From an uncultured bacterium (GTDB lineage: Bacteria; Eisenbacteria; RBG-16-71-46), in contig CAZIVR010000005.1 of the NCBI GenBank assembly GCA_964542745.1, forward strand, positions 9,142 through 73,141: 64,000 bases of DNA. Direction: 5' to 3'. Below are positions 1-64,000 of this stretch, one piece after another. The position numbers and the translations under genes were made by a program. Each line of letters starts with the position of its first letter. The stretch's first letter is position 1. Under the pieces are notes generated by a model. The model worked only from the letters and a program-made list of their open reading frames with translations, did no database searches and was not told the origin of the DNA.

Positions 1-1204
<1,204 letters not shown>

Positions 1205-1322
1205 GGCCGAAACCGTATCAGCGCCTTCGCGAGAGGGTCAACGGATGCGCGCCGCGATTCCGCGCCGCGGGGCCGGCGGTGCCCGGAGCCGCCGCGCGGG
1301 CGCGCGGAGTCCCCGGCCGGAG

Positions 1323-2063
1323 CTAGGGCCGACGCCTCGCGATCACGAGGTGCGACATGGCTTCGAGCGGATTGAAGAAGAGGCGGTCCATCGCCTCGCA
1401 GAACGCCTGCACCAGCACGTAGAGGATCCGCACCGGGACCTCGGTGAGGATGCGGGCGGGTCCACGGTTCAGGCGGTTGAGCGCCCCGATGGTGGAGAGC
1501 CCGACCCTCGCCCACAGCCCCCCGAGCGGCACGATCTCCAGCACCTCGAATCCGGCCCGCTCGAACAGGTAGCGCGCCCCGTAGGGCGTGAAGCGGTAGT
1601 AGTCGTGCGGCGCGTCGAGGATCGGCTCCATCTGGGCGAATTCCACGAAGGCGACGCCGCCGGGCTTGAGCACCCGCGCGGCCTCGCGGAACAGGAGCGC
1701 GGGCTCCGGCAGGTAGGTGACGACCGAGAACGACACCACGGTGTCCATCGAGCCGGTGCGGATCGGCTGGGCTTCGGCGCGCGCGTAGGCGTCGGGAGGC
1801 CGGGCGCCGAGGTGGCGCGAGCCGCGCAGGTCGGTGCCCCACACGTTGGCGACCCGCCCCGCGAAGCAGCCGGCGAAGGGGCGCGAGCCGCAGCCCATGT
1901 CGAGCATCTCGCCGCGCGCGTGGTGCGCGGTGCGCTCGAGGGCGCGGACCAGCTTGTGGTTGGCGAGCCAGTTGAACCTCCACACCGACCAGCGGCCGGC
2001 GCGCGGGGGTCCGAACGATTCGGGGGCGGGGCTCACGCGCGGCTCCATTCGATCCGGTGGCAT
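1323..2063 (-). CDS. class I SAM-dependent methyltransferase
   Basis: This is the C-terminal 246 aa of ORF 1323..3233. It carries the LDMGCGSRPFAGCF motif (SAM-binding motif I, GxGxG) and VVSFSVVTYLPEP (motif II/post-II). The start is MPPDRMEPRV, with an alternative ATG 15 nt downstream. Confidence 0.8.
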   Translation of the reverse strand: MPPDRMEPRVSPAPESFGPPRAGRWSVWRFNWLANHKLVRALERTAHHARGEMLDMGCGSRPFAGCFAGRVANVWGTDLRGSRHLGARPPDAYARAEAQPIRTGSMDTVVSFSVVTYLPEPALLFREAARVLKPGGVAFVEFAQMEPILDAPHDYYRFTPYGARYLFERAGFEVLEIVPLGGLWARVGLSTIGALNRLNRGPARILTEVPVRILYVLVQAFCEAMDRLFFNPLEAMSHLVIARRRP

Positions 2064-3292
2064 CCGACGTTCACGCGCGCCTCCGCCTCCCTGCCGTCCA
2101 CCTCGAGCCGGGCCTCGCCGTCGCGGCTGTCCGCGATCCTCGCGGCCGAGGCCCCCGCCGGGAGGCCGAGGCGCACCGGCTCGCCCGGCCGCCCGTGGTA
2201 GCGCAGCAGGGTCTCCCGGTCGCCGACGTCGCGCCGCGACCATCCGCGCGCGACGAGTTGCGCGATCTCCGCGTCGGTCACGAACACGGCGCCGTCCTCG
2301 CACAGCCCGGCGAGCAGTTCGCCGAGCGCGGCCCGCCCCCCGGAGGAGACATCGGCATCGAGGTGCGCGTAGTTGACCCGGTGGGTGCTGAGCACCGCGG
2401 GCTGGCCCCGGCCCCCCGCGGCCCGCGCCGCGCGGCGCGCGGCCGCGGCCCCGGTGCGTGGCGCCCCGAGCCGGGGCTCGAAGGCGATGCGGGGAGGCAG
2501 GTGCAGGAGCCCGCCGCGGCGGCGCGGCCAGCGCCGCCGGTGCCAGAGCCGGCGCAGCCGCCGGGCGGGCGCCCCGTGCTGTTCGCTCTTGCCCTGCAGG
2601 GCGGCGATGCCGAGCGCGGCGGCGCGGTCCTCGAGCCGGTCGTCCCACCGGTAGTCGGGCGGGCACAGCGACGCGGGCGGCCGCCCGAAGCGGCGCTCGA
2701 AGGCGCCGGCCGCGAGCGTGAGGTTGCGGTCGCGCACCTCCCAGGGCTCGGCCGGGTCGTACTCCCCTCCCGCCTCGACCGCCGCGCACACCGGGCTCTG
2801 GTGCGCGAGCGCGCGGCGGGCGTCGTCGTCGCCGCGCCGGAGCGCCGCGAGCCACGCGGTCTCGGGCAGGTGGTGGAGCCCGTGGAGCTCGGGCCACCAC
2901 ACGCCGCCCGCGACGGCGCGGCGCAGCTCGTCCCACAGGCCGGGCCGCGCCCAGCGCGAGGGCAGCTCGGGCGGCTCGCGCAGCGGCAGCGGGCCGATGG
3001 GAAGCGCCGCGGCACGCAGCGCGTCGTAGTCGGGCGCCGCCACGATGGTGTTGGCCTGGAGCACCGGCGCGTTCCCGTCGCCGCCGCGCAGCCCCTCCAG
3101 CACGCCGGCGAGCCCGCGCACGTCGGCCGCGCTCTCCAGGGTGGAGCCTCCGTAGGCGAGACCGGCGGGGCTGCGGAACGCGGGCGTGTCCGCGAGCGCG
3201 CGGCGCGCCTCGTCGTCCGGGGACCACGCGCACAGGCCCCAGTCGTCGCTCTGGATCACGACGGCGCGAAGCGGGGTCCAGTCGAGGGTCAC
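2033..3292 (-). CDS. hypothetical protein, possibly carbohydrate esterase/polysaccharide-deacetylase-like (VVIQSDDWG motif)
   Basis: This is the only non-low-complexity part of the 962-aa ORF 2033..4921. It starts at GTG (VTLDWTPLRAVVIQSDDWG) and overlaps the downstream methyltransferase start by ~30 nt, which suggests an operon. The family assignment is weak. Confidence 0.5.
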   Translation of the reverse strand: MTLDWTPLRAVVIQSDDWGLCAWSPDDEARRALADTPAFRSPAGLAYGGSTLESAADVRGLAGVLEGLRGGDGNAPVLQANTIVAAPDYDALRAAALPIGPLPLREPPELPSRWARPGLWDELRRAVAGGVWWPELHGLHHLPETAWLAALRRGDDDARRALAHQSPVCAAVEAGGEYDPAEPWEVRDRNLTLAAGAFERRFGRPPASLCPPDYRWDDRLEDRAAALGIAALQGKSEQHGAPARRLRRLWHRRRWPRRRGGLLHLPPRIAFEPRLGAPRTGAAAARRAARAAGGRGQPAVLSTHRVNYAHLDADVSSGGRAALGELLAGLCEDGAVFVTDAEIAQLVARGWSRRDVGDRETLLRYHGRPGEPVRLGLPAGASAARIADSRDGEARLEVDGREAEARVNVGCHRIEWSRA

Positions 3293-3391
3293 GCGCGGCG
3301 GTCCCGGGTCATGGTCGGCGGGCGACGATAGCACAGCGCCCACGGGGCGCCGCGTTGACCGCGCGCGGCCCGGCTGACAGAGTGCGCCGCC

Positions 3392-4882
3392 GTGCGAACT
3401 CCGCAGGCGAACGGCTCCGGCCGGTGGATGGCGGCCGCGATCGCGCTGGCCGCCGCGTGGTGGCTGCTGGACCTGGCGGGGCTGCGCGCCGGCGCGCCCG
3501 ACCGCCTCGACGACACCTGGGAGTACGGCGTGGTGGCCCGCGCGCTGCTCGAGGGGCAGGGCTTCCGCACCCCGGTGATCCATCCGCCGCTCTGGGGCCT
3601 CCGCGACGCGGCCTTCACCGTCCCGGTGCTGGTGCACGGCCCGCTGGTGCCGGTCCTGCTCGCCCCGGTCCTCGCGCTGTTCGGCCCCGGCGCGCTCGAC
3701 GGCATCGCGTGGCTCGCCGCACTGGGCGCGCTCGCCGCGGTGCCTTCGCTGGTGCGGCTCGGGGTGCGCTGCGGCGGCCCGCCGGTGGGCTTCGCGGCCG
3801 CGCTGCTCTGGACCGTGGCGCCCCTCACCCTGCGCTCGGTGCACCACGACGTGGCGCTCACGCTCGGGGCCGCGCTGCTGGCCGCCGCGCTCGAACTCGC
3901 CACGCGGCCCGCCGCGGAGCGCGGCCCGCGCCCGCTCGCGGCGGGCGTGGCGCTCGGGCTCGCCTGCCTCGCGCGCCACGAGCTGCTCGCCGCGCTCCCG
4001 CTGTTCGCGCTCGCGCTCGGGAGCCGCGGCTGGCGGCTGCTGGCGGGCGCCGGGCTGTGCCTCGCGCCGTGGTGGATCCACCACGCGCTCGCGGTCGGGC
4101 AGCCGCTCTTCAACCTGTCGAGCTACCTCGCGATCGGCTACTGGGGCGACCGCCCCGGGATCTCGGTGCTGCGGGACTTCGCGCTCACGCCCGACCGCTT
4201 CGGCGCGGAATTCGCCGCGCGCCTGCCCGCGCTGCCCGCGAAGTGGGCCGATTTCGCGCCCCACGCCGCGAAGCGCGCGCTGCTCGCCCCGTTCGGCGCG
4301 GTGGGCTGGCTCGCGGCGCTCGGCCTCGGCTTCGGGCTGGCCGCGCGCGCCACGCGGCGGAACGCGTGGCTGTTCGGCGCGATCGCGATGATCCCGGTGG
4401 CGGTGATGACCGTCACGCTCTACGACGACCGCTACCTGGTGCCCTTCCTCCCGCTCTACGCGCTGGCCGCCGCCTCCGGCGCCCGGGCGCTGGCGCAGCG
4501 CCTGCCGTGGTGGATGCACCGGCCGCGGGCGTGGATCGGGGCGCTGGCGCTGGTGGCGATCCCGGCGGCCGGCCCGGCCCTGCGCGACGAGGCGTCGCGC
4601 TCGGCGCGCGACCGCGCGATCCTCGCGAGCGAGCGCGCGGCGCTCGCCAAGTGGGACCGGGCGATCGAGGCGGAGGGCGCGTGGGAGCCGGGGCCGGCCG
4701 CGCGCCTCGTGTTCTCCGACACGCCGGACTTCGTGGCGTGGACCACGGGACGGCCGGTGGTGTGGATCGCTCCCGAGGATCTCCCGCGGCTCCCGGCGGA
4801 ACCCGGCCCCGGAGGTCTCCCGGCCCGGCCGGAGGGCCGCCGGGTCTGGCTCCATCCCGGCGATTCGGACGTTTCGAGGTAG
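3392..4882 (+). CDS. membrane glycosyltransferase, GT39/GT83-like (ArnT / PMT family)
   Basis: The ORF encodes 496 aa with more than 10 predicted TM helices. It has an N-terminal loop DDTWEY and the overall architecture of a 4-amino-4-deoxy-L-arabinose / protein-mannosyl transferase. It is divergent from the 2033..3292 gene. Confidence 0.7.
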   Translation: MRTPQANGSGRWMAAAIALAAAWWLLDLAGLRAGAPDRLDDTWEYGVVARALLEGQGFRTPVIHPPLWGLRDAAFTVPVLVHGPLVPVLLAPVLALFGPGALDGIAWLAALGALAAVPSLVRLGVRCGGPPVGFAAALLWTVAPLTLRSVHHDVALTLGAALLAAALELATRPAAERGPRPLAAGVALGLACLARHELLAALPLFALALGSRGWRLLAGAGLCLAPWWIHHALAVGQPLFNLSSYLAIGYWGDRPGISVLRDFALTPDRFGAEFAARLPALPAKWADFAPHAAKRALLAPFGAVGWLAALGLGFGLAARATRRNAWLFGAIAMIPVAVMTVTLYDDRYLVPFLPLYALAAASGARALAQRLPWWMHRPRAWIGALALVAIPAAGPALRDEASRSARDRAILASERAALAKWDRAIEAEGAWEPGPAARLVFSDTPDFVAWTTGRPVVWIAPEDLPRLPAEPGPGGLPARPEGRRVWLHPGDSDVSR

Positions 4883-4944
4883 CCCTCCATCCACTAGAAT
4901 CTCCCCGCGGCCGACACCCACCGATCCGGCAGGGAGGATTCCGA

Positions 4945-7662
4945 TTGAAGCGACTGCCCCGGCGCGCCGCGCTCCTCGCGGCCGTGCTCGCGGCCGTGCC
5001 CCCGTCCGGCCTGCCGGCTCCGGCGCCCGCGCGGGCCGCCCCGGCGCCCGCCGTCACCCGGCACCGCCCCCCCGCCGTCCCCGAGCGCGCGGACGCGCTC
5101 CTCCCCGCGCGCGGCATCGCCTCGGCCTGCGGCACGCGGCTCGGGAACACCGCGGACCTGCTCGCCGCCCACGCCGCGCGCGAGATCCACGCGCCGCTTC
5201 CCACGCCGAACTCCACGGACGTGGGCGAGATCGCGGTGCTCGAGGACGACGGCAGCTTCTTCTACACCGACCCCTTCGCCCGGCCGATCGCCGACCTCGC
5301 CGCGGTCGGCCGGTCCTTCTACCGCACCCACGGCGACGACTACGACTGCCTCGCGGTGTTCCTCTCGAGCGGGCTCACCACCTGGCTCGGCTCGCCCTCG
5401 GCGATCGCCGCGGCCTTCGTGGTGCGGAACTCGATCCAGGGGATCGGCATGGACGCGTTCGACGTGGGGAGCAACCTCGGGAGCCCCGCCCGCCTCGAGT
5501 GGGTGCTGAGCTTCAACGGTCTCCACCGCTTTCCGGCCGACCCGCACGCCGACATCAGCGGCGACACGTTCTCGACGCTCGACGTGATCGCGCACGAGTT
5601 CGGCCACCGCTGGCTGTCCTACGTGTTCGTGGACTCGGCGGGCTCGCCGTCCCCGGCGCTGCTCGGCCGCGCGTGGCAGCACTGGAGCTTCTTCCTCGAC
5701 TCGGACGCCTCGATCATGGAGGGCGGCGAGTGGGTGAGCCCGGCCCCCGATTCGTTCGCGGTGACCGAGCTGAGCGAGCGGTTCGGCAAGCTCGACCTCT
5801 ACCTGATGGGCCTGCGCGACGCGGCCTCGACCGCTCCCTTCGTCACGCTCCACGACGCCACCGACTTCAACCCGCCCGGGACCTACATCCCGACGAGCTG
5901 GGCCACCGTCGGCACCGGCTGCGACGCGCGCGCCCACGCCTGGACGGTGGCGGATGTGGCGGCGCTCAACGGCCCGCGGGTGCCCGACGCCGCGAGCGCC
6001 CCGCACGCGTTCCGGATGGGCGTGGTGCTGGTGACGGCGCGCGGCAACGCGGCCACGCCGGCCGACCTCGACGAGCTCGAGAACCTGCGCACCGAGTTCG
6101 TGTCCTACTTCTCGGCCACCACGCAGGGCCTCGGCACGGTGGACGCCACCCTCGACTCGCGGGCCGGAACGGTCGCGATCGAGCACGAGCCGCTGCGCGA
6201 CCGGCTCGACCTCGGCGCGCCGGTGCCGGTCGCGGCGCGCATCACGATCGCCCAGGCCGGCATCCCGATCGCGCTCGACCCGCTCTCGCCGACGCTCCAC
6301 TGGCGGCTCGGGACCGCGGGCCCGTTCCTGCAGGCGCCGATGCTGGCGGCGGGGCCCGATTCGTTCGCCGCCTCGATCGCGCCCGCGCCGGGGTATGGGG
6401 GCCCGGTCGAGTACTACCTCCGCGCCGCGAGCGACTCGGCCGGGATCGAGGCCTCCCACCCGCCGGCGGGGGCCGCCGCGCCCCATCGCTTCGACGTGGG
6501 TCCCGACCTGCTCTCGCCCGAGATCGAGCACGTGCCCGTCTTCGCGCAGGGCGAGGGGCGCATGGCGGTCACCCTGCTCGCCCGCGTCACCGACAACGTG
6601 GCGCTCGACTCGGTGTGGATCGAGTTCGGGGTGGACGGCTCGCCCTCGATGAGCGCGCCGATGGCCCGCACCGGCCGCGACTCCTTCGCGGTGGCGATCG
6701 GGAGCGGGCTCGCCGAGGGCCAATGGCTCGAGTACCGGATCGTGGCGCGCGACGAGGCGGGCCATCTCGCCGTTCACCAGAGTCCGCTCGGCGGCAGCCC
6801 GCCGTGGCGGCTCGACGTGGGCCGCGACTGGTTCTTCGACACCGAGAACGGCGAAGGCGGCCTCACGCACGGATTCGGCTGGCCGTCCTACCGCGACGCG
6901 TGGCATCCCTCGCGGGAGTCCTCCTCGCCCGCGGGCGGGACGGCGTGGAAGTGCGGCGACCTCGCCCCCACCCCCTACCCGGTCCACCTCGACGCCAACC
7001 TCTACATGCCGTGGATCCTGTCGGTCCCCCCCGGTACCGTGCTGCGCTTCGACCACCGCTACGAGCTCGAGCAGGCCAACGCCTCCCTCGCGTGGGACGG
7101 CGTGCGGGTCGAAGCGCAGGTGCTGTCGGGCCCGTGGCAGCCGCTCACGCCGCAGGCGCCCTACTCGCACGTCTTCCTCTCGAACGAGGCGCCGTTCGCG
7201 CAGGGCTCGCCGTGCTGGAGCGGATCCTCGGGCGGCTGGCGGAGCGAGGTCGTGGACCTGTCCTCGCTGGCGCCGGGCCCGGCGCGCGTCCGCTTCCGCA
7301 TGCTGGCCGACGACTTCGTGGGTGACGACGGCTGGCTCGTGGACCGCGTGCGCGTGGACTTCCCGGGCGACGCGACCTCGGTGCCGGCCGCGCCCGCGGA
7401 CCTCTCGGCCCGGCCGTGGCCGAACCCGGCGCTCGACCGGCTCCGGATCGAGCTCGCGCTGCCGCGCGCCGGCGAGGTGGAGTGGGAGCTGTTCGACCTC
7501 GCCGGCCGGCGGGTCGCGACCCTCGCGCGCGGCGCCTTCGCCGCGGGACCGCTGCCGCTCGAGGCGCGGCTTCCCCGCGGGCTCGAGCCGGGCGTCTACC
7601 TCTCCCGGCTCCTGGCTCCGGGAGCTCCCCCGCGCGTGGACCGGATCGCCGTGCTGCGCTAG
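4945..7662 (+). CDS. secreted zinc metalloprotease (HExxH) with C-terminal FlgD-Ig/T9SS-type sorting domain
   Basis: The start is TTG 8 nt after GGAGG. There is a signal peptide LKRLPRRAALLAAVLAAVPPSGLPAPAPARA and the zinc-binding motif IAHEFGHRW. The C-terminal ~75 aa (PNPALDRLRIELALPRAGEVEWELFDLAGRRVATLARG...GVYLSRL) matches the CTD shared by three other proteins in this window. Confidence 0.75.
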   Translation: MKRLPRRAALLAAVLAAVPPSGLPAPAPARAAPAPAVTRHRPPAVPERADALLPARGIASACGTRLGNTADLLAAHAAREIHAPLPTPNSTDVGEIAVLEDDGSFFYTDPFARPIADLAAVGRSFYRTHGDDYDCLAVFLSSGLTTWLGSPSAIAAAFVVRNSIQGIGMDAFDVGSNLGSPARLEWVLSFNGLHRFPADPHADISGDTFSTLDVIAHEFGHRWLSYVFVDSAGSPSPALLGRAWQHWSFFLDSDASIMEGGEWVSPAPDSFAVTELSERFGKLDLYLMGLRDAASTAPFVTLHDATDFNPPGTYIPTSWATVGTGCDARAHAWTVADVAALNGPRVPDAASAPHAFRMGVVLVTARGNAATPADLDELENLRTEFVSYFSATTQGLGTVDATLDSRAGTVAIEHEPLRDRLDLGAPVPVAARITIAQAGIPIALDPLSPTLHWRLGTAGPFLQAPMLAAGPDSFAASIAPAPGYGGPVEYYLRAASDSAGIEASHPPAGAAAPHRFDVGPDLLSPEIEHVPVFAQGEGRMAVTLLARVTDNVALDSVWIEFGVDGSPSMSAPMARTGRDSFAVAIGSGLAEGQWLEYRIVARDEAGHLAVHQSPLGGSPPWRLDVGRDWFFDTENGEGGLTHGFGWPSYRDAWHPSRESSSPAGGTAWKCGDLAPTPYPVHLDANLYMPWILSVPPGTVLRFDHRYELEQANASLAWDGVRVEAQVLSGPWQPLTPQAPYSHVFLSNEAPFAQGSPCWSGSSGGWRSEVVDLSSLAPGPARVRFRMLADDFVGDDGWLVDRVRVDFPGDATSVPAAPADLSARPWPNPALDRLRIELALPRAGEVEWELFDLAGRRVATLARGAFAAGPLPLEARLPRGLEPGVYLSRLLAPGAPPRVDRIAVLR

Positions 7663-7722
7663 GGCACCGCCCGGAAATCTCGCGCGGGCCGGCCGTGGCC
7701 GGGACGGCCCCGGCGCCCGCGG

Positions 7723-8916
7723 CTATTCGTAGCGGAGCGCCTCCACCGGATTGAGACGCGAGGCCCGCATCGCCGGGTAGTAGCCGAAGAACAGCCCCAC
7801 CAGCGTGGAGAACGCGAAGGCCAGCAGCACGGCCTCGGGCTGGATCAGCGTGGGCCAGCGCGCGATCGAGGACACCATCGAGGCCGCCAGCACGCCGATC
7901 AGCACCCCCAGCGCCCCGCCGGCCAGCGACAGGAACGCCGACTCGATCAGGAACTGGAGCAGGATGTCGCGGCGCCGCGCGCCGATCGCGCGCCGGATCC
8001 CGATCTCGCGGGTGCGCTCGGTCACCGAGACCAGCATGATGTTCATGATGCCGATGCCGCCCACCAGCAGCGACACCGCGGCGATGCTGGCGAGGAGCGT
8101 GGTCATCACCTTGGAGGTGGCCTCGGCGGTGGTCGCGGCCTCGAGCTGGGTGCGGATGAAGAAGTCGTCGGGCGTGCCGGGCCGGATGCGGTGCCGCTGG
8201 CGCAGCAGGTCGGTGATCTGCGAGACCGCCAGCTCCACCTGCCCCTCGCTCACCGCGGAGACGTTGATCCAGTTCACGTGGGTGATGCCGAGCAGCTTGT
8301 TCTGCGCGGTGGTGAGCGGCACGAGCACCACGTCGTCCACGTCCCCGCCCCAGCCGGTGCCGCCCTTGAAGGCGAGCACGCCCACCACGCGGAAGGGCAG
8401 GTCCTTGATGCGCACGATCGCCCCGACCGGGTCCGCGCCCTCGAAGAGCTGCTTGGCCACGCTCTGGCCGAGCACGCACACCTTGGCCGCGCCCCGCACG
8501 TCCGAGTCGGTGAACATGGCGCCCTGCTCGACCGGCCACTGGCGGATCTCGACGAACCCCGGGGTGGTGCCCTGGATCGAGGTGCCCCAGTTGGCGTTGC
8601 CCGAGACCACCTGCGCGATCGAACGCGTGCCGGGGGCGGCCGCCTCGACCGCGGAGCACTCGCGCGCCATGGCCTCGGCGTCCTCGGCCGTCATGGTCGT
8701 GATGCCGCCCATCCCGCCGCGGGCGCCTCCCGCGGTGACGGTCCCGGGAATCACGGTGAGCGTGTTGGCGCCGAGCGCGCGGATCTGGGCCTGAACCGCC
8801 ACCCGCGCGCCCTGCCCGATCGCGAGCGTCGCGATCACCGCCGCCACGCCGATCACGATGCCGAGCACCGTGAGCGCCGAGCGCATGCGGTTGCGCGTGA
8901 GCGCCGACGTTCCCAT
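7723..8916 (-). CDS. ABC transporter permease, FtsX/MacB-type (periplasmic core domain plus 4 TM); no fused ATPase
   Basis: It encodes 397 aa starting MGTSALTRNRMRSALTVLGIVIGVAAVIA. A MacB_PCD-like segment is followed by the C-terminal FtsX TM bundle (LLASIAAVSLLVGGIGIMNIMLVSVTERTREIGIRRAIGA). Confidence 0.85.
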   Translation of the reverse strand: MGTSALTRNRMRSALTVLGIVIGVAAVIATLAIGQGARVAVQAQIRALGANTLTVIPGTVTAGGARGGMGGITTMTAEDAEAMARECSAVEAAAPGTRSIAQVVSGNANWGTSIQGTTPGFVEIRQWPVEQGAMFTDSDVRGAAKVCVLGQSVAKQLFEGADPVGAIVRIKDLPFRVVGVLAFKGGTGWGGDVDDVVLVPLTTAQNKLLGITHVNWINVSAVSEGQVELAVSQITDLLRQRHRIRPGTPDDFFIRTQLEAATTAEATSKVMTTLLASIAAVSLLVGGIGIMNIMLVSVTERTREIGIRRAIGARRRDILLQFLIESAFLSLAGGALGVLIGVLAASMVSSIARWPTLIQPEAVLLAFAFSTLVGLFFGYYPAMRASRLNPVEALRYE

Positions 8917-8936
8917 CGCGAGCAGCGTGACGAGGT

Positions 8937-10283
8937 TCACCGCGGACGCCCTCCGCCGCCGCCCTGCGGCCGTCCGCCGCCGCCCCCGAACTGCGGCCCC
9001 CCCATCCCGGGCGGCGGCTGCAGGGCCGCGCCGCGGATCGAGACGTCGAGGCCCACGATCACCCGGTCCCCGGCCCGGAGCGCCGCGCCGCCGGCCTCGG
9101 TGAAGCCGCCGTCGGTGAGGCCGGTGAGGATCTCCACCCTCGCGGGCTTCCCCTCGCGCAGCACGTAGACCGCGCCGGGCTTCATTCCGGGCGCCGCCGG
9201 CGCGTCGGCTCCGGCGCCGGGGGCGCGCGAGGCGCCCGCGCCCGGCGGGGCGGTGCGTGGTCCGCGTGCGCCGGGCCCCGCGCCGCCGGGAGCGCCTCCC
9301 GCCGCGCGGGCCGCGCCGCGGCCGCCCCCTCCGGCCGCGTTCCCTCCGGCCGCGGCGCGCGTCGCTTCGCCGCCCGGGCGGAAGCGCAGCGCCGAGTTCG
9401 GGACCCGGAGCACGTCCTCGCGCCGCGCCACCTCGACCGACACGTTGGCGGTCATGCCGGGCCTCAGCTGGAGGTCGCGGTTGTCGGTGCGGATCACCGT
9501 GGTGTACGTCACGACGTTCTGCTCGACGATGGGCTCGAGCCGGACCTGGGTCACCGAACCCTCGAAGGTCCGGTCGGGAAACGCGTCCACGGTGAAGCGC
9601 ACCGGGAGCCCGGGCCGGATCTGCCCGATGTCGGCCTCGTCGATCCGGGTCTCGACCTGCATCTGGGCGAGGTCGTTGGCGATCACGAACAGCTTGGGCG
9701 CCTGCAGGCTCGCCGCCACCGTCTGGCCGAGGTTGACCGAGCGCGCGATCACCACGCCGTCGATGGGCGAGCGGATCGTGGCGTTCTGGAGGTCCACGCG
9801 CGCCGCCTCGAGCTGGGCGCGCGCCTGCTTGAGGTCGGCCTCGCGCTGCTGGAGCGCCGACTCCGCGGCGTCCACGTCGGCCTGCGAAACGTAGTTCTGG
9901 GGCAGCAGCTCGCGGGCCCGGTCGAGCTGGCGGCGCGACTCCCGAACCGCGGCCTCGGCGCGCGCCACCGCCGCCTCGCTCTGGGCCGCGCGCGCCCGGA
10001 ACGACGAGGGCTCGAGCTCGCACAGCACCTGCCCCGCGCGCACCCGGGAGTTGTAGTCGGCGTGCAGGCGGTAGACGGTGCCGCTCACCTGGCTGCCCAC
10101 GTCCACCTGCTCGACCGGCCGGATCGTGCCGGTGGCCGAGACCACCGCCTCGATGCTTCCGCGCTCGAGCGTCGCGGTCCGGTACTTCGGAGCCTCCTCG
10201 CGCCGCCCGCCCAGCACGACCCACGCGCCCGCCCCCAGCGCCACGATCGCGCCCGCCGCCCACAGCACTCGCCCTCGGCTCAC
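8937..10283 (-). CDS. macA: efflux periplasmic adaptor subunit (MacA/HlyD family)
   Basis: It has an N-terminal TM segment, coiled-coil hairpins, beta-barrel/MP domains and a Gly-rich C-terminal tail. It ends 20 nt upstream of the permease start. Confidence 0.85.
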   Translation of the reverse strand: MSRGRVLWAAGAIVALGAGAWVVLGGRREEAPKYRTATLERGSIEAVVSATGTIRPVEQVDVGSQVSGTVYRLHADYNSRVRAGQVLCELEPSSFRARAAQSEAAVARAEAAVRESRRQLDRARELLPQNYVSQADVDAAESALQQREADLKQARAQLEAARVDLQNATIRSPIDGVVIARSVNLGQTVAASLQAPKLFVIANDLAQMQVETRIDEADIGQIRPGLPVRFTVDAFPDRTFEGSVTQVRLEPIVEQNVVTYTTVIRTDNRDLQLRPGMTANVSVEVARREDVLRVPNSALRFRPGGEATRAAAGGNAAGGGGRGAARAAGGAPGGAGPGARGPRTAPPGAGASRAPGAGADAPAAPGMKPGAVYVLREGKPARVEILTGLTDGGFTEAGGAALRAGDRVIVGLDVSIRGAALQPPPGMGGPQFGGGGGRPQGGGGGRPR

Positions 10284-10480
10284 CCCGCCTCCCTCGAAGT
10301 CGCTCCCGGCCCGCTCCCGGCCGTTCCGGGGCCGCGCGCCGCCCGCCTCGGATGCCGCCGCGCGCTCCGCGGCGGCCGGCCGGCCGACGAGCGTGCCACA
10401 AACGCGGCCACGCGCGCATCCGGAGGCTCGCGCTCCCCCGGCGGTTGCGCTCGGGCGCCGCGCGGGTCGAGACTCCCGCC

Positions 10481-11395
10481 ATGCGAACCGAGCGCGCCCG
10501 CGACGTCGGCCGGGTCCTGTGGGGCATCCTGCTGCTCAACCTCGCCGTGGCGGCCGCCAAGCTGGCGTACGGGATCCGCTCCGGGGCGATCGCGCTCACC
10601 GCCGACGGGCTCCACTCGGCGCTCGACGGCATGTCCAACGTGGTGGGCCTGGTGGGGCTCGCGGTGGCGCGCCGCCCGCCGGACGCCAACCATCCGTACG
10701 GCCACCGCAAGTACGAGACCTTCGCCGCCCTCGGCGTCGCGGCCCTGCTGTTCTTCGGTTGCCGCGAGATCCTCTCCTCCGCGCTCGAGCGGCTGCGCCA
10801 CCCGCGGCTCCCCGAGGTGTCGGCCGCGGGCTTCGCGGTGATCCTCGCCACGCTCGCCGTGAACGTGTTCGTGGTGTGGATCGAGCGCCGCGAGGGGCGG
10901 CGGCTCCGGAGCGAGCTGCTCATGGCCGACGCCGCGCACACCGGCAGCGACGTGCTGGCGAGCGTGCTGGTGCTGGTGAGCTTCGCGCTCGCGCCGCTCC
11001 GCCAGCCGTGGGTGGACCTCGGCGCCGCGCTCGTGATCGTCGGGCTGATCGTGCGCGGCGGCTGGGACATCCTGCGGCGCACGCTCTCCACGCTCTCCGA
11101 CGAGCGGCGCATCGACCCGAAACTGGTGCAGCAGGAGGCGCTCGAGGAACCCGGCGTGCGCGAGGCCCACAACGTCCGCTCGCGCGGCCCCGACGACGAC
11201 ATCCACCTCGACCTCCACATCCTCGTGGATCCCGAGATGGCGATCGCCGCCGCGCACGAGATCGGCCACCGGGTCGAGGACCGCCTCCGGCGGCGCTGGG
11301 ACGGGCTCACCGACGTGGTGGTGCACGTCGAACCGGCGCTCGACAGCGAGCGCGGCACGCCGCGCGACGACGGGGCGCTGCGGGCCGAGGGCTGA
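10481..11395 (+). CDS. cation diffusion facilitator (CDF) family metal efflux transporter
   Basis: It contains HSALDGMSNVVGL, HPYGHRKYE and six TM segments plus a C-terminal cytoplasmic domain (HILVDPEM). The start is MRTERARDVGRVLWGILLLNL. Confidence 0.85.
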   Translation: MRTERARDVGRVLWGILLLNLAVAAAKLAYGIRSGAIALTADGLHSALDGMSNVVGLVGLAVARRPPDANHPYGHRKYETFAALGVAALLFFGCREILSSALERLRHPRLPEVSAAGFAVILATLAVNVFVVWIERREGRRLRSELLMADAAHTGSDVLASVLVLVSFALAPLRQPWVDLGAALVIVGLIVRGGWDILRRTLSTLSDERRIDPKLVQQEALEEPGVREAHNVRSRGPDDDIHLDLHILVDPEMAIAAAHEIGHRVEDRLRRRWDGLTDVVVHVEPALDSERGTPRDDGALRAEG

Positions 11396-11448
11396 GGGGA
11401 GAACCCGCGGCGCCTGGGGCGCGCCGCCGGGGCGTTCGACGCGGGAGC

Positions 11449-12117
11449 CTAGATCCAGCGCTCCTCGCGGATCGCCTCCTCGAGCGCCGCGGCCAGCTCC
11501 GAGAGCCGCCGGTCGAAGAAGTGCGTGCCGCCCGGCACGCGCACCAGCCGCTTGGGGTCGGCCCAGTTCGGGAACTCGCGTTCGAGCAGCGCCGCGGGGC
11601 AGATGTCGTCGGCGTCGCCCTGGATCACGAGCTTGGGCGTGGCGCAGTCGTGGAGGGCGGCGAAGCTCGAGGTGCGGACCGGGGGCGCCACCAGCACCAG
11701 CCGCTCCACGGCGGGCTCGCGGGCGGCGAGGCGCGCGGCGACCCACGATCCGAACGAGAAGCCCGCGAGCCACGGCTGCGCGCGCGGGTGCCGCTCGCGC
11801 AGCCACTCGAGCGCGACGCGCGCGTCGTCCAGCTCGCCCTCGCCGCGGTCGTGCGTTCCCGCACTCTTGCCGACGCCCCGGAAGTTGAAACGCAGCACGG
11901 CGGCGCCCAGGCCGTGCAGCACGCCGGCCACCCGGTGCACCACCTTGTTGTGGAGCGTGCCGCCGTAGAGGGGATGCGGATGGCACACGACCGCCACGAT
12001 GCCGGGGCGATCCCCGTCCCGCTCCTGCAGCAGGGCTTCGAGGGCGCCCGCCGGGCCCTGCAGGGTCTGCGCGGCGAGCCGTGAAGCCGCTCCGGCCTCG
12101 TTCGGCGGGCCGGTCAT
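11449..12117 (-). CDS. alpha/beta hydrolase (COG2945-like; GFSFG nucleophile elbow)
   Basis: It has the motifs VVCHPHPLYGGTLHNKVV and GFSFGSWVA. The ATG overlaps the upstream gene's stop (ATGA), which indicates translational coupling. Confidence 0.75.
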   Translation of the reverse strand: MTGPPNEAGAASRLAAQTLQGPAGALEALLQERDGDRPGIVAVVCHPHPLYGGTLHNKVVHRVAGVLHGLGAAVLRFNFRGVGKSAGTHDRGEGELDDARVALEWLRERHPRAQPWLAGFSFGSWVAARLAAREPAVERLVLVAPPVRTSSFAALHDCATPKLVIQGDADDICPAALLEREFPNWADPKRLVRVPGGTHFFDRRLSELAAALEEAIREERWI

Positions 12118-12602
12118 CCCCGGGGGTAGGGCTTGAAGCGCGCGCGCAGCTGGTCGGCGAGGTCGGAGTCGAGCGTGGCGAAGTTGAGCCCCACGCCGTC
12201 CCCGAGCGCGAGCAGGCAGCCCGCGTCGAGCAGCCACTCCTCGAGCCCGAGCGGCGTGCCCGAGGTGAAGTCGCCGAGGTCGCTGCTGAGCCTGCCGGGG
12301 AACGACTCGAACTCGTCGTTCCACTCCGCGAGAAGCAGCAGCTCGTCGTTGCCCGCGAACAGCCCGAGCATGTTGAACTGGTCGAGCGCCCCGGGCTCGA
12401 GCAGCAGCACGCCGCGATGCTCGCGCACGCGAATGCCCTCGGCCCGCAGCCGCCGGCGAACCGTGGGCACCTCGACCGGACGCTCCTGCGCTTCCATGAC
12501 CGGGATCGCGGCCATCTCGAAGTGCGGAAGGAGGTCCACGCCCGCGTCCACCACGTCGGAGATGGTGGCGCGAAGGCACCCGGATTGAAGTCGCTCGCTC
12601 AT
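12114..12602 (-). CDS. hypothetical protein (weak SUKH/SMI1-KNR4-like resemblance)
   Basis: The only clean part of ORF 12114..13427 is 162 aa long and acidic, with LFAGNDELLLLAEWNDEFESF and LALGDGVGLNF motifs. It is translationally coupled to the downstream hydrolase. Confidence 0.5.
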   Translation of the reverse strand: MSERLQSGCLRATISDVVDAGVDLLPHFEMAAIPVMEAQERPVEVPTVRRRLRAEGIRVREHRGVLLLEPGALDQFNMLGLFAGNDELLLLAEWNDEFESFPGRLSSDLGDFTSGTPLGLEEWLLDAGCLLALGDGVGLNFATLDSDLADQLRARFKPYPRG

Positions 12603-12908
12603 GAGAGGGCGGGCATCATAGGTCCGGGGTCCGCGGGGGGCAACGCGATCCGGGCGTTCGGGCGAGAATTCCCCCGGGCGCCGCGCGGCGCGCGGCACGC
12701 GCGGAGCCCGGTCGCGTCCGGATGCGGCGGGCTCGGCGAAGCCGCCGGGGCGTCGTAGGATGGAACCGTCGTCCCGATCCCGGACCGGAGGATGGATGAG
12801 CCCGCTCGCCCCGATCGTGATGTTGGCCGCCCTCGCCGCCGCGGCGCCCGCGCGCATGCCGCACCCGGGGCCCGTGCTCGTGACCCCGGGACGCGGGACG
12901 GAGGGCGG

Positions 12909-13439
12909 ATGGGAGCCGGCGCGATGAGCGGGCACGGGTCGGCGCGCGCCGCCGGCGCGCCCGGACCGGCGGAGGCCCGCGTGCGCCGGGCCCTCCCCTC
13001 CGAGCGCGGCCTGCTGGTCGCGCTGATGGCCGAGTTCTACGCGGAGTCGGGATTTCCCTTCGACGCGGAGCGCGCCGGCGCGGCCTTCGACCAGCTGCTC
13101 GCCGCCGCCGGACGCGGCAGCGCGTGGCTGCTCGAATCGGAGGGCGAGATCGCCGGCTACTTCGTGCTCACGCTCTCCTTCAGCATGGAGTTCGGCGGGC
13201 CGAGCGCGTTCCTCGACGACCTGTTCGTGCGCGAGCGCTTCCGGGGCCGCGGCCTCGGCGCCCTCGCCCTCGCCCGGCTGCGCGAGGAGTGCGAGTCGCT
13301 CGGCGTGCGCGCGGTGCATCTCGAGGTGGCGCCCGGGAACGAGGCCGCGCTTCGCCTCTACCGCCGGGCCGGTTTCACCGCGCGGGGACTGACCCTGCTC
13401 TCCCTGTCGCTCGCGCCGCCGCTCCACGAGGCGGAATAG
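12909..13439 (+). CDS. GNAT family N-acetyltransferase
   Basis: It carries the acetyl-CoA binding motif RGRGLGALAL and AVHLEVAPGNEAALRLYRRAGF. GGAGG lies 5 nt upstream of the ATG. Confidence 0.75.
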   Translation: MGAGAMSGHGSARAAGAPGPAEARVRRALPSERGLLVALMAEFYAESGFPFDAERAGAAFDQLLAAAGRGSAWLLESEGEIAGYFVLTLSFSMEFGGPSAFLDDLFVRERFRGRGLGALALARLREECESLGVRAVHLEVAPGNEAALRLYRRAGFTARGLTLLSLSLAPPLHEAE

Positions 13440-13448
13440 CGCACGGCT

Positions 13449-15515
13449 TCACCGACCGGAGCCGGGCGGCGGGGAATCGCCGGGCCCGCTCCCGCCTCCG
13501 CGCGACGGCGGAACCGTCAGCACGGTGCAGCGCACCCGGTGCCTCAGCGCGGACACGGTGGCGCCGTAGATCAGGTCGCCGAGGAAGCCGTGGCCGTGGG
13601 ACCCCGTGATCAGCAGGTCCGCCCCCAGCTCGTTCGTCATGCGCGCCAGCTCGCCGCGCGGGTCCCCGAAACCGAGCTGCACCCGCGCCGGGATCCCGGC
13701 CGCGCGCAGCGCCTCGGCGTGACGCTCGAGCAGCGCCTGGTCCTCGCGCTGCTCGAGGTCCGACGACTCGGCGCCGAGGAACCGGCTGGCCGCGCTCTCC
13801 GCCACGTGCAGGAGCACGACCTCGCCCCCCGCGGGCAGCGGGAGACCGCGCACGTGGTCGAGCACCGCGGCGTCCGAGGGGCCGAGGTCGAGCGCCACCG
13901 CCACCAGCTTCCAGCGCGCGTCGGCGGCCGGCAGCATGGGCTCGGGCGCCACCGCGGGCGCCGGCGGCGGCATCCCCGGGGGACGGCCCCCGCCCGCCGT
14001 CGCGGGCGCGCCGGCGTGGCCGCCCCTCAGCACGCCGGGGGCGAAGCGCGCGAGGAGCGGCATGAACAGGATCACCGCGAGCAGCAGCGCCACCGCGGCC
14101 ACCGCCGGAAGGACCAGCCCGGGCAGCCACCACGAGCCCGGGGGGGCCGCCGCGATCCACTCGCCGAGCGTGTCCACGACCAGCTTGGCGTTGAGCCCGA
14201 TGATCGCCGCCGCCGCCACCACCGCCACGACGATCACCCAGACCGGATTGGCGAACGGGCCCATCTTGGCCCGGTCGCTCGTGAAGGTGATGAGCGGCAC
14301 CACCGCGAACGAGAGCTGCAGGCTCAGCACCACCTGCGAGAGCACCAGCAGGTCGTCCACGCCGCGCTCGCCGGACCACACGATCACCAGCGCCGCCGGG
14401 ATGATCGCGAGCCCGCGGCTGATGAGCCGGCGCAGCCAGGGCTGGATGCGGATGCGCAGGAACCCCTCCATCACGATCTGGCCGGCGAGCGTGCCGGTGA
14501 TGGTGCTGGCCTGGCCCGAGGCGAGCAGCGCCACGGCGAACAGCGTGGAGGCGGCCGCCGTGCCGAGCAGCGGCGCCAGCAGCCGGTGCGCCTCGTGGAG
14601 GCTCGACACGCCCTCGTGGCCCGTGGTGTGGAACACCGTGCCCGCCAGCACCAGGATCGCGCCGTTCACGAACAGCGCCGCGTTGAGCGCCACCACCGAG
14701 TCCACCAGGTTGTGGCGGCACGCCTGCCGCTTGGCCTCGATCGAGGCCGCCACCGCGCGGCTCTGCACCAGCGAGCTGTGCAGGTAGAGGTTGTGGGGCA
14801 TCACCGTGGCGCCGAGGATGCCCATCGCGATGTAGAGCGACTCGCCGGTGAGCCCGAGCACGGTGCGCCCTCCCTCGGGGTCGCGGCCGAACAGGCTCGG
14901 GACGCCGGCCGCGTCGCGCGGGATCACGTGGGTGAGGATCGCCAGGACGTCGGGCCGCGAGAGGAACATCTCCACGGCGAAGCAGCCGCCGATGGTCGCC
15001 ACCAGCGTGATGATGATCGCCTCGAGACGGCGCATGCCGAGCCGCCCGAGCGCGAGCAGCAGCAGCACGTCGGCCCCGGTGATGAGCACCCCCCACAGCA
15101 GCGGAACGCCGAACAGCAGCTGGAGCCCGATGGCCGCGCCCAGCACCTCGGCCAGGTCGCAGGCGATGATCGCGATCTCGCACAGGATCCACAGGGGAAT
15201 GGTGAGGAACGACGGGTAGTAGTCGCGGCACGCCTGCGCGAGATCCTTGCCGGTCACCACCCCGAGCCGCGCCGACAGGGTCTGGAGCAGCACGGCGATC
15301 AGGTTGCTCATCACCAGCACCCAGACCAGCTGGTAGCCGAACTTGGCGCCGCCCGCGAGATCGGTGGCCCAGTTGCCCGGGTCCATGTAGCCGACGCTCA
15401 CGAGGTAGGCGGGCCCCGCGAACGCCAGCATGCGGCGCAGCCAGTTCCCCGTCTGCGGGATCTCGACGGTGCGGTGGACCTCGGCCAGCGAGCGGGTTTC
15501 GTGCTCGTGCTTCAC
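13449..15515 (-). CDS. mntH: Nramp-family divalent metal (Mn2+/Fe2+) transporter fused to a C-terminal universal stress protein (UspA) domain
   Basis: The N-terminal ~430 aa is MntH (GPAYLVSVGYMDPGNWATDL and MPHNLYLHSS). The C-terminal ~140 aa is a Usp fold (WKLVAVALDLGPSD...ADLLITGSHGHGFL). The start is GTG, with GGAGG 5 nt upstream. It overlaps the mntR stop (GTGA). Confidence 0.85.
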   Translation of the reverse strand: MKHEHETRSLAEVHRTVEIPQTGNWLRRMLAFAGPAYLVSVGYMDPGNWATDLAGGAKFGYQLVWVLVMSNLIAVLLQTLSARLGVVTGKDLAQACRDYYPSFLTIPLWILCEIAIIACDLAEVLGAAIGLQLLFGVPLLWGVLITGADVLLLLALGRLGMRRLEAIIITLVATIGGCFAVEMFLSRPDVLAILTHVIPRDAAGVPSLFGRDPEGGRTVLGLTGESLYIAMGILGATVMPHNLYLHSSLVQSRAVAASIEAKRQACRHNLVDSVVALNAALFVNGAILVLAGTVFHTTGHEGVSSLHEAHRLLAPLLGTAAASTLFAVALLASGQASTITGTLAGQIVMEGFLRIRIQPWLRRLISRGLAIIPAALVIVWSGERGVDDLLVLSQVVLSLQLSFAVVPLITFTSDRAKMGPFANPVWVIVVAVVAAAAIIGLNAKLVVDTLGEWIAAAPPGSWWLPGLVLPAVAAVALLLAVILFMPLLARFAPGVLRGGHAGAPATAGGGRPPGMPPPAPAVAPEPMLPAADARWKLVAVALDLGPSDAAVLDHVRGLPLPAGGEVVLLHVAESAASRFLGAESSDLEQREDQALLERHAEALRAAGIPARVQLGFGDPRGELARMTNELGADLLITGSHGHGFLGDLIYGATVSALRHRVRCTVLTVPPSRGGGSGPGDSPPPGSGR

Positions 15516-16189
15516 GACGGCCTCCGCCGGGCGCGCGCCTCGACCATCACGCCCTCGAGACCCTCGCTGCCCGAGGACATGCGGCGGCCCCCGACCTCGA
15601 ACTCGAACACGTCCTCGATCCCGCGCACCGCGCGCATCTCGACCACCGCGCCCGGCACCAGGCCCGCCCGCTTCCAGTGCGCCATGCGCGCGCGGTCGCC
15701 GTCGCGGATCTCGCGCACCGTGGCGCGCGCCCCCGCCGCGAGCGAGGTGAGCGGCGCGAGCGCGCGGCGGCGCATGTGGCCCGAGCGGTCGGGAATCACG
15801 TGCCCGTGCGGGTCCTCGGACGGGTGGCCGCACAGCCGGTCGAGGGCCTCGAGCACGCGGTCGCTGACGTGATGTTCGAGCACCTCGGCGTCCTCGTGCA
15901 CCTCCGACCAGTCGAGCCCGAGCACGTTCGTGAGGAAGGTCTCGAGGATGCGGTGGCGCCGCACCAGGTCGAGCGCCAGCCGGCGCCCGGCGGCGGAGAG
16001 CCGCGCGCCGGTCCCGGGCGCGAGCACGACGAGCCCGTCGCGCGAGAGGCGCCGCAGCATGTTGGTGGCCGACGGCATCGAGACCGCGAGGCGCGCCGCC
16101 AGCTGCGAGGTGGACACCACGCCGGTCTCGCCGCCCAGCGCGAACAGCGCCTTCACGTAGTCCTGCCGGGCGCGCGTCGGGGCCTTCAT
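15512..16189 (-). CDS. mntR: DtxR/MntR-family metal-dependent transcriptional repressor with C-terminal FeoA/SH3-like domain
   Basis: It has an HTH (TSQLAARLAVSMPSATNMLRRL), the metal-site residues and a C-terminal SH3-like domain. Its size is 225 aa. Confidence 0.85.
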   Translation of the reverse strand: MKAPTRARQDYVKALFALGGETGVVSTSQLAARLAVSMPSATNMLRRLSRDGLVVLAPGTGARLSAAGRRLALDLVRRHRILETFLTNVLGLDWSEVHEDAEVLEHHVSDRVLEALDRLCGHPSEDPHGHVIPDRSGHMRRRALAPLTSLAAGARATVREIRDGDRARMAHWKRAGLVPGAVVEMRAVRGIEDVFEFEVGGRRMSSGSEGLEGVMVEARARRRPS

Positions 16190-16208
16190 GCGGAGGCGGG
16201 CTCCTCTC

Positions 16209-17417
16209 CTAGAAGTAGGTGGCGAGGCCGAAGGTCCACGCCGCCTCCGGTCCGAGGTTGTTGAAGCGGTCCCGCGACTCGCCGCGCGTGAAGGCGATCC
16301 GGAGCACGGTCTCTGGCACCGGCCGGAAACCGAGGCCCGCGGTCAGCGAGCGGCGCGAGTCTCCGGGAAGGTCGCGGTCGAAGTCCACCGCCTCGGCGCG
16401 CACCGCCACCGTGAAGTGCGAGCCCGGCATGGCGCGCACGCGCCCGTGGCCGAACGCACGCGCGGCCTCGACGTAGGCTCCCGACTGCCGCCCGGCGAAC
16501 AGGCCCGGCAGGGACTCGGGGAGATCCGCGCTCACCAGCGCGGCCTCGGCGAGCACGCGCACCCCCGCGAGCGACGCCTCGAGATCGGCGACGCCGACGC
16601 GCAGGTCGCGGCGCTCGTCCACGTCGAGCCCCTCGAGCCGGTACACGTTGTAGGCGCCGCGGTAGCCGGAGATCCCGGCCGCGAGCCGCCCGCCCCGGCC
16701 GCCCTCCGCCTCGCGGCTCCACTCGAGGCGGCCCACCCACGCGGGCGAGGCGTTCGCGTCCTCGGGGTTCGACTTGCCGGGGGGCAGCCGCAGGCCGTCG
16801 CCGCTCGCCTCGAGGATGCGCGCGTCGTAGCCGGTGACGCCGTATCCCTCGTAGGTCAGCCGGGAGCCGGCCTCTCCGAACGCGCCGAACAGGCCGAGCC
16901 CCGGCTGCGAGAGCGCGGAGCCCAGCAGCTCGGTGGCCACGAGCGGGCGCCCGGGCAGGGACTGGCGCGGCGCGTCGTGCGCCAGGTTGAAGCGCCCGAG
17001 CGGGAGCAGCAGCATGCCGCCGCGCAGGTTCGCGGCGCGGTGGAAGCGCACGTCCACCTGCGCCAGCTCGAGGACGATCTCCTCCCCTCCCTCCTCGAAC
17101 TCGATCTCGGTCCACACCTCGACCCGCTCGCGCAGCACGGTGGAGGTGAGCAGGTTGAGCCGGGTGACCTCGAAGCCCAGTTCCTCGGTGGCGCCGCCGG
17201 CGCGCTCCCAGATTCCCGCGGCCTCGACGTAGCCGCCCACGCGCACGCGCCCGAACACGCCCTCGACGTAGGGCTTGTCGTCGTAGCCGCCGGGCAGGAA
17301 CGGGGACCGGACCGCCGGCGCGGCGCTCGAGTCGAGGCCCGCCGCTCCCGCGGGGGCCGCCGCGCACGCGGCGAGCGCCGCGAGGAGCGCCGGTGCGGCC
17401 CAGCGGCGGGCGCTCAT
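16209..17417 (-). CDS. outer-membrane beta-barrel protein (porin-like), signal peptide, C-terminal aromatic residue
   Basis: It has a signal peptide MSARRWAAPALLAALAACAAAPAGAAG, alternating amphipathic beta strands and a terminal ...TFGLATYF. It has an ATGA overlap with the upstream di-heme gene. Confidence 0.6.
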   Translation of the reverse strand: MSARRWAAPALLAALAACAAAPAGAAGLDSSAAPAVRSPFLPGGYDDKPYVEGVFGRVRVGGYVEAAGIWERAGGATEELGFEVTRLNLLTSTVLRERVEVWTEIEFEEGGEEIVLELAQVDVRFHRAANLRGGMLLLPLGRFNLAHDAPRQSLPGRPLVATELLGSALSQPGLGLFGAFGEAGSRLTYEGYGVTGYDARILEASGDGLRLPPGKSNPEDANASPAWVGRLEWSREAEGGRGGRLAAGISGYRGAYNVYRLEGLDVDERRDLRVGVADLEASLAGVRVLAEAALVSADLPESLPGLFAGRQSGAYVEAARAFGHGRVRAMPGSHFTVAVRAEAVDFDRDLPGDSRRSLTAGLGFRPVPETVLRIAFTRGESRDRFNNLGPEAAWTFGLATYF

Positions 17418-18691
17418 CGCGACTCCACGAAGTCGAGGAGCGCGGCGCGGTCCCCGGCGGGCAGCGTCGAGAAGGCGTCGCGCGCGGCCTGCGCCTCGCC
17501 GCCGTGGAGCAGGATCGCCTCCTCGACCGAGCGCGCGCGGCCGTCGTGCAGCAGGAACGCCTGCCCGTTGAGGAAGTCGCGCATCACGCGCAGGCCCCAC
17601 AGGGGCGTGGTGCGCCACTCGCGTCCGTCGGCGTATCCGTCGGGCCGGCGGTCGGCGAGGCCGTCCCCCATGTCGTGGAGCAGCAAGTCCGAGAACAGCG
17701 GCACCTCGCGATTCGCGAGCGCCGCGACGCGGTTCGGCCCGGTGCGCAGCACCGGCGTGTGGCATCCCGCGCAGCCCACGGTGCCGAACAGCTGCCGGCC
17801 GCGTTCCCGGCGCGCGGTCATCGGACCCGGCGCGGGAGGCGCGAGCAGGCGCAGGTACGCGACCACCGCGCGCACCGCGCTCGCACCGAGCTCGGGGTCG
17901 GGCACGCGGTCGGCGCCCTCGTGCGCGGACGAAGCTTGCGGGTTGACGATCTCGTCGGGGCGGAAGTCGGTGGTCACGCCCATGTCCTGGTGGTAAGCGT
18001 CCACGGTCTGCTGGAGCAGCGAGGACACCTGCGCCTTGCGGCCGAAGCGGCCGAGCTGGAGCCCGGGCCCGCCGCCCGGCTCGTGGGCGGGGACGAAATC
18101 CGCCGCGGGGACCAGGCTCGCGCGCCCCGAGATGCCGTCGTTGTCGGCGTCGCCCGGATCGGCGCGCGCGAGAATGCTGTCCGCGGGGATCGCCTCGAGG
18201 AGCCCGACGCCGAACACCGGGGGCGGCAGGCGTCGCGAAACGTCCACGCCGGGAGGCAGCCGCTCGGCGATCGCCCCGGGGATCGCACGGTCCTGCACCT
18301 GCGGGCCGCCCTGCTCGAGCAGCGGGTCCGCGCCGAGGCTGAAGCGGGTGAGCACGTTCTCCGGGCGGCCGCGCCCGTCCCCGCTGTGGCACGAGGCGCA
18401 CGACACGTTGTTGAAGATCGGTCCCAGGCCCTCGGCGATCGCGAACGCCTTCCCGAACTGGGCGTCGCCCTCCGCGAAGGCGGCGTTCTCGGCCGGGGTC
18501 AGGCCCTCGAGCGGGGAGTCGAAGAGGTCGCCGGGCTCCGGGGCGGTGGTCATGAGCGTGCCGCAGCCGAACCCGGCGAGCGCCGCGCCCACCAGCAGCG
18601 CGGGCAGGACGCGCAGCGGCCGCGGCGGTCCCGCGGGACGCGGCGCGGGGTCCGGCGCGGAGGGACGGCGCGGGTCGGCGGGTCGCTTCAT
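17414..18691 (-). CDS. di-heme cytochrome c peroxidase-like oxidoreductase (DUF1111 family)
   Basis: It has two CxxCH motifs (CASCH, CAGCH) and an N-terminal lipoprotein-like signal (GFGCG). Confidence 0.75.
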   Translation of the reverse strand: MKRPADPRRPSAPDPAPRPAGPPRPLRVLPALLVGAALAGFGCGTLMTTAPEPGDLFDSPLEGLTPAENAAFAEGDAQFGKAFAIAEGLGPIFNNVSCASCHSGDGRGRPENVLTRFSLGADPLLEQGGPQVQDRAIPGAIAERLPPGVDVSRRLPPPVFGVGLLEAIPADSILARADPGDADNDGISGRASLVPAADFVPAHEPGGGPGLQLGRFGRKAQVSSLLQQTVDAYHQDMGVTTDFRPDEIVNPQASSAHEGADRVPDPELGASAVRAVVAYLRLLAPPAPGPMTARRERGRQLFGTVGCAGCHTPVLRTGPNRVAALANREVPLFSDLLLHDMGDGLADRRPDGYADGREWRTTPLWGLRVMRDFLNGQAFLLHDGRARSVEEAILLHGGEAQAARDAFSTLPAGDRAALLDFVESR

Positions 18692-18783
18692 GGCTGCGCG
18701 GCTCCAGGTTCGGGGGCCTCGGCCCCGGGGGGGGCCGGTCGCGCCGGCCTCCCGATCCGGGGCCGGCGCCGCTTCGTGCGTGT

Positions 18784-18822
18784 ATTAGCTACGGCAAATG
18801 ATCGGCTTTGTCAAAGCTAATT
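18784..18822. promoter_or_regulatory. AT-rich nested palindrome (ATTAGCTACGGCAAATGATCGGCTTTGTCAAAGCTAAT); candidate metalloregulator operator overlapping a TTGACA -35
   Basis: This is the only AT-rich island in the 292-bp divergent region between the di-heme/OMP/mntR/mntH operon and the E1beta gene. It is flanked by the inverted repeat TTAGCT/AGCTAA. On the minus strand it overlaps TTGACA-17nt-TAGCTAAT. Confidence 0.35.
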
Positions 18823-18983
18823 TGCGCCCCCCGCCCCCCCCCGCGCCCGCGCCGGCCGCCCCGGTTTCGCCGCGGGCGCCCGGGCCGGCGCCGCGATTCC
18901 GCCGCGACCGCGGCGCCGGTTGCCGGGCTTCTCGGCGCTGCGATAACCTCCCGCGTCCCGCCCCACCGAGGAGACTCCCCGTC

Positions 18984-19957
<974 letters not shown>

Positions 19958-19958
<1 letters not shown>

Positions 19959-20260
19959 TGCTGGTGCTGGTCTGGGAATACCGGGTGCGCCCGGAGCGGG
20001 TCGAGGAGTTCGAGGCGTTCTACCGCCCCGACGGGCCGTGGGGCTCGCTGTTCCGCAACGCCCCGGGCTTCGTGAGCATCACGCTCATGAAGGACCTGAA
20101 CGACCCGGCGCGCTTCCTGGTCGCCGACCGATGGACCGGCGAGACCCTCTACGAGGAATTCAAGCGCGGCCACGCCGCCCAGTATTTCGACCTGAGCGCG
20201 CGCGGCCGTCGGCTCTACGAGCGCGAGACCGAGATCGGCCGCTTCGACTTCCTGGAATAG
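19958..20260 (+). CDS. antibiotic-biosynthesis-monooxygenase (ABM/Dabb) domain protein
   Basis: It is 100 aa with a ferredoxin-like ABM fold pattern. Its ATG overlaps the E1beta stop (TGATG). Confidence 0.7.
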
Positions 20261-20271
20261 ACCGAGGAGCC

Positions 20272-21546
20272 ATGGCCTACGAGGTGAAGCTTCCGGACAT
20301 CGGCGAGGGCATCGCCGAGGGCGAGATCGTCCGCTGGATGGTGAAGGTGGGCGACGCCGTGAAGGACGACCAGCCGCTGGTCGAGGTGATGACCGACAAG
20401 GCCAGCGTCGAGATCCCCTCGCCGCGCACCGGCACCATCGCCGCGATCCACGCCGAGGCGGGCAGCGTGGTGCCGGTCGGCAGCGTGATCGTGAGCATCG
20501 CGGTGGCCGGCGAGTCCGCGGCCCCGGGCGGCGCGGGCGCGCCGACGCCGGAGGAGCGGCGCTGGAACGGCGAGGGCGGCGCGGTGCCGGTGCGCGAGTC
20601 CGGCGGCCCGGCCACCACCGGCGCGCGGCCGGCGGCCGGACGGGTGCAGGCCACGCCGGCGGTGCGCGCGCTCGCGAAGCAGATGGGCGTGGCGCTCGAG
20701 TCGCTGGCGGGCTCGGGGCCGGGCGGCGCGGTCACCGCCGAGGACGTGAAGCGCGCGGCGGGAGCGGGCGCGGCCTCCCCGGCGCCCGGAGCCGAGGCCG
20801 CCGGCGCGGCGGGGCCGGGACCGGCGGCGGCGAACCCCGACGAGGAGCGCGTCCCCCTGCGCGGTCTGCGCCGGAAGATCGCCGAGGCCATGCGGCGCTC
20901 GATCGAGACCGCGGCCCACTTCACCTTCGTGGCGGAGTGCGACTTCACCGCGCTCGCCGCCCATCGCGCGGCGGCGCGCGGCCGCCCCGCGGCCTCGGGG
21001 GTCAAGCTCACCTACCTCGCCTACGTCGTGAAGGCCCTCGGCCCCACGCTCGCCGAGTTCCCCACGCTCAACGCGCGGCTCGACGACGAACGGGGCGAGA
21101 TCGTGCTCTCGAAGCGGCGCCACGTGGGCATCGCCACCGCGACCGAGGAGGGGCTCACCGTGCCGGTGATCCGCGACGCCGACCGCCGCACGCTGCTCGA
21201 GCTGGCGCGGGAGATCGAGCGGCTGGCGAAGGCGGCCCGCGACCACTCGATCCGGCTCGAGGAGCTGCAGGGCGGCACCTTCACCGTCACCAGCACCGGG
21301 GCCCGCGGCGGCGTGCTCGCGACCCCGATCCTCCACCACCCGCAGGTGGCGATCCTCGGCGTCCACGAGGTCAAGCCGAAGCCGGCGGTGGTGGACGGCC
21401 AGATCGTGATCCGCGAGCTCGGGAACCTGTCGCTGTCGCTCGATCACCGCGTGGTGGACGGCGCGGTGGGCGCCGACTTCCTCTACGCGCTGATCGCGCG
21501 CCTCGAGCGGCCCGAGAGCTGGCTCGGCGCGGAGGACCTCGCGTGA
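20272..21546 (+). CDS. dihydrolipoamide acyltransferase (E2 component)
   Basis: It has a lipoyl domain (VMTDKASVEIPSP), an Ala/Pro linker, a PSBD (ATPAVRALAKQMGV) and catalytic DHRVVDG. Confidence 0.85.
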   Translation: MAYEVKLPDIGEGIAEGEIVRWMVKVGDAVKDDQPLVEVMTDKASVEIPSPRTGTIAAIHAEAGSVVPVGSVIVSIAVAGESAAPGGAGAPTPEERRWNGEGGAVPVRESGGPATTGARPAAGRVQATPAVRALAKQMGVALESLAGSGPGGAVTAEDVKRAAGAGAASPAPGAEAAGAAGPGPAAANPDEERVPLRGLRRKIAEAMRRSIETAAHFTFVAECDFTALAAHRAAARGRPAASGVKLTYLAYVVKALGPTLAEFPTLNARLDDERGEIVLSKRRHVGIATATEEGLTVPVIRDADRRTLLELAREIERLAKAARDHSIRLEELQGGTFTVTSTGARGGVLATPILHHPQVAILGVHEVKPKPAVVDGQIVIRELGNLSLSLDHRVVDGAVGADFLYALIARLERPESWLGAEDLA

Positions 21547-23753
21547 ACCCCCGCCGCGACCCCCGCGCCGGCGCGGCCTTCGCCGCGCTGCTCGCGGTGG
21601 CCGGCGCCGTCGCGGGCCCGCCGTCCGCACGCGCCTCGGCCGCGGATCCGGCCGCGACGGCGCACGCGCCGCCCGCCGTCGCGCTGCCCCGCCCGCCCGC
21701 GACGCCCATGCGCGTGGTGCGCGACACGCTGCACGGCACCGTGGTGTCCGACCCGTTCCGCTGGCTCGAGGACGCCCGCTCGCCCGAGACGCGCGCCTGG
21801 CTCGCGGAGCAGGAGGCCTACCGCCGCGCGGTGATGGCGCACGCGCCGGGGCGCGAGCGCCTGCTCGCGCGCCTCGAGCAGCTGCATCGCACCGACGACG
21901 CCACCACGCCGGTGGCGCGCGCGGGCCGGCTCTTCTACCTCCGGCGCGCCGCCGACCGGGAACTGCCGGTGCTGGTGATGCGGACCGGCGAGCGCGAGCA
22001 GGTGCTCTACGATCCGCACGCGCTGCGCTCCGACCGCCACGTCGCGATCCGCGTGCTCGACGTCTCGGACGACGCGAGGCTGGTGGCCCTCGGCGTCCAG
22101 GAGGCGGGCGCGGACGAGGTGACGGTCCGCTTCCTCGAGACCGCCACGCGGCGCCTGCGGCCCGAGGCGCTGCCTCGGGCGCGCTACGGCTCGGTCCAGT
22201 TCACGGGCGACGGACGGTCGGTCTACTACGCGCGCTTCGAGGCGGACGGCCCGCGGCTGCGCCGCCACGGGCTGGGGTCGGACCCGGCGCGCGACCCGCT
22301 GGTCTACGGCGAGGGGCTCGGCCCCGACCGCATCCTCTCGCTCTCCGTCTCCGACGACGGGGCGTGGATGCTGATCACCGTGCGGCACGGCTCGGCCGGC
22401 GACCGCACCGAGCTCCACGTCAAGGACCTGCGGCGCGACGGCCCGGTCCGGACCGTGGTGGACGACGTGCCCGCGCGCTTCGACGGCCGGCTCGCGTCGG
22501 ACACGCTCTACGTGCGCACCAACTGGGAGGCGCCGCGGCAGCGCATCCTGGCCGTGGACCTGCGCGACCCGGCCCGCGACAAGTGGCGCGAAGTGCTGCG
22601 CGAGGGCCAGTACGTGATCGACGGGTGGACGCTCGCGGGCGGCCGCCTGCTGGTCAACTACGCCGTGAACGTGTCGTCGCAGGTCTACCTCCTCGACCGG
22701 GAGGGACGGGTGCTCGGCCCGGTGCCGGTGGGCGAGACCGGCGCGGTGCGCGGCTTGTCCGGGCGCTGGAGCGATCCGGACGCCTACCTCACCTTCGAGT
22801 CCTACGACACGCCCCCGCGGATCCTGAAGGTGGCGGCGGCCACCAACCACGTCACCACGTGGTGGACGTCCAACGCCCCGTTCCGGAGCGAGGACTACGT
22901 GGTGGAGCAGGCGTGGGTCGCCTCGCGCGACGGCACGCGCATCCCCATGTTCCTCGCCCACCGCAAGGGGCTGGCGCGCGACGGGAAGGCGCCGGTCTAC
23001 CTCACGGGCTACGGCGGCTTCGCCCTCAACCGGACCCCGCGCTTCTCGGCGCTGGCCGCGGCGTGGATGGAGAACGGCGGCATCTGGGCCGAGCCCGCGC
23101 TGCGCGGCGGCGCGGAGTTCGGGGAGGAGTGGCACCGCGACGGCATGCTCGACCGCAAGCAGAACACGTTCGACGACTTCATCGCCGCGGCCGAGTGGCT
23201 GGTGCGCATGCGCTTCACCTCCCGCGACCGGCTCGCGATCGGCGGCGGCAGCAACGGCGGCCTGCTGGTGGGCGCGGCCCTCACGCAGCGTCCGGACCTG
23301 TTTCGCGCCGTGGTGTGCTCGGTGCCGCTCCTCGACATGCTCCGCTACCACCGCTTCCAGGTGGCGCGGTTCTGGGTCTCCGAGTACGGCTCGAGCGAGG
23401 ACCCGGCGCAGTTCCGGACCCTCCACGCCTACTCGCCCTACCATCGCGTGAAGATCGGCACGGACTACCCGGCGGTGCTGCTGGCGAGCGGCGACTCCGA
23501 CACCCGGGTGGATCCGCTGCACGCGCGCAAGATGGCGGCGCTGCTCCAGTCCGCCACCGGTTCGGACCGGCCGGTGCTGCTGCGCTACGACGAGCGCTCC
23601 GGGCACTCGGGCGGAAAACCCCGCAGCCGGCAGGTCGAGGACGACACCGACACCCTGCTGTTCCTGTGCTGGCAGCTCGGCATCGAGCCTCGCGAGGGGG
23701 CGCCGCCGCCGCTCCCACCCGAGCGCCCGAGCGGCGACCGGCAGCCCGACTGA
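21543..23753 (+). CDS. prolyl oligopeptidase (S9A family), secreted
   Basis: The GTG start overlaps the E2 stop (GTGA), and there is a signal peptide AFAALLAVAGAVAGPPSARA. It has a beta-propeller N-domain and the catalytic GGSNGGLL nucleophile elbow. Confidence 0.8.
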   Translation: MNPRRDPRAGAAFAALLAVAGAVAGPPSARASAADPAATAHAPPAVALPRPPATPMRVVRDTLHGTVVSDPFRWLEDARSPETRAWLAEQEAYRRAVMAHAPGRERLLARLEQLHRTDDATTPVARAGRLFYLRRAADRELPVLVMRTGEREQVLYDPHALRSDRHVAIRVLDVSDDARLVALGVQEAGADEVTVRFLETATRRLRPEALPRARYGSVQFTGDGRSVYYARFEADGPRLRRHGLGSDPARDPLVYGEGLGPDRILSLSVSDDGAWMLITVRHGSAGDRTELHVKDLRRDGPVRTVVDDVPARFDGRLASDTLYVRTNWEAPRQRILAVDLRDPARDKWREVLREGQYVIDGWTLAGGRLLVNYAVNVSSQVYLLDREGRVLGPVPVGETGAVRGLSGRWSDPDAYLTFESYDTPPRILKVAAATNHVTTWWTSNAPFRSEDYVVEQAWVASRDGTRIPMFLAHRKGLARDGKAPVYLTGYGGFALNRTPRFSALAAAWMENGGIWAEPALRGGAEFGEEWHRDGMLDRKQNTFDDFIAAAEWLVRMRFTSRDRLAIGGGSNGGLLVGAALTQRPDLFRAVVCSVPLLDMLRYHRFQVARFWVSEYGSSEDPAQFRTLHAYSPYHRVKIGTDYPAVLLASGDSDTRVDPLHARKMAALLQSATGSDRPVLLRYDERSGHSGGKPRSRQVEDDTDTLLFLCWQLGIEPREGAPPPLPPERPSGDRQPD

Positions 23754-23785
23754 ACGCGGCGGCGCCGCCGCCCGAGGGAGACCCG

Positions 23786-24883
23786 ATGACCGAAACGCTG
23801 CGCGTGCTGGATGCCGACGGGAAGCTGGTGGGCGAGGCCCCCGAGGTTCCCGGGGACGACCTCGTCGCCATGCTGCGCCACATGGTCCGGATGCGCACGC
23901 TCGACGTGCGCATGCTGTCGCTCCAGCGGCAGGGCCGCATCGGCTTCTACGGCACCGCGACCGGGCAGGAGGCGGCCGTGACGGGCTCGGCGTACGCGCT
24001 GCGCCCGCAGGACTGGGTCTTCCACGCGCTGCGCGAGACCGGCGTGTGCCTGTGGCGCGGCACCACGGTGAAGGAGCTGGTGTGCCAGCTCATCGGCAAC
24101 TCGGGCGACGTGCTGATCGGCCGCCAGATGCCCATGCACTTCAGCGACCGGCGCGTGCGGTCCGTGGCGTGGTCGAGCGTGATCGCGACCCAGCTCCCCC
24201 ACGCCATGGGCGCCGCGTGGGCGGCGAAGCTGCAGAAGAAGGACGAGGTGATGATGGGCTACATCGGCGACGGCGGCACGTCGTCGGGCGACTTCCACGC
24301 CGCCCTCAACTTCGCGGCGGTGTTCCGGGTCCCCGCGGTGTTCTTCTGCCAGAACAACCAGTGGGCGATCTCGGTGCCCCTCTCCCGCCAGACGCGCTCG
24401 GAGAGCCTCGCGGTCAAGGCGGTGGCCTACGGCATGCCGGGCGTGCGGGTGGACGGCAACGACCTGCTCGCGGTGATCGCGGCCACCCGCGAGGCGGTGC
24501 GCCGCGCGAGCGCGGGCGGTGGCCCGACCTTCATCGAGGCCGTCACGTTCCGCATGGGCGGCCACTCGTCGAGCGACGACCCCACCCGCTATCGCGACAA
24601 GGAGCTGGTCGCCGAGTGGGAGCGGCAGGATCCCGTGAACCGGCTGCGCGCCTACCTGCGCGCGGAGGGACTGCTCGCGGACGGCACCGAGGAACGCTGG
24701 GTCGAGGAGGGCAACGCCGAGATCACCGCCGCGATCGCCGAGGCCGAGGCGCTTCCCCCTCCCGGCATCGAGACCATGTTCACCGACGTCTACGCCGAGA
24801 TGCCGCCCCACCTCGCCGAGCAGATGCGCTACGCGGTGGCGATGGGCGAGGGCACGAAGTTCGAGGGGGCGTTCCCGCTCTAG
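23786..24883 (+). CDS. 2-oxoacid dehydrogenase E1 component alpha subunit (TPP-dependent)
   Basis: It has the TPP motif GDGGTSSGDFHAALNFAAV...FFCQNNQWAIS. GAGGGAG lies upstream. Confidence 0.85.
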   Translation: MTETLRVLDADGKLVGEAPEVPGDDLVAMLRHMVRMRTLDVRMLSLQRQGRIGFYGTATGQEAAVTGSAYALRPQDWVFHALRETGVCLWRGTTVKELVCQLIGNSGDVLIGRQMPMHFSDRRVRSVAWSSVIATQLPHAMGAAWAAKLQKKDEVMMGYIGDGGTSSGDFHAALNFAAVFRVPAVFFCQNNQWAISVPLSRQTRSESLAVKAVAYGMPGVRVDGNDLLAVIAATREAVRRASAGGGPTFIEAVTFRMGGHSSSDDPTRYRDKELVAEWERQDPVNRLRAYLRAEGLLADGTEERWVEEGNAEITAAIAEAEALPPPGIETMFTDVYAEMPPHLAEQMRYAVAMGEGTKFEGAFPL

Positions 24884-24936
24884 GCTCCGTGGGAGAACGA
24901 CGCGCGAGCGCGCCGGCAGGCGGCCGTAAGCGCGAA

Positions 24937-24959
24937 GGCCCGGTCGCGGCGACCGGGCC
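24937..24959. terminator. GC hairpin (GGCCCGGTC-GCGGC-GACCGGGCC) between convergent genes; probable bidirectional terminator
   Basis: It is a perfect 9-bp stem with a 5-nt loop, midway between the E1alpha stop and the stop of the minus-strand LysM gene. There is no U-tract, as is common in high-GC genomes. Confidence 0.45.
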
Positions 24960-24998
24960 CAGGCGTTCTCGAGACGGGTGTCCTGAGGTTTCGGGAAC

Positions 24999-26591
24999 TC
25001 AGCGCCCCTTGGCAGGCAGCTTCAGCACCTGGCCCGGCCTCACCTTCTCCGAGACCAGGTTGTTCTCCATCATCAGCGCGGGAACCGTGTTCCCCCACTC
25101 CTTCGCGATGTCCGCGAGCGTCTGGCCATCCTTGACCTTGACGCGATCGGGACGCGCCGCGGGCGGCGCCGGCTTCGCCGGTGCGGGCACGGGCTTCGGC
25201 GCTTCCTCGACCCTCGCGGGCGCGGGCGCGGGCTTCGGCGCTTCCTCGACCTTCGCGGGCGCGGGCGCGGGCTTCGGCGCTTCCTCGACCTTCGCGGGCG
25301 CGGGCGCGGGCTTCGGCGCTTCCTCGACCTTGGCCGGGGCCGGTGCGGGCTTCGGCGCTTCCTCGACCTTCGCCGGGGCCGTTGCGGGCTTCGGCGACGG
25401 TTCGGTCTTCGCCGGCTCGGGAGCCGGGGCCGCCTTCGCGGGAGACGGCGTCGGCGCGACGATGGCCGCCGGAGCGGGCGGCGCCGCGACCGCGGGCCTG
25501 GCGGGCTTCGCCGGAGCGGCCGGGACAATCGCGGGGCGCGGGGCCTCGGCCGTCGCCCGCGCGGACCGCGCGCGGTCCACGTAGCCGGGCTGCGGCGACG
25601 ACGACTTCGCCACCGGCGCGGGACGCGGGGACCTCGCCGCGGCCGCCTCGCCGTCGCCGCCGTTCAGGAAGCCGGGACGGTAGGTGAGCCCGACGCGGTG
25701 CTGCCCGCTCCCCGACGCGCCGCCGGTGAGGAAGCCGTAGTCGAGCCAGAAGCCGTTGGCGCCCGCCCCCATGCCGAAGGTGGGCCCGCCGAGCGGCTCG
25801 CCCTCGTCCGCGCCCAGCTCCTTGCGGTAGCCGCTGCGCAGGGCGAGGTGGTCGCGGTAGCGCCACTCGACGCCTCCCCGCACGTCGCTGTAGTAGGCGC
25901 TCGGGAAGTTCGCGTCGAGCGCGAAGGTGAGGCCCGAGAGCGGCATCGAGTAGGCGACCCCGGCGCCGTAGCTGGTCGGGAAGTCGTAGGTGGCGCCGCC
26001 GTAGCTCATCTTGCCGAAGGCGTTCTGCGCGGCCGCGCCGAAACCGAGCGCGCCGGCCCGCACCCGCACGCCGGCGTCGAACGTCACGCCGCCGCCGGTC
26101 ACGTCGCCGAGCTTCTCGGTCGCGAACTTGAGGCCGAGCCCCACGGTCGCGCGCGGGCCCACCGGCTGCGCCACCTGCAGGCCGAGCGCCATGCTCGAGG
26201 CGTTGAAGCTCCCGGTCGGGAGGTTGTTGGCGTCGCGGCCCTCGAAGGCGCCGTCGCCCTGGTAGAGACCGCTCAGGCCCCAGCGGGTGCGCGAGGCGCC
26301 GAAGCGGCCGCCGGCCGCGATCCAGTCCTGCGGGCTTTCGCCGGTGATCGTGGAGTGCGAGAAGACGTAGTGGGTCTCGCCGAGGCCGCCGAGCGCGGCG
26401 ACGTTCCAGGCCGCGGCGCCTAGCCCGCTGCCGAACCCGAGCGTGGCGCCTCCCATGCCGAGCACGTCCGCGCCCGCGCCCACCGACAGGAATCCGGCCG
26501 CGGTGGTGCCGGCCTTCTCGATCCCCGCCCACGCGCCCGACGGCGCCGTCACCAGCAGCGCGGCCACCACGATCCCTCGAACGCGACGCAT
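24999..26591 (-). CDS. outer-membrane beta-barrel protein (Gly-rich, possibly PorV/UPF0164-like) with Pro/Ala/Lys tandem-repeat linker and C-terminal LysM domain
   Basis: It has a signal peptide MRRVRGIVVAALLVTAPSGAWA, a ~330-aa Gly/aromatic-rich beta-strand domain, 5x PAKVEEAPKPAPA repeats and a C-terminal LysM (VKVKDGQTLADIAKEWGNTVPALMMENNL). GGAGG lies upstream. Confidence 0.7.
   Translation of the reverse strand: MRRVRGIVVAALLVTAPSGAWAGIEKAGTTAAGFLSVGAGADVLGMGGATLGFGSGLGAAAWNVAALGGLGETHYVFSHSTITGESPQDWIAAGGRFGASRTRWGLSGLYQGDGAFEGRDANNLPTGSFNASSMALGLQVAQPVGPRATVGLGLKFATEKLGDVTGGGVTFDAGVRVRAGALGFGAAAQNAFGKMSYGGATYDFPTSYGAGVAYSMPLSGLTFALDANFPSAYYSDVRGGVEWRYRDHLALRSGYRKELGADEGEPLGGPTFGMGAGANGFWLDYGFLTGGASGSGQHRVGLTYRPGFLNGGDGEAAAARSPRPAPVAKSSSPQPGYVDRARSARATAEAPRPAIVPAAPAKPARPAVAAPPAPAAIVAPTPSPAKAAPAPEPAKTEPSPKPATAPAKVEEAPKPAPAPAKVEEAPKPAPAPAKVEEAPKPAPAPAKVEEAPKPAPAPARVEEAPKPVPAPAKPAPPAARPDRVKVKDGQTLADIAKEWGNTVPALMMENNLVSEKVRPGQVLKLPAKGR
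25170..25410. repeat. 39-nt tandem repeat (about 5.5 copies) encoding PAKVEEAPKPAPA
   Basis: The unit gcgggcgcgggcttcggcgcttcctcgaccttcgcgggc is repeated near-perfectly on the plus strand. Confidence 0.8.
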
Positions 26592-26650
26592 GCTCGACTC
26601 CCTCCGGGTGCGTCCGGCGCCGCGGCGCCGGGAAAGCGAATCGGCGCGCG

Positions 26651-27661
26651 TCACGGCTGGCGCACCAGCTTGATGCTCGAGCGGCGGTCGCCGTCCACGA
26701 GCCACGCGCGATAGACGCCCGGCGCGACTTCGGCGCCGGCGTCGTTGCGGCCGTCCCAGCGCACGCTGCCGTCGGCGCAGCGCGGAACCGAACCCACGTC
26801 GAGCCGGCGCACGCGGAAGCCGCCGCCCGACACGATGTCGATCCAAAGGCCGGCGCCCCCGCCGCTCAGCGTGATCGGCAGGCACACCGGCTGGCCGGCG
26901 CGGCTCGGGTTCGGATAGCCCGGGGCGAGCGCGTCCGTCACGGTGCCGCCCGGCGCGGTGGCGAGCGTCAGGCGGAAGGCGGCGCTGCGCGCGCCCTCGT
27001 TGTCGCTGATGTCGCTGGCGCTCACCTGGTACCAGACCTCGCTCGCGCCCGACGGCGGGGCGTTGTCGAGGTAGCTGGGGTTCGTGAGCAGCGCCCCCGT
27101 GAGCTTCGTGTAGGGGCCGCCCGAGGCGGTGGCGCGGTAGACCGAATAGCCCTGGAGATCGGGCTCGCTGTTCGCGTTCCACGTCAGCTGCACGCCGGAG
27201 CCCGAGCGCGTCGCCGACAGGCCGGTCGGCGCGGAGGGCGGCGCGGTGTCGTAGACCCAGTCCCACTGAAGCAGGTTGGAGATCGCGGCGAGGTTGCCGG
27301 CGTCGTCCTCGGCGCGGATCGCGAAGTAGTAGGTGGTGCCGCGCGACAGGCCGCGCACCACCACGCTCTGGCGGGTGCCGGCGACCAGGGGCGCGGGGAG
27401 GCCGGGCACCGCCTGCGCCGCGTTCCAGTTGCCGGCGGTGATCGGCGAGGTGGAAAGCCGCATGTGGTAGAGCGTCGCGGTCCCGAGCCGGTCGTCGTCG
27501 CCCGGCGCGGTCCACTGCAGCATCACGCTGTCCGCGCCCGCGCCCTGCGCCCGCGCCGCGACCGGCGCCAGCAGCAGCAGCATCAGGCCGGCGAGCCCGA
27601 GCAGCCAGCGCCTCGGATCGAGGAGCGAACGCCGGCGCGGGAACGCGGACGCGGGTCGCAT
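26651..27661 (-). CDS. secreted fibronectin type III domain protein with C-terminal FlgD-Ig/T9SS-type sorting domain
   Basis: It has a signal peptide, two FN3-like modules (LQWTAPGDD...YYFAIRAEDDAGN; LSATRSGSGVQLTWNANSEPDLQGYSVYR) and a CTD (YPNPSRAGQPVCLPITLSGG...VAPGVYRAWL). Confidence 0.7.
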   Translation of the reverse strand: MRPASAFPRRRSLLDPRRWLLGLAGLMLLLLAPVAARAQGAGADSVMLQWTAPGDDDRLGTATLYHMRLSTSPITAGNWNAAQAVPGLPAPLVAGTRQSVVVRGLSRGTTYYFAIRAEDDAGNLAAISNLLQWDWVYDTAPPSAPTGLSATRSGSGVQLTWNANSEPDLQGYSVYRATASGGPYTKLTGALLTNPSYLDNAPPSGASEVWYQVSASDISDNEGARSAAFRLTLATAPGGTVTDALAPGYPNPSRAGQPVCLPITLSGGGAGLWIDIVSGGGFRVRRLDVGSVPRCADGSVRWDGRNDAGAEVAPGVYRAWLVDGDRRSSIKLVRQP

Positions 27662-28473
27662 CAGCGGCGGGCCCCGCCGAGGTCCCGCTCGGGACGGAAG
27701 CCGGCGTGCCACGCGAACCACACGAAGCCCGCGGCGAGATCGTTGATGCGTCCCGGCGGCATGGTGTCGCTGGTGGTGGCGCTCGCCACGTTCGAGAGCG
27801 CCGAAGGATTCCCGGCGTCGTCCGTGACGCGCATCGCGAAGTAGTACGTGACCTGCCGGCCGAGTCCGCGCACCGTGAAGGTCTGCGTGGTGCCGGAGGC
27901 GGTCGGCGCCGGTTCGCCCGTCGCCTGCGAGGCGCTCGCCCAGTTGCCGGCGGTGATCGGCGAGGTGGAGTACCGGATGTCGTAGGAGGCCGCCGCTCCG
28001 GTGAGGCTGTCGTCGCCGGTGGCGGTCCAGCTCAGGAGCGCGGTGGAGTCGGTGACCGAGGTCACGCTCACGTTGGCGACCGCGAAGGGACGGATCGTGT
28101 CGGGCGCGGCGAGCGTGGTGCGGCTCACCACGTTCGAGATCAGGGACCAGTTGGGGACGTCGTCCGCGGTCTTGATCGCGAAGTAGTAGGTGGTGGCCGG
28201 CGTGAGGCCCGTCACCGTCACGCCCTGCGAAATACCGGGAGTGCCCGGCACGGGCGTGCCGAGGAAACGCGTCGCCGAGCCGAAGTTCCCGGCGGTGATC
28301 GGCGACGTGGAATAGCGGAGGTCGAACTGGGAGGCGGTTCCGGTCAGGCTGTCGTCTCCCGGCGTGGTCCAGGTGAGCGTCACGCTGTTCCACGTCGTCT
28401 GGGCGTGCGACGGCGGCGCCACCGCCAGACCCAGCGCGACGAGCGCGGCGACCAGGGCGAATCTGGGCTGCAT
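27661..28473 (-). CDS. secreted protein with two fibronectin type III domains
   Basis: AGGAGG RBS. The signal peptide is MQPRFALVAALVALGLAVAPPSHA. It has two FN3-like modules (VTLTWTTPGDDSLTG...YYFAIKTADD; ALLSWTATGDDSLTG...YYFAMRVTDD). It has a TGATG overlap with the downstream gene. Confidence 0.7.
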   Translation of the reverse strand: MQPRFALVAALVALGLAVAPPSHAQTTWNSVTLTWTTPGDDSLTGTASQFDLRYSTSPITAGNFGSATRFLGTPVPGTPGISQGVTVTGLTPATTYYFAIKTADDVPNWSLISNVVSRTTLAAPDTIRPFAVANVSVTSVTDSTALLSWTATGDDSLTGAAASYDIRYSTSPITAGNWASASQATGEPAPTASGTTQTFTVRGLGRQVTYYFAMRVTDDAGNPSALSNVASATTSDTMPPGRINDLAAGFVWFAWHAGFRPERDLGGARR

Positions 28474-29025
28474 CCACTCCTCCTTCGTTGCCGGCCCGGG
28501 ATGCGAGTCGCGCATCCCGAGCCGCCGGGCGTCCTGCCTTGGGAAACACGGGCCGATGATGTCGTGCGGACAGCCGAGGAGAGCTCGGGCGACCTGCCGC
28601 CTGCGGCGGACCCGGCGAAACGAAGAGGTGAGGAGATTTCCGCCGAGCCGCGCGTCGCCACAGCACGAAACGTGCCCCCTGCGCGCATCCCGCCCGATCC
28701 GATCGGGGCGGGGCCGCTGCGGCCCGGAAACCCGCTCCACGCGAGGAACTTCGGGCACGATGCTCGAGCCGCCTGTGAGGGGGAAACCGGGCGCGGCGCG
28801 CGGCCGGGGTTGGATCCTGCAATCCAGCTTCCGTCCGGATGCAACATGAACCGGACTCCGGCCGCCGATCCGGGTCCGGATCCGGGACGGTCCGGCCCCT
28901 CCCGGGGCGAGCGGCCGATCTTCCGTTCGGTGTGAGCTTCCCGGGTTATTTGCCTGCCGCGAGGACGGTTCCGTGCAGAACGCGGCACACCGCGGGCGCT
29001 CCGGGGCCGGCGGCACCGCTGAGCT

Positions 29026-29055
29026 TTGACACTCTTCGCGCCGGACGCCTATCCT
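29026..29055 (+). promoter_or_regulatory. sigma70-like promoter candidate for the pilT-pilB-pilC operon (TTGACA-18nt-TATCCT)
   Basis: A perfect -35 hexamer and an 18-nt spacer lie ~195 nt upstream of the pilT ATG, inside a 775-bp non-coding region. Confidence 0.35.
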
Positions 29056-29249
29056 TCGACGCGAATGTAGAAACGGGGCTCCCCGGGCCGTGGGGGCTCG
29101 CCCCGGGCTGTACGCGATCCCCGTGCCCTCCCCTTGCCCCCGGCTCCGGCCGGGCAGCTCCCTCGGGCGTCGGGTCTCGGCCGCTCGCCACGCATGCGAT
29201 TCGGTCGGCGCGCGGTTCGTTTTCCTGGAGTCGTGAAAGCCCCATACCG

Positions 29250-30401
29250 ATGAGCGCATCCCCCTCCGTCGAGCGCGATTCGATCCTGCGCCGTGCCACC
29301 GAGCTCGGCGCCTCGGACCTGCTGATCACGGCGGGGCATCCGGTCATGGTGACCGTGGCCGGCTCGCTGCAGGAGCTCCCGGGCGGACCGGTGCTGGGGC
29401 CTGCCGACACGAGGCGCCTCGGCGAGAGCTTCCTCAATCCGGCGCTGTTCGAGCGCTTCCAGCGCGACCTCGAGCTCGACACCCGCTGCATGATCGAGGG
29501 CGTCGCCAGCTTCCGCGTGAACCTCTTCATCCAGCGCGGCGCGTGGGGCGCGGCGGTGCGGATCGTGCCGCTGCGCATCCCGCTCCCGTCGGAGCTCGGC
29601 CTCGCCCCGCACGTGGTGAGCCGCATCCTCGGCATCACCCGCGGGCTGGTGCTGGTGACGGGTCCGACCGGGGCGGGCAAGTCCACGACCATCGCCTCGA
29701 TCCTCGAGCAGATCAACCAGTCGGGCCCGCGCCGGCACATCGTGACCGTCGAGGACCCGATCGAGTTCCTGTTCGAGGCCAAGCAGGCGGTGATCGACCA
29801 GCGCGAGGTGGGGAGCGACACGCGCAGCTACGCGCGCGGCCTGAAGGGCGCGCTGCGACAGCTGCCCCACATCATCTTCGTGGGCGAGATGCGCGACCTC
29901 GCCAGCATGGCCATCGCGCTCACCGCCGCCGAGACCGGCAACCTGGTGATCTCCACCATGGCCACGCAGTCGGCGGCCCAGACGGTCACCCGCATCATCG
30001 ATTCCTTCCCGCCCTACCAGCAGGCGCAGATCCGCTCGCAGCTCTCGCTCACGCTGCGCGCCGTGGTCTCGCAGGTCCTGCTGCCGCGCGCGGACGGCAA
30101 GGGACGGGTGGCGGCGCGCGAGCTGATGTTCGTGAACCAGGCCATCCAGAACATGATCCGCGAGGACAAGATCCACCAGGTGACCAACGTCATCGCCACC
30201 AGCCTGCGCGAGGACATGGTCACGCTCGACGACTCGCTCGGCGAGCTGGTGGACCGCGGCGCGATCTCGTTCGAGACCGCCCATCCGTTCTTCGAGGACG
30301 TCGAGAAGCGCGCCTCGCTCCAGCGCCGCACCTACCGGACCGCGAACCTGCCGTCGGACGCCGGCACCCCGGCCCCCGCGGCGCGGAGGGCCCGCGCGTG
30401 A
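29250..30401 (+). CDS. pilT: type IV pilus retraction ATPase PilT
   Basis: It has Walker A GPTGAGKST, the PilT signature and an AIRNLIRE-like helix (AIQNMIREDKIHQ). Confidence 0.9.
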   Translation: MSASPSVERDSILRRATELGASDLLITAGHPVMVTVAGSLQELPGGPVLGPADTRRLGESFLNPALFERFQRDLELDTRCMIEGVASFRVNLFIQRGAWGAAVRIVPLRIPLPSELGLAPHVVSRILGITRGLVLVTGPTGAGKSTTIASILEQINQSGPRRHIVTVEDPIEFLFEAKQAVIDQREVGSDTRSYARGLKGALRQLPHIIFVGEMRDLASMAIALTAAETGNLVISTMATQSAAQTVTRIIDSFPPYQQAQIRSQLSLTLRAVVSQVLLPRADGKGRVAARELMFVNQAIQNMIREDKIHQVTNVIATSLREDMVTLDDSLGELVDRGAISFETAHPFFEDVEKRASLQRRTYRTANLPSDAGTPAPAARRARA

Positions 30402-32122
30402 CGGTGTCCTACCGGCTCTCGACCCGGCGCTTCGGCGAGCTGCTCGTGGACCGCGGCATGCTCACGGCCGACCAGCTCTCGGACGCGCTGCGCCAGCGCC
30501 AGGACCCGCGCGAGCGGCTCGGCCAGACGCTGGTGCGCCTCGGCCTCCTCGGCGAGCGCGACGTCGTGACGCTCCTCAGCGAGCAGTTCTCCCTGCCGGT
30601 CGCGGACAACGAGCGGCTCTCCAAGGCCGATCCCGCGGCGGTGCAGCTGGTGCCCGAACACCTCGCGCGACAGGCCAGCCTGCTCGCGCTCAACCGGGAC
30701 GGCGACACGCTCGAGGTGGTGGTGGGCGACCCGCTCGACGTGGTGTCGCTCGACCACCTGCGGGCGCTGACCGGCTGCACGCTCAAGGTCTGGCTCGCCC
30801 CCCCCACCGACGTGCGCGAGGCCATCCAGGAGTTCTACTCCGAGATCCGCGCCACCGAGCAGGTGGGCGCCATCCTCGACAAGCTCGACCTGTCGGGCGC
30901 GGCGGACGCGGTGGAGGACGTGGACCTCGCCGCCCTGCGCCAGCAGGTCGAGGACGCGCCGGTCGTGCGGCTCGTCAACCTGATGATCGCCGAGGCGATC
31001 GACGCGCGCGCGAGCGACATCCACGTGGAGCCGCTGCGCGACCGGCTGATGGTGCGCTTCCGCATCGACGGCGTGCTGCACGAGGTGATGAAGCCGCCGA
31101 AGAACCTGCAGATGGCGATCGTCTCGCGCATCAAGGTGCTGGCCGATCTCGACATCGCGATCCGCCTGCTCCCGCAGGACGGCCGCCTCACCGTGCACCT
31201 TCCGGACCGGGAGGTGGACATCCGCGTCTCGACGCTTCCCACCGCGTTCGGCGAGAAGACCGTGCTGCGCCTCTTCGACAAGCAGGCCTTCACGCGCGAG
31301 ACCATGAACCTCGGGCTCGAGGGCTCGGGGCTCACGGCCTTCCAGCGCGCGATCCGCCAGCCCTACGGCATGCTGCTGGTTTCGGGCCCGACCGGGAGCG
31401 GCAAGACCACGACGCTCTACTCGGCGCTCCAGGAGATCAAGTCCCCGCAGCGCAACCTGCTCACGGTCGAGGACCCGATCGAGTACCACATCGAGGGCGT
31501 GAACCAGGTGCACGCGAACCACAAGGTCGGCATGACCTTCGCGCGCGCACTGCGCTCGATCCTGCGGCAGGACCCGGACGTGATCATGCTGGGCGAGATC
31601 CGCGACGCCGAGACCGCCGACATCGCCGTGAAGAGCGCGTTGACCGGGCACCTCGTGCTCTCGACCGTGCACGCCAACGACGCGCCCGGCACCGTGACCC
31701 GCCTCGTGGACATGGGCGTGCCGCGCTACCTGGTGGGATCGGCCGTGGTGCTGGTCATGGCCCAGCGCCTCGTGCGCCGGGTCTGCGAGCGGTGCAAGGA
31801 ACTCTACCTGGCGGAGCCCGACCACGTGGCCGCGCTCGCCGAGGACGGCGAGGCGCTGGTGGGCCGCCGGCTGGCCCGCGGCCGCGGCTGCCTGGCCTGC
31901 AAGCAGACCGGATACAGCGGGCGCGTCGCGGTGTTCGAGGTGATGGAGCTCACCAAGCCGGTCCGGCGCATGGTGCTGGACGGGCTCAACGAGGACCAGA
32001 TCAAGCAGCACGCGCTCTCCGAGGGCCTCATGACGCTCCGCAAGAGCGGCATCAAGAAGATCCTCGACGGCGTGACCACGGTGGACGAGGTGCGCGCCGT
32101 GACCCTGGCGGACCAGATCTGA
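30398..32122 (+). CDS. pilB: type IV pilus assembly ATPase PilB (GspE family)
   Basis: The GTG start overlaps the pilT stop, with GGAGGG 7 nt upstream. It has an N-terminal GSPII domain, Walker A GPTGSGKTT and a tetracysteine motif CERC...CLAC. Confidence 0.9.
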   Translation: MTVSYRLSTRRFGELLVDRGMLTADQLSDALRQRQDPRERLGQTLVRLGLLGERDVVTLLSEQFSLPVADNERLSKADPAAVQLVPEHLARQASLLALNRDGDTLEVVVGDPLDVVSLDHLRALTGCTLKVWLAPPTDVREAIQEFYSEIRATEQVGAILDKLDLSGAADAVEDVDLAALRQQVEDAPVVRLVNLMIAEAIDARASDIHVEPLRDRLMVRFRIDGVLHEVMKPPKNLQMAIVSRIKVLADLDIAIRLLPQDGRLTVHLPDREVDIRVSTLPTAFGEKTVLRLFDKQAFTRETMNLGLEGSGLTAFQRAIRQPYGMLLVSGPTGSGKTTTLYSALQEIKSPQRNLLTVEDPIEYHIEGVNQVHANHKVGMTFARALRSILRQDPDVIMLGEIRDAETADIAVKSALTGHLVLSTVHANDAPGTVTRLVDMGVPRYLVGSAVVLVMAQRLVRRVCERCKELYLAEPDHVAALAEDGEALVGRRLARGRGCLACKQTGYSGRVAVFEVMELTKPVRRMVLDGLNEDQIKQHALSEGLMTLRKSGIKKILDGVTTVDEVRAVTLADQI

Positions 32123-33384
32123 TGCCCAGCTACTACTACAAGGCGCGCGACATGAGCGGCCGGCCCCAGGAAGGGGTCGAGGTCGCGGCGTCCGAGGAGG
32201 AAGTGCTCCGGATCCTCGAGAGCTCGAAGCTGGTGCCGATCACGATCGAGGCGCGGCTCCCCGGCGCCTCGCGCACCCTGGGCGGGCTGCTGGCCCGCCA
32301 GCTCTCGGACACGGTGGACCGCTGGCGCTTCTCGGTGCAGCCGGGCTCGGTGGCCCTGTTCGCGCGCCAGCTCGCCACCATGATCGGCGCCGGACTCCCG
32401 CTGGTGCGCTCGCTCCGCTCGATCGCGCGCGACCACCACGACAAGCGGGTGGGGCGCATCCTCGAGGTGGTGGCCGAGGACGTGCAGAAGGGCGAGTCGC
32501 TTTCGGCGGCGCTGGCGCGCCACCCCGCGGCGTTCGACGAGGTGTTCGTGAGCCTGGTGCACACCGGCGAGATCAGCGGCACGCTCGACCGCATCATGGA
32601 CCAGACCGCGGGCTACCTGGAGCGGGCCGAGGCCCTGCGGCTCAAGGTCGAGGCGGCGCTCCGCTACCCGAGCTTCGTGCTGACCTTCGCCGGGCTGGTG
32701 CTGGCCGCGATGGTGCTCAAGATCATCCCGATGTTCGCGGGGATCTACGACCGCTTCCGGGTTCCCCTCCCGCTGCCCACCCGGGTGCTGCTCGAGACCA
32801 GCAAGGCCATCACCGGCAACTTCCCGCTGTTCCTCGCGGCCGTGATCCTGCTGGCCCTGCTGGTCTGGTCGTGGTCCCAGACCGAGAACGGCCGTTACTG
32901 GCTCGACCGGGCCAAGTTCCGCATGCCCCTGTTCGGGCCGCTCATTCGGATGTACGCTATTGCCAAGTTCGCCCGCACCCTGAGCATCCTGACCGCGAGC
33001 GGGACGCAGATCCTGTACTCGCTCAAGGTGATGCGCCCGGTGCCGGGGAACAAGGTCTTGGAGCGCGGGATCGACGCGGTGCGGACCCGGGTGGAGCAGG
33101 GAGTGTCCCTGTCCCGGGCCATGACCGAGTCGGCCGCGTTTCCCGAAATGCTGGTGCAGATGACGGCGACCGGCGAGGAGACCGGCCAGCTGGAGACCAT
33201 GCTCGGCCGCACCGCCGACTTCTACGAGCAGCGGGTGAGCGCGGCCGTGGACGGGCTCAGCTCGCTGGTCGAGCCGATCGCGATCGTGGTGCTCGGCGGC
33301 ATGGTGGGCATCATGCTGCTGGCGCTGTACCTGCCGATCTTCAACCTCGGCCAGGCCATGCGGTCCGGCCTGCTGGGGGGATAG
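32122..33384 (+). CDS. pilC: type IV pilus inner-membrane platform protein PilC (GspF family)
   Basis: The start is MPSYYYKARDMSG and there are two GspF repeats. It has a TGATG overlap with pilB. Confidence 0.9.
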   Translation: MPSYYYKARDMSGRPQEGVEVAASEEEVLRILESSKLVPITIEARLPGASRTLGGLLARQLSDTVDRWRFSVQPGSVALFARQLATMIGAGLPLVRSLRSIARDHHDKRVGRILEVVAEDVQKGESLSAALARHPAAFDEVFVSLVHTGEISGTLDRIMDQTAGYLERAEALRLKVEAALRYPSFVLTFAGLVLAAMVLKIIPMFAGIYDRFRVPLPLPTRVLLETSKAITGNFPLFLAAVILLALLVWSWSQTENGRYWLDRAKFRMPLFGPLIRMYAIAKFARTLSILTASGTQILYSLKVMRPVPGNKVLERGIDAVRTRVEQGVSLSRAMTESAAFPEMLVQMTATGEETGQLETMLGRTADFYEQRVSAAVDGLSSLVEPIAIVVLGGMVGIMLLALYLPIFNLGQAMRSGLLGG

Positions 33385-33405
33385 GCTCCGCCACGGAACG
33401 GAGCC
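33384..33405 (+). terminator. hairpin after pilC (GGCTCCG-ccacggaa-CGGAGCC)
   Basis: It is a 7-bp perfect stem immediately after the pilC stop. A ~180-nt spacer precedes pilA, which suggests partial termination and a separate pilA promoter. Confidence 0.4.
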
Positions 33406-33582
33406 GGGCCCGGTCCGCACGGACGGATCGGGGGCTGGACGAGGACCCGCCGCACGAGACGGCGGGGCGCGGGGCGCGTCGCACGAGCGGCGCGCCGGGA
33501 GCGCGAGGGAACAGGCGGACCCCGCGGGGACTCCGCAGTGGATTCGAAGCAGGAGCCGGAACCCGAACAGGAGACAAGCTCG

Positions 33583-33981
33583 ATGGAGAAGCGCAGAGAC
33601 GAACGCGGCTTCACGCTGATGGAGCTCATGGTGGTGATCGTGATCGTCGCGATCCTCGCGGCGGTGGCGGTGCCCCTCTACATCAACTACGTGAAGGACG
33701 CGCAGCGCACCGAGGCCAAGGGCGCGATCGGAGCGATCGTGAGCGCCCAGCAGGTGCACTACCAGAAGACCGGCGGACTCGGCACGGCCACCTACGCGGA
33801 CCTCACGACGCTGGAGGCCGCGAAGGAGATCGACCTGACCGAGGTGAAGGGCAAGTGGACGTTCACGATCACGCTCGTGAACCCCGACTCCTTCACGGTC
33901 AACGCGACCAGCATCGCGGACGCGAACCTCAAGGTGGACTACGCCCACGGCCGCGTGGCGGGCGGGAAGTTCTCCCCGTAG
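33583..33981 (+). CDS. pilA: type IV major pilin (prepilin with class III signal, G|FTLMELMVV)
   Basis: It has a leader MEKRRDERG followed by FTLMELMVVIVIVAILAAVAVP. Confidence 0.8.
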   Translation: MEKRRDERGFTLMELMVVIVIVAILAAVAVPLYINYVKDAQRTEAKGAIGAIVSAQQVHYQKTGGLGTATYADLTTLEAAKEIDLTEVKGKWTFTITLVNPDSFTVNATSIADANLKVDYAHGRVAGGKFSP

Positions 33982-33994
33982 CGCCCCGTTCGCG

Positions 33995-34522
33995 GTGAAG
34001 TTCCGATTCGGGCTCCGTCGAGCGCCCGCACCGCCGCGCGTCCCGGGCGGTGCGGGAACTCGTTTCACCCGCCGGCGCCCCGCGGGGAGCGGGACCCGCG
34101 GTGGCGGCTTCGCGCGCGACGAGCGCGGCATCGGGCTGTTCGAGGTGATGGCCGGCACGCTGGTGGCCACGCTCGCGGTGCTGGGGCTCGCCTACTCGTT
34201 CGGGATCGGACGGGCGCTGATCGATCGGTACCAGGTGGCGCGCGTCGCGCTCGGGCGCGCCCAGTTCCTGGTGGACTCGCTGGTCACCCAGAGCCCCTCT
34301 GCCCTCGTGAACGGCACCGAGCCCTTCTGGGTCGAGAGCCTCCAGGCCGGCACCACCGTGTGGACCGTGGGCTGGGTGGACGACCCGGCCGACCGGCTCG
34401 CGGGCTCCGCCCCCCCCGATCCCACGCCCAACGACATGAAGCGAATCTCGGTCGAGGTCCGCTGGCGGCTGGGCGGAAGGCCCGACACGCTTCGGATGTC
34501 GCGGCTGGTGCTCGGGACATGA
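33995..34522 (+). CDS. minor pilin / pseudopilin (PilV-like; prepilin N-terminal motif G|IGLFEVMAG)
   Basis: It has a hydrophobic N-terminal helix preceded by a long Arg-rich leader. The start codon is uncertain; there is no in-frame start closer to the motif. Confidence 0.55.
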   Translation: MKFRFGLRRAPAPPRVPGGAGTRFTRRRPAGSGTRGGGFARDERGIGLFEVMAGTLVATLAVLGLAYSFGIGRALIDRYQVARVALGRAQFLVDSLVTQSPSALVNGTEPFWVESLQAGTTVWTVGWVDDPADRLAGSAPPDPTPNDMKRISVEVRWRLGGRPDTLRMSRLVLGT

Positions 34523-35031
34523 CGACCGCCGGCGGCCTCCTCGCCGCGTCACGCGTCGCGAACTCGCGCCGCGGCGAGCGCGGGATCACGCTGGTCGAGG
34601 TGGTCGTGGTGGGCGTGCTCGCGGCCATCGTGATGCTCGCGCTGACGGGCTTCTACATCAGCTCGCAGGGCACCTGGATCGACGCCTCGACCCAGGTGGT
34701 GACGCAGCGCGAGGCCTCGCTGGTGCTCGAGACCATCGCCGACAGCGTCCATGCGTCGAACAGCGCGACGGTGAACGCCGGGACCCGCACGCTCATCCTG
34801 CTCGACTCGGGAGGCTTGGAGAAGTGCCGGTTCTGGCTCAACCCGTCCGACTCGCTGATCCACGTCGGGCGCGGGACCCTCGTGGACTGGGGGCCGATGG
34901 CGAACTCGCGGGTGAGCCGCTTCGATCTCGCCGCCACCGCCACGCGCGTCCACGTGCTGGCGCTCCAGATGCGCTCGGCCAACGGGCGGGTCGTGACGAT
35001 GTCCGGCGGGGCGGCGTTCTACAACCGATGA
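34519..35031 (+). CDS. minor pilin / pseudopilin (prepilin motif G|ITLVEVVVVGVLAAIVMLAL)
   Basis: It has an ATGA overlap with the upstream gene and a class III signal. Confidence 0.65.
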   Translation: MTTAGGLLAASRVANSRRGERGITLVEVVVVGVLAAIVMLALTGFYISSQGTWIDASTQVVTQREASLVLETIADSVHASNSATVNAGTRTLILLDSGGLEKCRFWLNPSDSLIHVGRGTLVDWGPMANSRVSRFDLAATATRVHVLALQMRSANGRVVTMSGGAAFYNR

Positions 35032-36278
35032 GCGCGCCCCGCCCCCCCGCTCCCACACCGGGCCGTTCGCGCGGGTTCGTGCTGGTCGGCGTGATCATCA
35101 TGGTGCTGGCGCTCACCATCCTGGGGCTCTCGCTCTTCAGCCTGTCGAGCTTCGAGGCCCAGTTCATGCACCGCTCGCTCGACGGGGAGCGGGCGCTCCA
35201 GTACGCGATGGGCGGCCTCGACCGGGCGCGCTTCACGCTCACGGTGACGCCCGAGAGCCTCGCCAACGTGAAGCGCAACCTCCCCTACGAGAACGTGACC
35301 TACGCGCGGGCCACCCAGCTCAAGCCGGGCCCCTTCGTGGACTCGATGGGCGTGCTGATCGCGTCGGGGAACGACGTCGAGATCCTCGTGCAGGCCGAGT
35401 ACCGCGGGGTCAAGCGGCGCGTGCAGGGCAGCTACCAGCCGGTGTCCCAGACCAACTACTACAAGCGGCTCCTCTCGATCGCCGCCGGCGGAATTGACGT
35501 GAACAACAAGGTGGGCGCCGCCGGGGCCGATGCGCAGCACACCGTCGTCCTCACCGACTCGATCTGGCAGAACAACGCGAGCCTCGGCTGGCAACCCAAG
35601 GCCGCCCCGATCCCTCCCGCCAACTATGGTGTCAATCGCCGTTACGTGCCGGTGCCCGCGGTGCTGTCGTTCATCACCGCCAAGTCGCCGGGCGCGGCGA
35701 ACGTGCCTCACGGCAACCCGGTCTACAACCTGCTGGGCCCGTCCGGGACGGTGACCTACTGGCGCACCGACAATCCCGCGCCGACCTATCCGTGGCGCTT
35801 CTCGACCTATTACGTCAACGACGCGACCATCAACGTCACCGGCCTCGCGGTGTGGCTGCTCCCCAAAGGGGCGCGTTTCGACGGCGAGGTCACGATCAAC
35901 GGCAACCCGGCCAGCGACATGCTCGTGATCGTGGCCCGCGACGGACTCGACCAGGGGTACAACATTCCCTGCGCGATCTGGTTCTTCGGCGGGCTGCGCG
36001 CCAACATTCCGCTGGTGCTGGTGAGCGACGGCGCGGTCAAGATCGAGCACTTCAACCGGCCCGGGGGGCGAACCACGGCCCCGAACGTCTCGATCTTCGC
36101 CAACTCGCTCCTGCTGACGGGTCCCTCGGTCGCCTCCGGAAACACCATGAACCTCACCTACGGCGCCGGGGTCATGGACGCGCGCATCGACCAGCTCATG
36201 TCGTTCGGCGCGCTCCCCAACGCGGTGTCGTCCGCGCCCTTCGCCCTCCGCCCCGGAACGTGGCGCATTCTGCAGTAA
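35028..36278 (+). CDS. PilX-like minor pilin / pilus tip-associated protein
   Basis: It has a PilX N-terminal motif (RSRGFVLVGVIIMVLALTILGLSLFSLSS) and is 416 aa. It has an ATGA overlap with the upstream gene. Confidence 0.6.
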   Translation: MSAPRPPAPTPGRSRGFVLVGVIIMVLALTILGLSLFSLSSFEAQFMHRSLDGERALQYAMGGLDRARFTLTVTPESLANVKRNLPYENVTYARATQLKPGPFVDSMGVLIASGNDVEILVQAEYRGVKRRVQGSYQPVSQTNYYKRLLSIAAGGIDVNNKVGAAGADAQHTVVLTDSIWQNNASLGWQPKAAPIPPANYGVNRRYVPVPAVLSFITAKSPGAANVPHGNPVYNLLGPSGTVTYWRTDNPAPTYPWRFSTYYVNDATINVTGLAVWLLPKGARFDGEVTINGNPASDMLVIVARDGLDQGYNIPCAIWFFGGLRANIPLVLVSDGAVKIEHFNRPGGRTTAPNVSIFANSLLLTGPSVASGNTMNLTYGAGVMDARIDQLMSFGALPNAVSSAPFALRPGTWRILQ

Positions 36279-36297
36279 TGCCTTACTACTCCCGGTC

Positions 36298-37347
36298 ATG
36301 AGAGCAGGGATCCGCTCCCGGCCGTGGGTCGGGCTCGACGTGGGGAGCTTCAGCGTCAAGGCCTACGCGACGCAGCCGGCCGGCAACCCCCGGCAATTGA
36401 CCGGAGAGGCCGTGCTGCCGCCGGCCGATTCCGACCGGCCGCACCCCACCGACGTGATGGCGCAGGCGATCGCCGGGTGCCTCGAACGCGCGGGGATCCC
36501 GGCGCGCGGGATGCGCGGGCTCACACTCGGGGTCTCGGGCGCGGACGTGATCGTCAAGCAGATCTCCCTGCCGCTGCTGGACGAGTCGGAGGTCGGCCCC
36601 GCGCTCCGCTTCGAGGCGCGCAAGCATCTCCCCTTCGATCCCCAGACCATGACCATCGACTTCCAGATCCTCGGGCGCTTCCCGAGCGAGAAGCGCCTCG
36701 ACGTGCTGCTGGCGGCGGTCTCCAACGACCGCCTGCAGCGCCTGATGGCCCCGCTCCAGGCGCTGGGCCTCGAGCCGGACGTGGTGGACGCCACGCCGCT
36801 CGCGCTCACCAACGCGGTCGCGCACCAGCTTTCCGACCGGCGCGAGCCCGCGATCCTGCTCGACATCGGCCACCGCGCCTCGCACCTCACGCTCTACCAG
36901 AAGGGCGAGCCGTACTTCTCGCGCCGGCTCGAGTTCGGCGGCCGCTCGATCACGAACGCCATCGCGCGCGCCACGCGCGTGCCCTTCGAGGAGGCCGAGG
37001 AGTGGAAGCTCGCGGCCGGCTCCGACGAGCCGGGGCTCCGGGTGGACTGGAACTCTCCCGAGCTGGAGGCCACGCTCGAGTGCCTGCGGATCGAGCTGGT
37101 GGACGAGCTGCTGCGCTCGTTCGCCTTCTACCGCACGCTGGGGCGGCTGCCGGATCCGCTCCGGATCTCGATCTCGGGCGGCTCGGCGCGCCTGCCCGGG
37201 CTCTCGATCCGGCTCGCCGACCTGCTCGGGCACCCGGTTTCCCTCTTCAACCCGCTCGACGACGGATCGCCCTCGGGCGAGGCCCGGCCGCTCACCGGCG
37301 GCCCCCAGTTCGCGCAGGCCTATGGCCTCGCGCTGAGGGCCGCCTGA
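36298..37347 (+). CDS. pilM: type IV pilus assembly protein PilM (actin-like ATPase fold)
   Basis: It has VGLDVGSFSVKAY and an FtsA-like fold, and is 349 aa. Confidence 0.85.
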   Translation: MRAGIRSRPWVGLDVGSFSVKAYATQPAGNPRQLTGEAVLPPADSDRPHPTDVMAQAIAGCLERAGIPARGMRGLTLGVSGADVIVKQISLPLLDESEVGPALRFEARKHLPFDPQTMTIDFQILGRFPSEKRLDVLLAAVSNDRLQRLMAPLQALGLEPDVVDATPLALTNAVAHQLSDRREPAILLDIGHRASHLTLYQKGEPYFSRRLEFGGRSITNAIARATRVPFEEAEEWKLAAGSDEPGLRVDWNSPELEATLECLRIELVDELLRSFAFYRTLGRLPDPLRISISGGSARLPGLSIRLADLLGHPVSLFNPLDDGSPSGEARPLTGGPQFAQAYGLALRAA

Positions 37348-37928
37348 TGAGCCCGGTTTTCACGGTCAACTTCCGGCGCGAGGCCTTCCAGCGCGAGCGC
37401 GCCCGCAGCCGGGCGCGCGTGATCTCGCTCGGCGTCTGGCTCAGCTACTTCGGCGCGCTGGTCGTGGTGTTCGGCCTCTACGGCCTCAACTTCGTCACGC
37501 TCACGCGGCGCACCGGCGTGGTCGAGCGGCAGGCCGCCTCGCTGCGCGCGACCCGGACCGACCCGACGGACTGGTCCCGGCAGACGGCCGAGATGGCCAT
37601 GCTCGAGCGCGGGGTCGCCGACAGCCGCCGGTGGCGCGAGCGGCTCGAGCGGCTGGCCGCGGCCCTGCCCGCCAACGCGCGGCTCACCGCGATCGAGTTC
37701 AACCCGGCCGGGATCTCGGGGGGCACCGACTGGAACCGGCTGGTGCTCACCGGGGTGCTCAAGGCCGCGCCCGACCAGGACCGCATGCGCGGCGTGGCGG
37801 AGCTTGTCTCCACGCTGCAGCGCGACTCGGTGCTGTCCCGCCACTTCGGCGCGATCCGGCTCGCCAGCACCGGCATCACCGAGACCTCGGGCTCGACCGC
37901 CGACTTCGTGATCGAGTGCCGGCCGTGA
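37347..37928 (+). CDS. pilN: PilN-like inner membrane protein
   Basis: It has a single TM after a short cytoplasmic N-terminus and a TGATG overlap with pilM. Confidence 0.7.
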   Translation: MSPVFTVNFRREAFQRERARSRARVISLGVWLSYFGALVVVFGLYGLNFVTLTRRTGVVERQAASLRATRTDPTDWSRQTAEMAMLERGVADSRRWRERLERLAAALPANARLTAIEFNPAGISGGTDWNRLVLTGVLKAAPDQDRMRGVAELVSTLQRDSVLSRHFGAIRLASTGITETSGSTADFVIECRP

Positions 37929-38485
37929 ACCCGCTCCTGATCGCGGCGTTCCGGCGGCACTGGCGGGTGGCGGGCGCCCTGCTCGCCTTCGCGATCTTCA
38001 CCGTGATCCACCTCGCCTTCTTCCGTCCCGCCTCCGAGCGTTACCGCAGGGCCCTCGCGAGCGTGGGCGGCATCGAGGCCGTCTTCAATCCGGGCGGCTC
38101 GCGCCCGATGCTGCCCCCGCGCGTGTTCGCGCTGATCGCCGACAACTCGCTCTCGTCGCAGGACGCCCTCGAACGCGGCGGCTCCGGAGCGCTCGGCGTG
38201 ATCCTCCTCGAGGAGCTGGGCCGCGTCGCCGAGCAGGCCGGCGTGCGCATCGCCTCCTCGGAACCGGGTGCGGTCACGCAGGAGCCGCTCACCACGCAGG
38301 TGCGGGCCCACCTCGTGCTGCGCGGCCGCTACGCCGACCTGGTCGGGTTCTTCGACGGGATCTCGCGGTCGGAATCGCTGGTCCTCGTCGAGCGGTTCTC
38401 GATCAAGCCGCTCGAGGACGGCTCCGACGTGATGGAGCTCTGGGTCTCGCGCCTCTACCTCAAGCAGCCGGGGACGACGCCGTGA
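37925..38485 (+). CDS. pilO: PilO-like inner membrane protein
   Basis: The GTG start overlaps the pilN stop. It has a single TM (AGALLAFAIFTVIHLAFF). Confidence 0.6.
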   Translation: MNPLLIAAFRRHWRVAGALLAFAIFTVIHLAFFRPASERYRRALASVGGIEAVFNPGGSRPMLPPRVFALIADNSLSSQDALERGGSGALGVILLEELGRVAEQAGVRIASSEPGAVTQEPLTTQVRAHLVLRGRYADLVGFFDGISRSESLVLVERFSIKPLEDGSDVMELWVSRLYLKQPGTTP

Positions 38486-38970
38486 AGCTCGAGCCCCGCC
38501 ACGTGGTCCCGCCGCTCGCGGCCGCCCTCGTCTTCGCGCTCATCCTCACGCAGACCCGCGAGGCGCTGCAGCTCTCGGGCGCGTGGCGTCGGGCGAGTGC
38601 CGCGGCCGCGCGCGCCCCGAGCCCGTTCGCGGGCCTCGACGCGCTGCTCGCCGCGGTCCCCCCGCCGCGCGCCCCGCTCCCCCGCGACCCCTTCCGCAGC
38701 GGGAGCCCGGCGCCGCCCGTGGCCTCAGGGCCGGTCCGGCCCGCGCCGCCGCGCCGGCCCGCGCCGCCCCCGCAGCCGGTGCTGACCTCGATCGTCTTCG
38801 ACGCCGACCCGCGCGCCACCGTGCGCTGGAACGGCCGCGATTATTCCGTGAGGGCGGGAGCCCTCTTTGCCGATTTCCGAGTCACGAGCATCGCCCGGGA
38901 CCAGGTGGTCCTGGACCACGGGGGAGAAACCGTGGTCCTGCGCCTGCCCCAGAGAGGAGAAACCCCGTGA
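38482..38970 (+). CDS. pilP: PilP-like protein
   Basis: The GTG start overlaps the pilO stop. It has an N-terminal TM/lipoprotein-like segment, a Pro-rich linker and a C-terminal beta domain. Confidence 0.5.
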   Translation: MKLEPRHVVPPLAAALVFALILTQTREALQLSGAWRRASAAAARAPSPFAGLDALLAAVPPPRAPLPRDPFRSGSPAPPVASGPVRPAPPRRPAPPPQPVLTSIVFDADPRATVRWNGRDYSVRAGALFADFRVTSIARDQVVLDHGGETVVLRLPQRGETP

Positions 38971-40232
38971 AGGGATTCGTCACGATCACGCGCGGCCTGG
39001 TGGCCGCGTTCGCGCTGGTGGCCCTGGCCGCCGCACCCGGCCCCGTCGAGGGCGCCCTCGACCGCAGGATCACGCTCGACGCGGAGGACGCGAGCCTCTC
39101 CAGCGTCCTCAAGATCCTCGCCGAGAAGGGCGACCTCAACATCATCACGGGCCCCGGCGTCACGGTGGGGCGCATCAGCATCCACATGCGCGACGTGCCG
39201 ATCGAGCAGGCGGTGAACCTGGTGGTGCGCGCCGCCGGCCTCGCCTACGAGCGCATCGGCAACTCGATCCTGGTCGCGGACTCGAAGTCGCTGAAGGAGG
39301 AGACCGGGCTCTCCTCGTACGTGGTGCCGCTCAAGTTCGCGCGCGCCGACGACGTGAAGACGGCGCTCTCCAACTTGCAGGCGCAGGTGCAGGTGGACCA
39401 GAGCGGGAACCGGCTGATCGTGGTGACCAGCCCGCGCGTGCTCTCCGAGATCCACGAGATCGTCGCCGAGCTCGACCAGCCGGCCCGCCAGGTGATGCTC
39501 GAGGCCCGCATCGTCGAGGTCTCGACCGACGACGCCAAGCGGCTCGGCGTGGACTGGGACCTCCTCAACCGGCAGGGCTTCGTGATCGTCGAGGGCAACC
39601 CCGCCTCGTCGCCCCCCGGGCAGCTGCCCGCCAACCTGCCGTTCGTGCCGAACCCGGCCAAGGGGGACGACCTCGTCAGGTTCCAGTCGTTCAGCCGGCA
39701 GGCCAAGGCCTTCCAGGCCGCGATCGACATGCTGATCTCCGAGGGCAACGCCCGGGTGCTGGCCAACCCGAAGCTCGCGACCCTGAACGGCCACGAGGCG
39801 AACATCCTGGTGGGCGCGCGCATCCCCTTCGTGATCCAGGGCACGACGTTCGCGGGCGGCGGCGCGGCCCAGACCCAGCAGATCGAGCGCGAGGAGGTGG
39901 GCGTCAAGCTGCGCATCACCCCGCTCATCAACGCCGACGGCTACATCACGACCAAGATCGAGCCCGAGGTCAGCTCCGCGACCTTCCGCGGCGAGAGCGA
40001 CCTGCCGGTCGTGAACACGCGGCAGGCCTCGACCACCGTGCGGCTCAAGGACGGCAACTCCGTGATCATCGGGGGCCTGCTGAGCGAGGAGAAGACCACC
40101 AACGTCACCAAGGTCCCGATCCTCGGCTCGATTCCCGGGCTCGGGCTGCTGTTCCAGCACCACAGCATCACCTCGAGCAAGAAGGACCTGGTGATCGAGG
40201 TGACGCCGCGCATCCTTCCGGAGCAGCAGTAG
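38967..40232 (+). CDS. pilQ: type IV pilus secretin PilQ (short form)
   Basis: The GTG start overlaps the pilP stop. It has a signal peptide and a secretin domain (VLANPKLATLNGHEANILVG...IGGLLSEEKTTNVTKVPILGSIPGLGLLF). Confidence 0.8.
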   Translation: MKGFVTITRGLVAAFALVALAAAPGPVEGALDRRITLDAEDASLSSVLKILAEKGDLNIITGPGVTVGRISIHMRDVPIEQAVNLVVRAAGLAYERIGNSILVADSKSLKEETGLSSYVVPLKFARADDVKTALSNLQAQVQVDQSGNRLIVVTSPRVLSEIHEIVAELDQPARQVMLEARIVEVSTDDAKRLGVDWDLLNRQGFVIVEGNPASSPPGQLPANLPFVPNPAKGDDLVRFQSFSRQAKAFQAAIDMLISEGNARVLANPKLATLNGHEANILVGARIPFVIQGTTFAGGGAAQTQQIEREEVGVKLRITPLINADGYITTKIEPEVSSATFRGESDLPVVNTRQASTTVRLKDGNSVIIGGLLSEEKTTNVTKVPILGSIPGLGLLFQHHSITSSKKDLVIEVTPRILPEQQ

Positions 40233-40266
40233 GGCCGGCGCGGCCGGCCGGCGCCCGGGGGCGGCG

Positions 40267-40587
40267 TCAGATCCCGGGCACTCCGTGGACGGTGATCACG
40301 CCCGCGATCCAGCCCAGCCACTGCCCCACCGCGACGGTGATCGCGAGCGCCACGATCACGAGCCCGGCGCCCGCCAGCACCGGCGTGGTCGCCCGGTAGT
40401 GGTGCAGGCGCCAGATCAGGAAGGGAACGGCGAGACCCTTGAGCGCGACGAACACGAGCCAGTGGTGGTGGGCCAGCTCGGCGAGGAGCGGGTTGCCCTC
40501 GCGGTTGCCGAACAGGTGGATGCCGAACGTGGTGGCGAGGAGGTCGAAGCTGTTGGCGACGATGGCGACGAAGAGCAACGTGCGCAT
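40267..40587 (-). CDS. small integral membrane protein, unknown function
   Basis: It is 106 aa with 3-4 TM helices and is non-Arg-rich. It is convergent with pilQ and adjacent to pilD. Confidence 0.45.
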   Translation of the reverse strand: MRTLLFVAIVANSFDLLATTFGIHLFGNREGNPLLAELAHHHWLVFVALKGLAVPFLIWRLHHYRATTPVLAGAGLVIVALAITVAVGQWLGWIAGVITVHGVPGI

Positions 40588-40727
40588 GGAGCACCGGGAT
40601 CGGGTCGTGGGTGGTCGCGTTCTCGCGCCCGGAGCTTGCCAGAGCCCCTCGCGCCGGGCAACGAAATGTTGAGCGCGCCCGGCGTCGCGACGCCTCCCGC
40701 CGGTCCCGCGCCCGGCCCGGGGGCCCG

Positions 40728-41516
40728 GTGAGCCCGGCGGCCGCCTTCGCGATCCTCGCAGGCGTGCTCGGCCTGGTCGTCGGGAGCGCCGTCACGGCGA
40801 TCGCCTACCGCGTTCCGCGCGGCCTCTCGTGGATCGCGGGGCGCTCGGCCTGCCCGGCCTGCCGCACCACGCTCGGCCCGCTCGACCTGATCCCGGTGCT
40901 CTCCTTCCTCCTCGCGCGCGGGCGCTGCCGCCACTGCCACGCGGGCGTCGCCTGGCGCTACCCGCTCACCGAACTCTGGTGCGGGGCCTGGGGAGTGCTG
41001 GTCTTCCGGCTGGTGGGCGCCACCTGGCTGTGGCCGCCGCTCATGATCTGGGGCGCGCTGCTCGTGGCGCTGTTCTGGATCGACCTCGACGAGCAGCTCC
41101 TGCCCGACGTGCTCACGTTTCCCGGAACGCTGGTGGGTCTCGCCGTGGCGCTCCCCAACCTCGGCGCCCGCCACTCGCTGCTCGGCGTGGTCGCGGGGAG
41201 CGGCCTGCTGTGGCTGCTGGGCTGGATCTGGATCCGCTTCCGGAAGATCGAGGGCCTCGGGTTCGGCGACGTGAAGCTCGCGGCCATGTTCGGCGTGGTG
41301 CTGGGCTGGAAGCTCACGATCCTGACCCTGTTCCTCGCCGCCCTCGCGGGCACCGTGTGGGGCGGCATCCTCATGGCCCGTGGCCTCGGGAGCGGCAAGA
41401 CGCCTCTGCCCTTCGGCGTGCTCCTCGCCCCGGCGGCCATGGTCGCGCTCCTGTGGGGCGACGGCTGGCTGCTCGCCTACTCGAGGATGCTCGCGGGGCT
41501 GGCCGGGCCGGGCTAG
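40728..41516 (+). CDS. pilD: prepilin peptidase PilD (A24 family)
   Basis: It has a Zn-binding tetracysteine motif CPACR...CRHC, catalytic Asp-containing motifs (WIDLDEQLLPD; GFGDVKL) and multiple TM. GTG at 40728 is the likely start. Confidence 0.8.
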   Translation: MSPAAAFAILAGVLGLVVGSAVTAIAYRVPRGLSWIAGRSACPACRTTLGPLDLIPVLSFLLARGRCRHCHAGVAWRYPLTELWCGAWGVLVFRLVGATWLWPPLMIWGALLVALFWIDLDEQLLPDVLTFPGTLVGLAVALPNLGARHSLLGVVAGSGLLWLLGWIWIRFRKIEGLGFGDVKLAAMFGVVLGWKLTILTLFLAALAGTVWGGILMARGLGSGKTPLPFGVLLAPAAMVALLWGDGWLLAYSRMLAGLAGPG

Positions 41517-41614
41517 GGTTCGATCGGGCGGGGGGGCGAGTGCCCACCTCCGCGCGCCTTCCCCGCCTCACTCCACGCGACCCGGCACGCCCGCCGTTCG
41601 CGGCGGCCTCCACC

Positions 41615-41672
41615 TCAAGTGACTTCTCAAGTCCGCGCCGCCCGCGCTTCAAGTGTTTTCTCAAGTGACCGG
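41615..41672. promoter_or_regulatory. four direct repeats of TCAAGT(G) arranged as two 12-bp-spaced pairs (candidate response-regulator-type binding sites)
   Basis: The repeats are TCAAGTGACTTC, TCAAGTCCGCGC and, 34 bp on, TCAAGTGTTTTC, TCAAGTGACCGG. They lie in the 200-bp region upstream of the 41718 membrane-protein gene and downstream of pilD. Confidence 0.4.
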
Positions 41673-41717
41673 GCGCATCCTGCCGGGACTTTCACGGGCT
41701 GCTAGACTGCCCGCCCT

Positions 41718-43163
41718 ATGGACGGACGGCTCACCCTCGGCGCGCTCCTGATCGCGCTGGTCGCATGGCTCGGGATCCTGCTCACGGCGTGGCCCACGTG
41801 GGAGGGCATGAACCACGCGACCGGGATCGTGGCCGCGTGCGCCGACGGCGCCCTCCACGGCGAAGCGCCCGGGTCGAACCGCGGCTCGGCGTTCCTCGGC
41901 ACCCCCTACTTCCCGCCGGTTCCCCTGCTGGTCGCCGCGGCCCGGAGCACCGGCATGTCGTGGCGCGCGGCGCTGCGCTGGGTGAACCTGTTCTCGATCC
42001 TGGCGCTGCTCGCGGCGGTCGCCCTGTGCGGCCAGGCGCTCGGGGGCGGCGGGGTCGCGCTCACCGTGTCGCTCGGCCTGCTGCTCGTGAGCTACCCGTT
42101 CGTGCGCGCGAGCCTCGCCGGGCGCGCCGACCCGCTCGCCGCCGCGCTGGCGATCGCGGCGCTCGCGGCGTGGTGCCAGGATCCGCGGCGCCGCGGCTGG
42201 TGGGCGCCGGCCCTCGCCGCGGCGTCGTGGCTGGTGAAGGCGACCTCCTTCACCGTCCCGCTCGCGGTGATGCTCTCGGCCTTCGCCCCGGGCGCGCGGC
42301 GCGGCGCCGGCCCGTTCGCCGCCCGCTTCTTCGCCGGCGTGGCGGCGGGCGTGGTGCTCACCATGCCGTGGCTCGGGCCCGGGTGGTACGGCGAGGTGCT
42401 GTACACGCTCGCCTTCTCGCCACCCAACACCGGGGTGCTCGCGCGCGGTCCCTTCGAGCTGCTGCGCTACCTCGCCAGCTTCGCCGAGCTCGCCATCGTG
42501 GCGGGGCTCGCCATCGTGTTCCTCACCGGGGAATGGTCGCGCGGCCGGCCGATCCGGCCCTTCGCGATCGCCTCGCTCGCCCTCGCGATGCTGGCCATGG
42601 TCAACCGCGGCTCCGACCACAACCACCTGCTGGAGCTGACCGCGCTCGGCGCGGTGGCGGCCGGGTTGTGGGCCGAGCACGCCACCCGCCGCGAGGCGGC
42701 GCTCGGGCTCGCCCTGATCCTGCTCGCGGTGGGCGGCGCCGCGTGGCGCGAGTCGCGCGCCGTGGGACGGGCCGCGCGCGCCCCGGAGGCGAAGCGGGGC
42801 GAGGTGCTCGCGGCGGTCCGCGCCGAGGGCGGGCTGGTGCTGTGCGAGGACCCGCTGATCGCCCTCGCGGCCGGCCGCCGCGCCGAGATCTCGGACGCCT
42901 CCACGCTGCGCTCGCGGCTCGCCCGGCGCGACCCGCGCGCCCGGGCGACCGTGGACCGGATCGAGGAGGGGCGCTACTCGCTGGTCGTGCTCAACGAGGA
43001 TCTCGACCGGGGCCGCGACCACTGGTACCGGGACTTCCAGTTCGGGGAGGCCGCGGCGGGAGCGATCGCGTCGCGCTACGTGAAGAGCGGCGTGCGCGAC
43101 GGCTACCACCTCTACCGGCCCGCCGCGCTCGCCGGACCGCCCGCCCCGGCCGCGACGCGCTGA
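41718..43163 (+). CDS. integral membrane protein (multi-TM; possibly glycosyltransferase-like / DUF2029-type)
   Basis: It is 481 aa with about 10 hydrophobic helices and a C-terminal soluble region. Confidence 0.55.
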   Translation: MDGRLTLGALLIALVAWLGILLTAWPTWEGMNHATGIVAACADGALHGEAPGSNRGSAFLGTPYFPPVPLLVAAARSTGMSWRAALRWVNLFSILALLAAVALCGQALGGGGVALTVSLGLLLVSYPFVRASLAGRADPLAAALAIAALAAWCQDPRRRGWWAPALAAASWLVKATSFTVPLAVMLSAFAPGARRGAGPFAARFFAGVAAGVVLTMPWLGPGWYGEVLYTLAFSPPNTGVLARGPFELLRYLASFAELAIVAGLAIVFLTGEWSRGRPIRPFAIASLALAMLAMVNRGSDHNHLLELTALGAVAAGLWAEHATRREAALGLALILLAVGGAAWRESRAVGRAARAPEAKRGEVLAAVRAEGGLVLCEDPLIALAAGRRAEISDASTLRSRLARRDPRARATVDRIEEGRYSLVVLNEDLDRGRDHWYRDFQFGEAAAGAIASRYVKSGVRDGYHLYRPAALAGPPAPAATR

Positions 43164-43191
43164 GTCCCTGGCGGCCGGCGTCCCCGGCGCT

Positions 43192-44469
43192 TCAGGCCGC
43201 GAGACGCTCCGCCGGGTCGCCCGTTCCGGACGCCGGCGCCGGCGAGCCGCCGTAGATCGGGACCAGCAGCTCGCCGCACAGCGCCTGGAGCAGCGCCCCG
43301 CGTTCCACGGTGAGGCGTCCCTCCGCGATCAGCCGGTCCAGGTCCATGAGCCGCTGCTCGCGGAACACGTGGTCCACGCGCTCGGCCACGAACAGCAGCT
43401 CGGCGAGCCGGTCCCCCGCCGCGGGGACCGTGTCCCGGTGGTGCGTCGCCACCGAGAGCGCCGAGTCCTCGCCGAGTTCCCAGCGCAGCATCGCGAGCCC
43501 GCCGAGCGGCTCGTGCAGCCGGTGGAGGAGATCGGGGAACGCGCGATCCGGGAGCCGCGCGTCGCGCCGGTTGCGGCTACGGAACCCCGAGAGGTGGTCG
43601 AGGATCACGAGCTTCCCGAGGTCGTGCAGCAGCCCCATCGTGAACGCGCGCTCGGGCTGGACGCCGAAGGTCGCGGCGAGGTCGCGGGCGATCGGGGCGG
43701 TGCGCGTCATGTGAGACCAGACTTCGTTCAGCACCGGGTCGTAGGCCCCGCCCGGGCGGCACAGCGTTCCCTCGACGAGCCGCGAGATCACCACGCCCTC
43801 GATGGCGCGGCCCCCGATGCGCTGCACCGCGTGGCCGATCGAGGAGCACACCTCGCCGCCGCGCCGGTAGAACACGGAGTTGGCGACGGTCAGGAGACCG
43901 TGGGCCATCGCCGGGTCGTTCTCGAAGATCCGGACCAGCGCCGAGGTCGTGCTCTCGGGATCGCGCGCGACGGTGAGCGCCTGCTGGGCGGCGATCGGCG
44001 GCTGCCGGATCAGCTCCAGGTCGGCGGCCGCGATCGCTTCGAGGACCTCGTCGAGATCCCCGGTCCCGGAGGTGCGCGCACTCAGCTCGCGGCGGCGCGC
44101 CTCCAGCGTTTCGCGGAGCCAGCCCTGCACGTCGCCGGTGAAGGCGGGATCCTCGGCCCACGGCTCGCGGGCCGGCGCGGGCCGGGCCGCGGGTCCCGAC
44201 GAGGCCGGCGCGGAGACCGGGACTTCGGAAGCGCCGGATCGAGCGCCGCTCCCGGCCGGTCCGATGGGCTCGACCGGGGCGGCCACCACGGGCCCGGCCG
44301 AAACGGCCTCGGGGGCCCGATCGCCCGGGGCCGCCGCCGGCGCGGGAATCGCGACGGAGGCCGCGTGCGGCCGGTTCGCGGATGGGGCCGTCGCGGACGC
44401 CGGGTCCCTCCGCTCGCGCTCCGGGGCGGGGGACACCGACTTCCAGAGACTCTTCAGGAACTCGAGCAC
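43192..44469 (-). CDS. HDOD domain signalling protein with Ala/Pro-rich N-terminal region
   Basis: The C-terminal ~280 aa matches HDOD (HD-related output domain; ...MGLLHDLGKLVILDH...). Confidence 0.7.
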   Translation of the reverse strand: MLEFLKSLWKSVSPAPERERRDPASATAPSANRPHAASVAIPAPAAAPGDRAPEAVSAGPVVAAPVEPIGPAGSGARSGASEVPVSAPASSGPAARPAPAREPWAEDPAFTGDVQGWLRETLEARRRELSARTSGTGDLDEVLEAIAAADLELIRQPPIAAQQALTVARDPESTTSALVRIFENDPAMAHGLLTVANSVFYRRGGEVCSSIGHAVQRIGGRAIEGVVISRLVEGTLCRPGGAYDPVLNEVWSHMTRTAPIARDLAATFGVQPERAFTMGLLHDLGKLVILDHLSGFRSRNRRDARLPDRAFPDLLHRLHEPLGGLAMLRWELGEDSALSVATHHRDTVPAAGDRLAELLFVAERVDHVFREQRLMDLDRLIAEGRLTVERGALLQALCGELLVPIYGGSPAPASGTGDPAERLAA

Positions 44470-44635
44470 CCACTCCCCCCTTCGCCAGGCACGGCGGCAC
44501 GGGCCGACGGCGTTCGTCCGGTTTCCAGTCTCGCCCGCCGCGGCCGGGACTTGAGGGGCGGGGAGGAAAGGGCGCGGCGCGGGCCCCGGGGGGTGGCAGG
44601 GGGGAAGGGCCGCGGAGGCGCGCGGCCGGGGCGGC

Positions 44636-45358
44636 TCAGCCCAGGTTGTGGAAAACCTTCTGGACGTCCTCGTCCTGCTCGAGCGCGTCGATCATGCGGA
44701 GCACCTCGTTGGCTTTCGCCTCCGGGAGCTCGACGGGCGTCGTGGGGATGTATTCGGACTCCGCCGAGACCGGCGCGATGCCGCGGTCCTCGAGCGCCTT
44801 CTGGAGGTGGCCGAACTCCGCGAACGCGCAGCGGACCAGCAGCTGCGGCTCGCCCTTCTCCCCCACGCTCTCCCCCATCTCCTCGAGTCCGTGGTCGATC
44901 AGCTCCAGCTCGAGCGACTCGGGGTCGAGTCCCTCGGGCTTGAGGCGGAACACGCCCATGCGCCGGAACTGGAAACCGACGCTGCCGGTGGCGCCGAGGT
45001 TGCCGCCGCCCTTGTTGAACGCGCTCCTCACGTTGGCCACCGTGCGCGTCGGGTTGTCGGTCGCGCACTCCACCAGCACCGCGACACCGTGCGGCGCGTA
45101 GCCCTCGTAGAGGATCTCCTCGTAGTTCGCCACGTTCTGCCCGGAGGCGCGCTTGATGGCCGCGTCCACCTTGTCCTTGGGCATGTTCACGGCGCGGGCG
45201 TTCTGGATCACGCGGCGCAGGGCGGGATTGTTCTCGGGGCTCGGCCCCCCGGCCTTGACCGCGATGGTGATTTCCTTGCCGATGCGCGCGAACGCCTTGG
45301 ACATGCGGTCCCAGCGCGCGAACATCGTGGCCTTGCGGGTTTCGAAGATGCGTCCCAT
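44636..45358 (-). CDS. yebC: YebC/PmpR family DNA-binding transcriptional regulator
   Basis: The full-length 240 aa is highly conserved ([23 protein letters not shown]...GGGNLG). Confidence 0.9.
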
Positions 45359-45540
45359 GGCCGGGAATCTAGGCAGTCGCGCGCGCCGTGTCGAATCGTC
45401 CGGAGCGCGGTTCGGGAGCGGGCGGCTCCGCCCCCTCTGCTAGAATCGCGGCGCCTCTGGCCCCGCGCTCCGCTCCCCGGAGCGTCCTCCGACCCCACCG
45501 GCGGGCCCGCGCCCGCGCCGCTCGAAGAGGATCCTCCCCC

Positions 45541-48500
45541 ATGCCCCCGGCCGCCCGCTCCCGCACCCCGCTCCTCGCGCTCGCGTCGCTCCTGCTCCTG
45601 GCCCCCGGCGCCGCGCTCGCGGGAGGTCCGATCACTTCCGGCTCGACGGTCGCCGGTTCGCTCTCCGGCCCCACGTTCCTCGAGTCGTGGACCTTCAGCG
45701 GGTCGGCCGGGCAGCGTGTGGTGATCGCCGCGGTCACCTCGGGCGGCGCGGTCAACACCAACGTCACGCTGCGCAATCCCGCGCTCGGGGTGACGTACAC
45801 GACCTCCCTCGACCGCTCCGAATTCCTGCTCGACGCGACCGGCACCTGGCGGATCGACGTCGAGGACGTGGGTCTCAACGACGCCGGCACCTACAACCTG
45901 ACGTTCCTCAACCTCACCGCCGGCCCGCTCACGTCGGGGGGCGACGCGGACGGCGGCCCCATCGTGTCCGGCGAGATCAAGACCGGTTCCAACGCCACGA
46001 CGTCCGACATGGACGCGTTCACCTTCACGGGGACGGCCGGGAATCGCGTGCTGGTCGGCGCCATCGCCACGGCGGGTGCTTCGTACAACACCACGCTCTA
46101 TCTCTACCCTCCCGGCGGAGGCGCCGCGGAAGCCTCGACGTTCGGCGACCGCCTCGACGTGGCGCTCGCCGCCACCGGCACCTACACGATTCTGGTCGAG
46201 GACCAGTCCAACGACCACACCGGCAGCTACTCGCTGGCGATGACGAACGTCACGGCCGGCCCCTACACGAGCGCCGGGGACGCCGACGGCGGCTCGCTCT
46301 CCTCGGCCGAAGTGCGGGCCGGACAGGCTCAGGCGGTGGGCGACTTCGACGTGTTCCGCTTCACCGGCGTGGTCGGACAGCGCGTGGTGATCGGCGCGCT
46401 CGCCACCGGCGGCGCGATGAACACCAACCTGTCGCTCTACCCGCCCGGCGGCGGGGCGGCGCTCTTCAGCAACTCCTCCGACCGGGCCGAGGCGCAGCTG
46501 ACCGCGTCCGGCACCTGGTCCATCGTCGTCGAGGACCTGGGCCAGGACGCGACCGGCAGCTACTCGGTTTCGTTCCTCAACCTCCAGGGCGGTCCCCACA
46601 CGTTCGGCGCCGATCAGGACTCCGCCGCGCTGGCCTCCAACCAGATCTTCTCGGGCACCATCGGCTCGGTCGTGGACTTCGACGCGTTCACGTTCTCGGG
46701 CACGGCCGGCCAGCGCGTGCTGTTCTCGGGCATCGCGACCGCGGGCGCCTCCTTCAACACCACGTTCTACCTCTACCCGCCCAACGGCGGTCCGCTGGAG
46801 ACCTCGACCTTCGGCGACAAGCTGGACCACCAGCTGCTCCAGAGCGGCACCTACACGGTCGTGCTCGAGGACCAGAACCTCGACCACACCGGGAGCTACA
46901 CCGTGTCCTACTACAACGTCACGGCCGGCCCCTTCACCTCGGTGGGCGATCCGGACGGAGGCGTCATCGGCTCCTCCGAGATCCGAAGCGGCGCGATCGG
47001 GTCGGTGGGCGACTTCGACGGGTTCCGGCTGAGCGCCTCCGTCGGGCAACGGCTGGTGATCGGCGCGCTGGCCACCAGCGGGGCGATCAACACCATGGTG
47101 TCCGTGTATCCCCCCTTCGGCGGGGCCGCGGTGGCCAGCTCCTCCTCCGATCGCGTGGAAGTGCAGGTCTCGGCCACGGGCCAGTGGACGATCGTGGTCG
47201 AAGACGGGGGACAGGACGCCACCGGCAACTACAGCTTCGGGTACGTCAACCTGCAGGCCGGGCCCCACGTCACGGCCGGCGACCCGGACGGCGGCGCGCT
47301 CGCCTCGGACGGGATCCGGAGCGCCTCGCATCAGGTGCCCCTCGACATGGACGTGTTCACGATCACCGGAAACGTCGGCGACCGCGTGGTGATCTCCGCC
47401 GTCTCCACGAGCGGGGCCCCTCACAACACGACGCTCTACGCCTACCCGCCCAACGGCGGAGGGCTCGAGGCCTCCACCTTCGCGGACCGGCTCGACTTCC
47501 AGCTCGCGCAGAGCGGGACCTACGCGATCCTGGTCGAGGACCAGAACTTCGACCACACCGGGAACTACGAGGTGACCGCCCTCAATCTCACGACGGGGCC
47601 CTACACGTCCTCGGACCCGGACGGGGGTCCGCTCGCCTCGGCCGAGATCCGGCCCGGCGGATTCCAGGCGGTCGGGGACCTCGACGCGTACCAGTTCACG
47701 GGCGCGCTCGGCCAGCGGGTGGTGATCGGCGCGGTCGCCGCGACGGGCGCCGTCAACACCAACGTCACGCTCTATCCGCCCGGGGGCGGCGCCGCGCTCG
47801 TGGCGACCTCCTCGGACCGCACCGAGTTCCAGCTCACCGCCACCGGAACCTGGACGATCCTCGTCGAAGACGTCGGCCAGGACGCCACCGGAACCTACAC
47901 GCTCGGCTTCATCAACCTGCAGGGGGGGCCGCTCTCCACCCTCGCCGACCCCGACGGCGGCACGGTCGCCTCGGGCGGGTTCGGCTCGGGCACGACCGGC
48001 GGCCCCGTGGACTTCGACGCCTTCACGATCTCGGGCAACGCCGGGGACCGGGTGGTGGTGACCGCCCTGGCGACCGCGCCCTCGCCCTACAACACGACCG
48101 TCTACGCCTACCCGCCGAACGGGGGCCTGACCGAGGCCAGCACCTTCGCCGACCGGCTCGACTTCCAGCTCCTCCAGAGCGGCACCTACACGATCCTGGT
48201 CGAGGATCAGAACCTGGACCACGCCGGCAGTTACGTCGTGTCGTACCAGAACCTCACCGCAGGCCCCGACGCCACGGTGTCGGATCCGGACGGCGGCGTG
48301 CTCGCGTCCGCGGAGATCCTGTCGGGGCAGATCCAGGCCAAGGGCGACATGGACGTGTACCGCTTCACGGGCTCGACGTCGCAGCGCGTCGTCATCGGGG
48401 CGGTCGCGACGAGCGGGGCCCTCAACACCAACGTCACGCTCTACCCGCCGGGGAACGGCGCGGCGGTCGTCTCCACGTCGGCCGATCGCTTCGAATTCCA

Positions 48501-49584
48501 GCTCACCCACACCGGAACCTGGACGCTGGTCGTGGACGACGTGGGGCAGGACACCACCGGAAGCTACCGGGTGACGCTCATGAACCTGCAGGCCGGCCCG
48601 TTCACGACCGGCCTCGACGGCGACGGCGGCGCGCTCGACTCGAACGTGCCGCGCAGCGGCACGGTCTCGGAGATCGCCGATCTCGAGGCCTACCGCTTTT
48701 TCGGCACCGCGGGCGACCGGGTGGTGGTCGCGGCGGTGGCGTCGGCGGCGCCCCCCTTCAACACGACCCTGTACCTCTACCCGCCCAGCGGGGCGGCCGC
48801 GGAGGCCAGCACGCTCGCCGACCGCATGGACGCGCAACTGCTGCTGACCGGCTTCCACACGCTGCTGGTCGAGGACCAGAACCTGGATCACACCGGCGGC
48901 TACACGGTGTCCATGGTGAACCTGAAGGCGGGCCCGCTCGTCACCGCCGCGGATCCCGACGGCGGTCAGGTGGGCGCGGGCGCGTTCCGCGCCGGGACGA
49001 TCTCGGGCCGCGCCGATTTCGACGCCTACGTGTTCTACGCCGTCCCCGGCGACACCGCGAGGATCACGGCGGTGACGACCTCGGGCACGCTCAACACCGA
49101 GATCGTGCTGTACGCCCCCTTGGTGGCGGGGCCCGTCGTGTTCACCTCGCTCGACAACGTCACCTATCCGGTCACCGGGGCGGGCTATCACGTCGTCGTG
49201 ATCGAGGACGTCGGGCTCGACGACTCGGGCGGATACAACTTTTCCCTCGCCGGCCCGCTCAGCGTCGTGGACGCGCCGTACGCCGGCCCCGCGCTCCTCG
49301 ATCCCTCGCGGGTGGTGATGGCGGCGGCGAGCCCCAACCCCTCGGCCGGCCCTTCGGCCCTCACGTTCTCGCTCCCGGCGAGGACGACGGCCTCCCTCCG
49401 CCTGTACGATGTCCGCGGCGCGCTGGTGCGGGAACTCCAGGACGGCCCGCTGGAAGCGGGCATCCACCGGCGCGCCTGGGACGGACGCGCCGCCGACGGC
49501 GCCCCGGCCGGGCCCGGCGTCTACTTCGCCGAATTGCGGACACCCGGGGAAATCCTGCGGCAAAAGCTGGTGCGGCTGCGCTGA
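45541..49584 (+). CDS. giant secreted repeat protein: 11 tandem ~110-aa beta-sandwich (PPC/pre-peptidase-C-terminal-like) repeats in alternating A/B subtypes plus FlgD-Ig/T9SS-type C-terminal sorting domain
   Basis: It has a signal peptide MPPAARSRTPLLALASLLLLAPGAALA. Type A repeats carry ...GDxDxFxFTGxxGQRVVIGAxATxGAxNTNVxLYPPGGGAAxxSxSSDRxEFQLTAxGTWxIxVEDxGQDATGxYxxxFxNLQxGP. Type B repeats carry ...YNTTLYxYPPNGGxLEASTFxDRLDFQLxQSGTYTILVEDQNxDHTGxY. The CTD is PNPSAGPSALTFSLPARTTASLRLYDVRGALVREL...GVYFAELRT. Confidence 0.8.
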   Translation: MPPAARSRTPLLALASLLLLAPGAALAGGPITSGSTVAGSLSGPTFLESWTFSGSAGQRVVIAAVTSGGAVNTNVTLRNPALGVTYTTSLDRSEFLLDATGTWRIDVEDVGLNDAGTYNLTFLNLTAGPLTSGGDADGGPIVSGEIKTGSNATTSDMDAFTFTGTAGNRVLVGAIATAGASYNTTLYLYPPGGGAAEASTFGDRLDVALAATGTYTILVEDQSNDHTGSYSLAMTNVTAGPYTSAGDADGGSLSSAEVRAGQAQAVGDFDVFRFTGVVGQRVVIGALATGGAMNTNLSLYPPGGGAALFSNSSDRAEAQLTASGTWSIVVEDLGQDATGSYSVSFLNLQGGPHTFGADQDSAALASNQIFSGTIGSVVDFDAFTFSGTAGQRVLFSGIATAGASFNTTFYLYPPNGGPLETSTFGDKLDHQLLQSGTYTVVLEDQNLDHTGSYTVSYYNVTAGPFTSVGDPDGGVIGSSEIRSGAIGSVGDFDGFRLSASVGQRLVIGALATSGAINTMVSVYPPFGGAAVASSSSDRVEVQVSATGQWTIVVEDGGQDATGNYSFGYVNLQAGPHVTAGDPDGGALASDGIRSASHQVPLDMDVFTITGNVGDRVVISAVSTSGAPHNTTLYAYPPNGGGLEASTFADRLDFQLAQSGTYAILVEDQNFDHTGNYEVTALNLTTGPYTSSDPDGGPLASAEIRPGGFQAVGDLDAYQFTGALGQRVVIGAVAATGAVNTNVTLYPPGGGAALVATSSDRTEFQLTATGTWTILVEDVGQDATGTYTLGFINLQGGPLSTLADPDGGTVASGGFGSGTTGGPVDFDAFTISGNAGDRVVVTALATAPSPYNTTVYAYPPNGGLTEASTFADRLDFQLLQSGTYTILVEDQNLDHAGSYVVSYQNLTAGPDATVSDPDGGVLASAEILSGQIQAKGDMDVYRFTGSTSQRVVIGAVATSGALNTNVTLYPPGNGAAVVSTSADRFEFQLTHTGTWTLVVDDVGQDTTGSYRVTLMNLQAGPFTTGLDGDGGALDSNVPRSGTVSEIADLEAYRFFGTAGDRVVVAAVASAAPPFNTTLYLYPPSGAAAEASTLADRMDAQLLLTGFHTLLVEDQNLDHTGGYTVSMVNLKAGPLVTAADPDGGQVGAGAFRAGTISGRADFDAYVFYAVPGDTARITAVTTSGTLNTEIVLYAPLVAGPVVFTSLDNVTYPVTGAGYHVVVIEDVGLDDSGGYNFSLAGPLSVVDAPYAGPALLDPSRVVMAAASPNPSAGPSALTFSLPARTTASLRLYDVRGALVRELQDGPLEAGIHRRAWDGRAADGAPAGPGVYFAELRTPGEILRQKLVRLR
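45625..49270. repeat. ~330-nt coding tandem repeats (about 11 copies) with a ~660-nt two-subtype super-period
   Basis: The repeat structure is evident at the protein level. It generates long spurious ORFs in the other frames (45687..49964 +, 45208..49563 -). Confidence 0.75.
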
Positions 49585-49610
49585 GGCGCGCCGCCGGAAA
49601 GGAGTTGGGC

Positions 49611-49964
49611 ATGAACATCCGACGCGCCGACGAGGTGCCCGCCGAGCCGGTCGCCGCCGGCCGAGGCACCACCCGGCAGGTCCTGATCGGCCCCGACGTG
49701 GGGCCGCACTTCGCGCTGCGCCGGTTCATCATGGAGCCGGGCGGCGGCATTCCGGCCCACACCAACACCGTGGAGCACGAGCAGTACGTGCTGTGCGGGC
49801 GGGCGCGCCTCGGGATCGGCGGCGAGGTGCGCGAGGTGACGGGCGGCGACGTGGTCTTCATCCCGGCGGGCACCCCGCACTGGTACGAAGTCCTCGGCAG
49901 CGAGCGCTTCGAGTTCCTGTGCGTGGTGCCGAACCTGCCGGACCAGATGGAGATGGTGAAGTAG
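49611..49964 (+). CDS. cupin domain protein
   Basis: It is 117 aa with cupin motifs (PGGGIPAHTNTVEHEQYVL...GDVVFIPAGTPHWY). AAAGGAG RBS. Confidence 0.7.
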   Translation: MNIRRADEVPAEPVAAGRGTTRQVLIGPDVGPHFALRRFIMEPGGGIPAHTNTVEHEQYVLCGRARLGIGGEVREVTGGDVVFIPAGTPHWYEVLGSERFEFLCVVPNLPDQMEMVK

Positions 49965-51532
49965 CCGCGACACGCGACGACCCTGCGGAGATCGCCCCGC
50001 CGCCGAGCGCGCTCGAGGCCGGCCTCGGCTGGGCGGTCGCCGCGGCCGCGCTCGCGACCCTCGCGCGTCTCGCGCGCCAGGCGTGGGGCGGAACGCTCGC
50101 CACCGACGAGTGCTTCCACGCCACGGCCGCCGCGTGGATCCACGCGCATCGCGCGATCCCCGCCGAGTTCCCCGGGCTCTACTCGGGATTCGCCTACTAC
50201 TACCAGCCGCTGCTGCACCTGCTCGGCGCGCTGTGGATCGCCGCGTTCGGGAGCGGGGCGCTGCTCGCCCTGCCGGGCGCCTTCGCGGCGGCGCTCTTCC
50301 TCCTGCTCGCCACGGGCGGCCCGGGCATCTCGGCGGCGGCGGCCGGCCTGTGGGCGGCGGCGCTCGTGCTCGTCAACCCCGCCTTCGGCGCCGTGGCGGT
50401 GCGGCTCTACGCCGAGCCGCTGGTCTCCGTGCTCGCGGTCGCCACCGTCGCGCTGCTGTTCGCGGCGCGCCGCAGCGCGCGCCCCCTGCCGTGGATCGCG
50501 CTGGGCGTGGTGGCCGGGCTCGGGCTCAACGCCAAGTTCAGCGGCTGGATCCCGCTCGCGGGCCTGGCGCTCACCGCGGCCTGGGACGCCGCGCGCGGCG
50601 ACCGCGCCCGGGCCGCGCGTCTCGCGCTCGCCTGCGCCCTCGCCGTCGCGATCGCGCTGCCGTGGCTGGTCCGGAACCAGATCCTGTTCGGCAGCGCCCT
50701 CTATCCCGCCTTCGCGCCCGACCTCGAGCCGCGGCTCCTCGCCCTCAACCGCGCCCGGTTCTCCACCCCGCCCGCCGAGTTCCTCGCCGCGATCCCGGGC
50801 GCGATCGGGCTTCCGATCCTCGCGTTCGCGGCCGCGGCGTTCGCCGCCGCGGCCCTGTTCCGGCGCTGGACGCTGCGCGAGAGCGTGGCGCTCGGGGCGC
50901 TGGCCGCGATGGCGGCCACCGCCTTCGTCCCCTACGCCGCCGGGCGGCACCTCACGCCGTTCGTGGCGGTGCTCGCGTGGATGGGGGCGTGGGCGGTGCA
51001 CGACGCGCTCGCCGGGCACGCGCTCGCCCGGATCGGCGCCACGCTCGCGGTGCTGGCGGTGGCCGCGCACGGGGCCATCACCCTGCCGGACCATCGCGCG
51101 GCCGCCGACCCTCCCGCGTTTCTCGTCGAGGCGTTCCCGAAAATCGCCGCGCTCACGCCACCCGACGCCCGCGTGCTCAGCCTCTGGACCTACGACACGC
51201 ACTACCACGCCGCGCGGGCGGCGACCTGGCCGATTCCCTGGGGGCAGCGCGACCGCCCGCTCGCGGCGCTCGAGGCCTCCGATCCCGACACGATCCTCGC
51301 GCGCCTCGCGGCCTCGGGAATCACCGACGTGCTGGTCCCCACCCGGATCTCCTCGCGCGGCTTCGACAGCGCCAACTATCCCGAGGCGTTCGTCCGCGGC
51401 CTCGAGGCGCTCGAGCGAAAGGGGGCGGCACGCCTGCGGTGGAAGTCCCAGGATCTCGCGCTGCTCTCGCTGCGCCCCGCGGCGCGCGGATCGGGTAGTC
51501 TCGCGCCGCCGACCGAACCCCCGAGGAGGTAA
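49919..51532 (+). CDS. membrane glycosyltransferase-like protein (GT39/83 ArnT-PMT-like; TDECFHA motif), start uncertain
   Basis: It is a multi-TM protein with a DExxHA-like loop motif. The only in-frame start upstream of the first TM is a GTG that overlaps the cupin gene by ~45 nt. Confidence 0.5.
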   Translation: MRGAEPAGPDGDGEVAATRDDPAEIAPPPSALEAGLGWAVAAAALATLARLARQAWGGTLATDECFHATAAAWIHAHRAIPAEFPGLYSGFAYYYQPLLHLLGALWIAAFGSGALLALPGAFAAALFLLLATGGPGISAAAAGLWAAALVLVNPAFGAVAVRLYAEPLVSVLAVATVALLFAARRSARPLPWIALGVVAGLGLNAKFSGWIPLAGLALTAAWDAARGDRARAARLALACALAVAIALPWLVRNQILFGSALYPAFAPDLEPRLLALNRARFSTPPAEFLAAIPGAIGLPILAFAAAAFAAAALFRRWTLRESVALGALAAMAATAFVPYAAGRHLTPFVAVLAWMGAWAVHDALAGHALARIGATLAVLAVAAHGAITLPDHRAAADPPAFLVEAFPKIAALTPPDARVLSLWTYDTHYHAARAATWPIPWGQRDRPLAALEASDPDTILARLAASGITDVLVPTRISSRGFDSANYPEAFVRGLEALERKGAARLRWKSQDLALLSLRPAARGSGSLAPPTEPPRR

Positions 51533-51535
51533 GGC

Positions 51536-53104
51536 ATGACCGAGAAGCCGGAAGCCCCGGGCGCCGAGCCCGCACGCCCCGCCGCCGCTCCCCCGCCCGC
51601 CGACCAGATCGTCGAAACCCGCCACCGGGTCACGGTCGGCGGCCGCACGCTCGAGTACACCGTCACGACCGGCACGCTGGTGCTGCGGCCCGAGAGCGAG
51701 AAGAAAGGCGAGCGGGACGGGGAGTCCGAAGGGGCGGTGCCCAAGGCCTCCGTGTTCTTCGTGGCCTACACCGTGACGGGCGCCGGCGAGCCCGCGAAGC
51801 GCCCGGTCACGTTCTCGTTCAACGGCGGGCCGGGCTCCTCGTCGGTGTGGCTGCACCTCGGCGTGCTGGGCCCGCGGCGCGTGGACCTCGGCGAGCACGG
51901 CGACCTTCCCGTCCCGCCCTTCCGGCTCGTGGAGAACGACCAGTCCCTGCTCGACGTCACCGACCTCGTGTTCATCGACCCGGTCGGCACCGGCTACAGC
52001 CGGCCGGTGGCGGGCGAGAAGGCCAAGGAGTTCCACACCTTCAAGAAGGACATCGAGTCGGTCGGGGACTTCATCCGCCTCTACGCCACGCGCTACCGCC
52101 GCTGGCTCTCGCCCAAGTTCCTGATCGGGGAAAGCTACGGCACCACGCGGGCGGCCGGGCTCTCCGGCTACCTGCAGGAGCGGCACGGCATGTCGCTCAA
52201 CGGGCTGATGCTGGTCTCCTCGGTGCTGGAGTTCCAGACCCTGCTGTTCGAGCCCAACAACGACCTGCCCTACGTGCTGTTCCTGCCGGCCTACACCGCC
52301 ACCGCCTGGTACCACAAGCGGCTGCCCGCGGATCTCCAGCGCGACCGCGACGGGGCGCTCGCGAAGGCGCGCGCGTTCGCGCTCGGCACCTACGCCCCCG
52401 CCCTGATGCGCGGCCACGACCTCCCGGAGCGCGAGCGCACGGCGCTGGTGGCCCAGCTCGCCCGCTTCACCGGCGTGTCCCCGGACTTCGTGGAGCGCTG
52501 CAACCTGCGCATCGAGATCCACCGCTTCACCAAGGAGCTGCTGCGCGACCGGCGGCTCACGGTCGGCCGGCTCGACAGCCGCTTCACCGGCTCCGACCGC
52601 GACGCCGCCGGCGCGGTGCCCGACAACGACCCCAGCTTCTCCAACATCATGGGTCCCTACACCGCCACCTTCTACGACTACGTGCGCGGCGACCTCGGGT
52701 TCGAGAGCGACCTCCCTTACGAGATCCTGAGCTTCAAGACCCACGAGGGCTGGCGCTACGACGAGCACGAGAACCGCTACGTGGACGTGGCCGAAACCCT
52801 GCGCAAGGCGATGACCGAGAACCCCCACCTCAAGGTGTTCGTGGCGAACGGCTACTACGATCTCGCCACGCCGTTCTTCGCGAGCGAGTACACGTTCTCG
52901 CGGCTGGGCCTCGAGCCGCGGCTGCGCGGGAACGTCTCGATGGGGTACTACGACGGCGGCCACATGATGTACATCCACCGCCCCTCGCTGGTGAAGCTCA
53001 AGCGGGACCTCGCGGCGTTCGTGCGCGGCGCTTCGGGGCCGGGCGGCGCCCGACCCCGGAAGCCGCCGAAATCCACGCGCGCTCGGAAGCGGCCCGCCCG
53101 CTAG
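51536..53104 (+). CDS. serine carboxypeptidase, peptidase S10 family
   Basis: It has the catalytic GESYG motif, FSFNGGPGSSS, and the C-terminal His region YYDGGHMMYIH. GAGGAGG RBS. Confidence 0.85.
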   Translation: MTEKPEAPGAEPARPAAAPPPADQIVETRHRVTVGGRTLEYTVTTGTLVLRPESEKKGERDGESEGAVPKASVFFVAYTVTGAGEPAKRPVTFSFNGGPGSSSVWLHLGVLGPRRVDLGEHGDLPVPPFRLVENDQSLLDVTDLVFIDPVGTGYSRPVAGEKAKEFHTFKKDIESVGDFIRLYATRYRRWLSPKFLIGESYGTTRAAGLSGYLQERHGMSLNGLMLVSSVLEFQTLLFEPNNDLPYVLFLPAYTATAWYHKRLPADLQRDRDGALAKARAFALGTYAPALMRGHDLPERERTALVAQLARFTGVSPDFVERCNLRIEIHRFTKELLRDRRLTVGRLDSRFTGSDRDAAGAVPDNDPSFSNIMGPYTATFYDYVRGDLGFESDLPYEILSFKTHEGWRYDEHENRYVDVAETLRKAMTENPHLKVFVANGYYDLATPFFASEYTFSRLGLEPRLRGNVSMGYYDGGHMMYIHRPSLVKLKRDLAAFVRGASGPGGARPRKPPKSTRARKRPAR

Positions 53105-53146
53105 CGGATCCCGCGCCTCGCGCCGCGACCGCCACTCGGCGCCCCC

Positions 53147-54412
53147 ATGCGCGTCCTGCTCGTCACGTTCGGTTCCCACGGCGACCTGTTCCCGTTCCTC
53201 GCGATCGGGCGCGCGCTGGCCCGGCGCGGGCACGCGTGCCGGGTCGCCGCCCATCCGCACTTCACCCGCGACATCGAGACCGCCGGTCTCGAGCCGGAGC
53301 CGGTGATCGCGCGCGTTCCGGTCGGGTACCTGCTTCGCCACCCCGAGCTGTTCCATCGCACGCGCGGACCGCTGCTCGGGATGCGGCACTTCCCCGCGCT
53401 GCTCCGCGAGTTCGCCACCGACGTGAGGCGGCTCGCCGCGACGCGGCCCTTTGACGCCATGGTCTGCCACTACGGGGCGATCTCGGCCCGCTGGGTCGCG
53501 GAGGATGCCGGGGTTCCGTGCGCCTCGTGCGCGCTCACCCCCATGGCGTGGCACTCGGCCCACGACGAGGTGCCCGCCTACCAGTCGGCGCCGGGCCGCG
53601 GCCGGGCCGCCGCCGCGCGCCGGTTCGCCCGCCTCGCGGATCCAGCGCTGCGGCTGGCGTTCGGCGCCTGGGTCCGGAGCCTGCGGCGCGCGTGCGGCGT
53701 CCCGCCCCCGAGGCGCGGCCCGCGCGCCGCGTGGCCCTCGGTGTGGGACGAGTTCCGGGCCGGCGACCTCGCCCTCGGCCTGTGGCCCGAGGCGTTCCGC
53801 CCCGGGCTCCCGGATGATCCGCCGGATTCACGGCGCTGCGGTTTCACCCGCTACGCCCCGCCCGGCGAAGCGCCCGACCCGCGGCTCGAGGCGTTCCTCG
53901 CGGGCGGGGACCCGCCGGTCGCCTTCACGCTCGGGAGCGCCGCGGTCCACCACCCGCGCGGGTTCTTCGCGCTCGCGGCCGCCGCCTGCCGCCGCCTCGG
54001 CGTGCGCGGCGTGCTGCTCACGGGCCGGGGCAACCCTCCGCCCACGGGGCTGCCGGGGACCGTGCTCGCGGTGGACTGGGCCACGCACGCCACGCTCTTT
54101 CCGCGGGCGGCGGCCGTCGTCCACCACGCGGGGATCGGCACCACCGCCGAGGCCCTGGCAGCGGGCCGCCCGTCGCTCGCGGTCCCGCACGCCTTCGACC
54201 AGTTCAACAACGCGCTCCGGGTCGAGCGGCTGGGCGCGGGGCTGCAGGTCCCGCGCCATCGCCTGGACGCCCGCCGCCTCGAAGCCGCGCTCGAGCGCGT
54301 GGTGCGCGATCCGGCGCTCGCGGCGCGCGCGGCGGCGCTGGCGCCGCGCATGGCCGCGGACGGCGCCGGACCCGCGGCGGACGCCGTGCTGGAGTGGAAC
54401 CGTCGAGGGTAG
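53147..54412 (+). CDS. glycosyltransferase family 1 (UDP-glycosyltransferase/MGT-type, GT-B fold)
   Basis: The N-terminus is MRVLLVTFGSHGDLFPFLAIGRAL and the C-terminus has HHAGIGTTAEALAAGRP, the UDPGT signature region. Confidence 0.8.
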   Translation: MRVLLVTFGSHGDLFPFLAIGRALARRGHACRVAAHPHFTRDIETAGLEPEPVIARVPVGYLLRHPELFHRTRGPLLGMRHFPALLREFATDVRRLAATRPFDAMVCHYGAISARWVAEDAGVPCASCALTPMAWHSAHDEVPAYQSAPGRGRAAAARRFARLADPALRLAFGAWVRSLRRACGVPPPRRGPRAAWPSVWDEFRAGDLALGLWPEAFRPGLPDDPPDSRRCGFTRYAPPGEAPDPRLEAFLAGGDPPVAFTLGSAAVHHPRGFFALAAAACRRLGVRGVLLTGRGNPPPTGLPGTVLAVDWATHATLFPRAAAVVHHAGIGTTAEALAAGRPSLAVPHAFDQFNNALRVERLGAGLQVPRHRLDARRLEAALERVVRDPALAARAAALAPRMAADGAGPAADAVLEWNRRG

Positions 54413-54418
54413 CGTCAG

Positions 54419-54436
54419 GCGCCGGAATTCCGGCGG
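54419..54436. terminator. perfect palindrome CGCCGGAATTCCGGCG in convergent intergenic region
   Basis: It is a 16-nt perfect inverted repeat located 7 nt after the GT1 stop. Confidence 0.4.
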
Positions 54437-54471
54437 GCGCGGCCAGTCCGGACGACGACCGCTCACGGCAC

Positions 54472-54507
54472 GGGCCGCGGGCGGAATCCGATTCCGCCGC
54501 GGCCCGT
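54472..54507. terminator. long GC hairpin (GGGCCGCGGGCGGAATC/GATTCCGCCGCGGCCC) between convergent genes
   Basis: It is a ~16-bp stem with a one-base bulge. It sits between the GT1 gene and the stop of the minus-strand triple-repeat gene and is probably a bidirectional terminator. Confidence 0.45.
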
Positions 54508-54559
54508 CCGTAACCCATCGCGGGACCGGACCGTCCCCGGCCCCGCGGCGATCCGCCCG

Positions 54560-56335
54560 CTAATCCCTGGCGACGACGGCGCTCCGCCGGCGGCGGTGGA
54601 GCATTCCCAGCCCGGCGAGCGCCATGGCCAGTGACACCAGCGCGATCGCGCGCGGGTCGGCCCCCGGAGCCTTGCGAACGTCGGGCCCGTTCACCAGCTC
54701 GACGCAGATGTCGTCGATCGTGCCCCACGACACCTCTGCCCCGTCGTTGATCGAGGAGGTGTTCTCCGGGTTGATGCAGAGATAGTCCCGATTGGCCGTC
54801 GTCGGCGACCACAGGATCTCGTCGCTGACACAGGTGAGCGACGATGTGTACTGGGTGAACCCGATGGTTTCGCCGCCGCTGAGGGCCGGCGGATAGGTGG
54901 ATCCGGGGTCGCCGCTATGGGCGGTGAGACGGAACCGCACCTGGTGGGTGGGCGCCGGGCCCGGATTGAGGTGCTTGTAGAGCACCTTGATCCTGTAGGT
55001 GCGCCCCTGGAGGAACGGCGCGCCCAGCTTCTGCTTGATGGACTCGCCCACCACCTGGTTGCCCCACATCTGCACCGCGCCCCCGGAGGTCGCGCAGCCG
55101 GTGTTCACCACCTGCGGCGTCGCGGTCAGCGCCGACCAGCTCCCCACCGACGCCGTCGGCATCGAGCCGTAGACGACGTTGTCCTCGAAGTCGCCGTTCG
55201 AAACGAACCCGCACGGCAGCTCCTCGACGCACAGGTCGTCCACCGTTCCCCACGACACCTGCGAGCCGTCGTTGATCGAGGAGGTGTTCTCCGGGTTGAT
55301 CGTGATGTAGGCGGCGTCGTTCTCAGCCGTCCACAGGATCCGGTCGCTCACGCAGGTGAGGGACGAGGTGTACTGGGTGAAACCGATGAGTTCGTTGGAG
55401 GAGAGAGGCGGGTAGGTGGATCCGGGATCCGCCGACGAGGCGGTCAGCCGGAAGCGCACCTGATCCTGCGGCGCGGCGCCCGGGTTCAGGTGCTTGTAGT
55501 GCACCGTGATCCGGTAGGTCCTGCCCTTCTTGAAGCCCTCGGAGAGCTGCTGCTTGATGGCCTCGCCCACCACCTGGTTGCCCCACATCTGCACGGCGCC
55601 CGCGGGGGTCGCGCAACCGGTGTTCACGACCTGGGGCGACGCGGAGATCGCGCTCCAGTTCGCCACCGAGGCCGCGGGCATCGAACCGTACACCACGCCA
55701 TCCTCGAAGTCGGCGTTCGCGAGGAAGCCGCAGCGCACCTCGGAGATGCAGATGTCGTCGATGGTGCCCCACGAGACCTGGGCCCCGTCGTTGATCGACG
55801 ACGAGTTTTCGGGATTGACCGTCAGGTAGTCCCCGCTCGCGGTCGCCGTCCAGTCCACCGTGTAGGTGACGCAGGTGAGCGAAGAGGTCGGGGGCGTCAC
55901 GCAGATCTGCGTGTAACCCGCCACCGGCGGGTAGCTCGCCGGATCGGACGCGGAGAGCGCGAGACGGAAGGCCACCTGGTGCTGCGGGGAGGGGCCGGGG
56001 TTCAGGTGCTTGTAGCGCACCGTCACCCGGTACTTCTTGCCTTGCACGATCGGGGTCGCCAGCCGCTGCTTGACGGACTCCCCGACCACGAGGTTGCCCC
56101 ACATCTGCATGGCGCCGGCGGGCGTGGCGCAGCCGGTGCTCACCACCTGCGGAGTCTGGGTCAGGACCGACCAGCCCCCGACCGAGGCCGTGGGCATCGA
56201 GCCGTAGACCAGCCCGTAGGCGAAGTCGCCGTTGTTGACCACGTTGCCTGAACAGAAGGCGCGGGCGTCTTGGGGGAGAACGACCAACACGATGAGTACG
56301 AGAAGCGCACGGCAAACCTGGGTGGACGCTTTCAT
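54560..56335 (-). CDS. secreted Cys-rich protein with three tandem ~170-aa CBM4_9-like (NGDFE...W) repeats and a C-terminal hydrophobic anchor followed by RRRR (PEP-CTERM-like variant tail)
   Basis: It has a signal peptide MKASTQVCRALLVLIVLVVLPQDARA. Each repeat is NGDFE(D/Y)G(V/L)VYGSMP..W....PQVV.TGCAT..GA.QMWGN.VVGE.IKQ.L......G..YR..V.YKHLNPG......V.FRL....DP...YPP.........TQY.SSLTCV.D...W.......Y..INPEN.SSINDG..VSWGT.DD.C. The tail is GADPRAIALVSLAMALAGLGMLHRRRRS. Confidence 0.75.
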   Translation of the reverse strand: MKASTQVCRALLVLIVLVVLPQDARAFCSGNVVNNGDFAYGLVYGSMPTASVGGWSVLTQTPQVVSTGCATPAGAMQMWGNLVVGESVKQRLATPIVQGKKYRVTVRYKHLNPGPSPQHQVAFRLALSASDPASYPPVAGYTQICVTPPTSSLTCVTYTVDWTATASGDYLTVNPENSSSINDGAQVSWGTIDDICISEVRCGFLANADFEDGVVYGSMPAASVANWSAISASPQVVNTGCATPAGAVQMWGNQVVGEAIKQQLSEGFKKGRTYRITVHYKHLNPGAAPQDQVRFRLTASSADPGSTYPPLSSNELIGFTQYTSSLTCVSDRILWTAENDAAYITINPENTSSINDGSQVSWGTVDDLCVEELPCGFVSNGDFEDNVVYGSMPTASVGSWSALTATPQVVNTGCATSGGAVQMWGNQVVGESIKQKLGAPFLQGRTYRIKVLYKHLNPGPAPTHQVRFRLTAHSGDPGSTYPPALSGGETIGFTQYTSSLTCVSDEILWSPTTANRDYLCINPENTSSINDGAEVSWGTIDDICVELVNGPDVRKAPGADPRAIALVSLAMALAGLGMLHRRRRSAVVARD

Positions 56336-56785
56336 GGTTGCGACTCCAATCGCGGTTCAGCAACGTGGCGCGCACCCGCGCGGATGGCGGCCCGCGGGGC
56401 TGCACGTGGGATTCCGCCCCGGCAACAGGGCGGTGTCGACCGCAACGGAACGCGCTGCCGTCCCGGGGCGGCTTCGGCGAACTCGGGGGATTGGACTGGC
56501 GCTAGCGGGGGCCCGGCAGCGGGCAAAGCGCTGGGAAACCGTCGCCCTGACGCGAGGCATTCCCATGGTTCGGTGGGAGCGGCCACCATGGAGGCGCCAT
56601 CTGGAATTCTCGCCGGTGCGACGCGGGGAATTCCAACATATGAGCCGTGCTATGCCAAGAAGAAAATTGGATGGGGAACGGCCGTCGCATGAAAAGGGCG
56701 GCGCTGCCCCGGGCGCTCTCGGGGCCCGGGCAGCGCCGCGTGCCGCCCGTCGGGGCGACTCCCGTCGAAAGCCGTCCGGGCTTCG

Positions 56786-59700
56786 CTATTTCTCCAGCGT
56801 GTCCCCGTCGAACACCTCGCCGTTCTTCACCACCCACCGCACCGTGTTGGTGTTGCGGATGTCCTCGAGCGGGTTGGCGTCGAGCACCACGAAGTCGGCG
56901 AGCTTGCCCGGCTCGATCGAGCCGATCGCGTGGTCCATGCCCAGGTACCAGGCGCCGTTCCACGTGGCGCACTTGATCGCGTCGGCGGGGCGCATGCCGC
57001 CCTGCGCCAGCGCCCAGATCTCCCAGTGGGCGCCGAGACCCTGCCGCTGGCCGTGGGCGCCGATCTGCACGCTGCCCCCGGCCTCCACGATCTGCCGGCA
57101 CCCGGCCGCGACGTCCTTGTGGTGCCAGTCCCACTCCGGAGCCATCACGGGGCGCCGGATCGCGCGCGCCGCGAGGTACTTCTCGGGCGTGAAGCGCCGC
57201 AGCTTGGGATCGTCGAACACGTTCGCGTGCTGGTAGAACCAGTGCTCGCCCGAGAGCCCGCCGTAGGCGACCAGCAGCGTCGGCGTGTAGCCCGAGCGGC
57301 TCTTGGAGAACAGCTCCACCACGTCGCGGTAGATCGGCGTGATCGGGAGCGCGTGCTCGAGCCCGGTGTGGCCGTCCATGACGAAGCCGAGGTTCTCCTC
57401 GAACTTTCCGCCGCCTTCGGGCACCACCAGCATGGACTCCTCGCGCGCGGCCTGCAGGATCCACTGGCGCTGCTCGCGGCGCGGCTGCATGTAGCTCTTC
57501 ACGCTGATCGCGCCGAGCCGCTTCATGCGCCGCATGTGGTGGCGGGCCTCGTCGAGGTTGGCCATCGGCGTGGCGTCCCGCCCGCCCGCGCCGTAGAGGA
57601 TGTTGCCGGTGGAGTAGACGCGGGGCCCGCGCAGCGCCCCCGTCTCCACCATCTCGCCCTCGGTGAACACCTCCCACGAGGTCGCGGAGGGGTCGTGCAT
57701 CGTCGTGACGCCGTAGGCGAGGTTGGCGTCGTAGGACCAGAACCGCTCCGGGATCACTCCGACGCTCGCGTAGTGGGCGTGCGCGTGCGCGTCCACGAGC
57801 CCGGGGATGACGGTCTTGCCGCGCGCGTCCACGGTGCGCGCCCCCGCGGGCACGGCGGTCGAAGCCCGCGGGCCCACCGCCACGATGCGGTTGTCCTTCA
57901 CCACCACGGTGGCGTCCTCGAGGGTCTCGTTGGCGTTGCCGCCGCGCATCGTGATCACGCGGGCGCCGGTGAACGCCACGGTCCCCCGCGGGCGCGCGCG
58001 CGGCACCTCGAGCGAGATCCAGATCGAGTCGGGCCGGGGCGCGGCCACCGCGTCCGCCTTCTTGCCGCCCTTCGCGTCGTCCTTCGCGGCGGCCGTGGCC
58101 GAGTCCGCGCCTGCCCCCTTGCCGGAGCTGTCGGCCCCGGCGGCGCCCTTCGCGGCGTCCTTCTTCGCCTTGGGCTTGCCGGCTTCGACCAGCTGGCGCT
58201 CCCAGTAGGCGGTCAGGCTGTCGAGCGAGAGGCTGCGGAACAGCGGTCCCGAGCTCCAGGTGATGGCGCGACCGCCGCGGCCCCACTGGAGCCAGTCGCC
58301 GCTGTCCTCCGAGAGCTTGCGCGCGGGCAGCGCGCCGTCGGGTCCGAGGTCCACCGGGTCGCGGCCGCTCTTCGGCAGCTCCGACACGTAGGCCGCGTAC
58401 TTCACGCGGTAGGCGAGCCAGCGGTCGTCGGGCGAGGGCATGAAGTCCTCGCCGTTGGTGACGGTGGCGTGGGCGATGCGGTCGGTGCCGTCGAGCCGCA
58501 CCGAGACCAGGGAGTTCTTCTGCGCGGACCCGGTCGGGTCCTCGCCGTACTCCACGAAGTAGAGCCGGTCCCCGGCGGCGTTCCACGCCGGGCGCGGCAT
58601 CCCCGACGCATCGAACTGCGCCTCGAGCGTGGTGACGGTGCGCGCCTCGCCCCCGCCCGCGGGCATCCACTGGAGCTCGAACCAGATCTCGTCGTTCAGG
58701 TCGGACGTGCCGCGCAGCCCCGCCCCGCTCCCCTTGAGGAACGCGAGCTTGGAGCCGTCGCGGCTCCACGCCGGGTTCAGGTACTGCGAGGGCACGCGCG
58801 TGAGCCGGGTGGCGGAGCCGCCGTTCGCGGGCATGCGCGCGACGTGGCCGCCCTCGCCATCCTTCCACGTCACGAACGCGATCGAGCGCCCGTCGGGGGA
58901 CCAGGCCGGCGCGAAGGCGCGCTGGCCTTCGGGCGTGAGCGCCCGGGCCGACTTCGAGGCGATCTCGTAGCGCCAGATCCGGCCGAGCGCCGAGAACACG
59001 ATGGACTTGCCGTCCGGCGACGAGGCCGGCCACGCCAACTGCCGCACGGTGACGCGGTCGGCGTCGAGCGTCTGGCGGAAGCGCACCGCGTGGGTGACGA
59101 CCTGCTCGACGGAGGCGGTGAACGGAATCCGCGTGGCCGTGCCGGTCGCAACGTCCACGCGGGAGAAGCCGCCCGCCGCGTAGATGACGATGGACTTCCC
59201 GTCCGGCGTCCACGCGTACGCGGGGTAGACGCCGGTCCACGCGAAGCCCTCCATGTTGTCGAAGGAGAGCCCGTCCCACAGCGGCCGCGCGCGGCCGGTC
59301 TCGAGGTCCTGCAGGAACAGCACGGTCTTCTCGCGCACGCGGCGGACGAACGACATCGTCTTGCCGTCGGGTGAAAAGGCCGCGCGTCCGGCGCCGCCCG
59401 CGCCCTCGGTGACGGTGACGATCTTGCCGGTCACGCGGTCGAAGCGGCGGATCTGCCAGATCCCGGCGTGCACGTTGCGGTCGTACTGGAAGCGCTGCGG
59501 GCGGCCGGTGAAGTAGACGTGGCGCCCGTCCCGCGAGAACACCGGCTCGTTGGCGTCCCCCCACTCGGCCTTCTTGGTGACCTGGACGCCCTTGCCGCCG
59601 AGCACGCTGTACATCCACAGCTCGACCGTGCCGAGCGAGCTCTGGTCGGTGAGACGGCGCCGCACCGTGATCCAGCGACCGTCGGGCGACCACGCCGGCG

Positions 59701-60223
59701 AGTTGCTGAAGCGGTCCGCCTCCTGCGTGACCGGACGCGGGTCGCTGCCGTCGGCGTTCATCATCCACGCGTTCTCGGTGCCGCCGCGGTCGCTCGTGAA
59801 GGCGATCCGCTTCCCGTCCGGCGACCAGCGCGCCTGCATGTCGTAGCCCATCCCGGACGTGAGCCGGGTGGCGCGGCCGCCGGTGACCGGCATCGTGTAG
59901 AGGTCGCCGAGCAGGTCGAACAGCAGCGTGCGGCCGTCGGGCGACACGTCCACCGTCATCCAGGTTCCCTCGCGGGTCTCGAACCGCAGCGTGTCGTGCG
60001 GGGCGTGGGGCACGGTGACGTCCCACGGGTCGCCGGACTTGGGCTTCTCGGCCGGCGCCTCCGCCGAGGGCGTGACGTCGGGGGCATCGTGCCCCGGGTG
60101 GGTGTCGGCATGCGACGCGAACACCGCGCCGGCGGGCCGGTCGGCGCGCGCGGGGGCCGCCGCGCACAGGATCGCGGCCGCCGCGAGGGCGGGCAGAAGG
60201 CGAACGATGGACCTGGGAGACAT
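56786..60223 (-). CDS. periplasmic TolB-like beta-propeller (PD40 repeats) fused to amidohydrolase-family metal-dependent hydrolase
   Basis: It has a signal peptide MSPRSIVRLLPALAAAAILCAAAPARA, multiple SPDG(K/R) WD40-like PD40 repeats, a Lys/Ala/Gly-rich linker and a C-terminal amidohydrolase (PGLVDAHAHAH ... metal ligands). It is 1145 aa. Confidence 0.85.
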   Translation of the reverse strand: MSPRSIVRLLPALAAAAILCAAAPARADRPAGAVFASHADTHPGHDAPDVTPSAEAPAEKPKSGDPWDVTVPHAPHDTLRFETREGTWMTVDVSPDGRTLLFDLLGDLYTMPVTGGRATRLTSGMGYDMQARWSPDGKRIAFTSDRGGTENAWMMNADGSDPRPVTQEADRFSNSPAWSPDGRWITVRRRLTDQSSLGTVELWMYSVLGGKGVQVTKKAEWGDANEPVFSRDGRHVYFTGRPQRFQYDRNVHAGIWQIRRFDRVTGKIVTVTEGAGGAGRAAFSPDGKTMSFVRRVREKTVLFLQDLETGRARPLWDGLSFDNMEGFAWTGVYPAYAWTPDGKSIVIYAAGGFSRVDVATGTATRIPFTASVEQVVTHAVRFRQTLDADRVTVRQLAWPASSPDGKSIVFSALGRIWRYEIASKSARALTPEGQRAFAPAWSPDGRSIAFVTWKDGEGGHVARMPANGGSATRLTRVPSQYLNPAWSRDGSKLAFLKGSGAGLRGTSDLNDEIWFELQWMPAGGGEARTVTTLEAQFDASGMPRPAWNAAGDRLYFVEYGEDPTGSAQKNSLVSVRLDGTDRIAHATVTNGEDFMPSPDDRWLAYRVKYAAYVSELPKSGRDPVDLGPDGALPARKLSEDSGDWLQWGRGGRAITWSSGPLFRSLSLDSLTAYWERQLVEAGKPKAKKDAAKGAAGADSSGKGAGADSATAAAKDDAKGGKKADAVAAPRPDSIWISLEVPRARPRGTVAFTGARVITMRGGNANETLEDATVVVKDNRIVAVGPRASTAVPAGARTVDARGKTVIPGLVDAHAHAHYASVGVIPERFWSYDANLAYGVTTMHDPSATSWEVFTEGEMVETGALRGPRVYSTGNILYGAGGRDATPMANLDEARHHMRRMKRLGAISVKSYMQPRREQRQWILQAAREESMLVVPEGGGKFEENLGFVMDGHTGLEHALPITPIYRDVVELFSKSRSGYTPTLLVAYGGLSGEHWFYQHANVFDDPKLRRFTPEKYLAARAIRRPVMAPEWDWHHKDVAAGCRQIVEAGGSVQIGAHGQRQGLGAHWEIWALAQGGMRPADAIKCATWNGAWYLGMDHAIGSIEPGKLADFVVLDANPLEDIRNTNTVRWVVKNGEVFDGDTLEK

Positions 60224-60418
60224 GGAAGGGGTTCTCCGCGTTGGGAAGCCGGCGCGCGGTCGAGGCGCGGAACGGGAACGCGAGAAGCTATTCCGCCGGC
60301 CCCTTCGCGGCAAGGGCGGCGCGCCGCTCCGCGACCGGCGCCGGAGCGCCGGGCGACGAGCGCGGCGGACGCCCGGACCGGGAGCGCCGCCGCGGCACGC
60401 CGATCCATCCCGCGTCCG

Positions 60419-62716
60419 GTGCTAGACTCGTCCCCGTCCCGGAGCCCCGCTCCCCATCTCTCTCGCCGCTCCACCCGGGAGTCGCCCCTGCGCCTCACGC
60501 CCCGCATCCGCCCGCGCGCCCTGCCCCCCGCTTCGTGGCTCCTCGCCGCGGCGTGCGCGATGGCCGCGTTCCCGCAAGCCGCCACGGCCGGACCGGTGGA
60601 GGACTCGGGCTTCGAGCGCCGCCTCGAGTCGGTCTCGCGCACCGGCGTCGTCCATGACCGCGTGCTGCCGCTCGCGCGGCTCGAGCGTCTGGACGGATCC
60701 GAGGGCGCCCCGGCGATCGGGCCCGCGACGTGGCGACAGGCGGTGGACGAGCTGCGGCGCGCCTCGTTCCGCGCCGCGGGCGCGCCGGACCCGGACGCGA
60801 TCGCCCGCGCGGCGCGCGCGGTGCGGGACCGGGGCGCCGTGCCCCTCGCGATCCTCGACCTCGCCTACGAGCGCCTCGCCGACGGCTCCGCGCCCGGGCC
60901 GGGCGAGGCGGCCGGTCCCGGCGCGATGCCCGCGCTGGTCGAATCGCGCGCCTTCGCGGCCGCCGCGCTGGCCGGCCCGACGCACCGCGGCGCCGGCGTG
61001 ACCTTCCTCCTCGAGCGGGCGCTCTACGTCGGCGATCCCCCGCGGGGCCCGCGCGCGATCGAGGTGGACTTCGGCGACGGGCTCGGCTTCCGCCGGGTCC
61101 GCTTCGGCGAGCCGGTGGCCGCGGGCTACGCGACCACGGGCCCGCGCACGCTGGCCGCGCGCGTCACGCGCGACGACGGCACGGTGGCGGTCTCGCGCTT
61201 CGCCTTCGAGGTGGCGGGACTCGCGACGCCCTCGCCCGACGACACGCTCGCGATCACCGCGTCGACCGCGTGGCAGGGCCAGTTCGGCACCGGGCGGGCG
61301 TTCGTCTACCGGGCGCCCGGCCGGACGCAGATCGAAAATCCCGTGGTGGTGGTCGAGGGCTTCGACCTCGACAACAGCATGGGCTGGGACGAGCTCTACG
61401 CGCTCCTCAACCGCGAAAACCTCCTCGAGACCCTGCGCGCCGACGGCTTCGACGCGGTGGTGCTCGACTTCACCGACGCCACCGAGCCGGTGCAGAAGAA
61501 CGGCCTGGTGGTGGCGGAACTGATCCAGCAGGTGCAGGCCACGATCGCGCCGCAGGCCAACCTCGCGGTGGTCGGGGCGAGCATGGGCGGCCTGTGCTCG
61601 CGCTACGCGCTGCTGTGGCTCGAGGCCAACGCCCCGCCGCACCGCGTGCGCGCCTGGCTCTCGTTCGACGCCCCGCACGCGGGCGCCGACATCCCGCTCG
61701 GGCTCCAGTACTGGATCCGCTTCTTCGCGAGCCAGTCGGCCGACGCCGCCGCGTTCCTCGCGATCCTCGACCGGCCCGCCGCCCGGCAGATGCTCGTCTA
61801 CCACTACACGAACCCGCCGGGCGCGACCGGCGCGCCGGACCCGATGCGGGCCGCGATGCTCTCCGACTTCGCGGCGCTGGGCGACTGGCCCGCGCTCCCG
61901 CGGCGGCTCGCGGTCGCCAACGGCAGCGGCGCCCGGGTCAACCAGGGGTTCGCGCCCGCCGCCCCGGTGATCCGCTGGAACTACACCTCGCTGTTCGTGG
62001 ACATCACCGGCAACGTGTGGGCGCTCCCCGACGCCGTCTCCGACACGATCTTCGCGGGGCGCACGCGCATCCTCTTCACGACCACCACCCAGACCGTGAT
62101 CGTTTCCGGCACGCGTCCGTGGGACGGGGCCCCGGGCGGGTGGCGCGCCTCGTTCGCCGAGCTCGACGCGCTCACCGCCCCCTACGGCGACATCGTGGCG
62201 CTCCACCCCCACCACTGCTTCGTGCCGAGCGTGAGCGCGCTCGCGCTCGCGACGCCGGATCCCTTCTTCGACATCGCCGGGGCTCCCGACCTGCTCGCGC
62301 TCACGCCCTTCGACGCGGTCTTCTACCCGGCCTCGAACGAGGAGCACGTGTTCCTCACGGCGGCGAGCGCGGCCTGGATCCGGAGTGAGATCGAAAGCGG
62401 CGTGGTGTCGGTGGCGCCACGCGCCGCACGCGGCGGCGGTGCCGGGCTCGCGCTCGCGGCGGGACCGCATCCGTTCTCCGGCTCGCTGGAGCTGGCGTTC
62501 GACCTGCCGCGCGCGGAAACCGTGACGCTGGAGATCTTCTCGGTGGACGGGCGGGCGGTGCGCCGGCTCGCGCGCGGGGCTTTCGAGGCGGGCCCCCACC
62601 GGCTCATGTGGGACGGCCGGGACGGTTCGGGAACTCCGGTTCCCGCAGGGCTTTACTTCGCGAGGCTTACCGCGGGCTCGAAGTCGGTCACGGCGCGCGC
62701 GGCGCGGCTCCGTTAG
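60419..62716 (+). CDS. secreted alpha/beta-hydrolase (lipase/esterase-like, GASMGG nucleophile motif) with C-terminal FlgD-Ig/T9SS-type sorting domain; start uncertain
   Basis: It has LAVVGASMGGLCSRYAL (GxSxG). The CTD is GPHPFSGSLELAFDLPRAETVTLEIFSVDGRAVRRLARGAFEAGPHRLMWDGRDGSGTPVPAGLYFARL. The putative signal region is SWLLAAACAMAAFPQAATA. The GTG at 60419 gives a long n-region. Confidence 0.55.
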   Translation: MLDSSPSRSPAPHLSRRSTRESPLRLTPRIRPRALPPASWLLAAACAMAAFPQAATAGPVEDSGFERRLESVSRTGVVHDRVLPLARLERLDGSEGAPAIGPATWRQAVDELRRASFRAAGAPDPDAIARAARAVRDRGAVPLAILDLAYERLADGSAPGPGEAAGPGAMPALVESRAFAAAALAGPTHRGAGVTFLLERALYVGDPPRGPRAIEVDFGDGLGFRRVRFGEPVAAGYATTGPRTLAARVTRDDGTVAVSRFAFEVAGLATPSPDDTLAITASTAWQGQFGTGRAFVYRAPGRTQIENPVVVVEGFDLDNSMGWDELYALLNRENLLETLRADGFDAVVLDFTDATEPVQKNGLVVAELIQQVQATIAPQANLAVVGASMGGLCSRYALLWLEANAPPHRVRAWLSFDAPHAGADIPLGLQYWIRFFASQSADAAAFLAILDRPAARQMLVYHYTNPPGATGAPDPMRAAMLSDFAALGDWPALPRRLAVANGSGARVNQGFAPAAPVIRWNYTSLFVDITGNVWALPDAVSDTIFAGRTRILFTTTTQTVIVSGTRPWDGAPGGWRASFAELDALTAPYGDIVALHPHHCFVPSVSALALATPDPFFDIAGAPDLLALTPFDAVFYPASNEEHVFLTAASAAWIRSEIESGVVSVAPRAARGGGAGLALAAGPHPFSGSLELAFDLPRAETVTLEIFSVDGRAVRRLARGAFEAGPHRLMWDGRDGSGTPVPAGLYFARLTAGSKSVTARAARLR

Positions 62717-62789
62717 GCGGACTTCGGGCCTGGCGAATCCCCGCTGAGGAACCGGCACCCGGTGAGTACCGGCCGGTGAGACCCCGCGG

Positions 62790-63803
62790 CTAGAGACTCG
62801 CCCGCAGCGTCTCGGCGGCGCGGCGCCGGTCGCGCCAGCCCGCCGGCGCGCCGGCCACCCGCCAGAACAGGCGCGAGAAGGGCAGCATCTCGGCGTCGGG
62901 CTCGCCGCCTCCGCGCACGCTCACCACCAGCCCGGTGTCGAGATCGCGGGCCATGCGCCCGGCGAGCAGCACGCAGCGCGTGTAGCGCATCAGGGCGCGG
63001 ACGCAGATCACGATCGCGAGCACCGCGCTCAGCGCGTCCGTCCAGCGGGGCACGCGGCCGTCCCCGAACCCTTCGGCCGCGAGCCGGGACACGGCGAGCA
63101 GCACCACCAGCAGCACGAAGGCGGTCACGGTGCTCGGGCGCGGACGGGAGAGCGCACGCCGCACGCGCTCGATCTCGTGGCGTTCGCCGGCGCTGAGCGG
63201 GCGCTGGGCGAACCGCAGGTCCGGAGCCGGGGCGGTGACCCGCAGCGAGAGCGGCGCGTAGAGCGTCGCGCCGCGGTGCGCGTCGGTTTCCAGGAGCTCT
63301 TCGCGCGAGGTGTCGGGACGCGTCGAGGCGGGATCCACCACGCGCCGGGTGTTCGGCAGCAACGCGAACCCGGGCGGGGCCGCGGCCGCCTCGTCCTCGG
63401 CGTCCGCGGCGTCACGGACCGCGGGCGACTCGAAGGTCCACGCCTCGCCCCCCGCGAGATCGGCGCCGAGATCGCGCCACGCGCGCAGGTGGTCGCGAAC
63501 CAGCAGGATCCCGACCGGCAGCGCGAGGAGCAACGCGCCCAGGACGGCGGCGAACGCGGCCGCCGCGACCGGGCCGCCGGTGCGGTCCCCGGCGAGTGCC
63601 GCGAGCGCGAGCGGGAATCCGAGCGCGAGCGGGGGGATCGCGAGCCCGAGCACCGCGCGCGCGAGATGCGCGTCGCGCAGCCCGGCGATCCAGCGCCGCT
63701 CGCCCCCGGTCAGCGTGCGGTCGCCGGCGCGCCGGCACCCGAGGCACCAGGTCTCGGCCTCGCGCGAGGCCTCGTTCGATGGCGCCGTCCCGGTCGGGTG
63801 CAT
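62790..63803 (-). CDS. hypothetical membrane protein (about 4 TM)
   Basis: It has hydrophobic helices (VLGLAIPPLALGFPLALAALAG; AVLGALLLALPVGILLV; VTAFVLLVVLLAVSRLAA; LSAVLAIVICVRAL) and no recognisable family. It could also be a GC artefact. Confidence 0.35.
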   Translation of the reverse strand: MHPTGTAPSNEASREAETWCLGCRRAGDRTLTGGERRWIAGLRDAHLARAVLGLAIPPLALGFPLALAALAGDRTGGPVAAAAFAAVLGALLLALPVGILLVRDHLRAWRDLGADLAGGEAWTFESPAVRDAADAEDEAAAAPPGFALLPNTRRVVDPASTRPDTSREELLETDAHRGATLYAPLSLRVTAPAPDLRFAQRPLSAGERHEIERVRRALSRPRPSTVTAFVLLVVLLAVSRLAAEGFGDGRVPRWTDALSAVLAIVICVRALMRYTRCVLLAGRMARDLDTGLVVSVRGGGEPDAEMLPFSRLFWRVAGAPAGWRDRRRAAETLRASL

Positions 63804-64000
63804 GGGTCCGGTATCGGCCGGCCGGGCCGCGCGCCTTCAGCCGCGTTGCCTGCGGCGCGCCGCGCCCGCCCAGTTCGTGTCCGGGCGGGGCGGACCCGCC
63901 GGATGGCAACTTGCCGCTCCCGCCCCGGCCCACGCTCCGGGGCACGCCGCAAGTGCAGGAAATACCGGCCCACGGCGCCCCCGGAGCCCGCGGTGCGGAG

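Follow-up and report, generated by a model that had tools for sequence, protein, structure and literature searches.

The Gene and Its Surroundings

The window, i.e., the whole 64-kb stretch of DNA that was analysed, has a GC content of about 74%, and the real genes in it show a GC3 above 0.9 and a GC1 higher than GC2. On its minus strand lies an intact gene, referred to here as the target gene. From the N- to the C-terminus, its product consists of a signal peptide, three CBM-like modules, a linker, a transmembrane (TM) helix, and a basic cluster (Table 1). With a GC3 of 0.92 and a GC2 of 0.51, the ORF displays the coding signature of a 74% GC genome. An identical protein, P0001, is encoded on a contig of 76,121 bp in an NCBI-derived collection. 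The ORF is confirmed as a genuine feature.

Table 1. Features of the target gene and its flanks, ordered by position in the window.
Feature	Position	Strand	Residues and remarks	Basis
GT1 glycosyltransferase gene	53147-54412	plus	convergent with the target gene	
Hairpin	54470..54507	.	GC-rich, 11-bp perfect arms, in the 147-bp gap between GT1 and target	inverted-repeat search
Target gene	54560..56335	minus	complete CDS, 591 aa, ATG start	ORF listing and translation
C-terminal end	54560..54598	minus	aa 580-591, HRRRRSAVVARD, plus stop codon; predicted cytoplasmic, positive-inside stop-transfer cluster	sequence
Hydrophobic helix	54599..54649	minus	aa 563-579, AIALVSLAMALAGLGML; predicted membrane span	hydropathy scan
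Linker	54650..54685	minus	aa 551-562, PDVRKAPGADPR; holds the DPR that the original prediction likened to PEP	sequence
Module 3	54686..55213	minus	aa 375-550	AlphaFold2 model, fold matches to CBMs
Module 2	55214..55732	minus	aa 202-374; sub-threshold Pfam CBM_4_9 match at aa 207-303	internal alignment and HMM domain parsing
Module 1	55730..56254	minus	aa 28-202; CBM-like beta-jelly roll	internal alignment and HMM domain parsing
Signal peptide	56258..56335	minus	aa 1-26, Sec-type; MKASTQVCR / ALLVLIVLVVL / PQDARA, then F	
Intergenic region	56336..56785	minus	450 bp, upstream of the target gene	
Hairpin	56698-56739		just after the upstream PD40/amidohydrolase gene	inverted-repeat search

Read by rule, the signal peptide has n-, h-, and c-regions and conforms to the AxA rule, which places the likely cleavage site after ARA. 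Cys8 falls within this segment. A lipoprotein is ruled out: Phe precedes Cys28, so that there is no lipobox.

Two further readings of the gene were rejected. The GC content of the target gene, 67%, is low because of codon positions 1 and 2, while its GC3 matches that of the genome. The deficit thus reflects amino-acid composition rather than foreign codon usage, and base composition gives no case for horizontal transfer. A frameshift or a hidden domain is likewise rejected, as the stop codon is only 147 bp from the convergent gene and, across the tail, no other frame resembles coding sequence.

The hairpin in this gap is possibly a bidirectional terminator; it has no T-run, and hence the consensus terminator scan does not call it. 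Together with the hairpin behind the upstream gene, it brackets the target gene, which therefore looks like a transcription unit of its own. Scans of positions 54300–56900 returned no sigma-70-like promoter, no Rfam match, and no consensus terminator. Besides the GT1 gene, the neighbours encode the PD40/amidohydrolase protein, an S10 carboxypeptidase, and a membrane protein of PMT_2 type; no functional link between any of them and the target is seen. Elsewhere in the window there are genes for a secretin, within a type IV pilus cluster, and for a MacB-type pump with a membrane-fusion protein; secretin, pump, and fusion protein indicate that the host is diderm.

The closest relative on a long contig, L041, has a YebC that is 89% identical, and the neighbourhood is kept. 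Between the S10 peptidase and the PD40/amidohydrolase genes, however, L041 encodes a 212-aa protein and a 912-aa M10/FlgD_ig protein instead of the GT1 enzyme and the target. The target gene is thus specific to its lineage and occupies a variable slot.

The Three Modules

The original prediction spoke of three near-identical modules of about 170 residues. There are indeed three tandem modules, but they are not near-identical: pairwise identities are only 59–76% for protein and 68–77% for DNA. In the comparison with modules elsewhere, those of the window protein share 59–73% identity among themselves and at most 60% with the modules of other proteins. In every triple-module protein examined, the modules are closer to each other than to the modules of other proteins, which points to lineage-specific duplication or homogenisation. 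An HMM made from the three modules of the window parses the relatives into a discrete unit of about 175 residues, present in one, two, or three copies. The proposed opening, NGDFE.G..YGSMP..W, is more accurately written N[GA]DF[AE].[GN].VYGSMP.ASV..W, since module 1 begins with NGDFA and module 2 with NADFE.

The AlphaFold2 model of the full-length protein is weak (pLDDT 68.9, falling below 50 in the tail); in it, the three beta modules stand apart from one another and residues 561–570 form a short helix. The model of a single unit, computed for module 3 on A1, the module alignment of 55 sequences, is a beta-sandwich of high confidence (pLDDT 95.6, pTM 0.91). When this model was compared with the PDB by Foldseek, the top ranks were taken by CBM70, CBM22, CBM16, and CBM4. 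The module thus resembles solved CBMs in three dimensions, as expected of a CBM-type beta-jelly roll (galactose-binding-domain-like).

At the sequence level, the relationship is remote. The match to Pfam CBM_4_9 (PF02018) is confined to one stretch in module 2, and its 25.5 bits (E = 1.9e-5) fall just below the gathering threshold of 25.9 bits, which makes the target a borderline remote relative of that family. A precomputed annotation made with a newer version of the model does list PF02018 for P0001. Only 7 of the 55 family modules match CBM_4_9 at E ≤ 0.01, and the NCBIfam scan of the target gave no module match. The PDB contains no sequence match to the target protein and nothing significant for the family profile, the best being the CBM70 module 4d0q at E = 0.27.

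A homologue search found 57 relatives, of which the closest non-identical one is 50% identical; the best match in a scan of GTDB-representative genomes is 53% identical. An exhaustive HMMER search of 1.84 billion proteins with the A1 profile yielded 495 cluster representatives at E ≤ 0.001. The residues invariant in A1 are N6, W26, G51, Y73, N151, D167, and C170, and its motifs are QMWGNxVVGES, NPEN, and VSWGxIDDxC.

The modules share several traits with the CBM families 4 and 9 (PF02018), 16, 22, and 70: an N-terminal strand of the N-G-D-F-E type, a C-terminal D-D strand, repetition in tandem, and a place in exported multi-domain proteins. They differ from them in having their own conserved motifs, two putative disulfides, and no catalytic partner domain in the protein, and their identity to the top-ranked solved CBM structures is only 9–18%. 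Domain annotation shows no catalytic glycoside-hydrolase domain in the target or its close homologues. To summarize, the module is a distant relative, with no model of its own, of the CBM jelly-roll group 4/9/16/22; its fold is established, and it may bind carbohydrate.

Cysteines and Putative Disulfides

As originally proposed, each module has four conserved cysteines, and these align in all three: residues 28, 69, 155, and 196 in module 1; 202, 241, 328, and 369 in module 2; and 375, 414, 502, and 544 in module 3. Two additional cysteines, 145 in module 1 and 520 in module 3, lie outside the conserved sets. In the numbering of A1, the four conserved positions are C1, C40, C128, and C170. C170 is conserved in 100% of the aligned modules, C1 in 96%, and C40 in 89%. 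Since C1 and C170 lie in the first and last segments, they most plausibly close the module.

The partner of C40 varies. C40 is accompanied by C78 in 40 of the 55 modules, whereas C128 takes this role in exactly five, namely the three modules of the window and those of P0018 and P0020. No module among the 55 has both C78 and C128. Such mutual exclusion argues well, if indirectly, for a second disulfide, one partner of which has shifted position. Thus, conservation and the alternative partner cysteines both favour the earlier suggestion of two disulfides per module, with a putative connectivity of C1–C170 and C40–C128.

The C-Terminal Tail

The tail consists, in order, of the linker, the hydrophobic helix, HRRRR, and SAVVARD. 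The best 15-mer of the helix has a mean Kyte–Doolittle value of 2.22. The letters quoted for the tail in the original prediction are correct, but they do not reach the end of the protein; six further residues follow. The basic cluster ends seven residues before the true terminus. Of the 270 six-frame ORFs of at least 100 residues (91,829 residues in total), the target alone has a C-terminus with a helix and a basic cluster. Likewise, it is the only one of 53 coding-like ORF ends to have such a tail. The tail codons have a GC3 of 0.88. Given this GC3 and its uniqueness among the 270 ORFs, the tail does not simply reflect GC-rich DNA.

How relatives of the target end was examined in 187 family members, including the target and the best 150 representatives. 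None of the other 186 ends in a membrane helix, with or without a basic cluster. Where an ending is recognisable, it is a T9SS Por_Secre_tail, a FlgD_ig-like or other beta C-terminal domain, a dockerin, or a WGxLKxxYR motif. The homologues with T9SS or FlgD_ig tails, such as P0005, P0008, and L001:8861-11884, carry the same module at 44–52% identity behind a signal peptide, often as the same triple tandem, and their modules lie directly upstream of the C-terminal element, as in the target. They come from Eisenbacteria, Planctomycetota, Acidobacteriota, and Saprospiraceae. In contrast to the target, which ends in a single membrane helix and has the rarer putative C40–C128 pair, the homologues end in a beta-sandwich export/sorting domain of 80–130 residues or in a dockerin, and their putative pair is C40–C78. 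The target contains no T9SS or FlgD_ig sorting domain (PF18962, PF13860). Other exported proteins of the window do have FlgD_ig-type ends (45541-49584, 59996-62716, and 26651-27661).

Comparison with Known Sorting Signals

Known tripartite sorting signals consist of a signature motif, a helix, and a C-terminal Arg cluster; they occur in several copies per genome and are served by a dedicated membrane enzyme (Haft 2006, PMC1569441; Haft 2023, 10.1101/2023.06.07.544157). Multiple copies per genome are defining, and lone matches to the models of such signals are normally counted as false positives (PMC1569441; 10.1101/2023.06.07.544157). PEP-CTERM signals have a near-invariant Pro-Glu-Pro and a hydrophobic stretch of about 14 residues, and the proteins bearing them contain about 0.4% Cys (Haft 2006, PMC1569441). 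A PEP-CTERM genome is further expected to encode several proteins with the same tail (median 8).

The original prediction saw in the tail a mimic of a PEP-CTERM signal, with DPRA in place of PEP. The generic part of this likeness is real: like the PEP-CTERM proteins handled by exosortases (TIGR02595, PF07589), the target has a signal peptide and ends in a hydrophobic helix with an Arg cluster near the C-terminus. The specific part is not, as there is no PEP tripeptide, the target reading GADPR instead. Scanned with TIGR02595 (cut-off 16 bits) and PF07589 (20.7 bits), neither the complete target nor its tail by itself gives a match at E ≤ 10. As a positive control, we used L001:4927-5718, a canonical PEP-CTERM protein from an Eisenbacteria MAG, which ends in RPVPEPGSFLLLGAGVGAAALARRRRKAA and scores 24–29 bits with TIGR02595 and 30–33 bits with PF07589. 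Even with VPEP grafted in place of ADPR, the target tail scores only 14.6 and 15.8 bits, respectively, both below cut-off. Weak sub-threshold matches to models of the PEP-CTERM family are restricted to the helix and RRRR. The target also departs from the class in the length of its hydrophobic stretch (17 vs. about 14 residues) and in the Cys content of its cargo (2.5% vs. about 0.4%). The PEP-CTERM analogy is superficial.

Among sorting-signal models, the highest score for the tail comes from MYXO-CTERM, one of the Cys-type tripartite signals (TIGR03901 and related; myxosortases). This score, 15.8 bits, falls short of the cut-off of 20 bits and involves only model positions 11–33, that is, the helix and RRRR, the first 10 positions being unmatched. 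The unrelated PEP-CTERM control also scores 15.8 bits with MYXO-CTERM, and the match of the target is thus generic. Residues 551–591 include no Cys, so the obligatory Cys of the MYXO-CTERM signature is absent, and the host belongs to the Eisenbacteria rather than the Myxococcota: the YebC of the window shares 82–85% identity with proteins assigned by name to Eiseniibacteriota or Candidatus Eisenbacteria. The target has neither an LPXTG-like nor a Gly-Gly motif ahead of the helix; for this class, the only match is a sub-threshold one to NPXTG (13.9 bits vs. a cut-off of 23.5 bits), which covers the helix and the basic part. The linker is matched by none of the sorting-signature models.

The search for sibling tails and for a sorting enzyme covered the 64 kb of the window together with about 200 kb from related loci. 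The gene check suggested with the original prediction, run on the window, found no such gene: among 39 proteins scanned against Pfam or NCBIfam, none belongs to an exosortase-, rhombosortase-, or CPBP-like family. The companion check for proteins with the same tail gave a similar answer, with no second copy in the window, the related loci, or the 187 family members. Some 250 ORF ends of related loci contain no tail like that of the target, the only ones noted being the PEP-CTERM protein of L001 and the ends of two unrelated membrane proteins; nor does the neighbourhood of YebC on contigs of closely related Eisenbacteria, some 100 kb in all, contain a similar one. When the 47-aa tail was used to query a word index of 5.8 billion proteins, a single candidate came back and no match at E ≤ 10, which shows the absence of near-copies only.

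A Proposed Plain Membrane Anchor, and the Alternatives

Our proposal, to which we give a probability of roughly 0.55, is that the target is a bitopic (type I) envelope protein of a diderm host of the Eisenbacteria group, with the tail serving as a plain C-terminal TM anchor. The signal peptide would route the chain through Sec and then be cleaved. On the periplasmic side, three tandem beta-jelly rolls of the CBM fold would form. In each, a C1–C170 disulfide would join the first and last strands, and C40–C128 would provide a second brace. The 17-residue C-terminal helix is predicted to stop transfer, leaving HRRRR in the cytoplasm. The linker, about 12 residues long, would then hold the modules at the periplasmic surface of the inner membrane, and a glycan or some other polymer of the envelope is their most likely ligand there. 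We infer the topology, the class of ligand, and the unprocessed state of the tail.

Of the two options left by the original prediction, a novel sortase-type anchor or a plain TM anchor, the latter is the better supported, as no signature, siblings, or exosortase was found in the sequence searched. That neither siblings nor a sorting enzyme turned up carries little weight, however, since the search covered 64 kb of the genome. Several considerations count against the plain anchor. The tail has a tripartite look, with a short polar motif, a helix, and a near-terminal Arg cluster, and a genuine PEP-CTERM protein exists in the same phylum (L001). A site facing the periplasm is odd for a module that is otherwise displayed on the surface. 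Lastly, the choice-of-anchor pattern within the family hints that the tail could be a sorting device too.

These considerations lead to an alternative that we regard as unlikely although worth setting out: the tail may belong to a class of tripartite sorting signals that has yet to be described and whose signature lies around G-A-D-P-R. After Sec export, it would be cleaved by a dedicated multi-pass membrane enzyme encoded elsewhere, and the protein would be delivered to the outer surface, the tail standing in for the T9SS-type domain of the homologues. The tripartite layout and the N-terminal signal peptide fit this proposal. The tail is no compositional accident, and it occupies the slot that holds an export or display element in those family members with a recognisable ending. 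Because such a device often follows the last module, and the family otherwise consists of surface or secreted cargo, a swap to another sorting device is plausible. Moreover, signal classes of tripartite design are still being discovered (Haft 2023 preprint, 10.1101/2023.06.07.544157). Against it, neither a second copy of the tail, down to the search of 5.8 billion proteins, nor a candidate enzyme in the window has come to light, and singleton tails are usually false positives (10.1101/2023.06.07.544157). There is also no orthologue to show that DPR is conserved: the closest homologue, 50% identical, has a different ending, and the syntenic slot of the closest relative holds other genes. The fullest version of this idea is rather improbable, i.e., that GADPR-helix-RRRR is the first member to be seen of an undescribed Eisenbacteria tripartite signal, cleaved by an intramembrane enzyme and replacing the T9SS/FlgD_ig-type domain on a surface glycan-binding protein.

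Alternatively, the ending might be an accident of evolution or assembly. That is, a FlgD_ig/T9SS-type domain would have been lost through deletion, recombination, or a MAG chimera, and an unrelated 3′ end coding for a helix gained, giving a mislocalised or decaying product. A lineage-specific gene with no known orthologue, in a slot where L041 has its 212-aa and M10/FlgD_ig proteins, is in keeping with such a history, as are the FlgD_ig ends on other exported proteins of the window. The gene itself argues otherwise. Its reading frame is intact, the GC3 of the tail resembles that of the rest of the gene, with no other frame doing better, all three modules retain the invariant residues and cysteines of the family, and the stop codon is cleanly followed by a hairpin and a convergent gene. 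We hold this accident to be very unlikely.

Also very unlikely is a degenerate yet functional PEP-CTERM signal handled by an ordinary exosortase: the canonical PEP-CTERM gene of L001 does lie 3 kb from a homologue of the target gene, and the helix and RRRR do resemble the back half of such a signal, but the Pro-Glu-Pro is missing, both models pass the control and reject the target even after grafting, hydrophobic length and Cys content differ, and the window has no exosortase.

In each available test, the tail resembles an ordinary membrane anchor more than a PEP-CTERM signal. The target is thus a repeat protein of CBM-like modules, probably anchored in the membrane by its C-terminus, a finding that is real but fairly ordinary. 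Were the tail to sort the protein instead, a new enzyme for this task would be implied in a candidate phylum about which little is known. If the plain anchor is correct, the value is modest: the protein exemplifies how one family exchanges its C-terminal export or anchor device, and it adds a confidently folded, putatively disulfide-braced CBM-like family that has no curated model. With about 495 cluster representatives in four phyla, mostly on T9SS-type cargo, the module family could reasonably be put forward, given a ligand, for an entry of its own in Pfam or among the CAZy CBMs.

C-Terminal Ends of the Family and of Its Neighbors

The large exported proteins of the window that carry FlgD_ig-type C-terminal domains end with the pattern ...GVYFxxL...VRLR, and this domain appears to be the usual C-terminal export tag of the organism. 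The homologues of the three-module protein end differently from one group to the next. In single-module homologues of Eisenbacteria-like MAGs (in L005, L006, and L008, and also P0019 and P0024), a short conserved motif, (T/S)SWG(T/S)LK(A/S)RY(R), directly follows the module at or near the C-terminus; the L008 product has five further residues beyond it. This ending looks like a short C-terminal tag. Common to the Planctomycetota homologues (P0002, P0004, P0007, P0013-P0015, P0022, P0025, P0026, and P0030, and those at loci L002, L004, and L007) is a beta-rich C-terminal domain of ~125 aa, ending ...SNG(V/I/L)EL.LG. It has no match in the precomputed Pfam annotation and may be an undescribed export or anchor domain. 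Four distant family members, P0057, P0128, P0152, and P0174, end in dockerin-like repeats (...GDVNCDGIVDVGDVVYLINYLYK...); thus, the CBM-like module is also used in cellulosome-like assemblies.

A canonical PEP-CTERM protein, with the C-terminal end ...RPVPEPGSFLLLGAGVGAAALARRRRKAA, is encoded in a Candidatus Eisenbacteria MAG (JADJQY010000001.1, locus L001), and it passes both sorting-signal models, TIGR02595 and PF07589. Therefore, Eisenbacteria, or at least part of them, probably possess the exosortase system. The 20-kb L001 locus, in which a 1007-aa homologue of the three-module protein lies 3 kb from the PEP-CTERM gene, showed no exosortase gene.

Features of the window and of related loci
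Locus	Coordinates (strand)	Feature
Window	4945-7662 (+)	FlgD_ig-type sequence pattern, no Pfam match
Window	26651-27661 (-)	FlgD_ig-type C-terminal domain
Window	45541-49584 (+)	FlgD_ig-type C-terminal domain
Window	59996-62716 (+)	FlgD_ig-type C-terminal domain
Window	29250-41516	Type IV pilus / T2SS-like cluster
Window	41718-43163 (+)	~480-aa hydrophobic-looking protein
L041	13920-15356	Counterpart of the ~480-aa protein
Window	53147-56335	Variable slot: GT1, three-module protein
L041	2288-6232	Variable slot: 212-aa protein, 912-aa M10/GEVED/FlgD_ig protein, two small ORFs
L001	4927-5718 (-)	Canonical PEP-CTERM protein
L001	8861-11884	FG-GAP + three-module + FlgD_ig homologue
L005	9896-10570	Single-module homologue
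L006	3-575	Single-module homologue
L008	9809-10585	Single-module homologue

Probable Alternative Disulfide Partners

In the 55-sequence module alignment A1, most modules have the partner pair C40-C78, and the pair C40-C128 is limited to the window protein, P0018, and P0020. Since C78 and C128 are never found together in one module, the second disulfide, as read from the alignment, uses alternative partners and seems to have migrated within one fold.

Genomic Setting

The slot bounded by the S10 carboxypeptidase and PD40/amidohydrolase genes varies in content between the window genome and its closest relative, L041. The PD40/amidohydrolase gene (-, start near 60223) overlaps the divergent FlgD_ig gene (+, start called 59996) by ~230 bp in the GC3-based gene calls, so at least one start codon of this pair is probably mis-set.

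The pilus cluster encodes PilT-like and PilB-like ATPases, PilC, a pilin, PilM, a secretin, a DUF5658 protein, and a prepilin peptidase. Three genes without an assigned family lie between pilin and PilM, and four, i.e., three small ones without an assigned family and 38482-38970, between PilM and secretin. The secretin-to-peptidase segment is also present in the relatives L041 and L043-L045, and the PilM end in L041 and L045. Adjoining the prepilin peptidase gene, in the window as in L041, is the gene of the ~480-aa protein, which has no family in Pfam or NCBIfam.
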